The notes under the pieces are model-generated. The model worked only from the letters and a program-made list of their open reading frames with translations, had not been told where the DNA came from and did no database searches. From contig CAZQHP010000001.1 in the NCBI GenBank assembly GCA_964593805.1, positions 91-64,090 on the forward strand: a stretch of 64,000 bases of DNA, given 5' to 3'. Within the stretch, counting starts at the first letter, position 1. Each line of letters opens with the position of its first letter. Below are positions 1-64,000 of the stretch, one piece after another. Source of the stretch: an uncultured Candidatus Saccharibacteria bacterium. Lineage in GTDB: Bacteria; Patescibacteriota; Saccharimonadia; Saccharimonadales; JBBQAJ01. Position numbers and translations under genes: made by a program.

Positions 1-1199
1 CCAAAAATCGGGCCAGTGATATCCACATAGAACCCATGGAAAAAGAACTAAAAATTCGCTGCCGGATAGATGGAGTACTGCGTGAAATCATGAAACTGCC
101 CAAAGGTACCGAAGCCGCCCTGGTGTCCCGCGTCAAAATTCTCAGCAATCTAAAAATAGATGAGCACCGCATACCGCAAGACGGCCAGTTTACCGTGCAT
201 GTTGCTGGTAAAGACATTGACCTTCGTATCGCCATTTCTCCGGTGGTGTGGGGCGAACAAATCGTGATTCGTTTGCTGGACAAAACGGGAACCAGTCTCA
301 AGCTGGAGGCTATGGGTTACACGGGGCGCGCTTTGCGGGCGATTCGCAAGGGCCTGGAGCAGCCAAACGGCATGATACTCACTTCTGGCCCAACCGGTTC
401 CGGTAAATCCACCTCTTTGTACGCGCTACTGCAAGAAATCGTCAGTGATGAAATAAACATCGTGACGCTGGAAGACCCGGTTGAATACAAAATGCCAGGC
501 ATAAACCAGATACAAGTAAATCCAGACGTAGGACTGACATTTGCTACCGGGCTGCGGTCTATTCTGCGCCAAGATCCAGACGTAGTAATGGTTGGGGAAA
601 TTCGCGACAAAGAAACCGCGCAACTGGCAGTCCAAGCGGCGCTGACCGGTCACTTGGTATTTTCCACGCTGCACACAAACTCGGCGGCCGGAATTTTGCC
701 GCGTTTGCTTGACATGGGCATAGAACCGTTTCTGATTGCCAGCACCGTACATACCGTGATAGGCCAGCGCTTGGTACGCCGTGTCCGGCAGGACGACGGC
801 AAAAAAAGCTACCAGACAGAAAAGACCGAAACCGAAGCCATACACAGTATTCTTGGCCAACTATTGCCGCAAAAAGCAGCAGACATGGCCGCTGTCGCGG
901 AAGATTTAGGCTACAAATCCTTGCCACTTGCCAATGAAAACGCTTATACTTTATTTGAGGGTGCTGATGGAGCGGAAACACCCGGCGGTTACAAGGGGCG
1001 GATGGGGCTGTATGAAGTTTTTGGCGTTACGGAAGCAATCCAGGAACTGATTTTGAACCATTCAACCAGCGGAGACATCCAAAGAGCCGCCCAGGCCGAG
1101 GGCATGATTACCATGCAGGAAGATGGTTATCTGAAGGCTTTGGCAGGTCTTACTACGCTCAAAGAAGTAAACAGGGTGGCCGCAGCCGACAGCGCATAA
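1..1199 (+). CDS. pilB: Type IV pilus / T2SS assembly ATPase (PilB/GspE family), ATPase core and C-terminus. The 5' end is not in the window and no N-terminal domain is attached on this strand.
   Basis: Translation from nt 3 reads ..KNRASDIHIEP... It continues with Walker A GPTGSGKSTS, Asp box LRQDPDVVMVGEIRD and GHLVFSTLHTN. Stop at 1197-1199. Confidence 0.85.
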   Translation, partial: KNRASDIHIEPMEKELKIRCRIDGVLREIMKLPKGTEAALVSRVKILSNLKIDEHRIPQDGQFTVHVAGKDIDLRIAISPVVWGEQIVIRLLDKTGTSLKLEAMGYTGRALRAIRKGLEQPNGMILTSGPTGSGKSTSLYALLQEIVSDEINIVTLEDPVEYKMPGINQIQVNPDVGLTFATGLRSILRQDPDVVMVGEIRDKETAQLAVQAALTGHLVFSTLHTNSAAGILPRLLDMGIEPFLIASTVHTVIGQRLVRRVRQDDGKKSYQTEKTETEAIHSILGQLLPQKAADMAAVAEDLGYKSLPLANENAYTLFEGADGAETPGGYKGRMGLYEVFGVTEAIQELILNHSTSGDIQRAAQAEGMITMQEDGYLKALAGLTTLKEVNRVAAADSA

Positions 1200-1224
1200 T
1201 AATAAAGGATAGGTGGGTATAAAA

Positions 1225-1857
1225 ATGACAGCCGCACAACCGCGAATCGAAATACTACTGGAAGAAGTTATTAAGAAAAAAGCTTCAGACTTGCACCTAC
1301 AAGTCGGCCTGCCCCCAATGCTTAGGGTTGACGGAGCTTTAGGGCCCGTCACGGGAGCAGAAGCGCTGACCGAAGAGACCATAGAAGCGCTGATTTTTGC
1401 CATTTTAGACGAAGATCAGAAACAAATTTTGCTCAAAGACAAAGAGTTTGACTTTAGTTTTGCGTTTGGAGATCTGGGGCGCTTCCGTGTGAACGCGTTT
1501 CATGAACGCGGAAACTTAGCTGCGGCTTTGCGTTTAATCCCCAACGAAATGCTTACCGTGGAGCAGCTAGGTTTGCCACCCATAGTCAATAAATTTGCCG
1601 AATATCCCAGGGGGCTCGTGCTGGTTACCGGCCCGACCGGCTCTGGCAAATCAACCACGCTGGCGGCCATGATACATAAAATCAACCATGAGCGGGCGTC
1701 GCACATCATAACCATAGAAGATCCCATAGAGTTTACCCATAAAAGCCAAAAATCGGTGATTGTACAGAGGGAAGTGCATTACGACACTTACTCTTTTTCC
1801 GCCGCTCTCAGAAGCAGCTTGCGTGAAGACCCGGACGTGGTGCTGATTGGTGAATCT
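1225..1857 (+). pseudogene. pilT: PilT-type twitching-motility ATPase, N-terminal ~211 codons only (truncated at a rearrangement junction)
   Basis: ATG at 1225 follows a purine-rich RBS. ASDLHLQVG, Walker A GPTGSGKSTT and Asp box REDPDVVLIGE are present. After ~1857 the frame reads through antisense pilB N-domain DNA with no PilT similarity (no MRD, Walker B or His box). Confidence 0.75.
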
Positions 1858-2417
1858 TGCACGATAGTTTTGATGTTTTTGTCTTTATTGGTCTGGATAT
1901 CACCGTCTTTATCTTTTGCTAATTCCTGGCCGGCATCTGAATTTTCAATCGCATCAGCAACGCCTTCGCCCAGGCTAAGCGAATACTGTTTTAGGACTTG
2001 TCGAATTCCTTCTTCGCTAGCGGCATAGACTTTTAGCGGGCGGCCAATTTTGTTGGACAAAAAGTCCACCGCTTGTACATTGTCCGCGTCTAGCATAGCT
2101 ACCACTAGGCGCCGCTGCATTTCTCCTAACGGCACAGCCATGTAGCGTTCGGCTATATCTTGCGGCAAAAGGGCTAAGATGGCGGGGTCAATGGTAGCTT
2201 CCGCTAGATTTACGTAAGGCAGTTTGGTGACGTGAGCGGTGGTTTTGGTAAGTTGTTCGCTAGAAATCAGTTTTTCGTGGACGAGCATTGTAAGCAACGG
2301 AGTTTTTGTTTCAGCGGCCTTGGTTTTATAAGTTTTAAGCTGGTCGTTTGAAATAACGCCGTCTTTTATCAGAGACTCTTCTACCTGTTGTTGGGTGGCC
2401 GCCGATAAAACGCTCAC
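1858..2417 (-). pseudogene. pilB: PilB/GspE N-terminal (T2SSE_N-type) domain fragment, detached from its ATPase core
   Basis: GGAGG-N6-GTG start at 2417. The protein shows a typical PilB N-domain pattern (..LPYVNLAEATIDPAILALLPQDIAERYMAVPL..LVVAMLDADN..) and ends ..KTIVQDSPI at ~1860. The remaining ORF-track residues are antisense to pilT. Confidence 0.7.
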
Positions 2418-2451
2418 GATTTGCCTCCAGCCAATTTAGCGGATAGTAGCC

Positions 2452-2484
<33 letters not shown>

Positions 2485-2509
2485 TATGAAAAACCATGTT
2501 TTTCATGTG

Positions 2510-2761
2510 CTACTGCTTATTAAATGGTTGCTGATTGTTATTGTCGCCAATTCTGATGATTTGAGTGGGGTCTATGGCTTGGACGTTAAAGTATTTGTCG
2601 TCTTTGGCGGGTATCTTAAAGTCGGCAGTAATAGGTTCTACCACTTCTACCTTTTCTTGTCTGTTTTTTGGAGAAGCAAACAAATAGTTAGAAAGCAGCA
2701 AAGAAAATACACCGCTAATGAAAACAACCACCATGATTAAAATTATGTCTTTCTGTTTCAT
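2510..2761 (-). CDS. Small single-pass membrane protein in the pil operon (function unknown)
   Basis: ATG overlaps the pilO-like stop (ATGA). N-terminal TM segment IILIMVVVFISGVFSLLL. No prepilin G/FTLIE motif. Confidence 0.55.
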   Translation of the reverse strand: MKQKDIILIMVVVFISGVFSLLLSNYLFASPKNRQEKVEVVEPITADFKIPAKDDKYFNVQAIDPTQIIRIGDNNNQQPFNKQ

Positions 2762-3429
2762 TGGACTTCCTTAAGAGTAATCTTGACTGTTTTTTGCGGC
2801 TGGTAGTAGCTTTTGGCAGTGACGCTAACGTTCAGCGTGGTATCGGCGCCGCTAAATTCAATTTTTACGATTTGGATGGGTCGAATAGACAGCTGGAAAA
2901 CATCCAGCAAGCCCTGGGCCGCATCAAAATTGCCAGAAATTGTAGTCTCAAACGGGATTTCAACTGGTTGAATAGCTACTTCAGAGGCTTTTGATTGGTT
3001 CAGTTCGTCATCAATGCCAGTTATGGATTGAATTTTATAGTTTCTGGCTGTTAGGATTTTTTCTACGCTGGTTGCCAGCGCCGGGAAATCGTATTTGCTT
3101 GGCAGCGCGTCTAGCACAATTTTGGCGTTGTCGCCGTCACGATCACCGCTGCCCGAAGGCAGGCCGCCGATAATATTATCTGGAGCTGATACAAAAGCCT
3201 TGTAGGAATTTACTAGCTGGTCAGCCGCAATATTATTGGCCTTAAGTTGGGCCAGGGCCTTCTTTTTTTCGGTTATCACACGCGACTGGTAGCTTCGCTG
3301 GCTCAAAAGCGCCCGGCTAGCAACCAACGAAAATACCGCCACAAACGCCGCGACTGCCAGAAATACTACCATGCTGGCGTTGGCTTTATCTATTTGTAGT
3401 CTTTTACTGGAAATAAGTTTGTTGACCAT
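2758..3429 (-). CDS. pilO: PilO-like type IV pilus assembly protein
   Basis: Position after pilM-pilN. N-terminal TM followed by a coiled-coil-like segment. The call rests on synteny and architecture only. Confidence 0.55.
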   Translation of the reverse strand: MVNKLISSKRLQIDKANASMVVFLAVAAFVAVFSLVASRALLSQRSYQSRVITEKKKALAQLKANNIAADQLVNSYKAFVSAPDNIIGGLPSGSGDRDGDNAKIVLDALPSKYDFPALATSVEKILTARNYKIQSITGIDDELNQSKASEVAIQPVEIPFETTISGNFDAAQGLLDVFQLSIRPIQIVKIEFSGADTTLNVSVTAKSYYQPQKTVKITLKEVQ

Positions 3430-3433
3430 AGTA

Positions 3434-4120
3434 CTATTGTGTTTCTTCGTTAGGGTTGCTTAACGGCTGAAAAAGCGCTTCTGGTTTTTCAGTTTCGGAC
3501 CGGGTGGTGATTTTGCCTGGGGGCACGGTAAGTGTCACAGGACTATCATTGGAAAAAATAATCGGGTCATATTTGAAAGAAAGTTCGTAGCTTGCGCCCT
3601 TTTCGTCTCTGCCAAAGCTTGATAAAACAACTTCAGAAAACGCATTGCCTTCTTTGGCAGCATCTGTTTTGTAGGTAGTGAACTTCAACGTGTCGGCGAA
3701 TTTATTTACTGTACTGATAGCATCTGCGGAACCTGTGATTTTTATGGTTTGGGTCGAAAAGTCTATTTCCATAGTCGCTATACTGACTTTGGCTGGCGTT
3801 ACTTGCTTGACGTAGTTTAGTAGACGAGGAGCAACCGGTTTTTGATCATGTAGCGCTGGCAAGCTGGCAAGCTGATTCTGGATGGTCAGAATTTTGTTGA
3901 GATCTGGTGTGTTTTCTAACTTGGCACTTTCTGACTTTATGTCTTTAGACAAATCCGTTGAATACTTTTTCTGCACCAGCTGCACTCCGACAAACAAAAT
4001 CACCATAATTGCTAGTGTAGAGCCGGCAATCAAAACTGCCACCAGAAGTGTCATGCGTTTGTTGCGCCTGGCACGAACGTATTCCAGTTTTATATTTGGT
4101 AGTAAATTAAACTGAATCAT
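3434..4120 (-). CDS. pilN: PilN-type fimbrial assembly protein
   Basis: N-terminus MIQFNLLPN (the conserved INLLP-type PilN motif) followed by a TM segment. ATGA overlap with the pilM stop. Confidence 0.7.
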   Translation of the reverse strand: MIQFNLLPNIKLEYVRARRNKRMTLLVAVLIAGSTLAIMVILFVGVQLVQKKYSTDLSKDIKSESAKLENTPDLNKILTIQNQLASLPALHDQKPVAPRLLNYVKQVTPAKVSIATMEIDFSTQTIKITGSADAISTVNKFADTLKFTTYKTDAAKEGNAFSEVVLSSFGRDEKGASYELSFKYDPIIFSNDSPVTLTVPPGKITTRSETEKPEALFQPLSNPNEETQ

Positions 4121-5160
4121 TCTTGTCTCTCCGCTAGCCCGGCCGCTACGCCAAAGTGGTTAGATAGCGCCAGTAGTTCGTTTTGGCGATCGGCAGAAAA
4201 AGACACATTTCGCCAAGCGTTGCCTATTTCAACGCTAGCGCCGAATTTGTTAGCTATGTACAACGGAAACTCGGGCAAAGCAGATGCGCCGCCCGTTACA
4301 ATAATTCGGTCCAGTTTGGCGTTGTCTCCATAGCGCTTCTGGAAAAACTTTATGGACTTGTCTATTTCTGACATTAGTAAGTCTACTGTGCCAATTATTG
4401 CTTGGTAGATCTGGCCCTCCAGCTTGTCTTTGGACACGCCAAATTTAAATACAAACTGTTCGGCTTGTTTCTGGTCAATGTTTAGGTTTTGCATGGCTGA
4501 TTTTATGATGGCATCGGTACCAGTTGGGATAGAACGCGTCAGGCGTGGCGCGCCGTTCATTGCTACTACCATGTCGGTAGACAAGCTGCCCACGTCCACT
4601 ACCATCTGGGCTGTTGTGGCATCCGGTGCCAGAATTGCCCGGACTAGCGCCAAGTTGTCCGGCTCAAAAGCAATTACATTCAAACCAATTGCTTCCAGCA
4701 TGTCCAGACGTGCTTCCGCGAATTCGTTGCTTACGCTGGTGAGCAGGACCTCTACTTTGTTTTTGTCTGCCGGCGAATCGCCTATCTGAGCCCAATCAAG
4801 CGTGGCGTCCCCGATTGGCGTAGGAATTAGCGATTCGGCTTGGTACTGTATGGTTTTGGCTAGTTCCCCTGGGTCTAATCTGTCAAAATCCGCTACGGTG
4901 GTAAATACGCGCTGCGAAGGTAGACCAACTACAACGTTTCTGGTGGTTATTCGGGCTTGGGAAAGCAATTCTTGGAGATTATCAACCAATTTTTGCTGGT
5001 CTGCCTGCGCGTCAGATTGGGCAATTTTGACATCGATTGGGACGTAACCGTAACGTACCAGGTTTTTTACCGGCCCGCTCCCCTGTAGCTGCACGATTCG
5101 GATAGCAGTAGTGCCAATGTCCAGCCCAAAAAAATCAGATACCCCACTCAGTAGACTCAT
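4117..5160 (-). CDS. pilM: PilM, actin-like ATPase of the type IV pilus assembly platform
   Basis: GLDIGTTAIRIVQL phosphate-1 motif and ..IIVTGGASALPEF.. The ORF-track GTG at 5172 abuts a TATAGT -10 box, so the ATG at 5160 is preferred. Confidence 0.85.
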   Translation of the reverse strand: MSLLSGVSDFFGLDIGTTAIRIVQLQGSGPVKNLVRYGYVPIDVKIAQSDAQADQQKLVDNLQELLSQARITTRNVVVGLPSQRVFTTVADFDRLDPGELAKTIQYQAESLIPTPIGDATLDWAQIGDSPADKNKVEVLLTSVSNEFAEARLDMLEAIGLNVIAFEPDNLALVRAILAPDATTAQMVVDVGSLSTDMVVAMNGAPRLTRSIPTGTDAIIKSAMQNLNIDQKQAEQFVFKFGVSKDKLEGQIYQAIIGTVDLLMSEIDKSIKFFQKRYGDNAKLDRIIVTGGASALPEFPLYIANKFGASVEIGNAWRNVSFSADRQNELLALSNHFGVAAGLAERQE

Positions 5161-5297
5161 AATTGCTTTCACTATACCATAAGCTTTTTACAGTTACCAT
5201 CGTAAAACTATGAGCAGAATTTTCAAATAGCAATTTTCAATTTTCCAGATCGTAGTAGTTAGTTTTCATTGTCTGGTATCTGATATTTGAAAATTGA

Positions 5298-7625
5298 TTA
5301 TAGGATGGGTGGCAAGCTGGTGATGGCATCGTAGCCGGCGTTGCCGCCAGGAGTACAGCTTTCTGATATGGCACACGGTGTTGCCAACCAGGTAGCTGGC
5401 GAGGCGTTGAATGTTTCGGCAGGAGTATTTGCACTCAAAGTGCCAATGCTACGGTAAAGTTTTAATTCCTTTGCAATAAACGCGCCTTTTACGGTAAGCG
5501 TGGATTTGCAAATAGTATTAAGTTCGTTTGTAGCATTTGGTGGCCGCCAAGTATTAGGAAGAAGATCGGGAAACGCGCAGGTGTAAATCTTCCCTCTGTT
5601 GCCCGCACTATCCGGTTGTGCCACGTACACGCCGTCCAATTGCGAAACTCCGGGTGCAATGTATATATTACCCTTTACCACTAGGTAGAAATTGGGCATA
5701 TCGTCAATGGTTGTAGCTCCACCAGCAAGCTTTATATTTCCCGCTATGTAAGCATCGCCGTTGACATAAATTATCGGACGTTTTCCTAATGCTATCGGCG
5801 GAGTTCCAAACGGTGTTGTTATAGTTAGCGCACCATTTGAAAACCATGCCGTTTTAGTATCGATTGTCCCAGATGCGATTGTTAATACTATGGGATCGGG
5901 AGTAACGTTCTTGAGTGTGTCGTAATAATCAGTAGGGCACGGTATTATGCCATCCGCCAAGGAACCCCCAAACAATGACCCAAAAAGAATCGTATTTGCA
6001 AAACTAAGACCAATTGGGGGAGAAGGATTTGTACGATTTTGGGCACTCGCTATGCCGTTTATTAAACCCCGTGAAAATGTAGCAAGATTGGTACCTGCAC
6101 CTATATTCGGATTTGTTACTTGATTCCAAGATGTCAATACTGGACTAGCTATCCCAGCTCCCCAGCCAGTACAGCCCGCAATCGGAATACCAGCGGCTAC
6201 ATCCCCGTTTCTGGCTATAAAGAAAGGTTTGCTGACGACATTAAAACTAACCGTGCCCGGACAAGAAATGGATCCAGCGTTGCCGCCGCTAACATTCCAG
6301 TCAATCGTATAGGTGCCGGCAGTATTGGCAACTATGGAACCCGACGTAACGTTTACGCTTGAACCTCCCGCAATATCCGGTATGGTAATGTTTGACTGCG
6401 GCGAACCAGAGGTAGGCAGAGGCGAAACCGTCAAACTAGCTTTACCGCCGGTGTATGTCACGGCAGTACTGGGTGAGTTGCTTATGTTCACTGTACTAGT
6501 GAAAGCCTGGCCAATTTCCGGCGACGATGGACTTATACTCACAAGATTACAACTTACGGTAGGCGCTGGGGGTGGGGGCGTACAGTTCTGATCAAAGTTA
6601 ATACTATCGTATGGCAGCTGGAACTGTATGCCATTCCGGCTTTTTACGCCTAAAAGCTCCCATTCGTACCGTTTGCCTGGTTGTACGGTAATTGTTTTGC
6701 TGTCCGCAACTCCATTACCTCCTGTCAGCGGCCAAAAATTTACAGGCGTTCTGACCCCGGTAGATGAAACTTCATATAGAATTGTGGCTATTGTGTTTGG
6801 ATTGCCACTTGTGTCGGTCTGGTTGCTTACGCCAGCATCGGCATCAAACCATGAAATATCAACTGGAGTAGGAACTTTTACGCTACACGAAGGAGCAAAC
6901 TGCAAACGCATATCTGCCCAACGGTCTGGGTCTAGCCACAACTGACCCAGCGCGAACTTATTGGTAGAACCGGCATAATAACTCAGTTTGTCTTGTGCTT
7001 GGGCAGTTATACTAAAACCATTGATACCATTCACAAACCCGTTATTTTGAGCTCGAATATAAGCAACGCGGTAGCCCTCATGCCCGGGAACAGCTGAAGG
7101 TGTTAAGCTACTCATGTTTAAGGTAATGGTGGGATCTCTGTAAACACTTGGGTTTGGATTATTGCAGTCTAATCCAGCGTTTCCAAAAAATGTCAGTGGC
7201 GCCGACATGGCTTCACTTGATGCTGCAGAACCTGCCGTTGCAGAAAAGAAAATAAATGCCGTATCTGGAAATTCCCTGGGCGCCCCGGCCAGGCTATCTA
7301 TATTCACACCCGGCGGAGAAAAGTTGTTTGGACACCAAGCCGCGTTGTTTATGCGAACTGTCACTTGTGATCGGCCATCGTCTTTTACAAAAAGCTTCAC
7401 GGTGGCTTCCGGCGCATCCAGCGCGTAATTGGCTCCAGCAGCCGCAACTGAAAGATACACATCGCCAACCTGAGTTGACGTCCCTATGTTTGTAAATTGC
7501 CCCGAGGGCACGTCTGGTAGTTTATTTGTAGCGGCTGATGCTTTGGACCCGGGGATAAACAAAAACGTAGTCACAAAAAAAGCCAAAAACAAAGTGTAGC
7601 GTTGGTATTTTTTAGGCAAAATCAT
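5298..7625 (-). CDS. Large secreted protein (775 aa), Gly/Asn/Thr/Ser-rich, pilus-operon associated; function unknown
   Basis: Signal-peptide-like N-terminus (..LFLAFFVTTFLFIPGSKASA). Start abuts the stop of the upstream TPR gene. It lies directly upstream of pilM. Confidence 0.7.
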   Translation of the reverse strand: MILPKKYQRYTLFLAFFVTTFLFIPGSKASAATNKLPDVPSGQFTNIGTSTQVGDVYLSVAAAGANYALDAPEATVKLFVKDDGRSQVTVRINNAAWCPNNFSPPGVNIDSLAGAPREFPDTAFIFFSATAGSAASSEAMSAPLTFFGNAGLDCNNPNPSVYRDPTITLNMSSLTPSAVPGHEGYRVAYIRAQNNGFVNGINGFSITAQAQDKLSYYAGSTNKFALGQLWLDPDRWADMRLQFAPSCSVKVPTPVDISWFDADAGVSNQTDTSGNPNTIATILYEVSSTGVRTPVNFWPLTGGNGVADSKTITVQPGKRYEWELLGVKSRNGIQFQLPYDSINFDQNCTPPPPAPTVSCNLVSISPSSPEIGQAFTSTVNISNSPSTAVTYTGGKASLTVSPLPTSGSPQSNITIPDIAGGSSVNVTSGSIVANTAGTYTIDWNVSGGNAGSISCPGTVSFNVVSKPFFIARNGDVAAGIPIAGCTGWGAGIASPVLTSWNQVTNPNIGAGTNLATFSRGLINGIASAQNRTNPSPPIGLSFANTILFGSLFGGSLADGIIPCPTDYYDTLKNVTPDPIVLTIASGTIDTKTAWFSNGALTITTPFGTPPIALGKRPIIYVNGDAYIAGNIKLAGGATTIDDMPNFYLVVKGNIYIAPGVSQLDGVYVAQPDSAGNRGKIYTCAFPDLLPNTWRPPNATNELNTICKSTLTVKGAFIAKELKLYRSIGTLSANTPAETFNASPATWLATPCAISESCTPGGNAGYDAITSLPPIL

Positions 7626-8234
7626 CTAGAATTGCCCCGTTTCTTCTACCGCCTTAGGGAATGTGGCATCGTATTTTTGCTGGTATTCATCAGCGGTTTT
7701 GGTATCACCAATTTCCTTAGCAATTGTTATGATAGTTGAGTATTGCAAAGGATTGTTGGCAGACTTTAGTGTATCCAAAAGCGCTTGTCCCGTTTTGTTC
7801 GTTTCGTCCTTATCGCCAGCTGCTTTATACGAGTTGTACAGTCCCCGCAGTATAGAACTTTTTAGTTTGTCTATATTATAGGTCTGTGCTTTTTTAAACG
7901 TGCTTATTGCTTCAGTATGCATATTCCTGTGCTGGTAGCTTAAGCCAAGGTCAAGATAAGTTGCTGCTGCAACATCTGACGGAGTGTTGGAATCAATCTT
8001 GACCGCTTCCAGCTGGGTCAATATTTCGTCTTTTGCCACCGGTTTTCTTGAATCTTTTTGCGCATTGTGATTAAAAACAGCACCCGTAGTAACAAGTACA
8101 AGTAAAACTACCGCTACCAAAAAAGCCTGGTTGCGGGTGAGTTTATTTAACCGGACGTGTTTGACTCTAGAAAATAGCGTGGGCTTCAAATCCCCTGTCA
8201 CAACATCGCTATTGATCGTTTTCTTGTGCTTCAT
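7626..8234 (-). CDS. Membrane-anchored TPR-like protein
   Basis: TM segment FLVAVVLLVLVTTGAVF followed by helical repeat-like sequence (..LGLSYQHRNMHTEAISTFKKAQ..). Confidence 0.55.
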   Translation of the reverse strand: MKHKKTINSDVVTGDLKPTLFSRVKHVRLNKLTRNQAFLVAVVLLVLVTTGAVFNHNAQKDSRKPVAKDEILTQLEAVKIDSNTPSDVAAATYLDLGLSYQHRNMHTEAISTFKKAQTYNIDKLKSSILRGLYNSYKAAGDKDETNKTGQALLDTLKSANNPLQYSTIITIAKEIGDTKTADEYQQKYDATFPKAVEETGQF

Positions 8235-8383
8235 AACGCTTTTGTTTAGTTTAGCACAACCCCTTGAAAACGGACAAAATAACGCGCACCTTATAAATAC
8301 ACATTAAAACAGCCCGCGCTTTGTCTAATGCGCAGAATTCACACCATAGCACCCATACCAAGAACTAATATTCTAAACGCAAA

Positions 8384-8662
8384 TTATCCGTTGTCTGGTT
8401 TTGCCGGTACTGGAGTAGTAGGATTGTCTGGAGTCAAAATTACTCCGTCTTGACCAATATTGGCTTCGCTTGGGGGTGCAATTGTGGTTGTGATTTCAAT
8501 TGTCGAAGTCGATGGTTGTACTGGTGTGGGCTCGCCCGAATCACGCATTAAATTAAAACCTGCCAAAGCCGCCACCCCCGCAACCGTAGCTATTGCTGCA
8601 CGACCACGGGTAACGCGCGGTATTATATTGGCTATTCCAGATTCGTTTGCTGTGTTAGACAT
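8384..8662 (-). CDS. Small membrane-anchored Pro/Thr-rich protein, unknown function
   Basis: ATG at 8662 (MSNTANESG..). The ORF-track GTG at 8698 lies inside the promoter -10 box, so it is rejected as the start. TM segment AAIATVAGVAALAGF. Confidence 0.5.
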   Translation of the reverse strand: MSNTANESGIANIIPRVTRGRAAIATVAGVAALAGFNLMRDSGEPTPVQPSTSTIEITTTIAPPSEANIGQDGVILTPDNPTTPVPAKPDNG

Positions 8663-8689
8663 TTTAGTATTTACCAATTTACAATACTC

Positions 8690-8717
8690 ATTATACACGA
8701 ATTGCTGTTTTTGTCAA
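8690..8717 (-). promoter_or_regulatory. Sigma70-type promoter, TTGACA-N16-TATAAT
   Basis: Reverse complement reads TTGACAaaaacagcaattcgtgTATAAT, about 27 nt upstream of the ATG at 8662. Confidence 0.6.
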
Positions 8718-8778
8718 ACTATTTACTTGGCATGCGTTTAGGCTTAACATAAGCATAAAATTATATAGGAGTACCATC

Positions 8779-9873
8779 ATGGCTCGTGTCGTAAAGAACG
8801 CTTCAAGAAAAAACAACAAGTCTAGAACTAGCTCAAGAAGACTTGGCTTTCGAAACAAGGTTTATCTAAGAAGTTCGCGGGCGTGGATATTTGCGCTGGC
8901 ATTTGCAGTAGTTGGCACTGTTTTGGTGTATAGAAGTTTTGCAGCAAGTAATTTGCCAAGCTATTCAGACGATATTGTCGCTGGTTATATTAATATGACT
9001 CCAACCAGCATAGTTAGGGACAGTGCGGGAAACCTAAGCTACGAAATGTATCCGGCCTCTACATACGTGCAGGTAGATGGTACTCTTGTTTGTGACCAAG
9101 GCGCATCGAATGGCTCTACGGTCACCACGGGCGCTTTGACAAAACGAGAAGTTGGCAAACTACATAAGGATCTGAATAGTTCCGGAGCCTTATCTTTGCC
9201 AGACGAAGTTTCTGCCGGTGATAAGTCAGCGGTCGTCGAATTTGAAGGCATCGTGATAGGCGGAGCCGAGTCTGCTAAGGGAACGGCCATTTATCCAGGA
9301 GCCAAGAAGCCTGCCGCATTTACCGAAGCCCAGGAGATGATCCAAGCCCTTTGCGCCAAAGCCAATAGCACAGTGGAACGCTCCACCATCAAGACCCCCA
9401 AAGAACCCAAACTGAAAAGTACTAAGAAAAGCGCCGTAACTTTTGTAGATAATCTGTTCACTGCCAAAGCGTCCGCTTGTTGCAACACCGGTACAAGGGA
9501 TACCGCTTTTGAAACTACCCATGCCAGTGCCATCAATACGTACCGGGCAAACAACAGTCGCACACAGCTGCCAAGAATTGCCTGCTTGGATAAAACAGCG
9601 CTGAACTGGACCCACAAAATGACCAACGCCGGGGCCATAAGCCACAATCCGAACTTGGGCAGCGACGTTACGAATAACTGCTACGTCTACTGGACAAAGC
9701 TTGGTGAAAACGTTGGCGTCGGCTATGACTCCTCTGGACTTATGGATGCGTTCATAAACAGCCCCTCCCACAATGCCAATTTGCTTGACAAGGACTGGAA
9801 ATATATGGGCATTGGCGGCGTCAAACATCCGGATGGACGTCTCTTCGTAACGCAGAACTACGCCAAGTGGTAA
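8779..9873 (+). CDS. Secreted/membrane-anchored protein with a C-terminal CAP/SCP (PR-1-like) domain
   Basis: RBS GGAG 7 nt before the ATG. N-terminal TM. C-terminus ..GENVGVGYDSSGLMDAFINSPSHNANLLDKDWKYMGIGG.. is typical of bacterial CAP/YkwD-like domains. Confidence 0.7.
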   Translation: MARVVKNASRKNNKSRTSSRRLGFRNKVYLRSSRAWIFALAFAVVGTVLVYRSFAASNLPSYSDDIVAGYINMTPTSIVRDSAGNLSYEMYPASTYVQVDGTLVCDQGASNGSTVTTGALTKREVGKLHKDLNSSGALSLPDEVSAGDKSAVVEFEGIVIGGAESAKGTAIYPGAKKPAAFTEAQEMIQALCAKANSTVERSTIKTPKEPKLKSTKKSAVTFVDNLFTAKASACCNTGTRDTAFETTHASAINTYRANNSRTQLPRIACLDKTALNWTHKMTNAGAISHNPNLGSDVTNNCYVYWTKLGENVGVGYDSSGLMDAFINSPSHNANLLDKDWKYMGIGGVKHPDGRLFVTQNYAKW

Positions 9874-9889
9874 TTACCGCTAAACGGTA

Positions 9890-11455
9890 ATGAATCGCAA
9901 GCTTGCAAAGTTTCGGTATCAAATCTCAGCACTAAGCGGCCTGGCAGCCGGGGGAGTTTTCTCGTTTGGCTTACCATCAGTATTGCTACCCCTGTTTATA
10001 CTTCCCTATTTTTTGATTTTTGTTGCATCTCCTAAGATCCTGAATTTAAAACAAAGCCTGAAATTTTCAGGTTTGTTTTTTTTCAGCTTTTTTCTTGTAG
10101 TTCTGGGCTGGTTTCTTGAGGTTGACGCGACCTTGCTGGCTGGACTCGATGAAAAATATGCCGGGCTATTTCTTGCCCTCTGTTTGGTTATTATGGCTGT
10201 GGTGCTGGCACTGGCGTGTCTTCCCATGGGGTACGTGCTGTACAAACTTCAAAGTCGGCTTAAAACACCTTCGCTGAAAACCGCAGCCATACTAGCCAGC
10301 GCCTGGGTCGTTCTAGAATGGTTCCGAAGCGTGGTGTTTGCGGCTTTTCTGTATGCGCCCGGTGCGAGTATTGGAGACTACTGGAACTTTGGAAGTTTGG
10401 GTCTGGGTTTAATATCCAGCCCGGCGGGATATTTGAGCAGAATCATAGGTATGTACGGCTTAAGCGCGCTTGCAGTTGTATGCTCGATATCTTTGGCTTG
10501 GGCTTTGGGGAAACGCTATAAGCCGCTTGTCTGGGTTCTGGTCTTCACGTTCATAGGCAGTCTGGCAAGCTATTCACTTATCACGCCAGAAAATACCAGC
10601 CAACCACTTAAAGCGAGCGTACTGCAACGAGAGGGCTTATACACTGATCTGGACGGGCCTTCAGCTGCTATAAAATACAAAGACGATTCCCCAAAAGCCC
10701 TAATAGTCCTCAGCGAATATTCAGCTGTCCATATAGCTGGCAATGAAGCCTTTTCCAAAAGATACGTGGAGAATCGACTGAGCGAAGATGGAGTAAGTAT
10801 AGACTTGTCCGCGGATTTCATATCTAAACCCCGTTATAGCCTGCTTGAAGCACGCAGTAGCAAAGGAGAAATCATTGACCTTCAAACGAAACAATTACTC
10901 ATACCGACCGGCGAATATTTACCAGGCATCCTCCAGCTGTTTTATAAACTAACTGCCCAGAACCGTATCAACGACTCGTTCGCGGATACCAGACAACTTC
11001 TGCGCGGGCAACCGCCACACCCCATTTACACCAAGCACGTCACTATAGCGCCTGTGGCTTGTTCGGGAATCTTGGGCAGAAATATATACCGGCAACTAGT
11101 AAATGATGGCGGCGAAGTGCTGACAAACAGCGCTTCTCTACTAATTTTTAGCGGCTCTGAATCATATTTTAGGCAATCTTTACAGATGGCTAGATTTCAC
11201 GCCATTGCCAATGACCGCACCTATATCCAGGCTTCGATGGGCGCGCCGGCTTTCGCAATCGATAATAAAGGAAATTACATAGTCGCACCGGAAGGCAAAA
11301 AGACAACCTTTATTGACTTCGAATTTCAACCCAACGACTACAAAACTGTTTATACGCGTTTTGGCGAGTGGCCGTTGCTTCTTAGCGGCACGGTCATGGC
11401 AGTCCTAGCTCTAGCCCGAGTCAATCAAAGTCTCAAAAATCGTCGAAAATCTTGA
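9890..11455 (+). CDS. lnt: Apolipoprotein N-acyltransferase-like protein (polytopic membrane domain plus CN-hydrolase domain)
   Basis: Multiple N-terminal TM segments. Candidate E-K-C triad contexts: ..VLSEYS.., ..TKQLLIPTGEYLPG.. (compare K..LVPFGE in Lnt), ..APVACSG.. Confidence 0.6.
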   Translation: MNRKLAKFRYQISALSGLAAGGVFSFGLPSVLLPLFILPYFLIFVASPKILNLKQSLKFSGLFFFSFFLVVLGWFLEVDATLLAGLDEKYAGLFLALCLVIMAVVLALACLPMGYVLYKLQSRLKTPSLKTAAILASAWVVLEWFRSVVFAAFLYAPGASIGDYWNFGSLGLGLISSPAGYLSRIIGMYGLSALAVVCSISLAWALGKRYKPLVWVLVFTFIGSLASYSLITPENTSQPLKASVLQREGLYTDLDGPSAAIKYKDDSPKALIVLSEYSAVHIAGNEAFSKRYVENRLSEDGVSIDLSADFISKPRYSLLEARSSKGEIIDLQTKQLLIPTGEYLPGILQLFYKLTAQNRINDSFADTRQLLRGQPPHPIYTKHVTIAPVACSGILGRNIYRQLVNDGGEVLTNSASLLIFSGSESYFRQSLQMARFHAIANDRTYIQASMGAPAFAIDNKGNYIVAPEGKKTTFIDFEFQPNDYKTVYTRFGEWPLLLSGTVMAVLALARVNQSLKNRRKS

Positions 11456-11476
11456 CCTCTGTTACAATACTCTAAT

Positions 11477-12568
11477 ATGAGTTTATCAATCGGGATTGTC
11501 GGGTTGCCAAATGTCGGTAAGTCTACGCTGTTTAATGCGCTGACAGACGGTGATATTCTGGCTGCCAATTATCCTTTTGCAACCATTGAACCAAATACTG
11601 GCATTGTGCCCATACCAGACGAACGGCTGCAAAAACTGGCAGATGTATACAAGACAAAAAACATCGTCCCCGCGACGGTTACATTTGTAGACATTGCCGG
11701 CCTGGTTGCCGGCGCCAGCCAAGGCGAAGGCCTGGGCAACCAATTTCTAGCAAATATTCGTAGTTGCAATGCCGTCTGCCATGTTGTCCGAGCTTTTACG
11801 GACGATAATGTCCTGCATGTTGACGCCAAACATAATCCTCAGAAAGATATCGAGGTTATTAATACCGAGCTGGCGCTCGCGGACCTCCAGACCGTAGAAA
11901 AACGCTTGCCCCAAAGCGAAAAAATGGCCAAAGCTGACCCCAAACTCAAGCCCCAGGTAGATGCACTTCTCTGGGCACGAGATATCCTAAACGACAGCGT
12001 GCCTTTATTTGCAGCTCCCTCACGACTTGCAGCTCACGACTTGCTTCTTCAGGAGCTTCAGCTCCTGACGGCAAAGCCGACTATATATTTATTTAACGTA
12101 GATGAAGAAACGCTGGCCGATGACGCCAAAAAATCTCAGCTGGCTCAGCTAGTCGCACCTGCGGAAGCAGTTTTTGTCTGTGCAAAGTTAGAAAGCGAAC
12201 TAAAAAGCCTGGACACTGCAGACCGCGTAGAATTGCTAGGCAGCTATGGGGTTCAAGAATCCGGGCTGGTCCAATTAACCCACGCCGCCTACGATACGCT
12301 CGGCCTGCAGAGTTTTCTGACTGCCGGCGAAAAAGAAGTCCGGGCCTGGACAATCCCAAAAAGTGCAACCGCTCCGCAAGCCGCCGGCGTAATTCATGGC
12401 GATTTTGAGCGCGGCTTTATAGCCGCCCAAATTGTAGATTATGATGACCTGATAACGGCTGGTTCAGAAGCGGCCGCTAGGAGCTCTGGCAAAGTACGCA
12501 CCGAAGGCAAAGATTACGCAATGCGCCCCAACGATGTAGTAGAATTCCGTTTCAACGTATCAAAATAG
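11477..12568 (+). CDS. ychF: Ribosome-binding ATPase YchF
   Basis: GIVGLPNVGKSTLFNALT P-loop, ..VDIAGLV.GAS.GEGLGN.FL.., and a C-terminal TGS-like ..DFERGFI.A.. Confidence 0.95.
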   Translation: MSLSIGIVGLPNVGKSTLFNALTDGDILAANYPFATIEPNTGIVPIPDERLQKLADVYKTKNIVPATVTFVDIAGLVAGASQGEGLGNQFLANIRSCNAVCHVVRAFTDDNVLHVDAKHNPQKDIEVINTELALADLQTVEKRLPQSEKMAKADPKLKPQVDALLWARDILNDSVPLFAAPSRLAAHDLLLQELQLLTAKPTIYLFNVDEETLADDAKKSQLAQLVAPAEAVFVCAKLESELKSLDTADRVELLGSYGVQESGLVQLTHAAYDTLGLQSFLTAGEKEVRAWTIPKSATAPQAAGVIHGDFERGFIAAQIVDYDDLITAGSEAAARSSGKVRTEGKDYAMRPNDVVEFRFNVSK

Positions 12569-12620
12569 CTGTTAGCTGTTAGCTGTTAGCTGTTAGCTGT
12601 TAGCTGTTAGCTGTTAGCTA
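12567..12620. repeat. Tandem heptanucleotide array (AGCTGTT) x7.7 filling the whole convergent intergenic spacer
   Basis: Direct reading. The array begins within the ychF TAG stop and ends 2 nt before the stop of the convergent gene at 12623. Confidence 0.97.
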
Positions 12621-12622
12621 CA

Positions 12623-13297
12623 TTATAGTTTTACAGTTACGGAATTTATATCCCAGTTCATGCTGATGTTGCGGATAATTTTTAGAGCGTCATTGTGTCC
12701 CGGTATGTTGTTTTCTTCGTAGTAATGGTCGCTTTCCATCAAATTTTCCGTTACGCTCAGGCAATAAATTTCGTCTCCAACTAAATGCATCCGGTCCACG
12801 GCATTTATGCTGGCTATCGGCGTGGCTATTATAAGTTTTTTAACCTTGGTCGGTTTTAGAAAGTCGGCGGCGACTTCCAGCGAAACACCACTCTGAAGCG
12901 CGTCAGAAACCAATATAACTACATGGTGCCTCAAAAATTTGGGATCTATTTCTCCCCCGTCGCTTAACAGTTTGTTGAGTTCATGAAATTTCTCAACCCG
13001 CTGGTCTTCAATCATGCCGTGATATTCGCTGACAAACTCGTCTATTTCCCCCTGGGAAAGTTTTTGGTTATAGGTAAGGGTGTTGGTGGTCATAGAAGCA
13101 AGCGGTTCGGTTTCGCCTGGCAGGATTATATTGTCGCTCAAAAGTACCATAAGGTTGGCGTGCAGCCGCATGGCAATCTGCGCGCCTACCAGCACCCCGC
13201 CGCTGTTAAGCGCCACCACTGCGCATTGTTCGCTTTTGTATCTTTTTAGCTTCAGCGCCAATTGGCGCCCGGCCTCGGCCCGATTTTTGAAATACAT
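12623..13297 (-). CDS. Phosphoribosyltransferase-family protein
   Basis: MYFKNRAEAGRQLALKL..AVVALNSGGVLVGAQIA.. matches the putative-PRTase pattern. The ATG at 13297 sits 6 nt after a TATAAT box. Confidence 0.65.
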   Translation of the reverse strand: MYFKNRAEAGRQLALKLKRYKSEQCAVVALNSGGVLVGAQIAMRLHANLMVLLSDNIILPGETEPLASMTTNTLTYNQKLSQGEIDEFVSEYHGMIEDQRVEKFHELNKLLSDGGEIDPKFLRHHVVILVSDALQSGVSLEVAADFLKPTKVKKLIIATPIASINAVDRMHLVGDEIYCLSVTENLMESDHYYEENNIPGHNDALKIIRNISMNWDINSVTVKL

Positions 13298-13380
13298 ATG
13301 CTTATTATAGCGTGCAAGCACGCCCAACACGAAGAATATTCAACATTCGGGCGTCAATAATCAAGAGTTGGATATTTTGC

Positions 13381-13926
13381 TTAGTAGAACCTGGAAACTC
13401 GGCGTCTAATGATGACCGGCATATTATTGTAAGGATTGATTACCTGCTGTCGCGGCGCCGCAAAAGCCGTCTCTACTAAATCGGGCTGAAGCAGACTTGT
13501 TGGAGACACGGCTGCCTGCTGGGCTGCATTTTGCTGCTGGCGAAAAATCATAACCTGTTCTTGTATGTAGCTGGTAAAACTGCGCAGTTTTGGGTGGTTG
13601 TAGCCGGTAAAAGAGATTGTTTTGTGTACCGTTCCCAGCCGTACCGTGGCGTCAATTAGACGATGGTTGTACTGGACATCAGATATCATGTCATAGCGTA
13701 TGTCTTCCAGCGTAAGATAAAATGGTTTTTTGTCAATCAATAGCACGCGCTTGTTTGTGGCGCAAAACAGCGCAAAACCGCCTTCATATCGTCCAATCAG
13801 GATGTGTTGCAACTGCTCGCCTTCAAATAATATTTTGGGAAGCTCACGAATTTCCGGCCGGCACCAAAATTGAAATCTAGCGCCCAGCCTTTTTAATTGC
13901 CTGCTGACTTCGTCTGCATGTACCAT
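13381..13926 (-). CDS. Bacterial PH-domain-like (YokE-type) protein
   Basis: ..LPKILFEGEQLQHILIGRYEGGFALFCATNKRVLLIDKKP.. pattern. GGGAG RBS 8 nt before the ATG at 13926. Confidence 0.45.
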   Translation of the reverse strand: MVHADEVSRQLKRLGARFQFWCRPEIRELPKILFEGEQLQHILIGRYEGGFALFCATNKRVLLIDKKPFYLTLEDIRYDMISDVQYNHRLIDATVRLGTVHKTISFTGYNHPKLRSFTSYIQEQVMIFRQQQNAAQQAAVSPTSLLQPDLVETAFAAPRQQVINPYNNMPVIIRRRVSRFY

Positions 13927-14077
13927 GACGCGCACTCCCTTTACGTACTCACAGACTAGTCTATTTTTAAGTATTTGTCGGTACGTTTCATCACCGCAAT
14001 AGTGAGACTTTTATCACATACCCGGCTGAATGGTAATATAGGCTGTTAATTTTTAAACTTTGTGTCATAATTAATCT

Positions 14078-14725
14078 ATGTTGGCCAATACCGCATACAC
14101 CGACGCGTGGGTCACCGCCTTCGGGAATGGGACCAAACTCAAATACAATAAAGGGGAATTCATTATTCGCCCGGGTGACGCCCCTTCGGGCGTTTTTTTT
14201 ATAGAATCGGGGCTAGTAAAAGCCTACGACATCACCAAATACGGCGAAGAAAACCTGCTGCTTATACGCAAGGAACACGAAATTTTCCCGCTTATCTGGG
14301 CAGTTACCGGTGCCGAACGCCATATTATTTACCAGACACTTAGCCCGACTACGGTGTGGCGCTTGAGTCGCGAAGACTATCTGGCGCATATAAACTCAAG
14401 CCCGGAGGCCACGTCTGCACTACTTATGATGGCGATTGAAATGTACCGCGTTCATTCGGAACGCATAATAAATCTGGAATACCGGACTGTCCGCGAACGC
14501 CTAATATCATTTATGCTGACTACTTCCCGCCGTTTTGGCAAAGAAACTGCAGATGGCTTATTGCTGGACGTACCACTCCGGCAGCAAGACATAGCCAGTT
14601 CCATAAATGCCTCGCGTGAAACTACCAGCCGCGAACTTTCAGCACTGGAAAAAAAGGGTCTGATTGCTACCAGCCCGCAGTACATAATCATCAAAGACAA
14701 AGCCAAATTACGTTCGTATCTTTAG
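14078..14725 (+). CDS. Crp/Fnr-family transcriptional regulator
   Basis: N-terminal cNMP-binding-like beta-roll (..GVFFIESGLVKAY..). C-terminal HTH ..RERLISFML..QQDIASSINASRETTSRELSALEKKGLI.. Confidence 0.85.
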   Translation: MLANTAYTDAWVTAFGNGTKLKYNKGEFIIRPGDAPSGVFFIESGLVKAYDITKYGEENLLLIRKEHEIFPLIWAVTGAERHIIYQTLSPTTVWRLSREDYLAHINSSPEATSALLMMAIEMYRVHSERIINLEYRTVRERLISFMLTTSRRFGKETADGLLLDVPLRQQDIASSINASRETTSRELSALEKKGLIATSPQYIIIKDKAKLRSYL

Positions 14726-14728
14726 GTT

Positions 14729-15481
14729 TCAGTTGAGCTTTGCCAACACGTAAAAACGTTCACGGTTGCCCTTTGCGCCGGCCACTTTTGAATCGGCTTT
14801 TTTGATGACTTTGAACAATTTTTGTGTCCAAATTTCGAAGTCTTTTAAGATGTTACGCCGCATAGAATCGTTCTTTATGACCCCTTTGTGCTTGAGTTCC
14901 GCGCCGCTTTCAAATTGTGGTTTTACCATCACGATTATTTGGGTTTCTTTACTGCAAAGCTGAGCAACATGTGGCAAGATTTCACGCAGGCTTATGAACG
15001 AAACATCAGCCACAACCATGTCGATTTTATGGTCAGTTGCAAAGGAACGGATGTCGGTTTTTTCATGTAACTCAACGTGCGGATCATTTCGCAATCTCAC
15101 ATGCATTTGATCGGTACCTACGTCGACTGCGATCACTTTTTTGGCACCACCCCGAAGCGCCAATTCCGTAAAACCACCCGTAGAAGATCCTACGTCCAAC
15201 ACAACTTTGTCCTGGAAGTCTAGATTCAAAGCCTCAACTACTGAATGTAGCTTTTCCCCCGCTCGCGACACAAAACTCACTCTGGATTTCACTTCAATCG
15301 GCGTTTCTTGGTCTATTATAAATCCTGCTTTCGTTGCCACGACGCCTCTGACGCTTACAAACCCGCGGCGAATAATGTCTTCTGCTTGGGAACGCGAGCT
15401 AACCAGCCCCCGCCGAAGTAATTCCTTGTCCAGCCGTTGCTTATTTGATGCGCTCACGATAATTGCCTGTCGCGGTGTCAA
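14729..15481 (-). CDS. tlyA: TlyA-family rRNA 2'-O-methyltransferase (hemolysin A-like)
   Basis: S4-like RLDKELLRRGLVSSRSQAEDIIRRG.. and SAM motif VLDVGSSTGGFTE. The start is uncertain (TTG 15481 or GVG-context GTG 15457), and both overlap the efp 3' end. Confidence 0.85.
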   Translation of the reverse strand: MTPRQAIIVSASNKQRLDKELLRRGLVSSRSQAEDIIRRGFVSVRGVVATKAGFIIDQETPIEVKSRVSFVSRAGEKLHSVVEALNLDFQDKVVLDVGSSTGGFTELALRGGAKKVIAVDVGTDQMHVRLRNDPHVELHEKTDIRSFATDHKIDMVVADVSFISLREILPHVAQLCSKETQIIVMVKPQFESGAELKHKGVIKNDSMRRNILKDFEIWTQKLFKVIKKADSKVAGAKGNRERFYVLAKLN

Positions 15482-16001
15482 CAGAGATAACGTCGCCGGT
15501 TTTTACAAATGCCGGTACTTTAATAATCAATCCCGTTTCAACGGTCGCATCTTTAGTAATTGACGAACTAGTGTCGCCTTTTACGGCGTCTTCGGCATAG
15601 GTGACCTTCAGCGGCACATTTTTAGGAAGTTCTATGTTGATTACCCGCCCGTCGAAAAGCTGGGCTTGAACTGTATCACCCTCTTTCATATAACCGGCCT
15701 TCTCCGTCAAATCCTCAGCCGGCAGCTCAAACTGTTCAAAGGTGTTTTGATCCATGAAGTGGAAGCCGCTATCGCTGTACAAAAACTGTACGTTTTTGTT
15801 GGTCACGTCGGCCGGTTCTATGGAATCATTACCCTTGAATGTCTTGTTCAGCACCTTGCCGTCCAGTAAACTTTTTATTTTGACGTTCACAATAGAGCCG
15901 CCGCGTCCCATGACCTTCTGCCCATACTCAACCACCCGGTACGGTACGTCATCCAGTTGAAAAATCTGTCCTTTTTTTAAATCAGTCGGTCCAAACGCCA
16001 T
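15441..16001 (-). CDS. efp: Elongation factor P
   Basis: ..DLKKGQIFQLDDVPYRVVEYGQKVMGRGGSIVNVKIKSLLDGK.. Full length, 186 aa. Confidence 0.95.
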   Translation of the reverse strand: MAFGPTDLKKGQIFQLDDVPYRVVEYGQKVMGRGGSIVNVKIKSLLDGKVLNKTFKGNDSIEPADVTNKNVQFLYSDSGFHFMDQNTFEQFELPAEDLTEKAGYMKEGDTVQAQLFDGRVINIELPKNVPLKVTYAEDAVKGDTSSSITKDATVETGLIIKVPAFVKTGDVISVDTATGNYRERIK

Positions 16002-16023
16002 ACAAAATTTCTCCGAAATTTTG

Positions 16024-16058
16024 AGCTATCAGCTGTCAGCTGTCAGCTCTTAGCTAGT
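16024..16058. repeat. Degenerate tandem heptamer array (AGCTNTC-like) x5
   Basis: agctatc agctgtc agctgtc agctctt agctagt, between the ssb stop and the efp start. Confidence 0.9.
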
Positions 16059-16534
16059 TAAAACGGAATGTCATCTAGGTTTATTGGTTCGTCGCCGATG
16101 TCTTCAATGACTATGTCGTCTTTTTTGGGTGCTTTGCTGGGTTTTGGCGTCTGGTCACTTTGATCACCACCATCGCTATTGCTGGAACCACTACTTTGGC
16201 CGCCTGCTCCGCCAAGGAATGTTACGTCTTGAGCCACCACCTCTACCTTGCTGCGCTTCTGGCCGTCTTTTTCCCAGCTACTTGACTGCAAGCGTCCATT
16301 TACCAAGCAAGGCCGGCCCTTGGTCAGATACTGCGCCACGCGCTCTCCTAGCGGCCCCCAGGCCACAATATCCACGTAATCGGTAGCCTCTTTCCACTCG
16401 CCGTCGCCGCCTTTGAAACTGCGGTTGAGCGCCAAACTGAACGAACAAACGTTCTGTCCATTCGGCGTTTGCCGAAGTTCCGGGTCCCGAGTCAGGTTGC
16501 CCATTAATATTACTTGGTTAAAACTTCGAGCCAT
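16058..16534 (-). CDS. ssb: Single-stranded DNA-binding protein
   Basis: NQVILMGNLTRDPELR OB-fold start, Gly/Ser-rich linker, acidic tip ..DDIPF. GGAG RBS. Confidence 0.95.
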   Translation of the reverse strand: MARSFNQVILMGNLTRDPELRQTPNGQNVCSFSLALNRSFKGGDGEWKEATDYVDIVAWGPLGERVAQYLTKGRPCLVNGRLQSSSWEKDGQKRSKVEVVAQDVTFLGGAGGQSSGSSNSDGGDQSDQTPKPSKAPKKDDIVIEDIGDEPINLDDIPF

Positions 16535-16614
16535 TTTAATCTCCTTAGAAGAACTATGTCTTCGATTAATGTTAGTAATGCTACTTTACGCCCCGTAAAT
16601 TCGTGCGTCAAGTC

Positions 16615-16818
16615 TTAGTTTGAAGCCACAAAAGGCAAAAGGGCTATATGCCTGGCTCTTTTGATAGCAATCGCTAAACGGCGTTGTTCGTGCTCTTTCA
16701 AACCAGTTTTTTTACGTGATTCAATCTGTCCAAAGCCATTTACATAACGCTGGAGGGTTTTGAAATCTTTGTAGTCAAAATAAGCTACGTCAGTTCGGTG
16801 TTTAAAAATCTTGGCCAT
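16615..16818 (-). CDS. rpsR: 30S ribosomal protein S18
   Basis: ..FDYKDFKTLQRYV...GQI..RKKTGL...QRRLAIAIKRARHIALLPF. GGAAGG RBS. Confidence 0.95.
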   Translation of the reverse strand: MAKIFKHRTDVAYFDYKDFKTLQRYVNGFGQIESRKKTGLKEHEQRRLAIAIKRARHIALLPFVASN

Positions 16819-16836
16819 AAATTTAATCTTCCTTCC

Positions 16837-17055
16837 TTAATTACCTACTGTACATTTACCATTACTCACTATACGAAATATTTCTGATATCATTCTGTTA
16901 CCCAAAGCATATTTAACGCCTGCCAAAACGTCTGTTTCAGTTACACGCACTTCGTACACTGTTCCATCTGAATATATTTCAGGCTGATCGTCTGGTGGCA
17001 GTTTATTTAAAGGGCAAACTTCACATCGTTTTCCAGGTTCACAAACCCTTATCAC
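16837..17055 (-). CDS. Hypothetical 72-aa Cys-containing protein between rpsF and rpsR (coding status uncertain)
   Basis: The ORF starts at a GTG 2 nt after the rpsF stop. CEPGKRCEVC motif. The DNA is visibly more AT-rich than its flanks. I recognise no homolog. Confidence 0.35.
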   Translation of the reverse strand: MIRVCEPGKRCEVCPLNKLPPDDQPEIYSDGTVYEVRVTETDVLAGVKYALGNRMISEIFRIVSNGKCTVGN

Positions 17056-17057
17056 GT

Positions 17058-17447
17058 TTATTCCTCTTCCTTTTCTTCGTCGTCATCATCATTGGCACGA
17101 TCGCCGCGTTCAGCGTTTTTCTTGGCTTTTTCGGCTTTGGTGGCTTCAGCTTTGGCAATAGCCTTTAAGTCTGGGCGGGAAATCAGGTAGCGAATCACTT
17201 CGTCAGTTATATTCAGCGTGCTCTCCAGCTTCTTAACGCCTTCACCAGGCACTTCTACGGTGTAGAACACGTAAATTGCGTGTTCCTGCTTTTTTATGTC
17301 GTAGGCCAGCTTGCGCTTGCCCCAGTTATCCGCGGCCACCACTTTACCGCCGTTACTGGTGATGATTTTGGCCACCTTTTCTTCGGCTTTGGACAAATCC
17401 ACTTCCAAATCCGGGTGATACAATACCGCAATCTCGTATTGATTCAA
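17058..17447 (-). CDS. rpsF: 30S ribosomal protein S6 with acidic C-terminal tail
   Basis: AAGGAG-N6-TTG at 17447 gives LNQYEIAVLYHPD.., the typical S6 N-terminus. The longer ORF-track start at 17525 lacks an RBS. Confidence 0.9.
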   Translation of the reverse strand: MNQYEIAVLYHPDLEVDLSKAEEKVAKIITSNGGKVVAADNWGKRKLAYDIKKQEHAIYVFYTVEVPGEGVKKLESTLNITDEVIRYLISRPDLKAIAKAEATKAEKAKKNAERGDRANDDDDEEKEEE

Positions 17448-17554
17448 GAGAATCTCCTTTGGCTTAAAGCCTACACGCACGTTCTGGCTGTAAGCTGAGT
17501 TAATAGCCAGGTAAGTATATCGCACTCACCCCTGTTCGTCAACCCGGTGTCAGA

Positions 17555-19774
17555 CTACTCTTCTTCTGATTCGGTGTCCGGGAAGTTTTCGTCGTATACC
17601 GCGTCATCAACTACTTCTGAGTTAGCCAAAGGACTGCCAAACACGTCATCCAGGCTGCTTACCAGCACTTCACGCGGGCGGTTACCGTCGGCGTGGCCTA
17701 TTATTCCCTGTTCTTCCATGGTTTCAATCAACCTAGCGGCTCGACCATAGCCAATCCGTAGACGGCGCTGAAGTAGCGATGTGCTGGCTTTGTGCCCGTC
17801 TATCACGGCCCGCACGGCGTCTTTATACATCTCGTCATCCACGTCCTGGCCGCCGTAGTCCGCCACAATCCCGCCTTTGCCGTTCAGTTGCACGGGTTGG
17901 CTTACAACTTCGTCATCATACTGCGGCGGCCGCTGCATGCGTATAAAGTCATTTACTTTTAGCGCTTCGCCGTCTTCTATCAGTGCTGCTTGGACGCGGC
18001 GCGGTTTGGGATTATCCGCCGTGGTAAGCAACATATCGCCGCTGTTGAGCAGTTTCTCGGCGCCAATCTGGTCTATGATAGTACGGCTATCTACCTGGCT
18101 GGTGGTTGTAAAAGCAATCCGCGCCGGCACGTTGGCCTTAATCAAACCCGTTATTACGTCCACGCTCGGTCGCTGAGTCGCCAAAACGAGATGTATACCA
18201 ACGGCCCGAGCTTTTTGGGCAATACGCACAATCAGCGCCTCCACGTCGCGGGCGGCCGCCATCATCAGGTCGGACAATTCGTCAATTACCACCACAATGT
18301 AGGGCATGCCTTCTTCTTTCTTGAGGCTATTGTATTCGGCTATGTTCCGCCTATGGACTTCGCTTAGCGCCCGGTAGCGGCGCTCCATTTCGGCCACCGT
18401 CCATTTAAGCGCGCTGATGCACTTTTCGGGCTCCGTAATTACTGGCGTTAACAGATGCGGAATGTCATCGTACGGCTTCAGTTCAACTTGTTTGGGGTCA
18501 ACCAGAATAAGTTTGAGATCTGCCGGACTGTTGCGAAATAACAAACTGGTCAGAATACCGTTGATCATAACCGATTTACCGGAACCGGTTTGCCCGGCTA
18601 CCAGCAGGTGCGGCATTCTATCTAAGTCGCCCAATATCGGCGCGCCGGAAATGTCTTTGCCAATCACGAACGTCAGCGAACTTTTGGCGTCTTGCCATTC
18701 GCGAGTCTGCAAAATAGAACTTATTCTTACCGTCGCGGCTTTGATATTTGGAACTTCCACGCCAACGGCGCGCTTGCCAGGAATAGGCGCTTCTATGCGT
18801 ATGGATTGAGCCGCCAAATCAAGCGCCAAGTTATCTGCCAGAGCGGTAATTTTGGTTAGCTTGGCTCCAGCCGGCGGCCTGAGCATAAACTGCGTGACGC
18901 GGGGTCCTATGTTGGCGCCTTCCATTTCTACGTCCATATTAAAGTTAGCCAGTGTTTCTTTGATAATTTCGGCATTGCCCTCTATGTCGCCGGCGTCAGC
19001 TTTGTCTTGCTTTTGGTTCAGAAGGTCGATGCTGGGGAATTTCCAATCAGGGTCGCTGGCGGTAATCAGCGCGCTATGGCTTTCTTCCGGCGTAAGTTTC
19101 TGGGCGGTGTTTTTGAAGCTGCTGAGCCGGGGTGCGGATCCGCGGCCACTGTGGTGTTCCACCGGAACGCCTTCGTTGAGCTGAAAGCCGCTGGCCTTGG
19201 ACTTCAGATCCGCCAAATCAGTATCTTCTGATTTCTCTGGGAATAGGAACCTGAAAAGTGACACAATAACCTTCGGAGAGATGCTAAACGTCAGAAAAAA
19301 CAGCAGCAGCGCGAACACAAAAAACATAATTGCCGCCGGCGTTTGATCCAGAGCGTTCAGCGCCAGATCGCCGAAGAGTTTGCCAACTTCTCCCCCGTGG
19401 CCGCCAGCAAAGGTGCCGTCCATCAACTTTTCAGAAAACGCCACGTGTAGCCAGCTGGCACTCATGGTTATAAAAGCCAACATGCTGACCAGTTTTGCCA
19501 ATGGAATCTGCCGATCTTCGCTGTTAAATTTCAGTATTCCAAAAAATACCAGGCCAATCGGCACCAAAAAGCCGCCCCAGCCCAGCGCCCAATACGCGCC
19601 GCCAAACAATTTCTGCGGCAGCGGTCCGCCAGACCCAAAACCGCCAAGTATCATGAACGCCGCCAGCAAAAACATCAAAATAGCGCCAGCCAGCGGCCAA
19701 AACGTCGAATTGTCCCTGTAGGCTGGTTCCGATGCCTTTTTTCTACTTCTAGTATGTTTTTTCTTTTTAGCCAT
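17555..19774 (-). CDS. ftsK: DNA translocase FtsK/SpoIIIE
   Basis: N-terminal TM segments, Walker A ..VAGQTGSGKSV.., ..VVVIDELSDLMM.., and a C-terminal gamma-domain-like ..STSLLQRRLRIGYGRAARLIE.. Confidence 0.95.
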   Translation of the reverse strand: MAKKKKHTRSRKKASEPAYRDNSTFWPLAGAILMFLLAAFMILGGFGSGGPLPQKLFGGAYWALGWGGFLVPIGLVFFGILKFNSEDRQIPLAKLVSMLAFITMSASWLHVAFSEKLMDGTFAGGHGGEVGKLFGDLALNALDQTPAAIMFFVFALLLFFLTFSISPKVIVSLFRFLFPEKSEDTDLADLKSKASGFQLNEGVPVEHHSGRGSAPRLSSFKNTAQKLTPEESHSALITASDPDWKFPSIDLLNQKQDKADAGDIEGNAEIIKETLANFNMDVEMEGANIGPRVTQFMLRPPAGAKLTKITALADNLALDLAAQSIRIEAPIPGKRAVGVEVPNIKAATVRISSILQTREWQDAKSSLTFVIGKDISGAPILGDLDRMPHLLVAGQTGSGKSVMINGILTSLLFRNSPADLKLILVDPKQVELKPYDDIPHLLTPVITEPEKCISALKWTVAEMERRYRALSEVHRRNIAEYNSLKKEEGMPYIVVVIDELSDLMMAAARDVEALIVRIAQKARAVGIHLVLATQRPSVDVITGLIKANVPARIAFTTTSQVDSRTIIDQIGAEKLLNSGDMLLTTADNPKPRRVQAALIEDGEALKVNDFIRMQRPPQYDDEVVSQPVQLNGKGGIVADYGGQDVDDEMYKDAVRAVIDGHKASTSLLQRRLRIGYGRAARLIETMEEQGIIGHADGNRPREVLVSSLDDVFGSPLANSEVVDDAVYDENFPDTESEEE

Positions 19775-19793
19775 AGCTGAACTTATTATATCG

Positions 19794-20108
19794 TTACTCG
19801 CCCGCTTGCGGAAGCGGTTTGCCGGCTTTGCGTTCTTTTATGATCCTCTCAATGTCTTCCAAAGCTTCAAGGGGCGTTGAACTATCACGCAATAATTTCA
19901 GAAGTTTTTCGTCTGAAGCTCTACTTAATCCATCTAACCCGTAAGGATCTTCGTCTGAACCCGCAGGCCTTTTGGCCTGTTCAAGAATTTCATATAAGCG
20001 CTCTAGCTCTGTTGACGGGTCAAGCACTTCGCGTTCTAACGCGACGCGTTCCGCGACGGGGTCACGTGACTGGTCTGATGGCTGTCCGTTTTGATTCTGT
20101 TCTGCCAT
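19794..20108 (-). CDS. Hypothetical acidic 104-aa protein
   Basis: ORF with its own consensus promoter and a leaderless-type ATG. I recognise no domain. Confidence 0.5.
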   Translation of the reverse strand: MAEQNQNGQPSDQSRDPVAERVALEREVLDPSTELERLYEILEQAKRPAGSDEDPYGLDGLSRASDEKLLKLLRDSSTPLEALEDIERIIKERKAGKPLPQAGE

Positions 20109-20114
20109 GCCAAT

Positions 20115-20143
20115 AGCATAGCAATATTTACAACATTTGTCAA
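20115..20143 (-). promoter_or_regulatory. Sigma70-type promoter, TTGACA-N17-TATGCT, 6 nt before the ATG
   Basis: Reverse complement reads TTGACAaatgttgtaaatattgcTATGCTattggcATG. Confidence 0.6.
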
Positions 20144-20150
20144 TAGGTCT

Positions 20151-20420
20151 TTAGCGGTAGCTGTCTGGGTTTGCTACCACGCGGTCCAAATCTTTTGCCA
20201 TATGTTCAGTGGCAATAGCATGGTTGGCTTTATCAGCTGGAGTTACGGGAAGTGTTGCTGTGTCAGATGCAGCCATGGCAGCGGGAGTCCCAGCCTGCTC
20301 TGCACGAATAACTAATGGACCGGCGCTCCGGGCCGCTTCTTGCATTTTTGCGGCAACCTCAGCATCAGTTAGGGGTTGTGGAGCTTCGGGTCGTCTATGT
20401 AATAGTGATCTTATGTCCAT
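20151..20420 (-). CDS. Hypothetical Ala/Pro-rich 89-aa protein
   Basis: ORF with an AAGGAAAG RBS and its own consensus promoter. I recognise no domain. Confidence 0.5.
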   Translation of the reverse strand: MDIRSLLHRRPEAPQPLTDAEVAAKMQEAARSAGPLVIRAEQAGTPAAMAASDTATLPVTPADKANHAIATEHMAKDLDRVVANPDSYR

Positions 20421-20464
20421 ATTTTCTTTCCTTTTTATCTTAACTTAGTACGTTAACAATGCAT

Positions 20465-20493
20465 ATTGTAGCAAATAGTTGCGCGTTTGTCAA
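20465..20493 (-). promoter_or_regulatory. Sigma70-type promoter, TTGACA-N17-TACAAT
   Basis: Reverse complement reads TTGACAaacgcgcaactatttgcTACAAT, directly after the rnj stop. Confidence 0.65.
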
Positions 20494-20496
20494 TAA

Positions 20497-22620
20497 CTAG
20501 TCTGTGCGGGCATCTTGGCCTAGCAGTCGGGAGCGCATTTCTTCAAACCGCTTTTGCTGCTGCATGGCAATTTGCTCGGGAGTCTGAGGTACCTGAGGCA
20601 GTTGGGCTTGATCTGGTTGGCCAGGCCTGCTTGTCGCGGCGGACTTTGGTCCGCTGTTCTGCCCTGCCGGCTTGCTAACGCCAATAATGTTCACTACTGG
20701 GATTACAATCGGGCTGCCACCGGTATGTTCAAACAGAAAATGCGTGACGTGGTCTTTGAGTTCGGCTTTGAACCGGTCTATATCTATCCGCTTGAAGCGC
20801 TGTTGCACCGCTCGCTTCAACTCAATCCGGAAGGTGTTCATGAGCTCTTCGTTGTCACGCATGTATATGAAGCCGCGGCTGATGATATCCGGGCTGGTCA
20901 TGAGCTGGCCGGTTTTTTTGTCCAGAGTCAGCACCACAGCTACCAAGCCTTCTTCTGCCAGCATTAGGCGATCTTTTATGACCACGCCGCTGACAAGCGC
21001 GCCGGTTTGGTCAACCAGGATAGTTCCGGTCGGTACTTCGCCAATTATTTCCATTTTGTCAGGAGTCAGGGCAATCACCTGGCCATTTTCGGCATTTAGG
21101 GTGTCTTTACGAGGAATTCCTTCTTCTACGGCAATCTCTATGTGCTGGCGCTTGGCGGTAAAGTCGCCGTAAATGGGGATGAAGAACTTTGGTTTGGTCA
21201 TGCGAATCATGTCTTTGTATTCGTCTATGCTGGCGTGTCCGGAAACATGCAGCGGCCCCACACCGTCAATTTCGCGTGTTTCGTGGCGGAAAACATGGAC
21301 GCCTTTTTTGAACAGGTCGTCCACCATAGACCGGATTTTTCCATCGTTGCCGGAGTACGGAATTGGCGTGCTGGAAAGTATGACCGTATCCTGTTCTTTA
21401 AGTTTTATGTGGCGGTGGTCGCCAGCGGACATTTTCATGAGGGCGGAGTTTGGTTCGCCCTGCGAGCCAGTACAGACAACTACTAAATCATCGTCTTTCA
21501 TGCCGGCGGTGGCGGCGATGGGCACAAAAGTGCCTTTAGGTACTTTCACAAAGCCATGGCGGACTGCCATTTCAAGAGTACTGACCATGCTTCGGCCGTC
21601 CATGGCCACTTTTTTGTTGTTGTGCACTGCGGCGTTGATAATCATCTGTACGCGGTTCATATTGGTAGAAAACAATCCCACGAATATACGGCCCGGCGCG
21701 TTGTCCATGATGTCAATAAAGCTCTGTTCTATAGTGCTTTCTGATGGCGTGCGACCAGGTCGTTCGGTAGTGGTACTTTCTGACAATAGTGCCAAAACGC
21801 CTTCTTTGCCAAGCTGTTCCAGCCGCTCTGTGTCGGTGCGTTCATGGTCCAGCGGGTTAGGGTCTAGCCGGAAGTCACCGGTATTTATGATGCGGCCAAC
21901 TGGCGTATCCAGCACAATAACCGTGCTACCTGGGATAGAGTGCGTTACGCGGACTAGTTCTACAAAAAACGGGCCGACTTTGAGCCGTTCATGGGTATTT
22001 TCGTTCATCATAACCGTTCGCAGTTCAAAACCTTCAGGCATCGGCATGCCAAAATTGGCAAAAATTTCTTCTACACGGCCGATTGAGAATTTGGAACCGT
22101 AGATTGGTGCCGGAAACCTAGGCACAATGTGCGGCAAGCCGCCAATATGGTCCAAGTGGCCGTGGGTTATCAGGTAGCCGCGCAGTTTATGCTTGATACT
22201 TTCTAGGTAGGTAGTGTCGCAAATACCGTAGTTTATGCCTGGCAAATCAATGCCCAGGTCGTTGCCGCAGTCCATGATAACGGCGTCGTTTAGGTACTCC
22301 ACCAGAATCATGTTCTTGGAACCGCCGCCGTCCATTCCGCCCAGGCCGATAACTTTGAGGCGCGGAGAGTCGTCTATGAAATTAGCGCGTGGTTTTTCAT
22401 CTTGCGATGGCATATCCACGTACTGGTTTAGAGTGCGAGTGGCGTCATCTTGAGCCCGCCGCTGGGCACGGATGGCCGCCCCGCGCGAGGCGCCACGGCC
22501 GTTGCCGTTTGCTTGCCCGGAGCGCGTCGAAGGGCCGTTAGTGCCAGCGTTATTATTGCTATTACCTCCGCCCTGTTTAGGTCGTGGTTTGTTGTTTTGG
22601 TTAGGTTGTTTTGGATTCAT
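20497..22620 (-). CDS. rnj: Ribonuclease J (metallo-beta-lactamase / beta-CASP) with disordered N- and C-terminal extensions
   Basis: ..GYLITHGHLDHIGGLP.. motif and beta-CASP region. About 75 aa of N/G/R/Q-rich N-terminal extension and a Q/P-rich C-terminus. Confidence 0.9.
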   Translation of the reverse strand: MNPKQPNQNNKPRPKQGGGNSNNNAGTNGPSTRSGQANGNGRGASRGAAIRAQRRAQDDATRTLNQYVDMPSQDEKPRANFIDDSPRLKVIGLGGMDGGGSKNMILVEYLNDAVIMDCGNDLGIDLPGINYGICDTTYLESIKHKLRGYLITHGHLDHIGGLPHIVPRFPAPIYGSKFSIGRVEEIFANFGMPMPEGFELRTVMMNENTHERLKVGPFFVELVRVTHSIPGSTVIVLDTPVGRIINTGDFRLDPNPLDHERTDTERLEQLGKEGVLALLSESTTTERPGRTPSESTIEQSFIDIMDNAPGRIFVGLFSTNMNRVQMIINAAVHNNKKVAMDGRSMVSTLEMAVRHGFVKVPKGTFVPIAATAGMKDDDLVVVCTGSQGEPNSALMKMSAGDHRHIKLKEQDTVILSSTPIPYSGNDGKIRSMVDDLFKKGVHVFRHETREIDGVGPLHVSGHASIDEYKDMIRMTKPKFFIPIYGDFTAKRQHIEIAVEEGIPRKDTLNAENGQVIALTPDKMEIIGEVPTGTILVDQTGALVSGVVIKDRLMLAEEGLVAVVLTLDKKTGQLMTSPDIISRGFIYMRDNEELMNTFRIELKRAVQQRFKRIDIDRFKAELKDHVTHFLFEHTGGSPIVIPVVNIIGVSKPAGQNSGPKSAATSRPGQPDQAQLPQVPQTPEQIAMQQQKRFEEMRSRLLGQDARTD

Positions 22621-22646
22621 ATTTTCCTTTCTGATTATTCAGAAGT

Positions 22647-23216
22647 TTATTTAATTTTCTTAAGTATTAGTGGTATTTTGGCGAAATCATCTATGAGTGT
22701 TTGCCTAAGCCCTCCGTTGTAAAGCGCGGCTGCCGGATGAAACAAGGGCATATAAACGTAGCCCTGGTAGCGTTTTGGCTGCCCGTGCACCTCGCTGATT
22801 ATAAGGCCGGGGAGCAAGCTATCCATACTATGCCGTCCTAGCGTCACAATAAGTTTCGGATTTATAATATTGAGTTGTTTTTTAAGATATGGCAGGAAAG
22901 CCAGCTTCTCTTCTGGCAACGGATCGCGGTTGTTTGGCGGTCGGTATTTCACGATGTTGGTTATGTATACATCTAGCCGTTTGAGCCCAATCATCTCCAG
23001 CATTTCATTCAGAAACTTCCCCGCCGCTCCCACAAATGGCTCTCCCTGCAAATCTTCATTCTTTCCTGGTGCTTCGCCTATGAACACAATGTCCGATTCC
23101 GCATTTCCAACTCCGAAAACAAGCTGAGTAGCCTGCTTTGCCAAATCTGCACAAACTTTGTCTTCAGCGATTTGTTGAGCTAATTTATCTAGTTGTGTCT
23201 GCTTGGTTTTTGCCAT
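22647..23216 (-). CDS. Uracil-DNA glycosylase, family 4
   Basis: ..VFIGEAPGKNEDLQGEPFVGAAGKFLNEML.. and ..HPAAALY.. The ATG at 23216 lies 1 nt after the upstream stop. Confidence 0.85.
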   Translation of the reverse strand: MAKTKQTQLDKLAQQIAEDKVCADLAKQATQLVFGVGNAESDIVFIGEAPGKNEDLQGEPFVGAAGKFLNEMLEMIGLKRLDVYITNIVKYRPPNNRDPLPEEKLAFLPYLKKQLNIINPKLIVTLGRHSMDSLLPGLIISEVHGQPKRYQGYVYMPLFHPAAALYNGGLRQTLIDDFAKIPLILKKIK

Positions 23217-23217
23217 A

Positions 23218-23415
23218 TTAGTTCTTAGATTTGCTACCACGGGTAATCAAGCGAATACTCAGAACCAGCAGTAGTAATGTGCCCAGATACTGCCATACGC
23301 TCCCGGTGTCAAAAGCACGGGTTATCAGCAAATATGCCAGCACCAGTCCAACAATCCCCATTCCTATGCGTGCCGGGCGAGTTTTGAATTGATCTGGCGT
23401 ATGCAAACGTGACAT
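23218..23415 (-). CDS. Small two-TM membrane protein
   Basis: The ATG at 23415 lies 1 nt after the pnp stop. Hydrophobic segments [14 protein letters not shown] and [11 protein letters not shown]. Confidence 0.45.
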
Positions 23416-23416
23416 G

Positions 23417-25552
23417 CTATTTCTTTGCAAGCTCCCTGGCGGCTTGTTTCATGCTTAGGTTTAGGCGGCCTTTTTCATCTATGGCTACTAATTTTACCGT
23501 TACAAGGTCGCCTTCTTTTACGGCGTCACGCGGATTATTAATTCGCTCCTCGCTCATTTCAGACACGTGGACCAGGCCGTCTTTGCCGGGCAGGATTTGT
23601 ACAAAAGCGCCAAAATCCAGCACGCTGACCACTGGTACGTTTTCATAGATGGTCCCCACTTCTGGTTCCACCGTAATGTCTTGGACCATTTTGATGGCGG
23701 CGTCAATTGACTGCTTGTCCGGGCTGGAAATCATGACTGTACCGTCGTCTTTAATGTCAATTTCAGCGCCGGTTTCGGCAATTATACGGTTGATAGTGTC
23801 GCCGCCTTTGCCAATCACTTCGCGGATTTTGTCCGGGTTGATTTTGATAGCTTCTACGCGCGGTGCGTATTGGCTCATTTCTTTCCGAGGCTCGGCAATG
23901 GTGGTCAGCATATGTTCCAAGATGTGCAGCCGGCCTTCGCGGCCTTGGTCTAGCGCCTTTTGGAGCACTTCTACGGGCAAACCATGGACTTTCATATCCA
24001 TTTGCAGAGCGGTTATACCCTCTGTAGTCCCAGTTACTTTGAAGTCCATGTCACCAGCAAAGTCTTCCGCATCAGCGATATCACTAAGTACATAAGGCGT
24101 GTTGCCATCCATCATCAGTCCCATGGCAATACCGCTAACCGCTCGCTTGAGCGGCACGCCGGCATCCATCAGCGCCAAACAGCTGGAACAGGTCGCCGCC
24201 ATACTGGTACTGCCATTCTGGCTCATTATTTCGGTTACGGAACGTATCATGTACGGAAACTCTGCTTCCGTAGGTAATACCGCTGCCAGAGCGCGCTCGG
24301 CCAGATAGCCGTGCCCGATTTCACGCCGGCCGGGAGAACCCAAACGCTTGACTTCGCCCACCGTGTAGCCCGGCGCGTTGTAGTGGTGCAGGTAGCGCCG
24401 TTCGCCTTCGCGTTCCATGGTATCAACCAGCTGTACATAACTAAGCGGAGCCAAAGTCACAATGTTCAAACCTTGGGTCATGCCGCGGGTAAACAGTGCT
24501 GATCCGTGCGTTCGCGGCAGCACGCCAACTTCACTGGACAACTGCCGAATTTCCGTAAGTTTACGGCCGTCCGGACGAGTTTGGTCTTTGACAATTCCTT
24601 TGCGCACGTCTTTGTGCAGTGCCATTACGAAAGCCTCGTCATAGTCGGCGCGTAAATCACCGTGGTATGCTTCCCCCAGCTTTTCCTCCATGGTAAGGTG
24701 AAAAGCTTCTTTGAGGCTCTGGATCAGTTCATTGCGCTCCGGGTACGGAGCGCGTAAGCCTTCGCCCAATTTGCCATCCACCCATTTTTCTACGTCAGCC
24801 TGGATGGTTTCATTTGGCAAAACTAATTCGTACTCGCGCTTGGTTACGCCTACTTTTTTGACCAATTCTTCCTGCAGCTTGATTGCCGGCTGCATGGCTT
24901 CAAACGCGTAAGCCATGGCTTCAACTATCTGCTTTTCGCTAACTTCGCTGGCTCCAGCTTCCACCATCATAATCCCGTCTTTGGTACCAGCAACCACTAG
25001 GTCCAGGTCTCCTTTTTCCAGCTCTTCAGGAGTGGCAAAGCCTTTGTATTTGCCGTCTACTAGTCCTACGCGCAGTCCGGCTACCGGCCCTTCAAAAGGT
25101 CCGCCGCTCAGCATAAAAGCCGTGCTCATGGCAATCATGGCCACCATGTCCGGGCGAAAAGTTGGATCCATGCTCAGCACAGTTGCCACGCCTTGGACTT
25201 CTTGACGGTAGCCTTTGGGCCATAGCGGGCGGATGGGGCGGTCAATCAGACGGCCGATTAGAATAGCGTCATCAGATGGGCGGCCTTCCCTCTTAATAAA
25301 GCGCGAACCGCTGACTTTGCCGGCCGCATACATTTTTTCTTCATAATCAATACTAAGCGGAAAGTAGTCCATGCCTTGGATAGATCTGTCGCTCAATTGC
25401 GCACTGCCGAGTATTACCGTGTCGCCGTAGGTTGCCAGCACACTGCCAGTGGTACGAAACCCCACGCGGTTTACTTCCAAACTAAGCGTGCGTCCACACA
25501 ACTGTGTTTCTACTTTTACGATGTCTTTGCCAAATGGATTTATTGTTGCCAT
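23417..25552 (-). CDS. pnp: Polyribonucleotide nucleotidyltransferase (PNPase)
   Basis: Two RNase PH domains, KH (..[11 protein letters not shown]..) and a C-terminal S1 (..[18 protein letters not shown]..). Confidence 0.95.
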
Positions 25553-25678
25553 TTATAGCCTTTCATATGGAGTTCGTCCGCAAGGTGCAAATATACTTTC
25601 GCTCTTGTGCTGTGCGTGCGTATATCTGGTCTTTGCGTACGAAAACCTCGTCTGATTAATTAATGTGCACAAGCTTGT

Positions 25679-25698
25679 GGCCTTGATTGTTCAAGGCC
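25679..25698 (-). terminator. Stem-loop downstream of rpsO (possible attenuator/terminator or pnp-leader processing hairpin)
   Basis: GGCCTTGA-acaa-TCAAGGCC perfect 8-bp stem. There is no clear U-tract, so confidence is low. Confidence 0.35.
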
Positions 25699-25714
25699 AG
25701 TGGTCTATGCAAAA

Positions 25715-25981
25715 TTACTTGCGGAGGCCGAGTTTTTTTACAAGGTCTAAATAGGCTTTGCCATCTTGCTCTGCCAAATACTTAAGTAGTTTTTTTCGCT
25801 TGCCAACCGCCTGTAATAGGCCGCGGCGAGCCATGAAATCATGCTTATGCGTCTTCAAATGTGCCGTAAGTTCCGTAATTCGTTCCGTCAATATGGCCAC
25901 CTGCACCTGGGGTGAACCGGTGTCAGTTTTGCTGGTTTGGTTTTCGCTAACAATCTTACTTTTCTTCTCTACCGAAATCAT
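25715..25981 (-). CDS. rpsO: 30S ribosomal protein S15
   Basis: ..DTGSPQVQVAILTERI..LT.HLK.HKHD..RRGLL..VGKRKKLL.YL.. Confidence 0.95.
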   Translation of the reverse strand: MISVEKKSKIVSENQTSKTDTGSPQVQVAILTERITELTAHLKTHKHDFMARRGLLQAVGKRKKLLKYLAEQDGKAYLDLVKKLGLRK

Positions 25982-26094
25982 CTATTTCCAATCTGCTACC
26001 TGTTAAATAATGAAGAGAATAATTGCGTTACTCAGATAATAACACACCCGCCCCTGTTAGGCAACGCCTATTTCAAAAAATATATAACCAGCTA

Positions 26095-26427
26095 CTATCC
26101 CTTTGGCTGGGTCAGGTCTTTGAAAGCACCCATATCAATATTGCTAGCCGTTCCTTGATCGTTCCCTACACCGATTTGAACCAGTGGTTTGCCGCCGTTT
26201 TTATCATAACCCGTAACACCAACATCTTGTGTAGTCCCATCAGAGAATGTCAGAGTTGCTCCTTCACCTGGGGCTGGAAACTTTGCGGCGCTGGTTGCAA
26301 GTTCGCCAACTTTTGCAAGTTCCTCCTGACGAACTGTAGCAGGTATTACTTTACGATCCTCTTCTTTAGCCGAAAGAACATCTAGTGCAGAAGCAGATAA
26401 AACGTCTGGTGTTTTTGGTGCTGGCAT
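26095..26427 (-). CDS. Hypothetical 110-aa protein
   Basis: ORF with its own consensus promoter. I recognise no domain. Confidence 0.5.
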   Translation of the reverse strand: MPAPKTPDVLSASALDVLSAKEEDRKVIPATVRQEELAKVGELATSAAKFPAPGEGATLTFSDGTTQDVGVTGYDKNGGKPLVQIGVGNDQGTASNIDMGAFKDLTQPKG

Positions 26428-26473
26428 TTTTTAAATTCCTGATTACTTTTTTCTTTTTAACTGAACAGACACT

Positions 26474-26502
26474 ATTGTAGCAAATTATTGCTATTTTGTC
26501 AA
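26474..26502 (-). promoter_or_regulatory. Sigma70-type promoter, TTGACA-N17-TACAAT
   Basis: Reverse complement reads TTGACAaaatagcaataatttgcTACAAT. It overlaps the stop of the upstream 111-aa gene. Confidence 0.65.
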
Positions 26503-26834
26503 GAATTTATAAAATCCGTCCTGTCAGACAACTCTCTAGCCCGCATATTGTACTCCTGTGAGTAAGGTGCTGCTGACGGAGTTCGCATTCGGCGCGTAAA
26601 GTACCTGTTGCTGCCGGAACCTTGGCGCACGGCGATTCCTCTATCAGCAAGCACTGCCAAATTCAGTGCATTTTCTCTTTCATTGGCTCCTGCAAAGACT
26701 CCCACCGCCACTTCACCAACCCCCGCCTTAATAGGAAAAGGGATTATTTCTGCATCACGACCTTCTTGGCCGCCTGGTGTAACAGGCTCAATTTTCGTGG
26801 GTTGTTTGTGTTCGTAAGCTTCTAGTGCTGACAT
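26499..26834 (-). CDS. Hypothetical 111-aa protein
   Basis: ORF with an upstream TTGACA-N17-TAAAGT element. I recognise no domain. Confidence 0.5.
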   Translation of the reverse strand: MSALEAYEHKQPTKIEPVTPGGQEGRDAEIIPFPIKAGVGEVAVGVFAGANERENALNLAVLADRGIAVRQGSGSNRYFTRRMRTPSAAPYSQEYNMRARELSDRTDFINS

Positions 26835-26865
26835 GATTTTTCTTTTCGGATAGCTTGCTTGTTAT

Positions 26866-26894
26866 ACTTTAGCAATTTCTTACTTGTTTGTCAA
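26866..26894 (-). promoter_or_regulatory. Putative promoter, TTGACA-N17-TAAAGT
   Basis: Reverse complement reads TTGACAaacaagtaagaaattgcTAAAGT. It overlaps the truB 3' end. Confidence 0.45.
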
Positions 26895-27614
26895 TGTTTT
26901 GGAGAAATCTATCTCTGTTGGTGACTGTGCATATGATACGTCAAATTCGCCTACTTGGGTGCGGCGGAGGGCGGTCATGTAGGCGCTAGTTCCTAGTTCT
27001 TTGCCTATATCTTCTACCAAACTGCGGATATACGTGCCGGAAGAAACTTTGGCGGTGAATTTCACCTCTGGATATGCATAATCCACATCAGAAATGCTGT
27101 AAATCGTCACCCTTCGAGGCTCAAGCACCACTTCTTTGCCCTCTCTGGCTAATTTGTAAGCCCGTTGGCCATTTACTTTGACGGCGCTGAACTTGTGCGG
27201 CGTTTGCATGATTTCGCCCTGGAACGACCCCAAGACTGCCATAAAAGCTTTTTCTGATGGTTTTTCACCAGATACAATGGTCTTTTCACCCTCTTCATCG
27301 CCAGTTGTGCTGGTTTGGCCCAGTTTCATAGTCACTTCGTATACTTTGTCTAGTTTGCTAAACTCATGCGCCCGTTTGCAGTAACTGCCAAGGAGAATTA
27401 CCAAAAGTCCGGTTGCGAGCGGATCCAGAGTGCCGGCGTGGCCAACCTTCACCTTCCGTGAAGGAGTACTGAGTCGAGAGTCCTGAGTCGAGAGTTTTTC
27501 GCTCCGTACTCCGTACTCTGTACTCTGTGACTGGCGCAAAAGTCCCCTGACTTTTGCGACTACGTCAAACGACGTCCAGCCAGACGGCTTATCAATCAGT
27601 AAAATTCCATCCAC
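26880..27614 (-). CDS. truB: tRNA pseudouridine-55 synthase TruB, with a repeat-encoded insertion
   Basis: GTG start. GILLIDKPSGWTSFDVV.. and catalytic ..GHAGTLDPLATGLLVILLG. An extra ~21-24 aa lies between these motifs. Confidence 0.92.
   Translation of the reverse strand: MDGILLIDKPSGWTSFDVVAKVRGLLRQSQSTEYGVRSEKLSTQDSRLSTPSRKVKVGHAGTLDPLATGLLVILLGSYCKRAHEFSKLDKVYEVTMKLGQTSTTGDEEGEKTIVSGEKPSEKAFMAVLGSFQGEIMQTPHKFSAVKVNGQRAYKLAREGKEVVLEPRRVTIYSISDVDYAYPEVKFTAKVSSGTYIRSLVEDIGKELGTSAYMTALRRTQVGEFDVSYAQSPTEIDFSKTLTNK
27469..27531. repeat. 7-nt-periodic tract inside truB (9 units, 63 nt)
   Basis: ctgagtc gagagtc ctgagtc gagagtt tttcgct ccgtact ccgtact ctgtact ctgtgac. It encodes ..SQSTEYGVRSEKLSTQDSRLS.. 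Confidence 0.9.
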
Positions 27615-27628
27615 GAACGCAGTATAAC

Positions 27629-29341
27629 CTACGCGGGTGTGTTGCCGGGGGTGTTGGCATCATCTGCGAGAGGCATAATGGGCGGTATCAAAGGTGGAGG
27701 CACTGGCGGCGGCGCAGTTGGATTAGCTAGCGAAGCGGCGGTGCTGTCCGCGGGCAGACCGGAACCTGGCATTACTAGTCCCGCCGGCAAATTGGGATCC
27801 GCCGCTGGAGTCAAGGTTGGGGTAGCTGGAGCCGATGCATCACTTTTGTTTAGATCCACCGGAAAAGCGTTTAGGGATTGAACCGGTTCGAGCATCTGTG
27901 GCGGCGTGCCGCTGACTGCTTGCATGACAGCGCTTCGGGCATCAGAAACTCCGCTGCCGGTTTGGTTTGTGGAAGCGAGCGGTCCGGGCGTCTGAGCCAA
28001 ATGCGGGCTGCCGACCACTTTTTCCAAGTCAGAGAGAGTGCTTAGCGATTGGTTCGGTTCTGGCGCCGGGCTAGAAGCAGGACCACTAATATCTTCGGCT
28101 GTTGGCTGAAAAATACTTGTTGCCGGCGCATTTTGGCTGGTTGCCGGTGTTTCATGAGAAAGCAAAGGGCCTTGTGCGGCATTTGCGCCCAGTGGATCGA
28201 TGCTTGGATCTAGGCCTTCTGGGGTGCTGTTGGCTGTTAGCGTACCTCCAAGCGTGGGCGGCTGTGTGATTAGGCGAGAACCGGCCGAATATTCGTTAGC
28301 CTCTTCTGTTGGAAGCGGTTCAATCACTTTTTGCTTCATGGCCTCAATGTCTTTGGCTCGTTTTAGTATGCCCTCTTTGTCTATGTCTATTTGCTCTAAC
28401 GGGTTTTCTTCTGGTTCTTCGCTGTCTGGCAAAGCATTTAGATCAATTAGGGGCTTTTTGTTGCCATGATCAATCTCTAGCGAGCCGTCATCAACTTCTT
28501 CGACTTTTGTTTCAACCATTTCAGCCGGTGCCGCCGCCTGTTTGCTCTCTGTGACTTCTGGCAGTTCTGCATCGTCTTCTGCGGGAGCCTCCGTTACGGT
28601 CTGGGGCTGTAGTTGGCTGGCCACCAGTTGCTGGTTGGCGCCGGCTGCCATCAGCTTGGCGCTTAGCTGCATGGTTGCCGAAGAGGTTTTTTCATTACTA
28701 AAACGATTGGTTTCCGCCACAATACCGGTTAGAAAGGCAGTGGCCATCTGACCGTCTAGTACATCTGCTTTCAAGCTGAGACCCATGTCTAGCAGCATTT
28801 CGCATAGGCTGCTGGCATCTGGCTGCACCCAGTTTATACTGCCCAAGTTGGCCCCGTCTTGAGTGTTTACGCTTACCACCGTGGCATCGTGCAAAATACG
28901 GCCGTGAGAAGTGATGGCTTGGTCCAAATCTTTCTGCTCGTTTACCCCCAGAGCCATGACCACGTCTACGTTAAAATCACCTTGGCTGAATTCTAGGTCT
29001 TTGTCGCTTATAGAGGTCCGGTACGGCGTTATGAAAATTTTGACCATCTGGTCTTCTACTTTATAGCGCAGTTTGTCGGCTTTGGATTTGTCCAGAGCAA
29101 TTATAAAATCTCGCAGACTGTCGGTGTTTTTTTCAAGCGTCTTTTCCGGCTGCAAAAACTCAATGGTATTAGGAACCACGCCGCTAAAAACAGCTGTGGC
29201 GTGTTTGCCTAGTTTGTTGAGTAGCAAAGTCAGACCTATAACGGCCGCCAACTGATCTACCGAAGGATTAGCACGCACGGTCACTAAGACGTTATTTGCC
29301 TGCTTCAATCTGTCGGTAATCTGCTTTTTGGGGGAGTCCAT
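27629..29341 (-). CDS. DHH/DHHA1-family (NrnA-like) protein with degenerate catalytic motifs and a ~300-aa Pro/Ala/Ser-rich C-terminal extension
   Basis: ..ATAFLTGIVAETNRFS.. resembles the NrnA linker/DHHA1 region. It sits upstream of truB, as in many rbfA-nrnA-truB clusters. No canonical DHH residues were seen. Confidence 0.5.
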   Translation of the reverse strand: MDSPKKQITDRLKQANNVLVTVRANPSVDQLAAVIGLTLLLNKLGKHATAVFSGVVPNTIEFLQPEKTLEKNTDSLRDFIIALDKSKADKLRYKVEDQMVKIFITPYRTSISDKDLEFSQGDFNVDVVMALGVNEQKDLDQAITSHGRILHDATVVSVNTQDGANLGSINWVQPDASSLCEMLLDMGLSLKADVLDGQMATAFLTGIVAETNRFSNEKTSSATMQLSAKLMAAGANQQLVASQLQPQTVTEAPAEDDAELPEVTESKQAAAPAEMVETKVEEVDDGSLEIDHGNKKPLIDLNALPDSEEPEENPLEQIDIDKEGILKRAKDIEAMKQKVIEPLPTEEANEYSAGSRLITQPPTLGGTLTANSTPEGLDPSIDPLGANAAQGPLLSHETPATSQNAPATSIFQPTAEDISGPASSPAPEPNQSLSTLSDLEKVVGSPHLAQTPGPLASTNQTGSGVSDARSAVMQAVSGTPPQMLEPVQSLNAFPVDLNKSDASAPATPTLTPAADPNLPAGLVMPGSGLPADSTAASLANPTAPPPVPPPLIPPIMPLADDANTPGNTPA

Positions 29342-29405
29342 TTTTGTTTTTTGATCCTCTGGTGGTCATCTTAGCATAAAACGTAAGCATTGTCCACGCG
29401 TATTC

Positions 29406-29434
29406 TTTACAAAAACCGCCTCTGTCGGTATAGT
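29406..29434 (+). promoter_or_regulatory. Sigma70-type promoter, TTTACA-N17-TATAGT, for rpsT
   Basis: TTTACAaaaaccgcctctgtcggTATAGT, about 43 nt before the rpsT ATG. Confidence 0.6.
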
Positions 29435-29477
29435 GTAGACCTGACTAATCATCAACTGTAAGCAAGATAGGAAACTA

Positions 29478-29834
29478 ATGCCCATTATCAAATCAGCTAA
29501 AAAGCGTGTTCGAGTTGCCCGCAAGGCTACCGTGCGCAATGCCAAAACCAAGCGTAATCTGCGCCTGGCTCTGAAATCTTTTCAGTCTTCAGCAAGCGGC
29601 AGTACGCACAGCAAGGCCCAAAGCGCCCTAGACAAAGCTGGCAAAAAAGGCTTGCTCCACAAGAACAAAATTGCCCGCAAAAAGCGCCAGCTGGCCGCGG
29701 CCGCCAAAAAAGCCGGCGTAAAGACCGCTGGAATCGCCAAAGCCAAAAAAGTCGTTACAAAGAAACCAGCCGTAAAGAAAGCAGCTCCAAAGAAGGTAGT
29801 CGCCAAAAAGAAACCAGCAACAAAGAAAAAATAA
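29478..29834 (+). CDS. rpsT: 30S ribosomal protein S20 with a Lys/Ala/Pro-rich C-terminal extension
   Basis: MPIIKSAKKRVRVARKATVRNAKTKRNLR.. is the canonical S20 start. The last ~45 aa are AKKA/PKK repeats. Confidence 0.92.
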   Translation: MPIIKSAKKRVRVARKATVRNAKTKRNLRLALKSFQSSASGSTHSKAQSALDKAGKKGLLHKNKIARKKRQLAAAAKKAGVKTAGIAKAKKVVTKKPAVKKAAPKKVVAKKKPATKKK

Positions 29835-29860
29835 GCTTTTTATAAGACCAGTGTCGCAAC

Positions 29861-30325
29861 GCACGCTTCGCTCGCTTAAACCATACTTTTTGGTCAGCAA
29901 AAAGTAAGCAAAAACTGACGCCATGGGCTGCGAAACGTGACTGAATCATCTACCATGCATATGAGGCGCCAGCAGAATAGCGACTTCGTAGTTCTTTGGG
30001 ATTACTCACGTATGCTGCTGGCTCTACTCCTCATATACCTGAGATGATGCAATCAGTTTCTTGAATGGCGGGAACAAGCAGAGCCCCGCAAGCGAGCCAA
30101 ATCTATAATCCGCCGGAGGCGGATACCTTGGAGGCTTCTCAGACTCTGGAGGTTCCTGAAAAGCGTAGTGTCAAAGCTACCATTTGAGAGAGGAGTCCAC
30201 CGCGGCGGACGACGAGCATGGTAGCGCTTGACGACGAAGCTTATCAAGAACTGGAAGGGCTGTCATTTCTTTGGTTACTTTCTTGTTGACACAAGAAAGT
30301 AACTCAGCAACTGAGCCGAACGCGC
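29861..30325. ncRNA. Copy A of a two-copy ~465-nt non-coding, helix-rich element (candidate structured RNA or non-autonomous mobile element; class unknown, strand undetermined)
   Basis: Aligns with 45531-46005 in conserved blocks separated by non-homologous but self-complementary segments. No conserved ORF. It lies between the convergent rpsT and holA stops. Confidence 0.55.
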
Positions 30326-30338
30326 GCGTGAATGTGCT

Positions 30339-31238
30339 TTAAATGTTTAATAAAAATGCTTGCACTCCGTCGTCGGCGTCTATGGCGGTCGTTTTTAATT
30401 GCACGTCCAATTGCGCCAGTTCATGAACCAGTTGTTTAAGTTTTTCGGGTGGTAAATTACGAGTAATTTTGCGGCTTTTGCTGACTACAAACGGATTGAT
30501 TTTGGCATCGGCGGCAATGTTTGCGTCACTACGATCCCCAGCCGCTTTGACCACAGCCAGCACATGCAGCTGCCAGGCGAGCATGGCAATGATTTGTTGC
30601 GGTTCAACCCGGCTGGCACGCTGCTGCGCGTAGAGTTTTAGCATATGTTTTTGGTCGCCAGCAAAAGCGGAGTCTAGCAGCTGGAATATCGTGCTCCGCG
30701 GATTTGGTTCTGTTAGCAAATCAATTTCCGCACGCGTGACTTTGGAATTGTACGTTGCCAGTTTTGCCAGCTCGTTGACGAGCAATTGCTGATTGGCACC
30801 TACCCGTTCTACTAAGTATTGTGCGTCAGATTGGCTTATGTCTGCCTGCTCGGTAATCCATTTCGCCAGTCCGTATTCATCCAGCTCATTAAATTCTTTG
30901 TATTCGGTGTTTTTCTTCAGATATTTGTAGTAACTAGAGCGTTTGTCTAGTTTGGGTTCGTGAATAATCACGTCTGTTGTTTCTGGCAAATTACTCAAAA
31001 GTTGTTCAACTTTTTCTACAAACTCTTTGTTGGCACTTGGAGCCCGTAAAACCACCAACTTTTTGCTGGCCAAAAAAGGCAAACTTTCCAGCGCTTCCCG
31101 AATCCGGTCATATTCCGCTTCTTCCCCATCTATCCTATCCAACCCCATGTCTGTGTATTCTTTGATAAACGTCGAAGCCAGCCGTTGAAGCTCGGCCTGC
31201 ACCAAATACGAATTACTCCCCGAAAGCGTAGTTATCAT
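30339..31238 (-). CDS. holA: DNA polymerase III delta subunit
   Basis: MITTLSGSNSYLVQAEL.. and ..KLVVLRAPS.. show the HolA pattern. The ATG at 31238 lies 14 nt after the mutM stop. The longer ORF-track start overlaps mutM. Confidence 0.8.
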   Translation of the reverse strand: MITTLSGSNSYLVQAELQRLASTFIKEYTDMGLDRIDGEEAEYDRIREALESLPFLASKKLVVLRAPSANKEFVEKVEQLLSNLPETTDVIIHEPKLDKRSSYYKYLKKNTEYKEFNELDEYGLAKWITEQADISQSDAQYLVERVGANQQLLVNELAKLATYNSKVTRAEIDLLTEPNPRSTIFQLLDSAFAGDQKHMLKLYAQQRASRVEPQQIIAMLAWQLHVLAVVKAAGDRSDANIAADAKINPFVVSKSRKITRNLPPEKLKQLVHELAQLDVQLKTTAIDADDGVQAFLLNI

Positions 31239-31252
31239 CGTGGTGGAGATTA

Positions 31253-32161
31253 TCACGCCTTTTGGCATTTGGGGCAAGTGTGGGTGCCGCGGCCGGCTAC
31301 TCGAGTCTTTGTAATTATTGTACCGCAGCGTGGACACTCTTGACCCTCACGGCGGAATACACGCGCAAAACTGAGGTAGCTGCCCTTTTTGCCTTCCGCA
31401 TTCACATAATTTCTATCTGTTGAACCGCCTTTTGCTATAGCTAGATTTAGGACAAATTGAAGTTTGGTAAATAATTTGTATATTTTGACTTTGGAAAGAT
31501 TTTTTACCAATGTAGCCGGGTGGATTTTGGCGTCCCATAGGCTTTCGTCGGCGTATATATTGCCTACGCCCGCTATCACGGTTTGGTCCAAAAGTGCGGC
31601 TTTAATATTTGTATTCGGCCGGCGTAAAAGCCGCTCCTGAAAGGCTTTTTTGGTAAAATCAGCAGCCAATGGCTCGGGTCCAACGCGTCTAAAAAAGTCT
31701 ATGTTTGGCACCTCGATGGTGGGCAAAAGTTTCATCCAGCCAAATTTGCGCTGGTCGTTGAAGAAAAGTTCGGAGCCGTCTGTGAAGGTAATAATTACCC
31801 TAGTTGATTTGTCGGGTAAGCCTCCGACCAAAGATTCACTCGGGTGTCCAGCCCCAAACCTTTCTTCAGCTGTCAGCTGTCCGCTACTAGCTGTTAGCTT
31901 GTGCGCTTCGCGCACATAAACCATTTGTCCGGTCATTTTGAGATGACTCACGAGTGTGTGTCCGGAAGACAAATCAATGAGCAATATTTTTGCACGCCGC
32001 CGGACACCAATGATTTTGGAACCCACCAAAAACGCCTTTACGTCCGCCTCAGCGTTTGGAAATGATTTGGCCCAGTCGTGCGTAATGCCAGCAATGGCCT
32101 TACCAATAACAAATTTATTTAGTCCTGTTCGGACCGTTTCAACCTCAGGTAGTTCTGGCAT
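31253..32161 (-). CDS. mutM: Formamidopyrimidine-DNA glycosylase (Fpg/MutM), with a repeat-encoded insertion
   Basis: MPELPEVETVR N-terminus, H2TH region, and C-terminal zinc finger CPRCG...CPKCQ. Confidence 0.93.
   Translation of the reverse strand: MPELPEVETVRTGLNKFVIGKAIAGITHDWAKSFPNAEADVKAFLVGSKIIGVRRRAKILLIDLSSGHTLVSHLKMTGQMVYVREAHKLTASSGQLTAEERFGAGHPSESLVGGLPDKSTRVIITFTDGSELFFNDQRKFGWMKLLPTIEVPNIDFFRRVGPEPLAADFTKKAFQERLLRRPNTNIKAALLDQTVIAGVGNIYADESLWDAKIHPATLVKNLSKVKIYKLFTKLQFVLNLAIAKGGSTDRNYVNAEGKKGSYLSFARVFRREGQECPRCGTIITKTRVAGRGTHTCPKCQKA
31867..31901. repeat. Tandem heptamers inside mutM
   Basis: cagctgt cagctgt ccgctac tagctgt tagcttg. It encodes ..HKLTASSGQLTAE.. Confidence 0.9.
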
Positions 32162-32186
32162 GGTCTATTCATTGTACAATAAGGGT

Positions 32187-32429
32187 ATGAGCGAGTCTCT
32201 GGGTGATCTATTGGCCAAGAAAAATCTGCGGGAACCGGCAGAAATATTGGTTATCCGAACTTTTTTGCATGAAAACTACCAAGCCGACTGCCAAATTACC
32301 ACCAGCCCGCGACAAATTGTGATTGCGGTCAAAGGAGCTTCCCTGGCTGGCGCAGTGCGGGTTCGTTTGCACGAACTGCAAGCACTCTGCCAAACAGACA
32401 AACGTTTAGTCTTAAGAATAATCAACTAG
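32187..32429 (+). CDS. DUF721/DciA-like small protein
   Basis: MSESLGDLL....IAVKGASLAGAVRVRLHELQ..LVLRI shows a DUF721-like pattern. TACAAT lies 6 nt before the ATG. The N-terminal part of ORF-track 31956.. is antisense to mutM. Confidence 0.45.
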   Translation: MSESLGDLLAKKNLREPAEILVIRTFLHENYQADCQITTSPRQIVIAVKGASLAGAVRVRLHELQALCQTDKRLVLRIIN

Positions 32430-32649
32430 CCATCCGAGAATAGACGGCCATTTCACCAACGTGGCGTATTGGAGATGCAGCGTGTTGAGATGCATCAGCT
32501 TCAACCCTTTGTACAAGTTCTCTGGCCTGTTGGGTAGTGTCAGAAGCGGGATCAACTTCATGAATAACATAGGCTTTTGGAATATCCGGTAATGGTACGC
32601 GCAGAGCCACATGGCCCCCAAAATCTATAGTTGGTATTCGTTCCGCCAT
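32422..32649 (-). CDS. Hypothetical 75-aa protein
   Basis: ORF only. I recognise no domain. Confidence 0.35.
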   Translation of the reverse strand: MAERIPTIDFGGHVALRVPLPDIPKAYVIHEVDPASDTTQQARELVQRVEADASQHAASPIRHVGEMAVYSRMAS

Positions 32650-32755
32650 GTTTGTTTCCTTTTGTTTATGTTTATAAACTAACTATCATTATAAATCTTC
32701 GTGTCAACTTTTGCGGGCTTTTGTGATAAAAAGCACAAGCATTATATTTTTAACG

Positions 32756-33331
32756 TCACACGTGAGATAAAATCACGTCCAGTTCTGCTTTGAACTGTGA
32801 AAAGTCTCTGTACCAGACCGCCTGCATGCCAATTGCCCGCGCCGCTTCGCAGTAGCCTTCGCTGTCGTCAGTAAACACGCATTCGCTCGCTTCCGCGCCA
32901 AGTTTTTGCGCGGCAAGCTGGTAAATTTCGGCGTTCGGTTTCATCATGCCAACCTCTGCAGAGACAATAAGGGCATCAAACAAAGCAAGTTGGGTTGGGT
33001 TGAATTTGCGCTGCAACGTGCCGACGTTTGCATTGCTCAATATGGCAATTTTGTAGTTTTGTTTGAGTTCCCTGATATACGTTAGTAAATCTTCATTTGG
33101 CTGTTCGCCTTTGCGTACAGTGTCATACCACACGTTATAGGGCATCCCTATTCTGTCCGCTACCTTTTGGTGCATATCGCGGCTGGATATAAAGCCCTGG
33201 TTTGCCGTAGACAGAACGTCATCTAGAAAAACACTGTCTTTGGCCAAATCTCCGCCGGCCTGCCTATATATTTCTTTGAACCCACTGCCTACGAGCACCC
33301 CGAAACAGTCAAAAATAATGCCTTTTATCAC
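32756..33331 (-). CDS. HAD-superfamily hydrolase
   Basis: GTG start. Motif I IIFDCFGVL and ..ILSNAN.. / ..FTDDSE.. motifs. Confidence 0.85.
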   Translation of the reverse strand: MIKGIIFDCFGVLVGSGFKEIYRQAGGDLAKDSVFLDDVLSTANQGFISSRDMHQKVADRIGMPYNVWYDTVRKGEQPNEDLLTYIRELKQNYKIAILSNANVGTLQRKFNPTQLALFDALIVSAEVGMMKPNAEIYQLAAQKLGAEASECVFTDDSEGYCEAARAIGMQAVWYRDFSQFKAELDVILSHV

Positions 33332-33374
33332 CTTAATATCTTAACAGATTAAAGATGTTGGAGCTTATGGGCTT

Positions 33375-33944
33375 TTAGAGAACGACGCCGCTTATAAACT
33401 TGTTGTAGTCCGTAATCTGGGCTTTGAAAAGCTGGCCAATTAGCTGGGTAGTGTTGCCGCCGCCAAAAGGACCGTCGGAAGTTGCACAGCTATCTGACCA
33501 AGTGCGCATGATTTCCTGCCCGGCGTCTGTCAGGCGGTAAATAAAACGGCTGCCGAGCGGGCAAACGCCGCGTTCATCTGGTTGTTTGACCGCGCGCTCT
33601 TTGCCAAAATTGGCGGTGTCTAGCCCCCGGACAAAGGCGGCAAAAGCATCGGGGCTATTGGTAAACTCCGTGCTGCGCTCTGCTCGTTCGGGATAACCAG
33701 CCAGTACTTCAACGGTGCGTTTGCTACGCGTTACGGTTACACGAATAGCCCGGCGCTGATCTTCGCCCACCAGGCGCCCCTGCTGGGTCCAGCTCACGCT
33801 GGCTGAATCTTTGGCATCATAGTCTGTCAATTTAGTTATGCGCGCGGTGGAGCGGGCAGGGCCGGAATTGCCACGCCCAATCAGGGCCGCCGCGCCAACG
33901 ATGACCAGAAAAGCTATAACTAAAATTGTAAGTCCGTATCTCAT
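33375..33944 (-). CDS. Membrane-anchored/secreted hypothetical protein
   Basis: N-terminal TM LTILVIAFLVIVGAAALIG. I recognise no domain. Confidence 0.5.
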   Translation of the reverse strand: MRYGLTILVIAFLVIVGAAALIGRGNSGPARSTARITKLTDYDAKDSASVSWTQQGRLVGEDQRRAIRVTVTRSKRTVEVLAGYPERAERSTEFTNSPDAFAAFVRGLDTANFGKERAVKQPDERGVCPLGSRFIYRLTDAGQEIMRTWSDSCATSDGPFGGGNTTQLIGQLFKAQITDYNKFISGVVL

Positions 33945-33987
33945 AACACCTCAATAACAGGCTAACAATAACACAAAACTATGATAA

Positions 33988-34401
33988 TTACAATGCTTCG
34001 AGAGCTTTCAGAATGGTTGCTTGACTGGGATCGCTTATCAGCTCTTTTACCCTGCCGGCATCTGCCCACTCCCATTCCAAGTGTTCTTCGCTCAGCTTTG
34101 GATCGCCGACAAACTCGGCCTGCACACGGTAGTAAACCAACATCAGGCTTTTTCGTCCCCACACATCATGATGCAGGCGGTGGACGCCCAAGAGTTCACC
34201 GACTTTGATGTCTTGGATGTTGAGCAATTCTTCGCTTAGTTCACGTGTAAGCGCCTGCTCTATAGTTTCGTTTCCCTCTACGCGCCCTCCAGCCACTTCC
34301 CAGCGCGCACCCCTGGCTTCGTGTTCGGGGTTTGTGCGCAACAGAAGCACTTTTTCATCCCGCACAATCACCCCTTTTATCCCCACATAAAACGTCTTCA
34401 T
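33988..34401 (-). CDS. NUDIX hydrolase
   Basis: Nudix box GGRVEGNETIEQALTRELSEELL. The ATG at 34401 overlaps the upstream stop (ATGA). Confidence 0.88.
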   Translation of the reverse strand: MKTFYVGIKGVIVRDEKVLLLRTNPEHEARGARWEVAGGRVEGNETIEQALTRELSEELLNIQDIKVGELLGVHRLHHDVWGRKSLMLVYYRVQAEFVGDPKLSEEHLEWEWADAGRVKELISDPSQATILKALEAL

Positions 34402-35042
34402 GTTTTGCGTGCCCCGCAATCTATAAAATTTGAAACATAGCCGTCGTAAATACCTGTAGCCTCTTCGAGTTTAAGTATTGAAAAATCTTCTAGGAGACTT
34501 TTGGCATAATCAACACTAAAGAAGTGCCTGACATGACCTTTCCGCACAAACATATCCGCCTCAATCTCATCACCTTCCCCGTACAGAAGATCGGTTGTTG
34601 ACTTGCACCTAAACGTAAGTAAGCCGTTAGGTTTCAAAATACGGTGTATTTCTTGAAATGTCGCTTTGGTTTGTTTGTGTTTGAAGTAGTGCAATGAAAG
34701 ACACGCATATACGCAGTCGAAGGTCTCGTCTGGATATGGATATTTACTAGTAATATCGAGTATTTCAAACTCTAGATTATTGTATTTATTTGTCGCCTTA
34801 TTTTGAGCAATTGTCTGATCCGCAAAATCAGTTGCCAGCGTTTTTATGCCATTCTGGGCAAATAATCCCGCGTCCAGCCCAACCCCACAGCCCAGCTCCA
34901 AAAGCTTGTCGCCTGCTTTAATAAATTTCAATACTTCTAAGGCAAAATCACTTGGTTCTTGCAGGCGCACTGCCATGGAATCAAGTCCATCATTCCAAAG
35001 TTTTCTTTGATCTGGAATCATAAGTTTTCCTGTACCTAGCAT
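34398..35042 (-). CDS. Class I SAM-dependent methyltransferase
   Basis: Motif I LLELGCGVGLDA and ..LKPNGLL.. The DNA looks AT-richer than its neighbours. Confidence 0.85.
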   Translation of the reverse strand: MLGTGKLMIPDQRKLWNDGLDSMAVRLQEPSDFALEVLKFIKAGDKLLELGCGVGLDAGLFAQNGIKTLATDFADQTIAQNKATNKYNNLEFEILDITSKYPYPDETFDCVYACLSLHYFKHKQTKATFQEIHRILKPNGLLTFRCKSTTDLLYGEGDEIEADMFVRKGHVRHFFSVDYAKSLLEDFSILKLEEATGIYDGYVSNFIDCGARKT

Positions 35043-35054
35043 AGCAAGAAAGGA

Positions 35055-37241
35055 TTATTTCAGCTTGGCGAGTTTTTGCAGAACTTTATGGACTTCGTCT
35101 ACGGAATTTACTCGATAGCGGGCTAGGGTTTTGCCCCTACCCACTTTTACGGTGTAGGCAAAATCTGGTAACGCGGCAAAAGTGTCTTCATCTGTATAGT
35201 CGTCTCCAAACGCCAGTACAAAATCGTGCTTTTTGTTTAGCCAATCTTGGGCTGCCACGCCTTTGTTGGCTTCTGGAGATTTAATTTCCAGAACTCCGTT
35301 GCCTCTGTACATGGCCAGCCCCATGGGTTTGAGCAGCGGCTGGAGCGTTCGGCGGAGAATAGTGATATTTTTTTGCGCGTAAAACTCTGGTGATGTGCGA
35401 TGATGCCACACCAGCGAACATTCTTTTTCCTCAACGAACGCTCCAGGTGTTTTGTGGGCGTATTTTTGCAAGACAGGCTGTATGAGCTTTTTCCAATTGG
35501 ACGGCACGTCAACAACTTTGCGCCACTTAGCACTGGTACTCGGGCGCATTAGAGCTCCGTGTTCGGCTGCCAAAGTTACTGGGATGTTGCCTAGCCAGTC
35601 GTCAAGATTTTGCCGGCTGCGGCCGCTGATAACCAGCACTCCGCCAGCTACTTTGCCTGCCAGCTCGCGCAGCAATTTCAGGGTGCCAGTAGACGGCTTT
35701 GCTTCGCTTGGCTTGTCCGCTAACCCTGTCAATACGCCGTCATAGTCAAGCAACAGCGTTGGGTGTTTGGCTCTAGCGAAGTCGCTTAGCATTTGGTCCA
35801 GCGTGGCGCCGGCCAGATGTTTGGTACGTTCTTGAAAATTTACGTTCGAAGATTGCAAAGAACTCATAAAGGCGCGTTTCCAATGATGAATCGTATTGGT
35901 CGCCAGCTGATGCCTCATGCCTTTCAATCGCTGCTGTAACTCTTTGGGGCGCATAGTCAGTGCTAGCGACAAGCCTTCTACCAGTGAGTTTGGGAGTTTT
36001 GGATTTACCAGTAGCGCGTCAGTAAGTTCCTGAGCCGCGCCGGCGGTTTCACTCAGTACAAGCACGCCAAGTTTGTCCGGCCGGCTAGCCACGTATTCTT
36101 TGGCAACCAAGTTCATGCCGTCTTTGATAGGTGCAATGAAAGCTACGTCTGCCACCCGGTACAGGGCGGCAAGTTCTTCAAATGGTACAGTCTGGTACAT
36201 GTAGTGAACTGGCTGCCAACGGCGCTTGCCATAGGTGTTGTTAATGTCTGCCACCAGTTTTTCCATGTGTTTTTTTAATTGCTTATAAACTTCAATTTCT
36301 GCTCGGGATGGCATGGCCAGCATGACCATTATCACCTTTTTATGCAGCCGTTTGTTGGCCCGCAAAAGTTCTTCGTACGCCTGCAAGCGCTCAACTAAAC
36401 CCTTGGTGGGGTCGAGCCTGTCGACTGTCAGAATTATTTTGCGCCGGCGGCCGTATTTTTTCCGATTGGCACGAATATGCTGCTGCACTACGGCAGACGT
36501 GCCGGCTCGTGAAAATTTGGTGTAATCAATGCCCAGGGGGAAATCTATAACTCGTACGTCTCTTTGGTCAAATAGTATTCCCTCGGCTGATGGTTTGCCC
36601 ACATGCAGTTTCTGGCAGCATTCCAGAAAATCTTGCACATAAGCGTCGGTGTGAAAACCAACTAAGTCAGAACCTAGCATGCCTTTCAGCAAGCTTTTTC
36701 CATGGGGTAGTTCTTTGAATACGTTGGCAGGCGGAAAAGGAGTGTGCAGGAAAAACCCTACCAGTTCATACGGCCGCTCGGCGCGCAGGATTTCTGGAAC
36801 CAGCAACAGTTGGTAGTCATGAACCCAGATGGTGCTTTCCGGTTCGCTCAGCCCCATGACTGTTTCTGCAAACAGCTGGTTGACTTGTTTGTAAACCGTC
36901 CAGTGGTGGTGCTGGTCGGTCAGCCCTACGGGCAAATTGTGAAAAAACGGCCACAAAATACCGTTGCTGTAGCCGTTGTAGTAACCATCAATCTGTTTCT
37001 GAGTCAAAAACACGGGGTAGCAGTTGTGCGTTTCCAGTTCTTTGCTGATGGCTTCCATGTCTTCATCCGTCAAATCATCGGACACAATCCCCGGCCAGCC
37101 AACCCATTTGTTCTTTTTATCTTCAGCGTAAGACGCCAGACCAGTAGCCAGCCCGCCCACGCTCGGGTAAAACTGAAGCCTGCCCCCAGCCTTTTTCACG
37201 CTGATAGGCAGCCTGTTAGAAACAATCGTCACCTGCGCCAT
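35055..37241 (-). CDS. otsA: Bifunctional trehalose-6-phosphate synthase / phosphatase (GT20 OtsA domain fused to HAD OtsB domain)
   Basis: N-terminus ..IVSNRLP.. with ..GFFLHTPFP.. (GT20). C-terminus ..LLLDYDGVL.. with ..[12 protein letters not shown].. (TPP). Confidence 0.88.
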
Positions 37242-37265
37242 GGATTATCTATTATGCGCCAGTTA

Positions 37266-37823
37266 TCAAATATATGCAGCAATCAGTAGCGAAAGGTCAA
37301 AAAGTAGAAAGTATGTCATCTGCACATAGAGATGTCGCTCTTTTGCTTTTGTAAAGGTCGCGAACACGGTAATTATTGTCATCTGGCAGGCCAATGCGAG
37401 CGCTACGAAAGCTCTTGCAATCACCGATAAGCCTGGAGATAGGAACAAAATGGTTAAAATTGGTACAAATAATAAGGATGCCCCATATGCGCAAAACGAA
37501 TGCACCGCTCCTTTCCATCCAGCTTTATCAGGAATAATCGCAGCCAATAAAAATCCAACGAAAGACAGACTTATGAGAACCTCATAAAGTATTGGCAGAT
37601 CAAATGTTGGTGCAATCCACTTAACTGCAAAAAGGTAAAATAGCGCAAAAACTACCGTCTCAACTAGCAGCATCATAATATAGGCTCCCTTATGAGCTGC
37701 TGCATGTCTGCTAATTGACATTGATTTATCGCCTCTCCAGTTGTAGAGAAGATAGGCAATAGATACCCATGCAAGTGCAAACGCAATAGGTCCGATAGTT
37801 TTATAAATTTCGGGCGGGTTCAC
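37266..37823 (-). CDS. Polytopic membrane protein, unknown function
   Basis: At least 5 hydrophobic segments. The GTG start overlaps the polA stop by 1 nt. The DNA looks AT-richer. Confidence 0.55.
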   Translation of the reverse strand: MNPPEIYKTIGPIAFALAWVSIAYLLYNWRGDKSMSISRHAAAHKGAYIMMLLVETVVFALFYLFAVKWIAPTFDLPILYEVLISLSFVGFLLAAIIPDKAGWKGAVHSFCAYGASLLFVPILTILFLSPGLSVIARAFVALALACQMTIITVFATFTKAKERHLYVQMTYFLLFDLSLLIAAYI

Positions 37824-40534
37824 TACAATTCGCCCCAGTTTTTGCCGGTGGTGGCGTCTACGGTTAGCTTTACAGGGAGTTTGTGGACGTTTTCCATGGT
37901 GTCTTTGAGTAGTTTGGCGGTCGCTTCGGCTTCTTTTTCATCACATTCTACAATTAGGGAGTCATGAATTTGCAGCAGAATGCGAGCTTCTCCCGCAGGA
38001 GCAGGAAGTAAGGAGTAGGAAGAAGGGTGGGCTGTATTTTTGCCTTGCTCCTTGCTCCTTGCTCCTTGCTCCGCAAAAGCATCTAGCTTTTGCTGGACGT
38101 GAACCATGGCTAGTTTCATGATGTCGGCCGCTGTTCCCTGGAACGGCACGTTTACGGCGGCCCGTATAGCGGATTCTCGTACGACGAAGTTGCTGGAGTG
38201 CACGTCTGGCGTGGGGCGGCGTCGGCCAAACAGCGTTTCCACGTAGCCGTCTTTGCGCGCCTGCTCTTTGACGGATTCTATGTAGCCCAACAGTTTAGGA
38301 CGGACTTCAAAGTATTTGTCTATAAAGTGCTTGGCTTGTTCGTATGTCATGCCGGTAGCGGCTACCAAACCGTGCGTGCTTAGGCCGTACATGACACCAA
38401 AATTCACTACTTTGGCATCGCGGCGCATATTTTTGGTCACGTCTTGCTCTTCTCTGTCATAAATCAGCGCCGCGGTGGCAGTATGGACGTCTACGTCGCG
38501 GTTAAACATGTCTATCAGGTTGTCGTCTCCGCACAAATAAGCCGCCAGGCGCAGTTCAAACTGGCTGTAGTCGGCGCTAACCAGCATTTTGCCCGGTCCG
38601 GCTACAAAAGCCGTACGGATTTGCCGGCCCAGATCTGTTTTGACAGGAATGTTTTGGAGGTTCGGGTCATTGGAACTCAGCCGGCCAGTTTGGGCTACTG
38701 TGAGCGCAAAGGTGGTATGGACGCGGGAGTTTTCGTCTACCATAGTCGGCAAAGTATCTACGTAGGTGTTTTTGAGCTTGGTGACTTCGCGGTACTGAGT
38801 TATGAAATCAATAATTGGGTGCGCTTCCCGCAGTTTGACCAGTTCGCTGGCGGCGGTTGAATAACCGGTTTTGCCTTTTTTGATATTGGCAGTAGGCAAA
38901 TTTAGTTTGTTGAACAATATATCTGCCAGCTGGGCTGGAGAGGCTATGTTAAACTCTTGGTCGGCGTAGCCGTAAATTTGTTGTTCAAGGTCGGAAACGG
39001 CGTCATTTAACTGTTCTGCCATGAGCCCTAGGTAGTTGGTATCCAGCTGTATGCCTTCGTATTCCATGCGCGCCAGCACGGGGATAACTGGAAATTCAAT
39101 GTCTTTGGCCAGCTTGGCAACTTTTGGCATACCAGCCAGATCTTTCGCTTGCTCCTTATGTAACATGGCGATTAAACCGATAATTTCTGATCCTCTTGCC
39201 GCGTATTCTTCGGTACTTAAATCTTCTATTGAACCCTCGAAACCAATGTCTTCAGCAGCGAGAGTTTGCAAAGAAACTTCTCTACGCAAGCTATTTATAA
39301 GGAAAGCGCCAACCATCACATCGTGCTCCACGTGCGGCAGCTTTATGCCCAGTCCAATCAGTACTTTCAAGGTGTTCTTTATGTCGTAGCCAATAACAGA
39401 GTTAAGGGTTGAGAGCAGAGGGTTGAGAGCTTTAGCCGATACCTTTGAAAGATCAATAGCGTATGTTTTCTTTCCATCCTTGCTTACAAGTAATATCAGA
39501 GGATTTTGACCGTGTTTACCAGCGGAGCGGCTGTCTATAAAAATGTTTTTTGCGTCTTTAAGATCAAGTTTTGCCAAATCAGCATCGCTGCTAATCAAAC
39601 TGCTGGCGCTGCCATTGTGCTCAAATACATTTCGTTCTTTATGTTGCTCTTGCAGCTGCATTATATCCGGCAGTTGGCGGACTAGGCTGCGGAATTCCAG
39701 TTTTTGCAAAATGTCACGGATGCGTTCGGGGTGGGCTTTGGTGCCGTCTACTTCTTTCAGGTTCAGTTTTATGGGCGCATCTGTCCATATGCTGGCCAGT
39801 TTTTTACTCAGGTACGCCATGTCTTTGCCAGCTTCTAATTTTTTGCGAGTAGTTTCTTTTATCAGCACCAGATTTTCATACACTTTGTCTAGTGTGCCGT
39901 ACGCTTTAAGCAATTCAATCGCACCCTTTTCGCCTATTCCAGGCACCCCAGGGATGTTGTCTGAACTATCGCCTTTTAGCGCTTTTAGATCCAGAAACTG
40001 TGAAGCGTTTATGCCGTATTTGGCCTCAAAACTTTCCGGATGAAACAGTTCTATGTTGCTGAGTCCTTTTTTAAGTGCATATACGCTCACGTGCCAGTCA
40101 ACCATCTGCAACATATCTAAATCAGACGTTACGAGCATGGTCTCAATGTCTTTTGAGGTTGCTTGTATAGCAAGAGTCCCCATAATGTCATCGGCCTCAT
40201 AATCATCCAGCTCATATAAAGGCCAGCCAAAAGCATCTAACAGGTCATGAAGTATAGGAATTTGTTCATAAAAATCTGGCGGCGGCGGTTTGCGCCCGGC
40301 TTTGTACTCAGGGTACAGTTCCAAGCGTTTGCGAATGTTGGTTTTGGGCTTGTCCCACGCCACGCAGACATAATCCGGCTTGAGACGTTTTATAACTTCT
40401 AGCGCCATAGTGGCAAAACCAAACACGCCGCCAGTGGGTGTACCGTCTTTGGTACTCAGATTTGGCATGGCATAGTAACCACGGTAAAAGACTGACTTGC
40501 CATCAATAATCGCTAGTTTTTTGCGCTCCGCCAT
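37823..40534 (-). CDS. polA: DNA polymerase I
   Basis: 5' nuclease domain (..DNIPGVPGIGEKGA..), a 3'-5' exo-like region, and polymerase motifs ..DYSQFELR.., ..RRDAKVVNFG..YG.., ..QIHDSLIVE.. Confidence 0.95.
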   Translation of the reverse strand: MAERKKLAIIDGKSVFYRGYYAMPNLSTKDGTPTGGVFGFATMALEVIKRLKPDYVCVAWDKPKTNIRKRLELYPEYKAGRKPPPPDFYEQIPILHDLLDAFGWPLYELDDYEADDIMGTLAIQATSKDIETMLVTSDLDMLQMVDWHVSVYALKKGLSNIELFHPESFEAKYGINASQFLDLKALKGDSSDNIPGVPGIGEKGAIELLKAYGTLDKVYENLVLIKETTRKKLEAGKDMAYLSKKLASIWTDAPIKLNLKEVDGTKAHPERIRDILQKLEFRSLVRQLPDIMQLQEQHKERNVFEHNGSASSLISSDADLAKLDLKDAKNIFIDSRSAGKHGQNPLILLVSKDGKKTYAIDLSKVSAKALNPLLSTLNSVIGYDIKNTLKVLIGLGIKLPHVEHDVMVGAFLINSLRREVSLQTLAAEDIGFEGSIEDLSTEEYAARGSEIIGLIAMLHKEQAKDLAGMPKVAKLAKDIEFPVIPVLARMEYEGIQLDTNYLGLMAEQLNDAVSDLEQQIYGYADQEFNIASPAQLADILFNKLNLPTANIKKGKTGYSTAASELVKLREAHPIIDFITQYREVTKLKNTYVDTLPTMVDENSRVHTTFALTVAQTGRLSSNDPNLQNIPVKTDLGRQIRTAFVAGPGKMLVSADYSQFELRLAAYLCGDDNLIDMFNRDVDVHTATAALIYDREEQDVTKNMRRDAKVVNFGVMYGLSTHGLVAATGMTYEQAKHFIDKYFEVRPKLLGYIESVKEQARKDGYVETLFGRRRPTPDVHSSNFVVRESAIRAAVNVPFQGTAADIMKLAMVHVQQKLDAFAEQGARSKEQGKNTAHPSSYSLLPAPAGEARILLQIHDSLIVECDEKEAEATAKLLKDTMENVHKLPVKLTVDATTGKNWGEL
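37994..38070. repeat. 7-nt-periodic tract inside polA ending in (CCTTGCT) x4
   Basis: ..gcaggaa gtaagga gtaggaa gaagggt .. ccttgct ccttgct ccttgct ccttgct. It encodes ..EQGARSKEQGKNTAHPSSYSLLPAPAGEA.. just upstream of polymerase motif C. Confidence 0.85.
39405..39432. repeat. 14-nt (2x7) direct repeat inside polA
   Basis: agggttgagagca gagggttgagagct. It encodes ..KALNPLLSTLNS.. Confidence 0.8.
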
Positions 40535-40603
40535 CGTAGTTATAGTATACGCTGACAGATGCCAAAACGAATAAGTCGCTAGCGCTTTCTAAAATGCTAC
40601 ACT

Positions 40604-41266
40604 ATGACTATGAAACATCGTCCGATTAGCGAAGCTGAGATATTTCAAGCGCTGTTTGCGCTGCTTGGCGCAGTCAGCTTGCAGATTTTGACCACTCGCT
40701 TTGGCGCAAATGTTGTTCCGGGAGCACATTATTTCATCGTGTTCGCAGAATTGGTGCTAGCCGCACTGCTGGCGTTTAGTATCAACCTCCGTCGAGCTCG
40801 TATCTGGGGGCTACATCATGTTTTTGCCGTGGGGCTGCTGGGTTTGATTTCAATCGCCAATGTCAGTGGTTTGGTATTTGTGCTCAATTCCCTAATCGTG
40901 GGGCATGGCACGCTGGTCGGCGAGCAACTGCTAGCCTCTGCTATCACCATATTTTTGACCAACATCATCGTTTTCGCGCTCTGGTACTGGGAAATTGACA
41001 GTCCAGGGCTTACGAATGCCCGTTGGTCAAAGAACGAAAAAGATTTCCAGTTTACACAGCAGGATTTGTCACGTGAGTTTCCAAATTGGCAGCCACAGTT
41101 TGGCGACTATCTGTACCTGTCGGTGACGAACGCCGTAAATTTTGCCCCAGCCGATTCACGACCCATAACCCTTCAAGCCAAGATGCTCATGTCACTCCAG
41201 GCTTTAATTTCCGTTTTTACGCTGGCACTGCTGATCGCCCGTTCAGTCAGCATCCTCGGTTCCTAA
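40604..41266 (+). CDS. Polytopic membrane protein (DUF1345-like)
   Basis: Several TM segments. C-terminal ..DYLYLSVTNAVNFAPADSRP.. resembles the DUF1345 signature. The start may be the ATG at 40610. Confidence 0.45.
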   Translation: MTMKHRPISEAEIFQALFALLGAVSLQILTTRFGANVVPGAHYFIVFAELVLAALLAFSINLRRARIWGLHHVFAVGLLGLISIANVSGLVFVLNSLIVGHGTLVGEQLLASAITIFLTNIIVFALWYWEIDSPGLTNARWSKNEKDFQFTQQDLSREFPNWQPQFGDYLYLSVTNAVNFAPADSRPITLQAKMLMSLQALISVFTLALLIARSVSILGS

Positions 41267-41814
41267 GTTAGTGCTGTTTCGAGCTTCCGTATAAATTCAG
41301 CTTTACTACCGTCGTTTATTATTACAATGTCTGCAATTGATTCAATGGCACTTATATCAAAGGCTGGGTCGGCACCGCCGTTCTCTACTTCTTCCCGCTT
41401 TTTGAAATCTTCAAAACTCAAGTCACCTTCCTCGGCCCTGGCTCTGCCCCGCAGTCGCTTAAAGCGCATCTGCTCCGGCGCATCAGAGAAGATAATCGTA
41501 CCACCTTTGTCTTTCACGGCCTGTGCTTCGGCAATAGCCCGGAAACCGCTAATTACCAAACCGCTGTATTGGTCTTTTACCTTTTCAAACCGCTCCATAG
41601 CCATGTGGCTCAAGGCATCGTGGCCGCGGTTGGCACGGATTTCATTGGCTGTCTTGTACAGAACCGGCCGTTCTATAGAACCATATTTTTTCATGGCCTC
41701 TTCGCGCACAATGTCGCTGGTTGAGATATGACAAAAGCCCTTTTCATCAACTAAGTACTGCGCCACAGTGTCTTTACCGCTGGCGTGTGTTCCTGCCAAC
41801 CCTACAATTTTCAT
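41263..41814 (-). CDS. P-loop nucleotide/nucleoside kinase-like protein (dephospho-CoA kinase / dNMP kinase-like)
   Basis: MKIVGLAGTHASGKDTVAQYL P-loop. Small size (183 aa). Confidence 0.6.
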   Translation of the reverse strand: MKIVGLAGTHASGKDTVAQYLVDEKGFCHISTSDIVREEAMKKYGSIERPVLYKTANEIRANRGHDALSHMAMERFEKVKDQYSGLVISGFRAIAEAQAVKDKGGTIIFSDAPEQMRFKRLRGRARAEEGDLSFEDFKKREEVENGGADPAFDISAIESIADIVIINDGSKAEFIRKLETALT

Positions 41815-41841
41815 AGGCTCATTGTATCCTAGCTTCTGGAT

Positions 41842-42963
41842 TTACTTAATGTAATCGTGGAGTTTGCGGGCGTCTTTGTGTTTGCGCAGTTTGGCGAGAG
41901 CTTTAGCTTCTATCTGACGAATGCGCTCGCGGGTAACGCTAAATTCTTGGCCTACTTCTTCCAGAGTGTGGCTTTTGCCATCTTCTAGCCCGAAACGCAG
42001 TTTCAAAATCTTTTGTTCACGCTCGGTCAGCGCCCCCAGCATGTCTTTGACGTGCTCTTTAAGCAACTGGTTGGTAGCTGATTCTTCGGGCGAGATGGTG
42101 TCTTCGTCTTCAATGAAATCTGCCAGTACGCTGTCTTCTTCGTCATCCCGGACTGAGGCATCGAGAGATGAGATATCTTGTTTGATTTTCATAATGTGCT
42201 CGACTTTTTCAACGTCAATCTCCATTTCTTTGGCGATTTCTTCGTTGGTAGGTTCGCGGTTGAGTTCCTGGGTCAGACGGCGCTGGGTACGCAGCAGTTT
42301 GTTTATAGTTTCTACCATGTGGACTGGGATGCGGATGGTGCGCGCCTGGTCGGCAATCGCGCGGGTTATGGCCTGGCGAATCCACCAAGTTGCGTAGGTG
42401 CTGAATTTGAAACCTTTGTCTGGGTCGAATTTCTCAACTGCGCGGAGCAAACCGGTGTTGCCTTCTTGGATGAGGTCCAAAAGGTCTAGGCCGCGGCCTA
42501 CGTAACGCTTGGCAATGCTCACCACCAGGCGCATGTTGGCTTCGGCCATCTTATCTTTGGCGCCTTTGTCGCCAGCCACCACTTGGTTGGCCAGCGCCAG
42601 TTCTTCTGGCGCGGTTAGAAGCGGGATTTTGCCGATTTCACGCAAATACAGCCGCACTGAGTCGTCTGCGATGTCGTCCATATAGACCTTTTCGTCTATC
42701 ACAATTTCTTCGTCGTCATCCGCTGTCCAGGCGTCGCCGGTGGCAGTGGCTGGCTCTACGCCAGTAATGATAATGCTGGCGTCGGCCAGTTCGGTGTATA
42801 GCTGGTCCAAAATATCCACGTGTTCCGGGGTATCGGGGATTGCTTTAAATATTTCTTGCTGGGAAATTTTGCCGTCTTTTTTGGCTTTTTCTACCAAATC
42901 GGCTTTGGCAGTGGCCAAAATGGGGTCAATACTATCATCCGCTACGGGTGCTTCATCTGCCAT
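41842..42963 (-). CDS. rpoD: Primary RNA polymerase sigma factor (sigma-70 / RpoD family)
   Basis: Region 2 ..[36 protein letters not shown].., region 3, and region 4 ..[24 protein letters not shown].. Confidence 0.95.
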
Positions 42964-44718
42964 CTAATAGGTCTCCTGACTGGTGTTTAGTAAACTATCG
43001 AGTGCTTTGGCGCGAGCAAGTAATTTCTGTGACGTTGATTCGTCGGCGTCTTGCAGGGCTTCGGCTATTTGTACTTTTTTGGTTTTAACAAACATATCGA
43101 TAAGGCGGATCCGGAGCCGGTTGGCCGTATAACGTGCCTCGTGCTCATCGAGATCAATAAATAACGCCTCGTATTGTAGTGCTACTATTTTAACATAGTC
43201 TGCGATGTCCTGCAACAGAGGTGCGTTGGAAAGGTTTCCGTCAAACTCCGGATGAGCTTGCAGGTACTCAAGCAGTTTGCGGGCAGTCTCTTGCGGTAGC
43301 ATTTCCGGGTCCAGCAGCTCCAACTGGTCGCGCAGATCGGGACGCATAAGCGCTAAAGACAACAAATGATCTTGGGTTTTGGCCCACTCCAATTGCATTT
43401 GGTCAGTTTGAACACTTCTTGTACCCGATTTCTTTTTCAGGCGCTTAGGGTTTTCGTCTATCGCAAACTTGGTGTCCAGCGCTTCAACTCTGATCCCTGT
43501 AATTTTAGCAATTTCCTGCAAGTAGTGGTCTTGTTCTACGGCATCGTTCAGGCCCCTGATAGTTGGTAGCAATACGTCGCTGAAACGCCGTTTGCCCTGC
43601 CCAGTATCCAGGTCCAGCTGTTTCTGATAGCGTTCAATCAGCCAATCTAGTGCGTACTGGTGTTTGGTGATAGCTTGTTCCCAGAGTTTTGGGTCGTTTT
43701 TGATTAGGTCGTCCGGGTCTTTGCCTTCTGGGATGCTAATAATGCTAAGCGAAACATTTACGCGGCTAGCGATTGGTATGGCCCGTTCGGTGGCTGCCAG
43801 TCCGGCTTTGTCGGCATCAAACGCCAGCCGGATATCGCCGGCAAAACGGCCGATTGTCTTTAGATGCGGTTCAGTCAGCGCGGTGCCGGCCGTTGCTGCC
43901 ACATTTGTTACGCCCGCCTGATGGCTGGCAATTACGTCTAAATTGCCCTCTACCAGCACCGCAAAACCTTGGCGTCGTATAGCATCTTTTGCCAAATGCA
44001 GGCCGTAGACGTGCCGGGATTTGTCGTACAGCAGTGTAGCCGGCGTATTGATGTATTTGGGAGCGTTTGGATCTGAGTCTAACTGCCGAGCCGTAAAGCC
44101 TATCACCGCCCCTCTAGTATCTTGCAGCGGAATCATCAGCCTGCCACGAAACATGTCACCCAGACCTTTATAGCGCCGCGCCGACAGCCCTGCTTTTTGA
44201 ATTTCTTCATCTGTAAAACCGTGCTTTTTAAGAAAATCTACCAGTGCCGTACCGTTATTTGGAGCGTACCCCAGTCGAAACAGCAGTGCAGTGTCTTTTG
44301 AAAACTTCCGATCTTTCAACACATAATCCAACGCTTGTTTGTGCTTGCTAAACTGTACTTGATAAAACTTGGCGGCAAGTTCCAATGCCTCATACAGACA
44401 TTCTTTTAGTTTTGTATTGCTGCCGCTTCTGCTGCCGAATTGATCCAAGTCGACGCCGGCTTTTCGAGCCAAAAGTTCCAAAGCACCCCTGAAATCAAGC
44501 CCTTCCATCTCCATAACAAAGCTAAACACATTGCCGCCTTTCCCGCTGCTAAAATCGTGCCAGATTTGTTTTTCCGGGCTAACCATAAAACTGGGTGTTT
44601 TTTCGTCACCAAACGGGCTAAGCCCCTTGAAATTCCGCCCAGCGCGCTTAAGCTGGACATATTCGCCAATAACATCCTCTATACTGAGTCTAGATTTAAC
44701 TTCCTCCACAGCATCCAT
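42964..44718 (-). CDS. dnaG: DNA primase
   Basis: Zinc-binding-region context ..GLSPFGDEKTPSFMVSPEKQIWHDFSSGKGGNVFSF.. and TOPRIM ..VLVEGNLDVI... Its stop abuts the rpoD start. Confidence 0.93.
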   Translation of the reverse strand: MDAVEEVKSRLSIEDVIGEYVQLKRAGRNFKGLSPFGDEKTPSFMVSPEKQIWHDFSSGKGGNVFSFVMEMEGLDFRGALELLARKAGVDLDQFGSRSGSNTKLKECLYEALELAAKFYQVQFSKHKQALDYVLKDRKFSKDTALLFRLGYAPNNGTALVDFLKKHGFTDEEIQKAGLSARRYKGLGDMFRGRLMIPLQDTRGAVIGFTARQLDSDPNAPKYINTPATLLYDKSRHVYGLHLAKDAIRRQGFAVLVEGNLDVIASHQAGVTNVAATAGTALTEPHLKTIGRFAGDIRLAFDADKAGLAATERAIPIASRVNVSLSIISIPEGKDPDDLIKNDPKLWEQAITKHQYALDWLIERYQKQLDLDTGQGKRRFSDVLLPTIRGLNDAVEQDHYLQEIAKITGIRVEALDTKFAIDENPKRLKKKSGTRSVQTDQMQLEWAKTQDHLLSLALMRPDLRDQLELLDPEMLPQETARKLLEYLQAHPEFDGNLSNAPLLQDIADYVKIVALQYEALFIDLDEHEARYTANRLRIRLIDMFVKTKKVQIAEALQDADESTSQKLLARAKALDSLLNTSQETY

Positions 44719-44724
44719 ATAACT

Positions 44725-44803
44725 AGCGTACAGCTTTTAGCTGACAGCGTACAGCATAAGAAGTTAGAACTAACCGCTACAAGCTAACTGCTGACAGCTG
44801 GTA
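44725..44803. repeat. Degenerate 7-nt-periodic tract (AGCGTAC/AGCTGAC/CCGCTAC-type units) filling the dnaG-divergent intergenic region
   Basis: agcgtac agctttt agctgac agcgtac agcataa gaagtta gaactaa ccgctac aagctaa ctgctga cagctgg. It ends at a TACAAT box. Confidence 0.8.
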
Positions 44804-44814
44804 CAATAATGCTT

Positions 44815-45519
44815 ATGCCAAGCGACAAACTTTCTGGACTTCTACTGCACAAAGATCCGTCTGATAGTGCTGACAATGCCAATGAGCTTCCGGCAGCGCC
44901 TCCCGCGCCACCGCCGCTTCAGCGCGTAACGGCTCAGCACAACCCTTACGATTTTATTACCAACCCCGGGGCTCCCGCGAAGAAAAAGCTGCTGCCTGGC
45001 GGTAATTCAAAGACCGGCCGGTTACTTTTGGCGGCCGCGGCTGGCGTGGTACTGATTGTGCTGGCTTTGGTCGTTATGGCGGTCCTAAACAGCGGAAGTT
45101 CCGCACTCAAAACAGATTACGCGAACCTTGCTCAGCAGCAAGCAGAATTAATACGTGTTAGCGGTGTTGGCGCCACCAAAGCCCGCCAGGCGGAAGCTAA
45201 AAACCTGGCAATCACCACGCAGTACACGCTTACTTCACAGCAGCCTGGTATTTTATCGCTTGCCAAAAAAGCCGGCGCCTCTACAGATGCTAAAACGCTG
45301 ACGCTCGGCAAAGATGCTCAGACAGATGCCGCGCTCACCAGCGCCGACCAAGCCAATCAATTCGACGAAGTTTTTACCAAAACTCTGCGGGAAGGCCTGC
45401 AAAAATACCAGCAAGCGCTTAAGAAAATTTACGACGCCACAAGTAGTAGCTCTACCAGAGACACCCTATCCAAAGATTACAATGCCATAGATGCCCTTCT
45501 GGGCAATAAAGTGGAATAG
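44815..45519 (+). CDS. Membrane-anchored hypothetical protein
   Basis: TM segment LLLAAAAGVVLIVLALVVMAV. The ATG at 44815 lies 7 nt after TACAAT (44802-44807). The ORF-track ATG at 44809 is too close to the -10 box. Confidence 0.55.
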   Translation: MPSDKLSGLLLHKDPSDSADNANELPAAPPAPPPLQRVTAQHNPYDFITNPGAPAKKKLLPGGNSKTGRLLLAAAAGVVLIVLALVVMAVLNSGSSALKTDYANLAQQQAELIRVSGVGATKARQAEAKNLAITTQYTLTSQQPGILSLAKKAGASTDAKTLTLGKDAQTDAALTSADQANQFDEVFTKTLREGLQKYQQALKKIYDATSSSSTRDTLSKDYNAIDALLGNKVE

Positions 45520-45530
45520 AACCTCTTAGC

Positions 45531-46005
45531 GCACACCTCGCTTGCTTAAACCATACTTTTTGGTCAGCAAAAAGTATGCAAAAACTGACGCCATGGGCCG
45601 CGAAACATGATTGTCCCCATAACCAGCCAACTGCTGCGCCGAAACGACTAAAGGCCCAAACTTTTATTTGGGATCAGTTTGGACGAGTTCCGGCTTGATT
45701 CAGCAGTTGTCTGAATGAGTGCATCAGTTTCTTGAATGGCGGGAACAAGCAGAGTCCCGCACCGCGGGACAAATTAAATAATCCGCCTATGGCGGATGCC
45801 ATGGTCTTGTTCAGGCTCTGGAAGTTCCTGATGACGGAGTTGTTAAAACTACCATTAGAGTGAGGAGTCCGCCGCGGCGGATGACGAGTATGGTGGTTTT
45901 GACAATGGAGACATCAAGAACTGGAAGTGGCTGTCGCTCTTTTTGCATACTTTTTCTTCGACAAGAAAAAGTATGGCGGGAAGTCCGCTGTGGCGGACGC
46001 CGAAA
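45531..46005. ncRNA. Copy B of the two-copy ~465-nt non-coding helix-rich element
   Basis: Homologous blocks shared with 29861-30325. It lies between the convergent stops of the 44815 gene and the yjbR-like gene. It has terminal hairpins with identical stems, CATACTTTTT/AAAAAGTATG. Confidence 0.55.
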
Positions 46006-46011
46006 CTGTCT

Positions 46012-46359
46012 TTATTCTACTGTCGGTGCCGATTGACTACCTTCTCCGCTCACTAAATTATACGAATGCAGTATTAGACCTCGTACTTCTTCCCACGGGA
46101 GTTGTCCAGTGAGTATGACGGTATTCCAATGCTTTTTGTTCAGATGATAGCCCTCCAGCACCGTTTCAAATTTGTCGCGCAAAATAACCGCCAGCTGAGG
46201 GTCGCATTTTAAACTTATGCGCAGCGGATTAGTACCCTCGCTGATTAGCGCGAACATTTTGTCTTTTACCTTATACACAGCCACGCCCTCGCCAAACGGA
46301 TAATCCAGCCGCGCTTTCGGCATGCTCAACACATATTCTTCAACTGTCTTATGATCCAT
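46012..46359 (-). CDS. MmcQ/YjbR-family protein
   Basis: ..ARLDYPFGEGVAVYKVKDKMFALI....RISLKCDP......LNKKHWNTV.. shows the YjbR pattern. Confidence 0.75.
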   Translation of the reverse strand: MDHKTVEEYVLSMPKARLDYPFGEGVAVYKVKDKMFALISEGTNPLRISLKCDPQLAVILRDKFETVLEGYHLNKKHWNTVILTGQLPWEEVRGLILHSYNLVSGEGSQSAPTVE

Positions 46360-46906
46360 TTTGTTTGAAAAAATCTAAATAGCTCTGCAGTTCCGCGATT
46401 GAGGCTTGGATGTCGTCGAAGGCTCGGTGGACTTCTTTTTTCTCGTAATTCACGCCGTATTTGGCCTGCATGACAACTTTCCACGCCGTAACGTCCAGCA
46501 TGCGGTAGTGTAGCTTGAGATCAAGCGCGGGCATCCACTGTTTTATAAATACGCGGTCGTTGTGTATGGAGTTGCCTGCCAGCACGGCTGGTTCGTCGCC
46601 AAAATGTTTTTCTACCAGCGCAATCATTTCTTGCTCAGCGGTTGCCAGCGGTTTGCCCTGCGGAAGCTTCTGAATAAATTCGTCGCGGTTGGCCGGGTAA
46701 TCGCGCCACCATATGTTGGCTTGCATCCGTGATATTACGGTGTTGTGATCCTGCTGGATACGCGTTTCATAACTGGCCAGCGTTTTAAAGTTGAAATCAG
46801 TCACTTCGCCGGCAATTTCCAAAATAACGTCTTTGGCCGGATCTAGCCCGGTCATTTCTAAATCAACCCAGAGCAGTTTAGTTGGTATGGCAGTTTTATC
46901 TATCAT
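46349..46906 (-). CDS. orn: Oligoribonuclease
   Basis: ..LLWVDLEMTGLDP..D.ILEIA.. and ..GNSIHNDRVFI.. ..HYRMLDV.. DEDDh exonuclease motifs. Confidence 0.9.
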   Translation of the reverse strand: MIDKTAIPTKLLWVDLEMTGLDPAKDVILEIAGEVTDFNFKTLASYETRIQQDHNTVISRMQANIWWRDYPANRDEFIQKLPQGKPLATAEQEMIALVEKHFGDEPAVLAGNSIHNDRVFIKQWMPALDLKLHYRMLDVTAWKVVMQAKYGVNYEKKEVHRAFDDIQASIAELQSYLDFFKQNGS

Positions 46907-46974
46907 GAGTGCGATTATACCTTACTCTTTCATGCATTTCGCAGTCAGCCTGATTACGGAGGTATAATGAAAGC

Positions 46975-47748
46975 GTGAAAATGGTTCGAATTAAAAAATC
47001 AATCTGGCGAATCAGTATCATCCTGGCTTTCAGCATATTTCTACTGCTGTTTGCCAAAGATGCCAGCGCCCCGAGCAACCAAGAACAGCCTAACTCGGCT
47101 GCCACAGATTCTAGCCAGCAGAGTTCCTTTGACAAGAAAGCGCACGCCCTGGATGAACCGGACAGCATCTGGTGGATTGTCAGCAAAGTTCGGCCTCTGA
47201 ACCCTATATCATACGCGCCCTCGGACCTGGTAGTACCCAACATCCCCCTGAGAGCCAGCCGCGGCGACGGCGAAATGCGTTTGCGCCAGGAAACCGCGGT
47301 GGCACTGGAAGAAATGGTGGCTGCAGCCAAAGTGTCCGGCATCAAACTACTGCTCGCCAGCGGCTACCGCTCTTACCAATTACAAGTCTCTGTCTACAAC
47401 GGCTACGTGCAACAGGAAGGCCAAGCATGGGCGGATAAATATAGTGCCCGCCCTGGCACAAGCGAGCATCAGACAGGTCTGGCGGTAGATTTAGGAGCCG
47501 CCAGCCGACAATGCGAACTTGAAATTTGCTTTGCTGACCTGCCCGAAGGAAAATGGCTGGCTGTCAATGCCTATTTGTACGGTTTTGTAATCCGCTACCC
47601 CGAGGGCAAATACGAAGTTACAGGGTACGAGTTCGAACCCTGGCATTTCCGCTACGTGGGCAAAGAGTTGTCAGCCGAACTGCACAAACAAAACATCCAA
47701 ACCCTAGAAGAATTCTTTGGCGTCGTCCCCAACAAACAACCTTATTAG
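46975..47748 (+). CDS. M15-family D-alanyl-D-alanine carboxypeptidase (VanY-like)
   Basis: ..LLASGYRSYQLQ.., ..SEHQTGLAVD.., ..EPWHFRYVG.. zinc-ligand contexts. N-terminal TM. The start is GTG 46975 or ATG 46981. Confidence 0.88.
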   Translation: MKMVRIKKSIWRISIILAFSIFLLLFAKDASAPSNQEQPNSAATDSSQQSSFDKKAHALDEPDSIWWIVSKVRPLNPISYAPSDLVVPNIPLRASRGDGEMRLRQETAVALEEMVAAAKVSGIKLLLASGYRSYQLQVSVYNGYVQQEGQAWADKYSARPGTSEHQTGLAVDLGAASRQCELEICFADLPEGKWLAVNAYLYGFVIRYPEGKYEVTGYEFEPWHFRYVGKELSAELHKQNIQTLEEFFGVVPNKQPY

Positions 47749-47774
47749 CGGTTAGCTGACTGCTACCAGCTAGA
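47747..47774. repeat. Degenerate tandem heptamers x4 spanning a convergent gene junction
   Basis: agcggtt agctgac tgctacc agctaga. It overlaps both stop codons (47748 and 47770). Confidence 0.8.
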
Positions 47775-49146
47775 ATTCCGTGCTTTTTATTACTTGGATA
47801 GGCGTAAATGTGTTCACGATGCCAGTGACTCGAGTGGTTTGGGCTTCTACGGTTGTGCCGTTCAGAGACTTTGCTAGCGGTTCAGCCGCCAAGTCTAGCG
47901 GGAACAGCTTGAAATCGTGGCGAGCATTGACATTTCCGGCGGCCTTTTGAGCGGCTGTCCATTCGTAGTGCATATAAACCGGTATAAGTTTTGGGGTTTT
48001 AATCTTCAGCGTAGCGGCATCTATGTCCATTACGGCCATGCCGCCAATCAGATTATTGATAGGTAGTTGAGAGTTTAGGAAATTGCCCAAACTAAACCAT
48101 ACCAACGTTTGATGCCCATCAGTGCCAGTCAGGAGTTTTGCCGGTTGTAGAACACGCGGACCGCTGCCAACCACCGCGTCAACATTTTGGGTGGCCAAAA
48201 ATTGAGCAATCCTGTCTTGGTCGGCATTAATATCCAAACCATCTTCCACGCCCCAATGCATGCTGACAATAACCATTTTTGCATTTTTGCGCGCTTCGGC
48301 AATCTGTTTGCTAGCCAATTCATCGCTGTATAGATTTACACCAAATGGCGTCACCTGCTTGTTCAGAGTGTTCGTGGTATATGCCAAATACGCGAACTTC
48401 AGACCCTTGACGCTAAAATAGGTTATCTTTGATTGCTCCTCAGCCGAACGGTTGGCGCCAGCGATTGCCAACATATTCTGCGCGGCGTCCCACGTAGTCC
48501 TGGTGGCATCTATGGCCGGCTGGCCTTTGTCGTTCATGTGGTCGCTCGCCAGGTTGATTAGGTTGCAGCCCGCGCCCGCAAAGCCGCTAGACCACGCTAG
48601 CGGTGCGTTGAAGCTAGGGTAGCCGCTGATGTCTCCTCCTCCGCCAGAGGTTGTCTGGTTGCATAGGCGAATGTCTGATTTATCAAAAAACGGTTTGAAA
48701 GCGCTCATCATGGGCGCATAGTCGTAACTGCCGTCCGGCTGTTTGGCGGCGTTGTTTATAGATTCAAAAGCCCAGCTGTCGCCCACTGCCACAAAGCGAA
48801 TGGTGCCGGTGAGTTTTGGCTCTTCGGTTTTTGTAACTTGCGGAGTCTCAGTCTGTTGTGCCGGTCTGTTGGCGTATTTACGTAGGTACAGAGCATAGCC
48901 AGCACCGCCTGCAATCAACAGAATTACAAAAAGAAAAATCAGTAATTTAACTTTTTTGGAGCGCTTGCGACGATGTTTTTTGGCTTTGGGCGGTTTTGCC
49001 GGCTTAGGTTTAGGCGGTTCGGGTTTAGGAGTTGTGGACGCCTCTACATGGCTTTGTGGAACCGAAGGACGGGGCTGATACATGGGCGCGTTGTCACGAG
49101 CCCCACGCGATATTCCTCGGAAGCGATCACGAATATCATCATCCAT
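47770..49146 (-). CDS. CapA/PgsA-family metallophosphatase-like protein, membrane anchored
   Basis: N-terminal K/P-rich region plus a TM segment. ..FVAVGDSW.. and ..VVSMHWGVE.. are typical of the CapA family. Confidence 0.7.
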   Translation of the reverse strand: MDDDIRDRFRGISRGARDNAPMYQPRPSVPQSHVEASTTPKPEPPKPKPAKPPKAKKHRRKRSKKVKLLIFLFVILLIAGGAGYALYLRKYANRPAQQTETPQVTKTEEPKLTGTIRFVAVGDSWAFESINNAAKQPDGSYDYAPMMSAFKPFFDKSDIRLCNQTTSGGGGDISGYPSFNAPLAWSSGFAGAGCNLINLASDHMNDKGQPAIDATRTTWDAAQNMLAIAGANRSAEEQSKITYFSVKGLKFAYLAYTTNTLNKQVTPFGVNLYSDELASKQIAEARKNAKMVIVSMHWGVEDGLDINADQDRIAQFLATQNVDAVVGSGPRVLQPAKLLTGTDGHQTLVWFSLGNFLNSQLPINNLIGGMAVMDIDAATLKIKTPKLIPVYMHYEWTAAQKAAGNVNARHDFKLFPLDLAAEPLAKSLNGTTVEAQTTRVTGIVNTFTPIQVIKSTEF

Positions 49147-49182
49147 CTACTACCATTGTACCAGCATTATTGTCTAGCAATT

Positions 49183-49593
49183 CTAGCTGGACTTTTTTTC
49201 GGGCTCGAATTTGAGACAGACGGAGTTTATACAGTAATGTTTGCCTGTTGGCGTATCGTCCACTCCGTCAAAAACATGTCCAAGGTGGCTTCCGCAATTA
49301 GAACAAACTGCTTCTAACCGGTACATTCCCATGGATTTATCATCTACCAATTCCACCGCACCACCTTTGGCAACGTCAGCAAAACTAGGCCAACCAATTA
49401 ACCCTGGAGTTTTTGAGTCGTGCTTGTCGTTACTTGAAAAAAGCATTGCTCCGCAAGCAGCGCAATTATATACACCGGGTTTAGTATTTTTTGCAAAATC
49501 GCCACTAAATGGAGCTTCTGTCCCCTTTTGCCGCAAAATTCTATATTGCTCGGGTGTGAGTTTTTTCTTCCACTCGTCCTCAGAAAGCTGCAT
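49183..49593 (-). CDS. msrB: Peptide-methionine (R)-S-oxide reductase
   Basis: ..[20 protein letters not shown].. and ..[14 protein letters not shown].. Two CxxC pairs are present. Confidence 0.92.
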
Positions 49594-49594
49594 G

Positions 49595-50014
49595 CTAATC
49601 AGCTTTCTTTTTGTCTAGTTTTTCCAAATGTAGCCCTTTGAACACAAAGTACACGACTGCGGCCACAGTGACAAAACTTATGAACTGGCTTACAAACGCT
49701 CCCCACAAAAAATCTTGCGTTTTTCCGTTCAGACTCAGCGCAAAAGACTTTTCAGCCAAGGTGCCTTCGCCTGGCAAAACCAAGCCGACAATAGGGTTGA
49801 TAAAACTTATCACCATCTGGTCGACCAACGTTTTGACCTGCGTGCCAAGTACTAAACCAATCGCCAACCCCACCACGCCCTGTTCGCGGACAAATACCAT
49901 AAAACCGGCTAACTGGCTCTTTACTTTCCTGCCAGGAATTTTTTCCAGCTGTTCGCGCGCCGCTTCCACCCGCTTGAGAACTTCGGCCTTAGTAGGCTGC
50001 TTATTATTTAACAT
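49595..50014 (-). CDS. mscL: Large-conductance mechanosensitive channel
   Basis: ..[20 protein letters not shown].....V..MV..FINP.. Confidence 0.9.
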
Positions 50015-50043
50015 GCTTTGTCTCCTTTAAAGTCTAGTATACG

Positions 50044-50670
50044 TCATACTACAGGTATCAGTTTTAGGATATCTTTGGGATGACTGGCGACTGCTGTGGG
50101 GTTGGCCGCCCGCAGTGTGTCCGGATGCTGCAAGCCCCAAGTGACGGCAATACTTTGTATGCCTGCTTTTTTGGCAGCTTCTACGTCCCGCAGTTCGTCG
50201 CCCACCAGCCAAACGTCTCGCTTTGCCAGCCTGCGGCCGCGCATAAAACGTTTTAGGGCTGGGGCTTTACCAAAGAGGCCGCTGGAGGGCAAAACTGTGA
50301 GTTTATCTGCTAGTTCCTGCCGTTTTAACACGGCACTAATGAGTTTTCTACTATTTGTACTCAACACAAACAATTCATGCCCAGCCCCATGCAGTGTCCC
50401 GACAAGTTCGCGAATGCCTGGAAAGAGTTCTATTTCGCCAGTCCTGAGCGCCAGCATGCGCTTGGCCTGCAACAGGGCAAAAGGCACGTCCCGAAGCGGT
50501 ATGCCCAAGCGTTTGAGGCCGTCTTTTATATTGCCTTTGCTGAGCTCTTGATACGTAGCCTCATCTACCGCCGGCCAGCCTTTCCGCGCGGCAATTTCGT
50601 TGCCTACTTCCATTATCAGGCGTTTCATGTCCGCCAGCGTGCCGTCAAAATCAAATACTATATAAGCCAT
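50044..50670 (-). CDS. HAD-superfamily hydrolase (phosphoglycolate phosphatase-like)
   Basis: Motif I IVFDFDGTLAD and ..VLSTNS.. / ..LVGDELRDVEAA.. Confidence 0.85.
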   Translation of the reverse strand: MAYIVFDFDGTLADMKRLIMEVGNEIAARKGWPAVDEATYQELSKGNIKDGLKRLGIPLRDVPFALLQAKRMLALRTGEIELFPGIRELVGTLHGAGHELFVLSTNSRKLISAVLKRQELADKLTVLPSSGLFGKAPALKRFMRGRRLAKRDVWLVGDELRDVEAAKKAGIQSIAVTWGLQHPDTLRAANPTAVASHPKDILKLIPVV

Positions 50671-50672
50671 AC

Positions 50673-52325
50673 CTACATCCTGTCTGGCGCGGGAATGTTG
50701 AGAAGTTCCAGACCGCTTTTTAGCGTGTCGGCATAAGCTTGAACTAAATTCAAACGGACAGCTTGGCGCGGGTCGTCCAGCACGCGGTTGTTTTCATAAA
50801 AACGGTTAAAAACCTGCGCTAGTTCGTATAAATACGTGCAGACATGATGCGGCATGAGTTCCTGTACTGCCCTGTCCACCACCTCTGTATATTCACCAAT
50901 CTTCCTTAGCAGGCTTCTTTCATCCTTTTGGAGTTTTTCTGAAGACTTTGGACTTTGGACTTTGGACTTAGCGAGAATACTTCTCGCCCTGGCGTGCGCG
51001 TACTGCAGGTACGGCCCGCTGTTGCCCTCCAGTGCCACTGATTCTGCCGGATCGTAAATGACGTCTCCGCCCATGCGATTTTTTAATAGTGCGTATTTGA
51101 CTGCCGCCAGCGCCGTAGTTTCGTCGTCTTTGCCAGTAGTTTTTTGGTTGGCCGCGCGAGCCGCGTCAATCACATCAATGGCGCGCAGTATGTTGCCCTT
51201 GCGGCTGCTCATTTTCACACCGCCAGCCAGTTTCACCATGCCGTGAGTTAGGTGCGTAGTGGCTGTTGACAATTCAGGTGCGAATTGCTCAATCGCTTTT
51301 AACACCACAGCCATGTACTGGGCTTGTTCGTTGCCGGTTATGACGACTGATTTGTCAAAGTTGTAGTCGCGCTTTTTGGCCACAATCAGCCCCACATCTT
51401 TGGCTTCGTAGGTTGGCAAACCTTCGGAGTTTACAAAAACGCGAGTGTGCAAATCATGGTCTTCGCCTTTGAACACAATTGCGCCCTCCGACTCCACGAA
51501 AACATCTGGAATGTGCTCTTTAACAGTTTGGACCCCCAGCTCTGCGACTTCGCTTTCCGGGTAGTATTTTTCAAAACTACTGCCTATGCGCTTATAGAAT
51601 TCGTCGAAATAGTCATAGCTCCACTGCCGGCATGTCCAATATATTTGCGCAAACGCAGATTCTTTGTCGCCGTCTGCGTGCAGCTGGTATACGCGTTTAT
51701 TCAGTGTGGTAATTTCGGCCTTTGCGGCTTCGTTTTCATCGTAAGCAGTCGTACCTTCTATGTAAGCCTTGGTCAGCCATTCGGCATGGTTTTCAATCGC
51801 CTTGAGCCCGTCTGGATTTTCACCGCCGAGCTCTCGCAAAATGGCCCACATGGTTTTGCCAACGTGCAGACCAACATCGCCGCCAAAGTTCACGCGGTGG
51901 ACTTTGGCTCCGGCCGCTTCCAACAAAGATGCTATCCCGTCCCCCACCACGGAGGTATACAAATGGCCAGCATGCAGGACTTTGAATGGGTTCGGGTCGG
52001 AATATTCCGCTACGACTTCTTTGCCTGCCAAGACGCGCATTGGCTTCTGAGCCGCAAGCTTAGTCAGAGCTGCGTCTGTCAACGTTAAATTTATAAACCC
52101 CGGGCCAGCGATATCTGCGGACACAATGCTGGGATGTTTCAGAGCCGATTTAAGGGTTTCGGCAACTTCGCGCGGGTTTTTATCCAGCCGTTTGCCCAAC
52201 TGAAGGGCAACGCTGGTAGCGTAATCGCCGAATTGCTCGTCGGGGCGCGTCAAATCCACCTCAACGTCAACGTTGAACAATTCTTTGCACGCCCCCGCGA
52301 TTGCCTGCTCCAGTTCTTGCCTCAT
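50673..52325 (-). CDS. argS: Arginine--tRNA ligase, with a repeat-encoded insertion
   Basis: ..YSDPNPFKVLHAGHL.. (HIGH-type), ..MSSRKGN.. (KMSK-type), and a C-terminal DALR anticodon-binding region. Confidence 0.95.
   Translation of the reverse strand: MRQELEQAIAGACKELFNVDVEVDLTRPDEQFGDYATSVALQLGKRLDKNPREVAETLKSALKHPSIVSADIAGPGFINLTLTDAALTKLAAQKPMRVLAGKEVVAEYSDPNPFKVLHAGHLYTSVVGDGIASLLEAAGAKVHRVNFGGDVGLHVGKTMWAILRELGGENPDGLKAIENHAEWLTKAYIEGTTAYDENEAAKAEITTLNKRVYQLHADGDKESAFAQIYWTCRQWSYDYFDEFYKRIGSSFEKYYPESEVAELGVQTVKEHIPDVFVESEGAIVFKGEDHDLHTRVFVNSEGLPTYEAKDVGLIVAKKRDYNFDKSVVITGNEQAQYMAVVLKAIEQFAPELSTATTHLTHGMVKLAGGVKMSSRKGNILRAIDVIDAARAANQKTTGKDDETTALAAVKYALLKNRMGGDVIYDPAESVALEGNSGPYLQYAHARARSILAKSKVQSPKSSEKLQKDERSLLRKIGEYTEVVDRAVQELMPHHVCTYLYELAQVFNRFYENNRVLDDPRQAVRLNLVQAYADTLKSGLELLNIPAPDRM
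50944..50971. repeat. Tandem heptamers (GACTTTG) x3 plus one degenerate unit inside argS
   Basis: gactttg gactttg gactttg gacttag. It encodes ..KSKVQSPKS.. Confidence 0.95.
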
Positions 52326-52344
52326 GGCTTTACTATAGCAAAGA

Positions 52345-53019
52345 TTAGCGCTCGGGTTTTAGCGTTAGTGCCTGGACTAAATTCCAAACCACGGCATAGA
52401 TGCTGCCAATCAGCGCAAAAAAAGTCAGTGTAGTTACAAACGCCTGCGGGTGCGCCAGCGGATGGATTATCCGTTCTGACACGTCAAACAGCAGTCCGGC
52501 CGGGCTTACCAGCAAATCCCAGGTGTTCCAGCGCAAACTTCGTCCCAGATAAATTGCAAAGCTATTTGCTAGCAAAACGCCCGTAATAAGCAATGTCGCA
52601 AAATTTGCAGTACGGCGTTTAAGCAGCTGGCGGTGAACCATGATCAGGCTAATTATTCCGGCCAACAAGCCGTTCCAGATGCATGACAGAAATAGCACAA
52701 TGTCAAACAGCAGGCCAATGTCTCCGGTATTACGCAAATGAATCAGATCGCTCATGAGGTAAAAACTATTGGGCAAAAATCCCAACCACAGCAGCGTTAG
52801 CAATATAGGTATGGGCTCTTTCCAGCTTTGACTTTTCAATTTGTTCGCCAAAAGCCACGCAAAAAGCACTGGCGTCCAGCCCAATAGTAGATTCCAGAAC
52901 AAAAACCAGTATTGCGTGTTGTCCGTCCCCGCTACGCGCAACCCAAACAGCACTACGCTCACCAGGTTGGATAGCAAAATCGCCCGCACAACTCCCCGGC
53001 TCGCAGCCTTTGCAGTCAT
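52345..53019 (-). CDS. Polytopic membrane protein (DUF1361-like)
   Basis: At least 6 TM segments. ..FWNLLLGWTPVLFAW.. resembles the DUF1361 signature. Confidence 0.5.
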   Translation of the reverse strand: MTAKAASRGVVRAILLSNLVSVVLFGLRVAGTDNTQYWFLFWNLLLGWTPVLFAWLLANKLKSQSWKEPIPILLTLLWLGFLPNSFYLMSDLIHLRNTGDIGLLFDIVLFLSCIWNGLLAGIISLIMVHRQLLKRRTANFATLLITGVLLANSFAIYLGRSLRWNTWDLLVSPAGLLFDVSERIIHPLAHPQAFVTTLTFFALIGSIYAVVWNLVQALTLKPER

Positions 53020-53102
53020 AATCCATACAGTATAGCAATTAACAGATAACGAAACGAATACATATTGACATATTTAAATGTTTAGATATATACTCTTAAA
53101 TT

Positions 53103-53372
53103 ATGGCTGATGAAATAACTGTCAATCTGCTCAAGGCACTGGCAGACAAAACCCGCCTGGACATAGTGCGCAAACTGGCTAAGGAGGAATCCTGTAGTAG
53201 TTGTAGCAACGTCAGCCGCGTGTCTTCTCTGTCCCAGCCGGCCATGAGCCATCATTTTCACAAACTAGTAGAGGCTGGCGTGATTTTGGAGGAAAAAGAC
53301 GGCAAACAAAAGCTATACACGCTTAATAAAGAACTAATGGAAGCCAAAGGCATCAGCCCAGATTTGCTATAG
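53103..53372 (+). CDS. ArsR/SmtB-family transcriptional regulator
   Basis: ..LKALADKTRLDIVRKL.....SQPAMSHHFHKLVEAGVI.. TTGACA-N18-TATACT lies upstream, 8 nt before the ATG. Confidence 0.88.
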   Translation: MADEITVNLLKALADKTRLDIVRKLAKEESCSSCSNVSRVSSLSQPAMSHHFHKLVEAGVILEEKDGKQKLYTLNKELMEAKGISPDLL

Positions 53373-53416
53373 GGTCGCACCCTATAGCAGGAATAACAGA
53401 TTTAAAAGGAGGATTT

Positions 53417-53971
53417 ATGAAACTTATGATAATAAATGGCAGCGTGCGCGAAGGCCGCCGGGCGGATACGGTACAAAAATGGGCTGTGCCGCTGCTACGG
53501 GCTGACCCGGATATTGAGCTTGATATTGCCGACTTGAAAGAAGTTGATTTGCCGTTTTTTAACGAAGCGGTGACGCCTGATGCCGCCAACGGCCAGTTTC
53601 AAAACCCCAAAGGCACGGCATGGGCAAAGCGCGTGGCAGATGCCGACGCGTTTATTTTTCTAACGGCAGAGTACAACCACGGCCCTACCGCGGTACTAAA
53701 AAACGCAATTGATTGGGTATATCACGGCTGGCTGAACAAACCGGTTGGGTTTATCAGTTACGGCGGCTTGGTTGGCGGTTCGCGGGCTGTCGAGCAGCTC
53801 AAGCAGATTGTGCTTCACGTCAAACTTTTCCCCGTTTCAACCGTCATAACCATACCGGCTATTGGCAGCGCTTTTGATGAATCTGGGCAGCCGAAGCATA
53901 AAGGTATGGATGCAAGCCTGGAGAAGCTCGTCGGTGAACTCAAAGATTTACAGAGATGCTTAGCCAGCTAA
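53417..53971 (+). CDS. NAD(P)H-dependent FMN reductase family protein
   Basis: GGAGG RBS. ..IINGSVREGR.. and ..FLTAEYNHG.. motifs. Confidence 0.85.
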   Translation: MKLMIINGSVREGRRADTVQKWAVPLLRADPDIELDIADLKEVDLPFFNEAVTPDAANGQFQNPKGTAWAKRVADADAFIFLTAEYNHGPTAVLKNAIDWVYHGWLNKPVGFISYGGLVGGSRAVEQLKQIVLHVKLFPVSTVITIPAIGSAFDESGQPKHKGMDASLEKLVGELKDLQRCLAS

Positions 53972-53996
53972 CAGATATAGCGTATAATACTGGCTA

Positions 53997-54632
53997 ATGA
54001 ATGCCGCGTTGGACTTGGTAACAAATGCCGTACGTTCGCTGATGTTTAGGTTGGCAAAAATACTGAACACGGTTAGTGGCGGCAAATTGTCGCCAAATTT
54101 TATAACTTGGCTCGGTTTCCTTATGCACGTGCCGATCGCGTGGCTAATCGCTTTTGAAAAAAACGAACTAGCCGCCGTACTGCTAGTTGTGTTTGGGTTG
54201 TTTGATGCACTCGATGGCGCGTTGGCAAAAGTTCAGAATAAAGCGAGCGATGCCGGTATGGTGCTAGACGCCACGACCGACCGGATGAAAGAAGTGCTGC
54301 TTTACACTGGTGCCGCTTTTGCAATTACTGCTGGCGATCAGCCACGAATGGCGGCTTGGGCTGTTGCTGCCTGCGGGGCTAGTCTATGCGTTAGCTACGT
54401 CAAAGCGAAGGGCGAAACCGCACTAAAAGCTAGCAAGCTGACTCCAAACGAGATTAATCGGCTGTTCTCCGACGGCTTCTTTAGATTCCAGGTTCGTATG
54501 TTGTTTCTAATAGTTGGTCTGCTGAGCGACCAACTGGTCCTGGCGCTCGTAGTGATAGCTATCGGTTCTGCCCTAACTGCATTTAGCCGCTTATTCACCA
54601 TTCAAAAGAAACTACGAAATGTACAAAATTGA
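53997..54632 (+). CDS. CDP-alcohol phosphatidyltransferase family protein
   Basis: ..DALDGALAK.......G..LDATTDR.. (DG(x)2AR...D(x)3D-like signature) plus multiple TM segments. Confidence 0.8.
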   Translation: MNAALDLVTNAVRSLMFRLAKILNTVSGGKLSPNFITWLGFLMHVPIAWLIAFEKNELAAVLLVVFGLFDALDGALAKVQNKASDAGMVLDATTDRMKEVLLYTGAAFAITAGDQPRMAAWAVAACGASLCVSYVKAKGETALKASKLTPNEINRLFSDGFFRFQVRMLFLIVGLLSDQLVLALVVIAIGSALTAFSRLFTIQKKLRNVQN

Positions 54633-55269
54633 CCTGCATACGCACTCCACTGCCTCGCATGACGGCGGGATTACAGCCGACCAGTACGCCAAGGCGCTTA
54701 GCACCAACGTGCTGGACGTGATTGCCGTTACTGATCATAACCAGCTGGATTTTGCGGTCGGGCTGCGGCGGCAGCTGGGCGACCGGATAATTGTGGGCGA
54801 AGAAATTATGACCACCGGCGGCGAGATTATCGGTTTATATCTAACCGAGCGCATCCGCCCTGGTCTTTCACCGCTGGAAACCATTGGGCTAATCAAAGAA
54901 CAGGGCGGGCTAGTGTATGTGCCGCATCCGTTTGAAAGCGTTCGCAAAGGCCTGCATCCGGGGACTATGGAAGAACTAGTGGACTACTTGGACATAATTG
55001 AAGTTTGCAACGGCCGGGCTTTTTTGCAAAACCGCAGCGCCCAGACGGTGATTTGGGCAAAACTGAACCATATAATCGGCGCCGCCAGCAGCGATGCCCA
55101 CGGCATGCGCGGCCTAGGCAAAACCTACACCCGGGTGAAAAAACTGCCAGCCGCTGGTGATTTGATAGAAACTATTGCTGCCGGCACGCCAGTAACCGAC
55201 AGGCCTGGCGTGCGCTCTCTGCTCTACCCCAAATATCATCGACTTAGAAAAAAACTAAAGCGTTCATGA
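54619..55269 (+). CDS. PHP-domain phosphoesterase
   Basis: ..IDLHTHSTASHDG.. and ..VPHPF.. / ..SDAHG.. metal-ligand contexts. The start overlaps the upstream gene. Confidence 0.8.
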   Translation: MYKIDLHTHSTASHDGGITADQYAKALSTNVLDVIAVTDHNQLDFAVGLRRQLGDRIIVGEEIMTTGGEIIGLYLTERIRPGLSPLETIGLIKEQGGLVYVPHPFESVRKGLHPGTMEELVDYLDIIEVCNGRAFLQNRSAQTVIWAKLNHIIGAASSDAHGMRGLGKTYTRVKKLPAAGDLIETIAAGTPVTDRPGVRSLLYPKYHRLRKKLKRS

Positions 55270-55787
55270 ACGACTATATAGCGGCTCTACTGTTTTTTCT
55301 TCCGGCTGGAGTGGGTAATATGAGCCCGGTGATTGCCAACAGACTGCCGCTTATCAAAAACTGGAACGCGCCAATGGATTTTGGCAAAAGCTGGCGCGGC
55401 CAGCGGATTTTGGGCGGCAATAAACGGCTCCGGGGCATTGTATTCGGCACAATCATGGGCGGTTTGACGGCTGTTGTTGTCAGTAAATTCAACGCCAATA
55501 CGGTGGTCACCATCGCGCCGTTTTGGGCCGGTTGCCTGCTGGGCTTTGGCGCTTTGGCCGGAGACGCCGTGGAAAGCTTTTTCAAGCGCCAGCACGGATT
55601 GGATCCTGGTGCCAGTTGGTTTCCGTTTGATCAAATTGATTACATAGCCGGCGGCTTGCTGGTAATTTATCCATTTGTCCAGTTGCCTCAATGGTCCATG
55701 GTAACGATTGTGGTGGTATATTTTGGCCTGCATCTCACCACCGCCTACAGCGCGTTTCTGCTAGGCCTCAAAGACAAACCTATTTAG
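55266..55787 (+). CDS. CDP-archaeol synthase-like (CarS / DUF46) membrane protein
   Basis: ..GNMSPVIANRLP....PMDFGKSWRGQRILGGNKRLRG.. and ..GDAVESFFKRQ.....G....FDQIDY.. match the CarS family pattern. ATGA overlap with the PHP gene. Confidence 0.7.
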   Translation: MNDYIAALLFFLPAGVGNMSPVIANRLPLIKNWNAPMDFGKSWRGQRILGGNKRLRGIVFGTIMGGLTAVVVSKFNANTVVTIAPFWAGCLLGFGALAGDAVESFFKRQHGLDPGASWFPFDQIDYIAGGLLVIYPFVQLPQWSMVTIVVVYFGLHLTTAYSAFLLGLKDKPI

Positions 55788-55795
55788 GTATGGGT

Positions 55796-56827
55796 TTATT
55801 CGTCTAGGGCTTTTTTGAACTTTTCTACCAAATCTACAGGGGTGGGGTTGAGACCATTTAAAAGCGCCAGGTATAAGCTGACAAAATCGCCGAACATACT
55901 GGCCCAAAAAATTTGTTTGGCCAAGCTCTCCCCTTGCGGCTCAATAACATGCGGCGCCGGACGTTTGCCGGAAAGCATGCGCTCGCTGACTGCAAAGCGT
56001 TTTTGGACGCGTTTGTGCTCCAGATTGCTGCGGATTTCAATCACCACAAATGGCTTGTCTACGGGGTGGCTTGACCAGCCTATGAATTCGTTATGGTTGA
56101 ATTCGGGATATTGGTTCCACCAGGCAAGGTTTTTGGCATTTTCGTTCATGCAGATTTTCATCTTGTTGGCCACGGGCGCGAGCAGAGGCCCGCTGTAAAT
56201 AATCGGTGTTTTGCCCACGATTTCCAGTGCTAGCTTTTTGGCGGGATTGTCTTTGGTTGGTGTAGTTGGCCCCCATGAACCAGTTTGCTGGCTTAACCAT
56301 TCAGAGACCTGTTTGCGTTCTTCCAGACTGGCTGGATCAACAAAGCCAAGCGGCGCGAATAGTTCAAGTAACGCGGCGATGAAATAAAATGACGACATTC
56401 TGGGCTGTGTGCCCTGCGGGATTGAAAACAACGGCAGATTTTTTTCTTTGGCTTCCGCTGCCAGCTGTCCGCCAGCGGCCATTACCACAATTTGCGCCTG
56501 GTGCTTTTCTGCTTCGTGCAGGGCAGAAAGCGTTTCTTCGGTGTTGCCGGAATAACTGGAAGCTATAAACAGCGTGTGTTCGTTTACGTATTTTGGCAGG
56601 CTGTAGTTGCTCACTACTTCAAAAGGCAACCCTACGCCCGGCCAAGATTTCAAATACAGCGCCGGCCAACCAGACCCGCCCATGCCGCCAAGCATAACGT
56701 TGCGTATCTCTGCCTTGGGCTTAAAAGTAACGCCAAACTGATGCGTTAATTGCTGCCATTGCTTCTCCACCACCCCCAGTGCGTCTTCGGCGTCGCGTTC
56801 GTGAATATACTTTAAGTCGTCCAGCAA
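55796..56827 (-). CDS. Bifunctional phosphoglucose/phosphomannose isomerase (SIS domains)
   Basis: GGAGG-N7-TTG start. ..MLGGMGGSG.., ..FIASSYSGNTEETL.. and ..NPAKKLA.. are typical of the PGI/PMI family. Confidence 0.8.
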   Translation of the reverse strand: MLDDLKYIHERDAEDALGVVEKQWQQLTHQFGVTFKPKAEIRNVMLGGMGGSGWPALYLKSWPGVGLPFEVVSNYSLPKYVNEHTLFIASSYSGNTEETLSALHEAEKHQAQIVVMAAGGQLAAEAKEKNLPLFSIPQGTQPRMSSFYFIAALLELFAPLGFVDPASLEERKQVSEWLSQQTGSWGPTTPTKDNPAKKLALEIVGKTPIIYSGPLLAPVANKMKICMNENAKNLAWWNQYPEFNHNEFIGWSSHPVDKPFVVIEIRSNLEHKRVQKRFAVSERMLSGKRPAPHVIEPQGESLAKQIFWASMFGDFVSLYLALLNGLNPTPVDLVEKFKKALDE

Positions 56828-56908
56828 AACTTTGCCTCCTAAAACGTTTATGTTTTATACTCCATGTGTATATACTATATATGAAATACGAATCTAGGGG
56901 GTGGTTTT

Positions 56909-57469
56909 ATGTTCGGTCACGACGATAATCAGAAGCAGCCAAAAGATACGACTGGTATCATGCCGGCTGTAGTGCCGGATCCAATCGTTACTGCTGGCTT
57001 GAACGGCAGCTCCCCTGCGCCTAGTACGGTGTTTGGCGCTCCCACAGGCGCTCCTGTTGTCCCAGATACCCCCGCCTTTGTTGCTTCAACACCAGATGCC
57101 GCGGATAGTTCGGACTCCACGCCCGCAAATGAAGACCTGTCTGCTTCTGTGTCGCTTCATGAGGGTGACGATTCTTCTAAAACAGATGATGCCACGCCGG
57201 CTACGGACACATCGCCAGCAGATGACGACCTGATGAACCTCAAGCAGCAAGCTTTGCAGCAGCTCAGCCCGCTGGTGGGCCAGCTGGATCAGACGCCAGA
57301 AGAAAAATTCCGCACCACTATGATGATGATCCAGGCTAGCGATGATAAGTCGCTCGTAAAAACGGCTTTTGAATCGGCTCAAAAGATTACAGACGACAAA
57401 GCTCGCGCTCAGGCATTGCTAGACGTTATAAACGAAATCAACTACTTCACTCAGCACAAATCCGAGTAA
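56909..57469 (+). CDS. Hypothetical acidic, Pro/Asp/Ala-rich protein
   Basis: ORF with a G-rich RBS. Low-complexity N-terminal half and a helical C-terminal ~70 aa. Confidence 0.5.
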   Translation: MFGHDDNQKQPKDTTGIMPAVVPDPIVTAGLNGSSPAPSTVFGAPTGAPVVPDTPAFVASTPDAADSSDSTPANEDLSASVSLHEGDDSSKTDDATPATDTSPADDDLMNLKQQALQQLSPLVGQLDQTPEEKFRTTMMMIQASDDKSLVKTAFESAQKITDDKARAQALLDVINEINYFTQHKSE

Positions 57470-57475
57470 AGTATC

Positions 57476-57928
57476 TTAGGCCGTCAAAAAACGGCGATGG
57501 GCTATGTAGGCTAGAACCGAAACGGCTACAAAAATTGCTAGCGTGTCTTCTGGACCGGTACTCGGTAAGTTGGAATTTCTAGCAGAAGTTGGCGTGGTAG
57601 CAGGTGCTGGCGCTGGACTGCCCGTGCTTGGTGACGGCGTTTGCGCTGGAGGTGTGGCTGGTGCAGGCTCGGCGGCTTTGGTACCCTGGTCTTTTGCTGT
57701 GTCCGTTTGCACCGCTACTGGTGCCGGCTTGTCATTATTTTTCAGCTTGCGGAAAGCCCAGCGTCCGCCAAAAAATAGCCCCAGGACAACCAAAACTGTA
57801 ACTAGCAGTGTTGCAAGCGCTAACAGCCAAGCCACGCCGGTGCGTTCACGGCCTTCGGCTTTGTAATAATCTTGAACCTCGGTTGGCATGCCTGCCTGGT
57901 CTATCCTGTTCCTGCGAAATAATGCCAT
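57476..57928 (-). CDS. Small LPXTG-type sortase substrate with an N-terminal membrane anchor and a Pro-rich stalk
   Basis: C-terminal LPSTG, hydrophobic segment LAIFVAVSVLAYIA, and basic tail HRRF. N-terminal TM VAWLLALATLLVTVLVVLGLFF. Confidence 0.7.
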   Translation of the reverse strand: MALFRRNRIDQAGMPTEVQDYYKAEGRERTGVAWLLALATLLVTVLVVLGLFFGGRWAFRKLKNNDKPAPVAVQTDTAKDQGTKAAEPAPATPPAQTPSPSTGSPAPAPATTPTSARNSNLPSTGPEDTLAIFVAVSVLAYIAHRRFLTA

Positions 57929-58108
57929 GAGTGCAAACTCCCTAACTTATGTAATTACCATAGTACAAAATGGCTTTTTAAGCAAGTTGAACTGCTGGCA
58001 TAGAAAAGCTTGTGCTTATTTATCCCTGAGGGAAAAGAGCAGCCGAAGCGTCGGATTCATTCCGCTCCTCGCGCGACGAGAAAAACCGTAGGTTTGTCTC
58101 TGTTACTC

Positions 58109-59779
58109 TTACATCATGCCCATGCCGCCCATGCCTGGGTCGGCAGCTGCGGCTGGTTTTGGTTCTGGGACTTCGACTACGAGCGCACCCATGGTCATGC
58201 TGGTACCGGCAATACTAATTGCATTTCTAATAACTTCTCTGGTTACGCGGGCAGGGTCAATGACGCCCTCACCGATTAGATCTTTTATTGGAGCATCGGG
58301 ATAGTTTACATCGAAGCCCTGTCCGTCTTTTGTTGACCCAAGAATCTCTTCCATCTTTGAGTCAATTGCTTTAACACCCGCATTTCCCATGAGTTGAACG
58401 AACGGCTGCTTGAGCGCTTCTTTGACAAGAGCCCAGCCCGCATGATGCGTACTAACACCCTCTTTTTCTTTAATTCTTTTTGACAGGTCTAAGAATGTTA
58501 CTGCACCACCGGCAACAATACCTTCCGCAAGTGCTGCTTTCACGGCGTGAACTGCATCATCTACGCGGAATTTCTTTTCTTCTATTTCTGTTTCGGTTGC
58601 ACCACCGACTTTTATGACTGCTACCTTGCCTTCCAGTGCGGCTCGGCGCTTTTCTAGGTTTTCTTTGTCGTATTCGCTTGTGGCAGCTTTGGTCTGGGTA
58701 TTAATTTGAGCAATTCTGGCCTTCACCTCACTGACTGAACCACCACCTTCTATGATGGTTGTTTCATCTTTGGTCACAATAATCTTGCGAGCCGTACCTA
58801 CTACATCCAGCTCGACGTTTTCAAAGCTCATGCCACGGTCGTCGGTAATCACTTCCGCACCAGTCAAGATAGCGATGTCATTCAACACGTCTTTGCGGCG
58901 GTCGCCAAAGGCCGGCGCTTTGATGGCAATAGTGTTGAACACGCCCTTTAATCTGTTCAGTATCAGCGTACCCAGCGCTTCGCCGTCTACGTCTTCGGCT
59001 ATTAATACTAGATCTTTTTTGCCAGCCTGGGCTAGTTTTTCCAGAAGCGGCAAGAATTCCTGTATGGAGCTGATTTTTTTGTCGGTAATCACAATGGCTG
59101 GTTTGTCATAAACTGCTTCCATGCGGGAAGTGTCCGTAACCATGTACGGGCTCACAAAACCTCTGTCAAACGTAAAGCCTTCTACTACTTCGCTTTCCAG
59201 TGCCAAGCCTTGGCCTTCTTCTACGGTCACCACGCCATCTTTGCCGACTTTTTCTATCACGTCGGCGATTAGCTTACCAATACCGCTATCACCAGCAGAT
59301 ATGGTGGCGACTTGTGCGATCTTTTCTTTGTTCTTGCCGATATCCTTTTTCATACCATCGAGTTCTTTAATTAGATACTCACCCGCCTCTGCAACAGCCC
59401 TGCTTAGTTCCATTGGATCATGCTTAGCGGTGATGAGTCGATTTGCCTCTTCCAGCAGATGATATGTAAGTACCGTAACAGATGTTGTGCCGTCACCAGC
59501 TACATCGTTCATCTTAGTAGCAGCTTGTTTGATTAGCTCAGCGCCAACCTTATAGCCAAGAGTATCTATTTTCTCTTTTTCATCATATTTTTCCTCCACC
59601 TCCACACTTTTGGCTACTGTCACGCCGTCGTGCGTAACTGTTGGGTGGCCGTAGCTTTTGCTGATAATCACGTTGCGGCCTTTTGGGCCCATGGTGGTTT
59701 TTACGGCGTCATACAAAACCTGCGCCCCGGCCAGCACTCGGCGGCGGGCGTCGTCATCATAAAATACTTTTTTAGCCAT
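58109..59779 (-). CDS. groL: Chaperonin GroEL
   Basis: ..AVKVTMGPKGRNV.. type N-terminus, ..ATVSEIGK.. type motifs, and a C-terminal GMGGMGMM tail. Confidence 0.97.
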   Translation of the reverse strand: MAKKVFYDDDARRRVLAGAQVLYDAVKTTMGPKGRNVIISKSYGHPTVTHDGVTVAKSVEVEEKYDEKEKIDTLGYKVGAELIKQAATKMNDVAGDGTTSVTVLTYHLLEEANRLITAKHDPMELSRAVAEAGEYLIKELDGMKKDIGKNKEKIAQVATISAGDSGIGKLIADVIEKVGKDGVVTVEEGQGLALESEVVEGFTFDRGFVSPYMVTDTSRMEAVYDKPAIVITDKKISSIQEFLPLLEKLAQAGKKDLVLIAEDVDGEALGTLILNRLKGVFNTIAIKAPAFGDRRKDVLNDIAILTGAEVITDDRGMSFENVELDVVGTARKIIVTKDETTIIEGGGSVSEVKARIAQINTQTKAATSEYDKENLEKRRAALEGKVAVIKVGGATETEIEEKKFRVDDAVHAVKAALAEGIVAGGAVTFLDLSKRIKEKEGVSTHHAGWALVKEALKQPFVQLMGNAGVKAIDSKMEEILGSTKDGQGFDVNYPDAPIKDLIGEGVIDPARVTREVIRNAISIAGTSMTMGALVVEVPEPKPAAAADPGMGGMGMM

Positions 59780-59790
59780 GTATGCTCCCC

Positions 59791-60057
59791 TTATTTAACC
59801 GTCGCTAGGACGTCTTCTTCTTTTACCAAAATATAGTCGTCTTTGCCAAGTTTCACATCGGTAGTGCTGTAGCCTTTATAGATAATTCGGTCGCCCACTT
59901 TAACACCTTTAACTTCTTTGCCAACGGCCAAAACTTTGGCCACTTTTGGCTTTTCCTGCGCCCCGCCCGGCAAATACAGCCCGCTGGCAGTTTTGGTTTC
60001 GGCCTCTTCTTGCTGCGCGACCACGTAGTCGGCCAGCGGTTGAATAGGTACACTCAT
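59791..60057 (-). CDS. groS: Co-chaperonin GroES
   Basis: GGAGG RBS and then the ATG at 60057: MSVPIQPLADYVV..ETKTASGLYLP.....KPKVAKVLAVG.. Confidence 0.93.
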   Translation of the reverse strand: MSVPIQPLADYVVAQQEEAETKTASGLYLPGGAQEKPKVAKVLAVGKEVKGVKVGDRIIYKGYSTTDVKLGKDDYILVKEEDVLATVK

Positions 60058-60189
60058 AGTAAGAACTCCTCCCGTTAGATTTATCATTTACCAATTTACA
60101 TTTCCCAGTTATTTGCCATTTGTCATTTCTGAAAAATGCTACCTTGCAAATAATTTGGTAAATGGACAATGGAAACTTAGTAAATGTTT

Positions 60190-60216
60190 CTAGCACTCAC
60201 TATACTAGACTGCCAA
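60190..60216. promoter_or_regulatory. CIRCE-like inverted repeat (putative HrcA operator)
   Basis: cTAGCACTC-N9-GAcTGCcAA compared with consensus TTAGCACTC-N9-GAGTGCTAA (15/18 matches). It overlaps the -10 box of the groES promoter. Confidence 0.6.
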
Positions 60217-60228
60217 TTCCCCTGTCAA
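60199..60228 (-). promoter_or_regulatory. Sigma70-type promoter, TTGACA-N18-TATAGT, for groES-groEL
   Basis: Reverse complement reads TTGACAggggaattggcagtctagTATAGT, about 140 nt upstream of the groES ATG. Confidence 0.6.
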
Positions 60229-60262
60229 GCGATGGCAACTTCTGTCTGGCCAATAGCTTGCG

Positions 60263-60478
60263 TTACCGAGTAATTCTATCGGGGCCGCCAAGCCGAGACT
60301 TAAAAATCAGGGCCAACATTTGTGCGGTTTTAACATCAGCTTCCACTGAGCCTAAATCTGTAAATGCCCGGATATCAGAGACAACGATTGCCTCTACACG
60401 CTCTTCGTATAGGGGAGCTGGTGATGCAGAGCTTGCATGTAATGGCTCGCCTGAAAAAAAATCAATCACTTCCCCCAT
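60263..60478 (-). CDS. Hypothetical 71-aa protein, probably co-transcribed with the upstream 254-aa gene
   Basis: ATG 6 nt after the upstream stop. I recognise no domain. Confidence 0.45.
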   Translation of the reverse strand: MGEVIDFFSGEPLHASSASPAPLYEERVEAIVVSDIRAFTDLGSVEADVKTAQMLALIFKSRLGGPDRITR

Positions 60479-60484
60479 ATTTGT

Positions 60485-61249
60485 TTACTTCTTGCCCGGT
60501 CTATTCGTCGGCCAGTGTTTTCTACTTCTAAGATAAGGACGATAATCCGGCGATTGGCCTTCTTCATAGCTCCGGTGGGCTTGTTTGAGGATTTCCACCT
60601 TTTGGGCATGACTTAGGTCAAAGTCAGCTATGGTTTGACCAATTTCACGTACTAAAGTTGGCAAAGAAACATGCCCTAGTTTTGTTTTTACACTCCCAAC
60701 AGCTACTTCGCTTCCAAGCACAACGTGGCCAAGATGGTAGGCCTTGGCGAGCTTTTCGGCAAAATCATTACCAATAATTTCCAAATCGCTGTCATCGCCC
60801 CCCACAAACAGGTATCTTTCGCTGTAATTATCTAAAATATATGAAGGCAAACCGAAAGTTTGACCCTTAACACGACTTTTACCCTTTCCAGCAGTAAGGT
60901 GGTCAACAAGGTTATGCGCCCGCGTTCTCACGGACAGATGGGGATTAAAATAAGAAGTTCCGATATTTTCTCGCATAAGCGCGCTCGCACCTGGAACCAC
61001 TTCTACTGCACCGAACGGGGTAGGGCGAGTCGCGTCTATGCCATAAGTAACTCCCGGTAGCATACGCGCACCTCTCAACTCCTCAGGGATAAAGCCCGCG
61101 TCAACCATCAGCGGAGTAAAAAGCTGGTCGTGCGAAGCGGCCTGCACGTTGTTCTCAACTTCACCAGCATGCGTGCCAAAACTCACAACTTCCCTTGTGG
61201 GATGGTCGGATCCAGATGACGTATTGGGTTCTGTCATATTAGCTAGCAT
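60485..61249 (-). CDS. Hypothetical 254-aa protein
   Basis: ORF with its own TTGCGA-N16-TATAAT promoter. I recognise no domain. Confidence 0.55.
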   Translation of the reverse strand: MLANMTEPNTSSGSDHPTREVVSFGTHAGEVENNVQAASHDQLFTPLMVDAGFIPEELRGARMLPGVTYGIDATRPTPFGAVEVVPGASALMRENIGTSYFNPHLSVRTRAHNLVDHLTAGKGKSRVKGQTFGLPSYILDNYSERYLFVGGDDSDLEIIGNDFAEKLAKAYHLGHVVLGSEVAVGSVKTKLGHVSLPTLVREIGQTIADFDLSHAQKVEILKQAHRSYEEGQSPDYRPYLRSRKHWPTNRPGKK

Positions 61250-61292
61250 AGCATATTTTTGTTATTAAAGCAAGTATACAGTCCTCATTTTT

Positions 61293-61320
61293 ATTATACT
61301 CTCGGCTCTAATTGTCGCAA
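61293..61320 (-). promoter_or_regulatory. Sigma70-type promoter, TTGCGA-N16-TATAAT
   Basis: Reverse complement reads TTGCGAcaattagagccgagagTATAAT, about 44 nt before the ATG at 61249. Confidence 0.6.
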
Positions 61321-61342
61321 GCATAATTTTAGTAATTAAACT

Positions 61343-62629
61343 TTATCTAGCTTTGACTAGGAGTTTGCGGGCGATTTGGCGTTCGTCCCATGGGACTAGT
61401 TTTCCGCCCAGGTTGCGGCTGTCTTGGTGGCCTAAGCCTGCGAGTATTACCAGGTCGCCTTTTTTGGCTTCTTGGAAAGCCGTTTTGATGGCTTGCCTGC
61501 GGTCGGCTATCACCTGGGTTTTTTTCTGGCCTTTGGCGATTTCTATGCCGGCGTAAACGGCCCTACGGATGGCTTCCGGGTCTTCTTTGTAGGTTTCGTC
61601 ATCTGTTAGGTAAATTTTGTCAGCGTGTTTGGCGGCAATTTCACCCATAATTGGCCGTTTGCCGCGGTCGCGGTCGCCAGTGGCGCCAAAAACCAAGCTG
61701 ACTTTGCCAGCAGCCGCCTGCCGGGCAGCTTCCAGCACTTTGGCCAGGGCGTCAGGCGTGACGGCGTAATCAACCCACACCGTAAACGGCTGGCCGGCGT
61801 CTATGCTTTCCATCCTGCCGGGCACGAGCTTCAGCCCTGCCAAGCCTTTGGCAATAGCCGGCGGCTTAAGCCCCAGCAGTAGCCCCACGGCGGCGGCGGC
61901 GCTGGCGTTATAGACGTTAAACAACCCGGTTAGCTGGATCCGGAGATCAAGCGGTTTTTCGCCGTTCATCAGCTGCCAGCTCATGCCTTTTTTGTCTGGT
62001 TTGACCAAAGTAATTCGTTCTGTGCTGTCCGGTCCCTGGCCATAGCTGACAACTTGCCCTGATGACTGCAGCATAAAGTAGTCATATTTGGCATCGTCGG
62101 CGTTGAGCACGCAAAAAGACGGTTTCATGTAGTCGTTGAACAGCCGGGCTTTGGCCGCCGCGTAGCTGTCCATAGTCCGATGATAATCCAGATGATCCTG
62201 GGTCAGATTAGTCAGCACGGCGAATTCTATGGGAATACCCAGCATTTTGTGCTGGTGCAGAGCCTGGCTGGGAGCCTCCAGCACCACAAAATCCACTTTT
62301 GAGCGTTTGGCATCGCGCAAAAAACGCAGCAATTGTTCGGTTGGCGGCAAGGTAAGGTGTGTTTTGTTGGGCTTGGCTTTGCCATTTACTTCAATAATGG
62401 CCGTTGTGTACATGGCGGTTTTGTGGCCGGCACTTTTGAGCATTTCATTTATAAAACAGCAGGTGGTGGTCTTGCCATTGGTTCCCGTAACCGCAATTAC
62501 CCGCAGGCCTTTGGCTGGAAAGCCAAACCGGGCCTGCAAACTGTAAATCCGGCCTTTGCGATAGCCTTCTTCGGCTAATCGTATGCCTTTGACTGGGAGA
62601 ACTTTGCGAACAAGTTTCTTTGGATCCAT
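61343..62629 (-). CDS. murE: Mur ligase family protein, MurE-like (short N-terminus)
   Basis: ..VIAVTGTNGKTTT.. P-loop, ..LEAPSQAL.., and a C-terminal ..GATGDRD..KRP.MG.. No DNPR motif was seen (..TDDETYKEDP..). The start is uncertain (ATG 62629 preferred; the ORF-track start would overlap tsaD). Confidence 0.75.
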   Translation of the reverse strand: MDPKKLVRKVLPVKGIRLAEEGYRKGRIYSLQARFGFPAKGLRVIAVTGTNGKTTTCCFINEMLKSAGHKTAMYTTAIIEVNGKAKPNKTHLTLPPTEQLLRFLRDAKRSKVDFVVLEAPSQALHQHKMLGIPIEFAVLTNLTQDHLDYHRTMDSYAAAKARLFNDYMKPSFCVLNADDAKYDYFMLQSSGQVVSYGQGPDSTERITLVKPDKKGMSWQLMNGEKPLDLRIQLTGLFNVYNASAAAAVGLLLGLKPPAIAKGLAGLKLVPGRMESIDAGQPFTVWVDYAVTPDALAKVLEAARQAAAGKVSLVFGATGDRDRGKRPIMGEIAAKHADKIYLTDDETYKEDPEAIRRAVYAGIEIAKGQKKTQVIADRRQAIKTAFQEAKKGDLVILAGLGHQDSRNLGGKLVPWDERQIARKLLVKAR

Positions 62630-62651
62630 CCCTCCTAGTATACTTGCTCTC

Positions 62652-63731
62652 ATGATAATTCTTGGCATAGAAACCAGCTGTGATGAAACGGCTTGCGGGA
62701 TTGTGCAGAACGGCAAAAAACTTTTGGCAAATGCAGTGCTTTCCAGCATGGATTTGCATGCCGTATACGGCGGCGTAGTCCCGGAAATCGCCGCCAGAAG
62801 CCACATTGAAGCGATTATCCCTGTTATTCAGCAAGCTTTAGGGCAAGCAAACTGTACTTGGGACGACATTGACGGAATTGCGGTAACCTACGGTGCTGGG
62901 CTGGGCGGTTGCCTGCTGGTGGGCGTCATGACCGCCCGCACGCTGGCAATTGCCAAAAACAAGCCCATGTACGCCGTCAACCACGTTGAAGCGCACGCTT
63001 ATGCCAACTTCCTAACGGAAGTAGCTAACAGCTTACAGCTGACAGCTGACAGCTATAAATTACCGCATTCCGCACCTTCCTTTCCCATGTTAGGGCTAAT
63101 AGTCAGTGGCGGGCATTCGCAGCTGGTCCTCTGGCGCAATCACTTTGATTACACCTTGCTAGGGCAAACGCAAGACGACGCTATAGGTGAAGCGTTCGAC
63201 AAAGTCGCCAAAATACTTGGTCTCCCCTACCCTGGCGGCCCCAGTCTGGAGACATTTGCCAAAAACGGCGACCCAAATGCCTTTAGTTTCCCCAAAGCCA
63301 AGATGAGCAACAGATACGACTACTCATTTAGCGGCATCAAAACAGCCGTTTTGCGCGCTGCCCAGAAATTAATAGGTGAAAACCACGACTTCCCTTCCCA
63401 TAAGCTTTCAGAACGGCTCTCAGAGGCTCAGAAAGCAGACATTGCGGCCAGCTTCCAGCGTGTGGCCGTGGAAACAGTAGTAGACAAGACGTTACAGGCC
63501 TATGAGGAGTTCAATCCACGAAGCGTTGTCATCGGCGGCGGCGTAGCCGCCAGCCCGGAACTTCGCCGCCAATTAGCCGAACGCCTTCCCATCCCTATCG
63601 AATATACAGACATGAAACTATGCACCGACAACGGCGCCATGATAGCCACCCTCGGCTGCTTCAAAGCTATGAATAATCAAGAAAAAGCCGACCCCTACTC
63701 TCTAGAAATCGCCCCAAATTTATCAATGTAA
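62652..63731 (+). CDS. tsaD: tRNA N6-adenosine threonylcarbamoyltransferase TsaD, with a repeat-encoded insertion
   Basis: MIILGIETSCDETA.. and ..NHVEAH...VSGGHS.. The ATG at 62652 lies 7 nt after TATACT. Confidence 0.93.
   Translation: MIILGIETSCDETACGIVQNGKKLLANAVLSSMDLHAVYGGVVPEIAARSHIEAIIPVIQQALGQANCTWDDIDGIAVTYGAGLGGCLLVGVMTARTLAIAKNKPMYAVNHVEAHAYANFLTEVANSLQLTADSYKLPHSAPSFPMLGLIVSGGHSQLVLWRNHFDYTLLGQTQDDAIGEAFDKVAKILGLPYPGGPSLETFAKNGDPNAFSFPKAKMSNRYDYSFSGIKTAVLRAAQKLIGENHDFPSHKLSERLSEAQKADIAASFQRVAVETVVDKTLQAYEEFNPRSVVIGGGVAASPELRRQLAERLPIPIEYTDMKLCTDNGAMIATLGCFKAMNNQEKADPYSLEIAPNLSM
63021..63055. repeat. Tandem heptamers (ACAGCTG-type) x5 inside tsaD
   Basis: gtagcta acagctt acagctg acagctg acagcta. 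It encodes ..VANSLQLTADSY.. between the HxxxH region and the VSGGHS motif. Confidence 0.92.
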
Positions 63732-63845
63732 ACCAGAACAGCAGTTGAACTATTTGTCAATGTTACTTCTCTGTTTGTGTTTTTGGTTTCATGTGAAAGC
63801 GACCTCTGTTTGGCGTTATGTAACAGAGGTGGTATGATGTTGCTC

Positions 63846-64000
63846 ATGCAGCTGCCTAAAGTTTACGAACCAAAAGAATATGAAAGCGACATCTACGCCC
63901 TCTGGGAGAAAAGCGGCGCGTTTGCGCCGTCGGGCAAGGGAAAGCCATTTAGCATCATTATGCCGCCGCCAAACGCCAATGGTTCGCTCCACTGGGGACA
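63846..64000 (+). CDS. valS: Valine--tRNA ligase, N-terminal fragment (runs off the window)
   Basis: MQLPKVYEPKEYESDIYALWEKSGAF....KPFSIIMPPPNANGSLHWG (HIGH region context). TATGAT lies 7 nt before the ATG. Confidence 0.8.
   Translation, partial: MQLPKVYEPKEYESDIYALWEKSGAFAPSGKGKPFSIIMPPPNANGSLHWG

Follow-up and report, generated by a model that had tools for sequence, protein, structure and literature searches.

The window analyzed here, a stretch of 64,000 nucleotides from an uncultured Candidatus Saccharibacteria bacterium, contains at positions 45531 to 46005 an ORF-less segment (copy B) whose two ends fold into hairpins with identical stems. A second, diverged counterpart (copy A) lies in the same window. 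This raises the question of whether copy B is a non-autonomous mobile element, which an earlier note had proposed as an alternative to a non-coding RNA gene. Our analysis supported this proposal, because the segment is an ORF-less repeat found at different intergenic sites in related genomes. The limits given for the element in the earlier note were slightly too short; copy B fills the entire spacer (45520-46011) from the stop codon of a 236-aa ORF (45517-45519) to the stop codon of the minus-strand gene yjbR (46012-46014). Its parts are as follows.

45520 to 46011, plus strand: copy B, full-length element (nhmmer match 45520-46011, E=1.8e-153; aligned with copies A and C).
45520 to 45551, plus strand: 5' leader of copy B (..AGCGCACACCTCGCTTGCTTAAAC), the outer part of the left inverted repeat, kept in copies A, B, C, E and I5 and lying within a ~95-nt terminal inverted repeat.
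45552 to 45578, plus strand: 5' hairpin CATACTTTTTG-GTCAG-CAAAAAGTATG (helix 3), with nine pairs, 4/9 of which show compensatory changes across five copies.
45579 to 45593, plus strand: inner flank of the left repeat, complementary to 45929-45945.
45602 to 45731, plus strand: long hairpin of the 5' domain (helices 4-7), with 38 pairs, both sides changed in 22 of the 38.
45732 to 45752, plus strand: core block TTGAATGGCGGGAACAAGCAG, inside a 32-nt run (45722-45753) in which A and B are identical.
45754 to 45797, plus strand: two small GC hairpins, GTCCCGC-acc-GCGGGAC (45754-45770) and ATCCGCC-tat-GGCGGAT (45781-45797).
45809 to 45936, plus strand: 3' module core, a long irregular hairpin (CAGGCTCTGGAAGTTCCTGA ... 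TCAAGAACTGGAAGTGGCTG; match to covariance model (CM) R1 of 134.2 bits, E=6e-35).
45929 to 45975, plus strand: right repeat, consisting of the inner flank GGCTGTCGCTCTTTTTG and then the 3' hairpin CATACTTTTTCTT-cgac-AAGAAAAAGTATG (45946-45975).
45983 to 46011, plus strand: small GC hairpin GTCCGC-tgtg-GCGGAC (45983-45998), then trailer GCCGAAACTGTCT, immediately next to the yjbR stop codon.

The helices of the long hairpin are variable, but its apical block (..TTTGGGAT..) is conserved. In the core block, GAACAA (45743-45748) pairs with TTGCTT (45542-45547) and thereby closes the 5' domain; the block as a whole is not conserved in copies C and E, which also carry different hairpins in place of the two GC hairpins of copy B. 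The 3' module core combines a variable apical hairpin with the conserved unpaired blocks GAGNGAGGAG and GACGAGYAT, and the trailer (GAAACTGT..) is common to copies B and C. Copy A is built in the same way, and each of the two copies occupies the whole spacer separating two convergent stop codons.

29835 to 30338, plus strand: copy A, full-length element between the rpsT stop codon (29832-29834) and that of the minus-strand gene holA (30339-30341).
Subparts of copy A: 5' hairpin 29882-29908; long hairpin 29932-30060; 3' module 30137-30265; 3' hairpin 30274-30303; small hairpin 30303-30315.

As had been described, the 3' hairpin of copy A, GTTACTTTCTTG-ttgaca-CAAGAAAGTAAC, is followed by CTCAG-caa-CTGAG. 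The strong divergence of the two copies was also confirmed, with 74% identity over ~445 nt.

We then analyzed the ends. The hairpins noted for copy B all exist and lie far beyond chance expectation; the stem of the 3' hairpin, of 13 bp, is longer than had been reported. The string CATACTTTTT occurred five times in the window (0.23 expected), every time within an element hairpin, and hairpins of the type TACTTTYT..ARAAAGTA occurred exactly four times in the 64 kb (0.00 expected), at both ends of each copy. These hairpins form the inner part of imperfect terminal inverted repeats of ~95 nt (z ~5.6-6 in A, B and C), such that the outer ~95 nt of the two units are mutually inverted in these three copies; the first 105 nt aligned to the reverse complement of the last 105 nt with a score of 74, compared with 40-42 ± 5.7 for shuffles. 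Copy E has no terminal inverted repeat. When the 5' hairpin was compared together with its loop and flank, the reverse-complemented 3' hairpin gave a local score of 32-42, against 15 ± 2 for shuffles and 22-26 for the direct 3' sequence. According to the alignments, the two ends also co-vary within an element, with TTCG at both ends of A and CTACG at both ends of C. In A, B, E, G, H and I, the main 3' hairpin is succeeded by a second, small one whose sequence varies. The earlier note had further proposed a possible pseudoknot or alternative helix between the 5' loop and its downstream flank. The complementarity is there, GTCAG (45563-45567) matching CTGAC (45585-45589), but the pseudoknot itself is only suggestive; with G-U allowed, the loop pairs with the inner flank over 4-5 bp, compared with 3-4 bp for the outer-flank control.

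Searches for genes agreed with the reported lack of a transposase in the window, as no transposase, reverse transcriptase or recombinase domain was detected by Pfam in the 50 window ORFs scanned. Domains like those of tnpA, tnpB or iscB were absent from these ORFs and from the surroundings of the nine copies described below, no RAYT-like ORF was seen among the window ORFs, and neither a mobilizing enzyme nor an autonomous parent IS was found in the sequences examined (the 64-kb window and the relatives' loci). The element itself has no conserved ORF; six-frame ORFs of at least 18 aa in ten units had no start, stop or frame in common. A type I toxin-antitoxin repeat (hok/sok, Ldr or Ibs-like) was rejected, because no conserved small hydrophobic ORF (~20-60 aa) was present. 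A 223-aa ORF that lies between the modules at one related locus (L034) was considered as a cargo or mobility gene and likewise rejected; it had no Pfam, PHROG or NCBIfam match, and its few homologues are in ordinary operons without the element. Rfam 15 gave 0 matches in the window at the gathering score and only noise at E<=10 on both copies; the families covered included 6S, RNase P, tmRNA, SRP, group I/II introns, HEARO, ROOL, GOLLD and OLE. The same search detected RNase P, 5S and 23S in related loci, indicating that it works on this clade. ARAGORN found no tRNA or tmRNA. Scans of viral contigs gave chance 16-mer matches only, with 0 matches to the family pattern, and blastn in distant mode against phages and plasmids gave no match.

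Further copies were found in other Saccharimonadales assemblies, as the mobile reading predicted: seven more copies or half-copies, all at non-syntenic sites. Copies C and E are full length, and D, F, G, H and I consist of the 3' module alone; in addition, a 5' domain on its own (I5) and a stub (L021) were detected. The element of ~0.5 kb is thus composed of two separable modules, each also found alone. In the ~290-nt 5' domain the leader comes first, then the A/U-rich hairpin xACTTTTTG-loop-CAAAAAGTx, then a covarying hairpin of 130 nt with a short long-range helix as closure. The ~200-nt 3' module consists of a conserved irregular hairpin of 130-160 nt, an A/U-rich hairpin of the same type and a small terminal hairpin. 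The nine copies lie in nine different contexts, next to unrelated housekeeping genes including trmD, recR/ybaB, RNase H, comM, infC and msrB, and the flanking proteins of different copies showed no homology among them. The best intragenomic pair, E and G of one metagenome-assembled genome, has exactly 202 nt in common at 94% identity, with sharp ends and two compensatory double changes within the terminal hairpin. Copy B is 85% identical to D and 83% to F, both of which belong to other genomes, compared with 78% to A, which points to sub-lineages of the element. Apart from E and G no recent burst is visible, the copies being old (74-78% identity within a genome), and in one filled relative (L016) the element end is 96% identical compared with 93% for the adjacent 150 nt of holA, which we did not judge to be more conserved. 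Three contigs assembled from short reads (L015, L016 and L022) break off within the element, as a repeat would lead one to expect. A metagenome scan with a 19-mer identical in A and B (GAATGGCGGGAACAAGCAG) returned six matches, all by chance and mostly in coding or unrelated sequence, because this core is not conserved in C and E. As far as seen, the family is confined to a Candidatus Saccharimonadales subclade.

Presence and absence of the element were observed among relatives at four syntenic sites, each filled in a single lineage, and both window sites are empty in more distant relatives. The rpsT-holA site is filled in the window and in L016 (holA 87% identical in amino acids), and the stop codons abut in L017, L018, L019 and L036. 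Between the 236-aa ORF and yjbR the window carries the element; in L023 and L039-46 these two genes directly adjoin or overlap, and L021 has a stub of 106 nt only. The other two sites are empty in the window.

47749 to 47769, no strand: empty site between vanY and PGA_cap, a 21-nt spacer filled only in L023, by the full-length copy C (L023:14798-15291).
49593 to 49595, no strand: empty site at the msrB-mscL junction, the genes being 1 nt apart; filled only in L022, where the 3'-module copy D (L022:11395-11578) follows the junction.

The stub in L021 at the site of copy B and a family-type hairpin in L022 indicate that some "empty" sites are decayed elements; therefore, part of the polymorphism is loss, not gain. 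A conserved target motif 5' of GCAC(G/A)C, which the earlier note had envisaged, was not visible, and those bases are part of the element. To its left lie the upstream stop codons (TAA, TAG, TAA) with nothing further conserved, and the empty-site relatives, at 60-78% amino acid identity, are too diverged for base-level junctions. Copies A, B and C can each be read as flanked by TA, which is uninformative beside TAA/TAG/TTA stop codons, so that no target-site duplication is established. Taken together, the additional copies and empty sites contradict the outcome that was said to favor a housekeeping RNA, namely that neither would be found. A housekeeping non-coding RNA at a single locus was therefore rejected, given the nine contexts and the four polymorphic syntenic sites.

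Next, we analyzed the fold. The z-scores for folding were −7.3 for copy B and −5.1 for copy A. For the 5' domain, 86.6% of the cells in the alignment were paired, compared with 37-45% when the partners were slid; compensatory changes occurred in 30 of 55 pairs, against 4-11 in controls, and 0/500 shuffles reached the observed values. For the 3' module, in which a closing stem leads through a conserved asymmetric bubble to an apical stem that varies, 94.6% were paired, with compensatory changes in 6 of 29 pairs compared with 1-2 in slid controls. Base pairing of the element is thus strongly supported by covariation. Nine copies, which come from at least six genomes, show no variation in the unpaired blocks GAGNGAGGAG, GACGAGYAT and CTCTGGAAGTTCCTGA. 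A relationship of the two units in which the 5' domain is an inverted paralogue of the 3' module was not established (CM on the reverse strand of C, 6.5 bits, E ~0.05). Regarding the strand, G-U outnumbered A-C by 26 to 13, which favors plus, but the structure had been predicted on plus.

Our preferred reading, to which we give about an even chance, is that copy B represents, at full length, a new family of mobile elements that are non-coding, modular, extensively self-pairing and similar to MITEs and BIMEs, and whose fold is under selection; mobility and a functional fold are probably both true. The units would be non-autonomous mobile DNA that is copied or moved in trans by a function encoded elsewhere, and they would land where the gene ends of these compact genomes leave almost no spacer. 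Their long persistence may result from selection on the folded single-stranded form, which would most simply be a read-through transcript of a flanking gene. Such a folded transcript could act as a 3'-end, terminator or stabilizer structure, as may be the case for REP/BIME and Correia-type repeats. Roles in termination and in mRNA 3'-end protection have been proposed for REP repeats. The data show that copy B belongs to a family that is modular, non-coding, polymorphic in its sites and constrained in its pairing; movement of its DNA in trans, its transcription and a role at 3' ends are inferred. Counting against the preferred reading are the low copy number, the old age of the copies, the missing terminal inverted repeat of copy E, and the fact that neither a target-site duplication nor a mobilizing enzyme was found in the sequences examined.

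Another reading, which we consider rather unlikely, is that the units are a family of trans-acting structured RNA genes and not transposable: an RNA of ~200 nt (the 3' module), sometimes fused to the ~290-nt 5' domain, that would bind protein or be regulatory, for example as a 6S-like rod with a conserved purine-rich bubble, its genes being duplicated, lost and occasionally relocated. The very strong covariation and the invariant unpaired blocks argue for such genes, as does the 3' module architecture of closing stem, asymmetric bubble and variable apical stem. The five stand-alone 3' modules are intact and share one 5' boundary, blocks of 20-33 nt remain identical between A and B amid 26% overall divergence, and copy number is low (two in 64 kb; ~87 kb from the loci of five other relatives had none), all of which point the same way. 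However, the positions are non-syntenic with four polymorphic sites, an sRNA gene has no need of a ~95-nt terminal inverted repeat, and no Rfam family, that of 6S among them, gave a relevant match at E<=10. The exact motif was found in just four GTDB species representatives, no conserved promoter was found upstream of the stand-alone 3'-module copies, and promoter and terminator counts did not exceed those of shuffles, with no canonical one standing out. The strand evidence is equivocal as well, since RNAalifold energies are alike on both strands.

This equality of the strands, in folding energies and alifold scores, speaks instead for a purely selfish DNA repeat, that is, a MITE or nested palindromes in which the "compensatory" changes arise by DNA template switching or gene conversion, without RNA function. 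Every paired region is indeed a local DNA palindrome, and the terminal inverted repeats and the co-varying ends of A and C also fit. Nevertheless, we find this distinctly unlikely, because long unpaired stretches keep their sequence, half-elements with one end missing remain conserved at 113-140 bits, one would expect copies as old as 74% identity to decay where genomes are deletion-prone and streamlined, and, as weak evidence, G-U exceeds A-C.

A slim prospect is that the two modules are self-contained mobile RNA genes, whose conserved fold (purine-rich bubble, end hairpins with loop-flank pairing) would be needed for propagation or targeting. If so, their RNA could be the guide or the scaffold of an RNA-guided enzyme encoded in trans, or the template of a reverse transcriptase acting in trans, and they would represent a CPR-specific analogue of omega/bridge RNAs or of SINEs. 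Finally, an ORF-less IS200/IS605 derivative (PATE), with end hairpins as the LE/RE recognized by TnpA and the 3' module as a relic omega/reRNA scaffold, accounts for the same-stem subterminal hairpins of copy B, the RNA-like module adjoining the right end and the location of both window copies on one strand, that with negative GC skew, but is very improbable, since the hairpins with their loops and flanks are inverted and not same-strand direct LE/RE, HEARO and IS605-orfB RNAs gave no match at E<=10, no tnpA, tnpB or iscB-like domain was detected in the 50 window ORFs scanned or beside any of the nine copies, and no conserved 4-5-nt target is visible 5' of the left end; the resemblance to IS200/IS605 ends seen in the earlier note was thus not borne out.

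The element was also compared with known systems. HEARO/OMEGA RNAs (IscB, TnpB) and IS200/IS605 PATEs, reportedly described by Weinberg et al. (2009), Altae-Tran et al. (2021) and Dyall-Smith et al. (2011), resemble the element in having a large structured RNA motif inside a mobile element, empty and filled sites, ORF-less copies and subterminal hairpins. However, the element does not match those RNA families, has no nuclease or transposase ORF at any copy and has inverted ends. Similarly, 6S, Ms1, OLE, ROOL and GOLLD are comparable in size, strong covariation, conserved internal loops and, in some cases, several paralogous copies, but the element differs in its lack of an Rfam match, its non-syntenic polymorphic sites, its terminal inverted repeats and its separable modules. 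Like REP, REPIN and BIME sequences, it has extragenic palindromic hairpins between gene ends, often of convergent genes, mosaic modules, a unit of two hairpins in inverted orientation, and long vertical persistence with conserved pairing. REPs are short (20-40 nt) and number hundreds per genome, whereas hairpins of the element number four per 64 kb, are A/U-rich (xACTTTTT/AAAAAGTx) and have no GTAG/CGTC tag, nor was a RAYT seen. REPINs, which are mobilized by RAYT transposases (PMC3116915, PMC3337134, PMC3733652), have a short spacer, in contrast to the ~370 nt of conserved covarying structure between the hairpins here. Bacterial MITEs with structured transcripts (Correia/CREE, ERIC, RUP/BOX and bcr1-type) have been reviewed (PMC2229807, PMC3184786). 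The element shares with them its non-coding nature, a size below 600 bp, terminal inverted repeats (in A, B and C), an intergenic location, insertion polymorphism between relatives and, with BOX, modular composition; co-transcription with neighboring genes, another MITE trait, would also be shared. It differs from MITEs in having no near-identical multi-copy burst, demonstrable target duplication or parent IS, in half-units that are conserved on their own, and in internal domains with far more covariation and invariant unpaired blocks than expected of a MITE.

Saccharibacteria and other CPR bacteria have tiny, gene-dense genomes. To our knowledge, mobile elements have rarely been reported from them, and lineage-specific non-coding RNAs hardly at all. 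The family adds ~0.5 kb of non-coding sequence at places where neighboring genes otherwise abut or overlap. It has been kept through 26% divergence, with over 80 of its base pairs preserved and several of its unpaired blocks unchanged, which implies a selected function of the folded strand and not just parasitism. For CPR lineages the family provides a tractable marker of genome dynamics; it also provides a large candidate structured RNA, whose covariation support is ready for structural and functional work, and a possible way into a putative mobilization system.

Copies A and B, the two diverged structured elements of the window, each fill an entire intergenic spacer amid housekeeping genes, with boundaries set by homology with further copies. 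The features read from the sequence were as follows.

29835-30338: copy A, full element, between rpsT (plus strand) and holA (minus strand)
30274-30303: main 3′ hairpin of copy A, GTTACTTTCTTG-ttgaca-CAAGAAAGTAAC, followed by CTCAG-caa-CTGAG
45520-46011: copy B, full element, between a conserved 236-aa ORF (plus strand) and yjbR (minus strand), with dnaG nearby
45552-45578: 5′ hairpin of copy B, CATACTTTTTG-gtcag-CAAAAAGTATG
45946-45975: 3′ hairpin of copy B, CATACTTTTTCTT-cgac-AAGAAAAAGTATG, with a 13-bp stem
45983-45998: GC hairpin of copy B, GTCCGC-tgtg-GCGGAC

All sequence features described in the earlier note were present in the window, although the stem of the copy B 3′ hairpin is longer than noted. 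CATACTTTTT occurred five times in 64 kb, every time in these hairpins (0.23 expected), and the generalised hairpin TACTTTYT..ARAAAGTA occurred exactly four times in the window, at both ends of A and B (0.00 expected). The hairpin features are thus beyond chance. Aligned over ~445 nt, A and B showed 74% identity, in which identical blocks of 20-33 bases alternate with almost wholly differing stretches whose pairing persists. Since the elements occupy whole spacers, the bases 5′ of GCAC(G/A)C, where a conserved target motif had been suspected, are part of the element itself and do not form such a motif. GC skew was weakly negative throughout positions 1-64000 and the majority of genes lie on the minus strand, so both copies are on the probable lagging strand.

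No Rfam 15 family matched the element, including matches up to E ≤ 10, while the identical tool recovered RNase P, 5S, and 23S RNA in related loci. The element contains no tRNA or tmRNA, no phage or plasmid similarity of it was found, and nothing comparable was found in the literature consulted on Saccharibacteria or Patescibacteria. Metagenomes were scanned with a 19-mer core that A and B share without a difference, and only chance matches resulted; this core is not conserved in other copies. Proteins encoded nearby place the window in a Candidatus Saccharimonadales (Saccharibacteria, CPR) genome. Orthologous loci of related Saccharimonadales (contigs numbered L015-L046) were retrieved via holA and the 236-aa protein. 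Copy C is full length and lies in L023 between vanY and the PGA_cap gene, and copy D is partial and adjoins msrB in L022. GTDB species representatives were scanned with a pattern from the blocks invariant in A-D, which gave five places in four Saccharibacteria MAGs and seven more matches in unrelated taxa, about the number that chance predicts. Copy E is full length, and F, G, H, and I comprise the 3′ third alone; in L034, a separate 5′ domain was observed 750 nt upstream of copy I. Searched with a covariance model built on the 3′ module, nine of nine copies scored 113-140 bits, and neither the window nor ~270 kb from related loci gave any other match. Copies beyond A and B, for which the earlier note had proposed a search, therefore exist in other Saccharimonadales assemblies (C-I). 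None of the copies has a conserved ORF.

The element is composite, with a 5′ domain of ~290 nt, conserved in A, B, C, E, and the separate L034 copy, and a separable 3′ module of ~200 nt formed by three hairpins, one long and irregular, one A/U-rich, and one small. The 3′ module stands alone at five of the nine loci, and its 5′ boundary is constant within ~20 nt. Copies E (full length) and G (3′ module only) come from a single MAG; they have exactly 202 nt in common, sharply bounded and 94% identical, and their differences include two compensatory double changes located in the terminal hairpin. Site B in L021 holds a 106-nt stub with only the family hairpin and trailer. In L034 (2500-3689), the 5′ domain and the 3′ module flank an opposite-strand 223-aa ORF of no assigned function, the only one encountered within any copy; this arrangement may reflect two separate insertion events or the insertion of a gene into an element. 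The ORF was rejected as an element-linked gene, as its homologues sit in ordinary operons without the element.

Four syntenic junctions were polymorphic for the element among relatives. The rpsT|holA junction is filled in the window and in L016 (holA 87% at the amino-acid level), where 50 nt of the element 3′ end, 96% identical, are followed by the contig end; in L017 (78%), L018 and L019 (70%), and L036, the stop codons are 0-18 nt apart. L016 also has an additional 337-aa gene between fpg and holA (6192-7205), with none corresponding in the window. The 236aa|yjbR junction is filled in the window, and the genes abut or overlap in L023 and L039-L046. The same site contains a hairpin GTTACTTTTTTG-ctgac-CAAAAAAGTAAC plus a copy-B-like trailer in the L021 stub (1893-1998), and 175 nt with one family-type hairpin, GGTACTTATTTGTCC-tatt-GGACACAAAAGTACT, in L022 (7511-7685). 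These retained hairpins indicate that element decay occurs too, and the sequences suggest that the 'empty' versions in L021 and L022 are decayed elements rather than never-occupied sites. At vanY|PGA_cap, the element was found only in L023; the window spacer is 21 nt (47749-47769). The corresponding L022 spacer (9423-9545; 123 nt) is very A/T-rich with short internal repeats (GGCTAATGG, AATTTGG) and is unrelated to the element in L023. In L023 (6158-9068; ENA contig_6268), sigma-70 and dnaG were called as several short fragments, probably assembly frameshift errors and not real pseudogenes. At msrB|mscL, only L022 has the element, and the window genes are separated by 1 nt. Both window sites lack the full element in some relatives, the empty sites that had been sought. 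Gains in single lineages account for the pattern more parsimoniously than a series of exact losses would.

Genes next to the nine copies are housekeeping genes unrelated to one another. A, B, and C begin 0-25 nt past the stop of a co-oriented gene, and six copies terminate at the stop of a convergent gene. The 3′ module of B resembled D (85%) and F (83%), both from other genomes, more than it resembled A (78%), which shares its genome, indicating that distinct element lineages coexist. Three independent short-read (Logan) contigs end within the element, L015 at 49 nt into copy A, L016 in the 3′ hairpin of copy A, and L022 in that of copy D. This is the assembler behavior expected at repeats, and it may point to a higher number of copies in each genome than seen here. 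An ORF-less repeat at differing intergenic sites, with four polymorphic junctions, agrees with the earlier proposal that copy B is a non-autonomous mobile element.

Both copies folded far more stably than shuffled sequence, copy B with z = −7.3 and copy A with z = −5.1. For the five 5′ domains, RNAalifold predicted 55 pairs, with 86.6% of cells paired versus 37-45% with slid partners and 30 pairs changed on both sides versus 4-11; none of 500 shuffles attained the observed values. For the nine 3′ modules, 29 pairs were predicted, with 94.6% of cells paired and six compensatory pairs versus one or two in slid controls. The apical hairpin of this module is wholly different from lineage to lineage, and its unpaired blocks CTCTGGAAGTTCCTGA, GAGNGAGGAG, GACGAGYAT, and TCAAGAACTGGAAG are invariant. 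Such invariance outside the helices, together with 3′ modules that stand alone and intact, favors the main rival explanation, namely a genuine family of trans-acting RNA genes that occasionally relocate. The suspected pairing of the hairpin loop with its flank is only suggestive: GTCAG/CTGAC has counterparts in which both sides vary together (CGAC/GTCG, TGACA/TGTCA), but an outer-flank control was nearly as high. On the plus strand, G-U exceeded A-C (26 vs 13, p ~0.03), with cells non-independent and the structure predicted on that strand; consensus folding energies were alike for both strands. An explanation by DNA palindromes only is less likely.

In A, B, and C, the ~95 nt at one end form an inverted repeat with the ~95 nt at the other (score 74 vs 40-42 ± 5.7 in shuffles, z ~6), and the identical-stem hairpins are the inner portion of this larger symmetry; copy E showed none in the same comparison. 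End hairpin, loop, and inner flank match inverted, not direct. The ends had been likened to those of IS200/IS605 elements, whose LE and RE hairpins lie on the same strand; those of A, B, and C are the opposite, and an IS200/IS605 relic is less likely. They resemble instead MITE terminal inverted repeats or a REPIN doublet. No target duplication was established for the copies. As the earlier note had observed for transposases, no transposase, recombinase, or reverse-transcriptase domain was found among the 50 window ORFs, nor beside any copy.

Two observations concern other sequences. A second, unrelated short intergenic repeat or motif (..AGACAAACCTACGGTTTTTCTC.TC.CGC.., then a hairpin and GCTCTTTTCCC) lies beside different genes in several Saccharimonadales genomes, with no significant similarity to the element and no Rfam match.

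About 58030-58108, minus strand: second repeat in the window, just downstream of the groEL stop (58109)
L039:12856-12951, L028:2953-3070, L018:13166-13238, and L029:5982-6054: second repeat in relatives

A borderline match to Rfam ASdes, a mycobacterial sRNA (40.4 bits vs a gathering score of 40), at L018:4743-4810 is within or adjoining a fatty-acid desaturase gene and probably reflects the conserved coding sequence of desaturases, not an sRNA.

There is a modest chance that the element represents a mobile system of a genuinely new, RNA-based type. The reading that the observations support best is a new family of modular elements, non-autonomous and rich in palindromes, which would insert at various gene-end junctions in related Saccharimonadales genomes and would thereafter be kept by selection on the folded single strand. 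As in other structured intergenic repeats, the most economical function would be in read-through transcription and the shaping of transcript 3′ ends.

Follow-up and report, generated by a model that had tools for sequence, protein, structure and literature searches.

Results

The tsaD locus and its predicted protein

The window, that is the whole analysed stretch of 64,000 nucleotides from an uncultured Candidatus Saccharibacteria bacterium, carries an intact reading frame (Table 1) that scores 384 bits against NCBIfam TIGR03723, with a curated cut-off of 296.1, and covers positions 1-312 of the 314 of the profile. All three signature motifs (metal-binding HxxxH, SGGH strand, C-terminal Asp motif) are present and align to Thermotoga TsaD, and H111/H115, S152-G153-G154-H155 and D326-N327-G328 form invariant columns among 66 homologs, the window protein included. 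The AlphaFold2 model (pLDDT 91.6, pTM 0.91) has the predicted two-domain ASKHA-type fold of TsaD/Kae1, and Foldseek matched it to 3zet_B, 4wq5, 4ydu and 6z81 with TM values of 0.82-0.89 (0.83-0.89 to E. coli and Salmonella TsaD). By family score, motifs and predicted fold the product is TsaD, the bacterial t6A transferase subunit. An identical protein is found in the database on a 776,748-nt contig, and TsaD was intact in 120/120 homologs examined. The full-length match, catalytic motifs and fold are those of the TsaD/Kae1/Qri7 family of t6A37 threonylcarbamoyl transferases; the window protein differs in its connector from HxxxH helix to SGGH strand, which measures 36 aa from HVEAH to SGGHS and 19-20 aa in solved TsaD structures.

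Table 1. Features of the tsaD locus and related heptamer arrays in the window
Feature	Position	Strand	Remarks
tsaD CDS, intact	62652..63731	+	359 aa; ORF and TIGR03723, E = 4.8e-115
HVEAH metal-binding motif (H111-H115), upstream loop anchor	62982..62996	+	translation; aligns to HVEAH of Thermotoga TsaD
Variable loop part FLTEVANSLQLTADSYKLPHSAPS, 24 aa	63009..63080	+	translation
Heptamer array TAGCTAAC AGCTTAC AGCTGAC AGCTGAC AGCTA	63022..63055	+	unit AGCTGAC, i.e. ACAGCTG rotated
TTA (Leu128), codon that a perfect array would make TGA in the tsaD frame	63033..63035	+	read from sequence
SGGHS motif, downstream loop anchor	63105..63119	+	translation and invariant columns
Perfect array, 7.7 units TAGCTGT (AGCTAAC on minus strand), AGCT-based family	12566..12619	-	fills spacer between two convergent ORFs
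Intergenic copy of tsaD element (TAGCTAAGAGCTGACAGCTGACAGCTGATAGCT on minus strand)	16024..16056	-	one mismatch to 28-nt consensus
AGCT-family array in frame in MutM/Fpg, encoding ..KLTASSGQLTAE..	31866..31899	-	within insertion of about 27 aa

A heptamer array in the connector loop

Five head-to-tail heptamers of ACAGCTG type (gtagcta acagctt acagctg acagctg acagcta) lie at 63021-63055, in frame, with the translation VANSLQLTADSY (V124-A-N-S-L-Q-L-T-A-D-S-Y135). Tandem Repeats Finder (TRF), run on the window, delimits the array at 63023-63054 as 4.6 copies of a period-7 unit (92% matches, score 50), and its period-7 self-match is 24/28. The unit is read successively in all three frames, which gives A-D-S-x-Q-L-T. 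Sequence, TRF and TIGR03723 thus agree with the initial annotation, which had placed in-frame ACAGCTG heptamers between the His motif and SGGHS of tsaD. Two of the five units carry substitutions within about 33 nt, leaving no long uninterrupted tract, and self-complementarity is weak, with a folding energy of -6.7 kcal/mol. A strong hairpin as the driver of the tract is at best marginal (z = -1.96), and the perfect intergenic arrays of the window fold no better than shuffled sequence.

The initial annotation had also counted 24 residues from HAYAN to FP and given roughly 7-10 for Bacillus and E. coli TsaD; the count is correct, and solved TsaD proteins have about 7-9 (L121-EDNPPE-FP at this position in Salmonella and E. 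coli). In alignments the loop is 16 residues shorter in Thermotoga and 17 shorter in Aquifex TsaD. Ten of the 16 excess residues come from an expansion common to most Saccharibacteria, so that the equation of the insertion with the array stands for its in-frame position relative to canonical TsaD but not for its full length. Similarly, the proposed closeness to the active site is one of sequence only, the metal-binding His and SGGH lying on either side of the loop; in the AlphaFold2 model it is a connector between the two domains (pLDDT about 81-82, no predicted disorder), and it is not among the tRNA-contacting TsaD elements as reported (PMC13276492).

Heptamer repeats elsewhere in the window

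At a self-match threshold of at least 20/28, the window holds eight period-7 regions against 0.02 expected (maximum 1 in 200 codon-block shuffles), and other periods have 0-2 regions each. With TRF, 8 period-7 and 4 period-14 arrays were recorded where about 2 were expected. Three window sites match the 28-nt consensus of the tsaD array with at most three mismatches, where 0 are expected, and two of these sites differ from it at one position only. Besides the perfect array at 12566-12619, a second perfect intergenic tract lies at 2452-2484. The intergenic copy occupies a 56-nt spacer between the minus-strand ORFs 15441-16001 and 16058-16534, and its segment 16029-16056 is identical to the tsaD tract at 26/28 positions, including a lineage-specific AGCTAA first unit. 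Altogether the (AGCTNNN)n family has four loci in 64 kb (12566, 16024, 31866 and 63022), with variant units in matching internal order; the first unit AGCTAAS is common to tsaD, the 16029 copy and MutM, whose insertion was defined against Geobacillus MutM (1l1t).

Heptamer arrays of other units are held by loops of TruB, PolA and ArgS, with all reading frames intact. Relative to solved homologs the array sites are insertions, of about 26 aa in TruB and about 28 aa in PolA, and both consist of inverted array pairs with hairpin dG of -14.1 and -17.5 kcal/mol, respectively (folding z = -2.5 for the TruB element). At least five unrelated repeat units were found in the window. The tsaD array is a member of a dispersed heptamer-repeat family and is not specific to tsaD.

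Loop alleles and age of the array in relatives

Among 117 close homologs the modal loop length is 30 aa (80/117), and classes of 30, 33 and 36 aa together account for 110/117; across Saccharibacteria lengths range from 19 to 73 aa, some members keeping the canonical 19-20 aa, and a Y-x-L-P motif is retained in nearly all loops. The array allele, at 36 aa, is 6 aa above the modal loop. These two alleles differ by 18 nt, no clean multiple of 7, and by replacement of the sequence. Against the 29-aa allele of L164, which reads ATA GCT GAC AGC TAC at the array site, the array allele is longer by 7 aa, that is 21 nt or three units.

An array of the same length, decaying, occurs in relatives at 71-90% protein identity and in independent assemblies from different samples. 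The relative L162 has GCTGACA GCTCACA GCTGACG GCTGACA GCTAT, increasingly degraded forms are found in L161, L163, L001, L004 and L022, and the array of L081 is built of GCTGAAA-type units. Orthologs with the 36-aa loop thus carry a decaying array rather than a repeat-free segment of equal length, in line with the initial annotation. It had further proposed to look for different unit numbers in related genomes: the number is constant and in frame across all eight array-carrying relatives, and L164, 21 nt shorter, is the sole length variant. Length differences among relatives are 0 or 21 nt, with no frame-shifting variant. In every carrier the second unit is changed at the would-be TGA, the codon being TCA, TCG or AAA in the relatives and TTA in the window. 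DNA identity between the window and L161 is 95% in the array region and 80% overall, and 88% and 75% for L162. The tsaD array is old, length-fixed and decaying through point substitution, and hence is not a present-day switch.

Apparent exchange of loop alleles between lineages

Proteins that are 93% identical outside the loop can belong to different loop classes, with versions of 18, 24 or 37 residues. Conversely, the tsaD genes of L165 and L168 are 74% identical overall but reach 95-97% in the loop, where a tract of 41 nt is identical. A single clade-defining ancient insertion was rejected, as alleles of 36, 33 and 30 aa intermingle among the closest relatives, both in a neighbor-joining (NJ) tree and in loop-free pairwise identities; since the NJ tree of loop-free sequences was poorly resolved, we relied on pairwise identities and sliding-window DNA identity. 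Judged from these comparisons, loop alleles are mosaic and seem to have spread between lineages in short tracts.

The tsaD loop as a heptamer hot spot

In an unbiased set of related loci (2.03 Mb; 134 distinct tsaD loops and 20,420 background windows), heptamer arrays were present in 8/134 tsaD loops and in 10/20,420 background windows (0.05%; odds ratio about 130, Fisher p about 1e-13), and none of the 134 loops had an array of any other period from 4 to 13. Of 21 distinct period-7 tracts in the 2.03 Mb, 13 are in tsaD and the other eight in non-coding DNA or in two questionable ORFs; the neighbouring murE and valS are far poorer in heptamer arrays than tsaD. At least six mutually unrelated units are represented among the array-bearing loops, those found being GCTACCA, TACCAAC, ACCAYCT, TGGMARR, AAAGTAG with TTCAACC, GCGGTAC with GCTTACC, and GGTAGCAGATTACA.

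L116 has a composite (GTTGAAA)n..(CTTCAAC)n in both loop A and loop B of its tsaD, with 31 identical nt including variant units, and one more copy in a fourth loop; the arms of the composite are inverted complements of each other, and the elements of L116 and L167 are clear inverted array pairs. CTTCAAC arrays occupy two tsaD loops in L111. Other genomes each have a unit of their own at several sites (CCTACCA in L039, TGGAAKA in L041, CTTCAAC in L111 and L116), and on the contigs of L041 and L039 the tsaD-array unit is found again at other positions. The loop of tsaD is a hot spot in which heptamer arrays recur across Saccharibacteria. Relatives have rebuilt it many times with different 7-base repeats, so that the phenomenon looks like repeat-driven remodelling of a loop and not like changed chemistry.

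Discussion

Origin of the array

We consider it likely, with a probability of about 0.6, that the tsaD tract is a tolerated relic of heptanucleotide slippage, belonging to a dispersed repeat family and located in a connector loop that is permissive and specific to the lineage. Many bacteria have an excess of heptameric SSRs, for which slippage linked to the polymerase footprint has been put forward as a hypothesis (PMC4692102, citing Mrazek 2007). Slipped-strand mispairing would have amplified the unit AGCTGAC, probably from the conserved loop motif S-Y-Q-L-P, which written as AGC TAY CAG CTA CCA contains two copies of GCTAYCA. With a unit of 7 nt, survival is limited to net changes that preserve the reading frame, the one variant seen amounting to three units (21 nt, 7 aa); and because the unit has TGA in one frame, all surviving copies are mutated at that codon. 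The array has aged at fixed length by point substitution, and the TsaD loop is a site where heptamer arrays repeatedly land or grow. Members of its family are also found in intergenic spacers and in loops of further housekeeping enzymes. The effect of such a loop insertion on catalysis is probably small.

Several observations sit uneasily with slippage. Simple growth of a perfect GCTGACA array would have created an in-frame TGA. Either growth was not simple slippage inside tsaD, or a secondary deletion gave rise to the 29-aa allele and the 36-aa allele is of unseen origin. The step of 18 nt between the 30-aa and 36-aa alleles, with its replaced sequence, does not fit whole heptamers either. 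The higher DNA conservation of the array region than of the rest of tsaD among carriers is not what plain neutral decay would predict. The shared imperfections of dispersed copies, namely AGCTAAS and the 31 nt of L116, point towards whole-element copying as well as local slippage.

Such copying is the core of a different account, which we regard as rather unlikely, in which a short self-propagating heptamer element, often made of two inverted, hairpin-capable arrays, enters spacers and, in frame, the loops of housekeeping proteins by insertion or conversion as Rickettsia palindromic elements (RPEs) do, slippage only tuning its length later. The four (AGCTNNN)n loci of the window with their common order of variant units are in its favour, as are the near-identity (26/28) of the 16029-16056 copy including the AGCTAA first unit, the composite shared by loops A and B of L116 with its fourth-loop copy, the two CTTCAAC loops of L111, the recurrence of the tsaD-array unit on the contigs of L041 and L039, the inverted pairs in TruB and PolA, the 41-nt identical loop allele in genes only 74% identical, and the documented precedent of in-frame RPE insertions (PMC10969869). 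However, neither terminal inverted repeats nor a transposase associated with the arrays came to light, and the inspected flanks showed no target-site duplications; the elements measure only about 30-80 nt; and the at least five unrelated units side by side in the window mean that there is no single element family. The weak fold of the tsaD tract also tells against this account, and arrays of the same unit are alike by construction, which inflates the apparent identity of copies. Position and length of the tsaD array are moreover constant down to 71% protein identity, thus any insertion into tsaD must be ancient. Taken more widely, we hold only as a tentative possibility, with the odds against it, that Saccharibacteria harbour undescribed tiny self-propagating heptamer elements, often as inverted pairs, in spacers and, in frame, in surface loops of information-processing enzymes that are essential, with TsaD as preferred target (up to four loops per gene) and exchange of short cassettes between lineages. 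As to a phage source, viral contigs scanned for (AGCTGAC)3 yielded 4 matches in 2.9 million, which is uninformative.

It is improbable that the peptide itself (ADS-S-QLT-ADS-Y and relatives) was selected, as a new surface for contact with a partner or tRNA or as an escape from an inhibitor, with the DNA periodicity as a by-product of origin. The discrete length classes, the near-universal Y-x-L-P, the higher conservation of the array region than of the gene average among carriers, alleles that seem to move between lineages, and a model of moderate confidence (pLDDT 81-82) with no predicted disorder would all suit an adaptive loop, but the peptides are nothing other than the units read in three frames and differ greatly between relatives that are 93% identical outside the loop. 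Some Saccharibacteria also keep the canonical loop, and the loop is absent from the reported tRNA-contacting elements (PMC13276492). A phase-variable switch, in which gain or loss of one heptamer would shift the frame and turn TsaD on or off, is hardly credible. In its favour, a single heptamer is not a whole number of codons, phase variation is known for heptanucleotide tracts such as the 7-bp repeats at H. influenzae hmw1A (PMC8262952), and the spacers of the window do hold perfect heptamer tracts, which would be mutable. The tsaD tract, on the other hand, is broken up by two substitutions within about 33 nt and has one in-frame length in 8/8 carriers, the only variant being an in-frame 21 nt, and on these two properties the switch was rejected for tsaD; in addition, any perfect tract would contain a stop codon, and TsaD is a core translation-fidelity enzyme found intact in 120/120 homologs. 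Chance similarity or an assembly artefact has a negligible likelihood, being refuted by the eight period-7 regions against 0.02 expected, by the array in independent assemblies from different samples and by the identical protein on the 776,748-nt database contig.

Comparison with known repeat systems

The window arrays resemble the heptanucleotide SSRs described as cyanobacterial STRR and as GGGNATC in Xanthomonas and Nostoc (PMC4692102) in their 7-nt unit, genome-specific families and many loci, properties found both in the window and in the other genomes, and also in the presence of inverted pairs and in length and sequence that vary between related genomes. Polymerase slippage is the cause proposed for those SSRs in the same paper, again with reference to Mrazek 2007. 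While they are described there as mainly intergenic, several of the Saccharibacteria arrays are translated in frame as part of loops in conserved enzymes, with one such loop used repeatedly across the phylum. No report of heptamer or heptanucleotide repeats in Saccharibacteria or Patescibacteria was found in the literature searched.

Like RPEs, selfish repeats which have short dispersed copies, in frame in unrelated essential genes at fold-compatible positions and in some cases palindromic (PMC10969869), the window elements include dispersed (AGCTNNN)n copies in one genome, two of them with one mismatch to the 28-nt consensus, and lie in frame at tolerated positions in TsaD and MutM (one family) and in TruB, PolA and ArgS (other units). 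RPEs are, however, about 150 bp long and form defined families, each with a conserved peptide and no tandem heptamers, whereas the window elements have 30-80 nt, 7-nt units, many unrelated units per genome and putative mobility. Contingency loci such as the hmw1A repeats share with tsaD a gene-associated tandem repeat of non-triplet unit length, but the tsaD array is interrupted, length-fixed and always in frame, and belongs to a core enzyme instead of a surface antigen; no on/off variants of tsaD were seen among the array-carrying relatives.

Implications

For TsaD itself the insertion is probably tolerated, with little changed. The wider interest is in a concrete sequence-level route by which enzymes that are essential and universally conserved gain and exchange loop length in ultra-small symbiotic bacteria: 7-nt repeats are filtered by frame and stops, translated in three frames and then passed between lineages. 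The recurrence at one loop makes it testable whether bacterial heptamer repeats are products of slippage only or propagating elements, and why TsaD attracts them. If they do propagate as elements, the Candidate Phyla Radiation would have its own "selfish DNA in proteins" comparable to RPEs, and loop evolution in reduced genomes would have a general engine. For proteins of this radiation, alignments, phylogenies and structure-based annotation can be expected to be confounded by such loops.

The heptamer array in tsaD

The heptamer tract that the initial annotation had placed in tsaD near VSGGHS was confirmed by the sequence, by Tandem Repeats Finder (TRF) and by its in-frame position in the ORF. 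At 63021-63055 it consists of the units gtagcta, acagctt, acagctg (twice) and acagcta, and TRF gave a period of 7 with 4.6 copies and 92% matches over 63023-63054. The protein encoded by the ORF exceeds the curated threshold of NCBIfam TIGR03723 (E = 4.8e-115) and is a TsaD of full length whose catalytic motifs are intact; in the PDB it is closest to TsaD from Thermotoga, Salmonella, E. coli and Aquifex, and its AlphaFold2 model has a pLDDT of 91.6 and TM scores of 0.82-0.89 against solved TsaD. While the tract itself is confirmed, the interpretation first attached to it is partly supported. The whole window contains 23 copies of ACAGCTG, where 8.6 would be expected (shuffle maximum 16), and arrays account for only part of this excess.

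In the window TsaD the loop that separates the second His of HVEAH from SGGH has 36 aa. The initial figure of 7-10 residues in canonical TsaD against 24 here was right, because the aligned Thermotoga and Aquifex loops are 16 and 17 residues shorter, respectively, and enterobacterial TsaD reads L121-EDNPPE-FP at this place. Among 117 loops parsed from the 120 closest homologs (75-100% identity), 80 were 30 aa, 14 were 33 aa and 16 were 36 aa long (window included), with uncommon lengths from 29 to 49 aa; in the fetched genomes and metagenomes the span ran from the canonical 19-20 aa up to 56 and 73 aa. By the length distribution in homologs, some 10 of the 16 additional residues are a Saccharibacteria-wide expansion with a conserved Y-x-L-P motif, to which the array allele adds six. 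The longest loops (73, 73 and 56 aa; related tsaD loci L028:10343-10561, L104:2216-2434 and L023:3273-3440) are Ser/Ala/Pro-rich without clear DNA periodicity, and may be completely decayed arrays or have another origin.

An array of the same length, variously decayed, was found in all relatives with a 36-aa loop whose DNA was compared, and thus no same-length ortholog free of the repeat signature was seen among them. The array of L162 reads GCTGACA, GCTCACA, GCTGACG, GCTGACA and GCTAT, that of L161 (90% protein identity) GCTAACA, GTTCACA, GCTGACA, GCTGACA and GCTAT, and L081 has GCTGAAA-type units all along, while the arrays of L163, L001, L004 and L022 are further degraded. Among carriers of the window-type array this region exceeds the gene average in conservation. 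A perfect array in the tsaD frame would read GCT GAC AGC TGA and end in a stop, and in every carrier the would-be TGA codon is TCA, TTA (window), TCG or AAA. The suggestion that unit number might differ between related genomes held for a sole variant, L164 (ATA GCT GAC AGC TAC), which is shorter by exactly three units (21 nt) and stays in frame; no sign of single-unit variation now under way was seen among the relatives compared. A phase switch was rejected on these grounds.

The tsaD loop as a recurrent site of heptamer arrays

In loci fetched solely for encoding a TsaD relative (L001-L160, window left out), period-7 arrays with a self-match of at least 21/28 were present in 8 of 134 distinct loop DNAs, compared with 10 of 20,420 same-size windows elsewhere in these loci (odds ratio ~130, Fisher p ~1e-13). 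None of the 134 loops had an array of any other period from 4 to 13, and two had period 14. The units vary from lineage to lineage, being GCTACCA in L003, TACCAAC in L092, ACCATCT/ACCACCT in L039 and L117, TGGCAAA/TGGAAGG in L041 and L044, AAAGTAG followed by TTCAACC in L111 and L116, GCGGTAC followed by four perfect GCTTACC in L167, and (GGTAGCAGATTACA)2.4 in L165 and L168. Of 21 distinct period-7 tracts in 2.03 Mb of related loci, 13 fall in tsaD, where this loop accounts for nine and two further loops for the other four, while six are non-coding and two lie in questionable ORFs; the neighbouring murE, valS and groEL had none in the same 2.03 Mb.

Counting the window clade and the GCTGAAA variant of L081 apart, nine lineages have an array, and in seven of them it takes in the codons of the conserved Y-x-L-P motif. 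Because of this overlap, and because the codings for S-Y-Q-L-P (AGC TAY CAG CTA CCA, or (GCTAYCA)2) and D-Y-R-L (GAT TAC AGA TTG, or GATTACA GATTG) repeat themselves, we propose that the motif could act as a built-in slippage seed beside a permissive connector.

Non-coding heptamer arrays occur in other Saccharibacteria contigs (L039:3938-3982 and 8890-8960; L119:7075-7124; L124:7091-7133; L027:4895-4949 and 6141-6192). Those of L039 reuse the unit of its tsaD loop array, one as an inverted pair, and L027 has two perfect 5.5-copy arrays within 7 kb. A CTGTAAG/CTGTTTA heptamer-like tract lies directly upstream of valS at L162:5254-5296, and a similar one, which may be the same site, lies downstream of tsaD at L024:11569-11603; this tract could be a conserved leader feature.

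Heptamer arrays elsewhere in the window

TRF identified eight period-7 and four period-14 arrays in the window against ~2 expected, and a stricter count (self-match of at least 20/28) gave eight period-7 regions against 0.02 expected from codon-block shuffles, other periods giving 0-2 regions.

Coordinates of tsaD genes and heptamer arrays in the window and in two metagenome contigs
Feature	Source	Position	Strand	Context or product
tsaD ORF	window	62652-63731	+	tract in frame, encodes V124-ANSLQLTADS-Y135
AGCT-family array	window	63022-63055		in frame in tsaD
AGCT-family perfect tract, TAGCTGT x7.7	window	12566-12619		outside ORFs of at least 100 aa
AGCT-family copy	window	16024-16056		in 56-nt spacer between two ORFs
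AGCT-family array	window	31866-31899	-	in frame in MutM ORF 31256-32164, encodes ..KLTASSGQLTAE..
GAGTACN arrays, two, adjacent, inverted	window	27464-27525	-	in frame in TruB ORF 26883-27659
Inverted pair	window	37997-38072	-	in frame in PolA ORF 37826-40588
Perfect GACTTTG x3.7	window	50944-50969	-	in frame in ArgS ORF 50676-52358, encodes KSKVQSPKS
Perfect CCGCTGA x4.7	window	2452-2484		outside ORFs of at least 100 aa
tsaD	L116, metagenome contig	209-1600		463 aa
tsaD	L111, metagenome contig	5001-6455		484 aa

The AGCT-based family has four loci in the window. Its perfect TAGCTGT tract fills the spacer of two convergent ORFs, reaching from one stop codon to the other, and its MutM array lies within an insertion of ~27 aa relative to Geobacillus MutM. 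The copy at 16029-16056 and the tsaD tract are each one base off a 28-nt consensus and have in common the variant first unit AGCTAAS. Uninterrupted tracts such as the TAGCTGT and CCGCTGA arrays are likely the ones prone to length change.

Relative to solved homologs, the TruB arrays encode ~26 additional residues that separate 'VAKVRGLL' from the catalytic 'GHAGTLDP' of this tRNA pseudouridine synthase B, and the hairpin that they form is imperfect (-14.1 kcal/mol, z = -2.5). The PolA pair, an AGGAGCA-type array and its reverse complement, a perfect CCTTGCT x4.3, can likewise fold as a hairpin, and its insertion of ~28 residues lies directly before polymerase motif C (QIHDSL). The ArgS array product follows the YAHAR region of arginyl-tRNA synthetase. 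A period-29 tandem repeat at 55355-55413 (2.0 copies, 80% identity) is unrelated to the heptamer arrays.

Origin of the tsaD tract

Heptameric SSRs are over-represented in many bacteria, and among their genome-specific families are the cyanobacterial STRR and the GGGNATC repeats of Xanthomonas and Nostoc, for which a polymerase-footprint slippage hypothesis has been put forward (PMC4692102); these repeats are described as mainly intergenic. The present case joins the features of heptamer SSRs and of in-frame repeats, and we found no report in the literature of an in-frame heptamer-repeat case in Saccharibacteria. We consider it probable (roughly 0.6) that the tsaD tract is an old remnant of heptanucleotide repeat growth, filtered by reading frame, and a member of a dispersed family.

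Loop class does not track the remaining protein: the homologous TsaD protein P0014 (36-aa loop) is, outside the loop, 93% identical to P0041 (30-aa) and 92% identical to P0027 (49-aa), and P0017 and P0077 have the same mismatch. L165 (2201-2308) and L168 (3346-3453) are 74% identical overall and 95-97% identical across the loop, sharing a 41-nt identical allele that contains (GGTAGCAGATTACA)2, a run whose chance we estimate from overall identity at ~0.004, while each is ~58% identical at the loop to its own closest relative, which has an ordinary 30-aa loop. The tsaD genes of L116 and L111 have heptamer-array insertions in three or four separate loops. In L116 two loops carry a (GTTGAAA)n..(CTTCAAC)n composite whose two arms are inverted complements; the copies are identical at 31 nt, variant units among them, and further loops of both genes have related arrays; in L041 and L039 the tsaD unit recurs elsewhere on the same contig. 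Allele mosaicism, the raised conservation of the window-type array region, repeated composites and unit reuse go beyond what local slippage alone accounts for, and fit short-tract recombination or whole-element copying.

The main rival for the tsaD tract, which we regard as rather unlikely, is an origin by a copy-and-paste element like the Rickettsia palindromic elements. These are in-frame repeats within housekeeping genes (PMC10969869); they are ~150 bp long and not tandem heptamers.

Loop function

In the AlphaFold2 model the loop joins the N-terminal and C-terminal domains with little regular structure (pLDDT ~81-82). The tRNA contacts named for tRNA-bound Thermotoga TsaB2D (2026; PMC13276492) are TsaD helix alpha7, the alpha1-alpha2 hairpin and the TsaB C-terminal helix, and the loop is not among them. 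Since near-identical TsaD proteins carry very dissimilar loop peptides and the canonical 19-20 aa loop persists in some Saccharibacteria, the insertion is probably tolerated and not required. The significance of the tract rests on recurrent, period-7-specific remodelling of the TsaD loop together with signs of element copying, and not on a catalytic effect. In several TsaD proteins of Saccharibacteria (L030, L031, L097, L110, L114, L116 and L058) the SGGH motif, elsewhere invariant, is replaced by SGKH, SGTH or SGLH.
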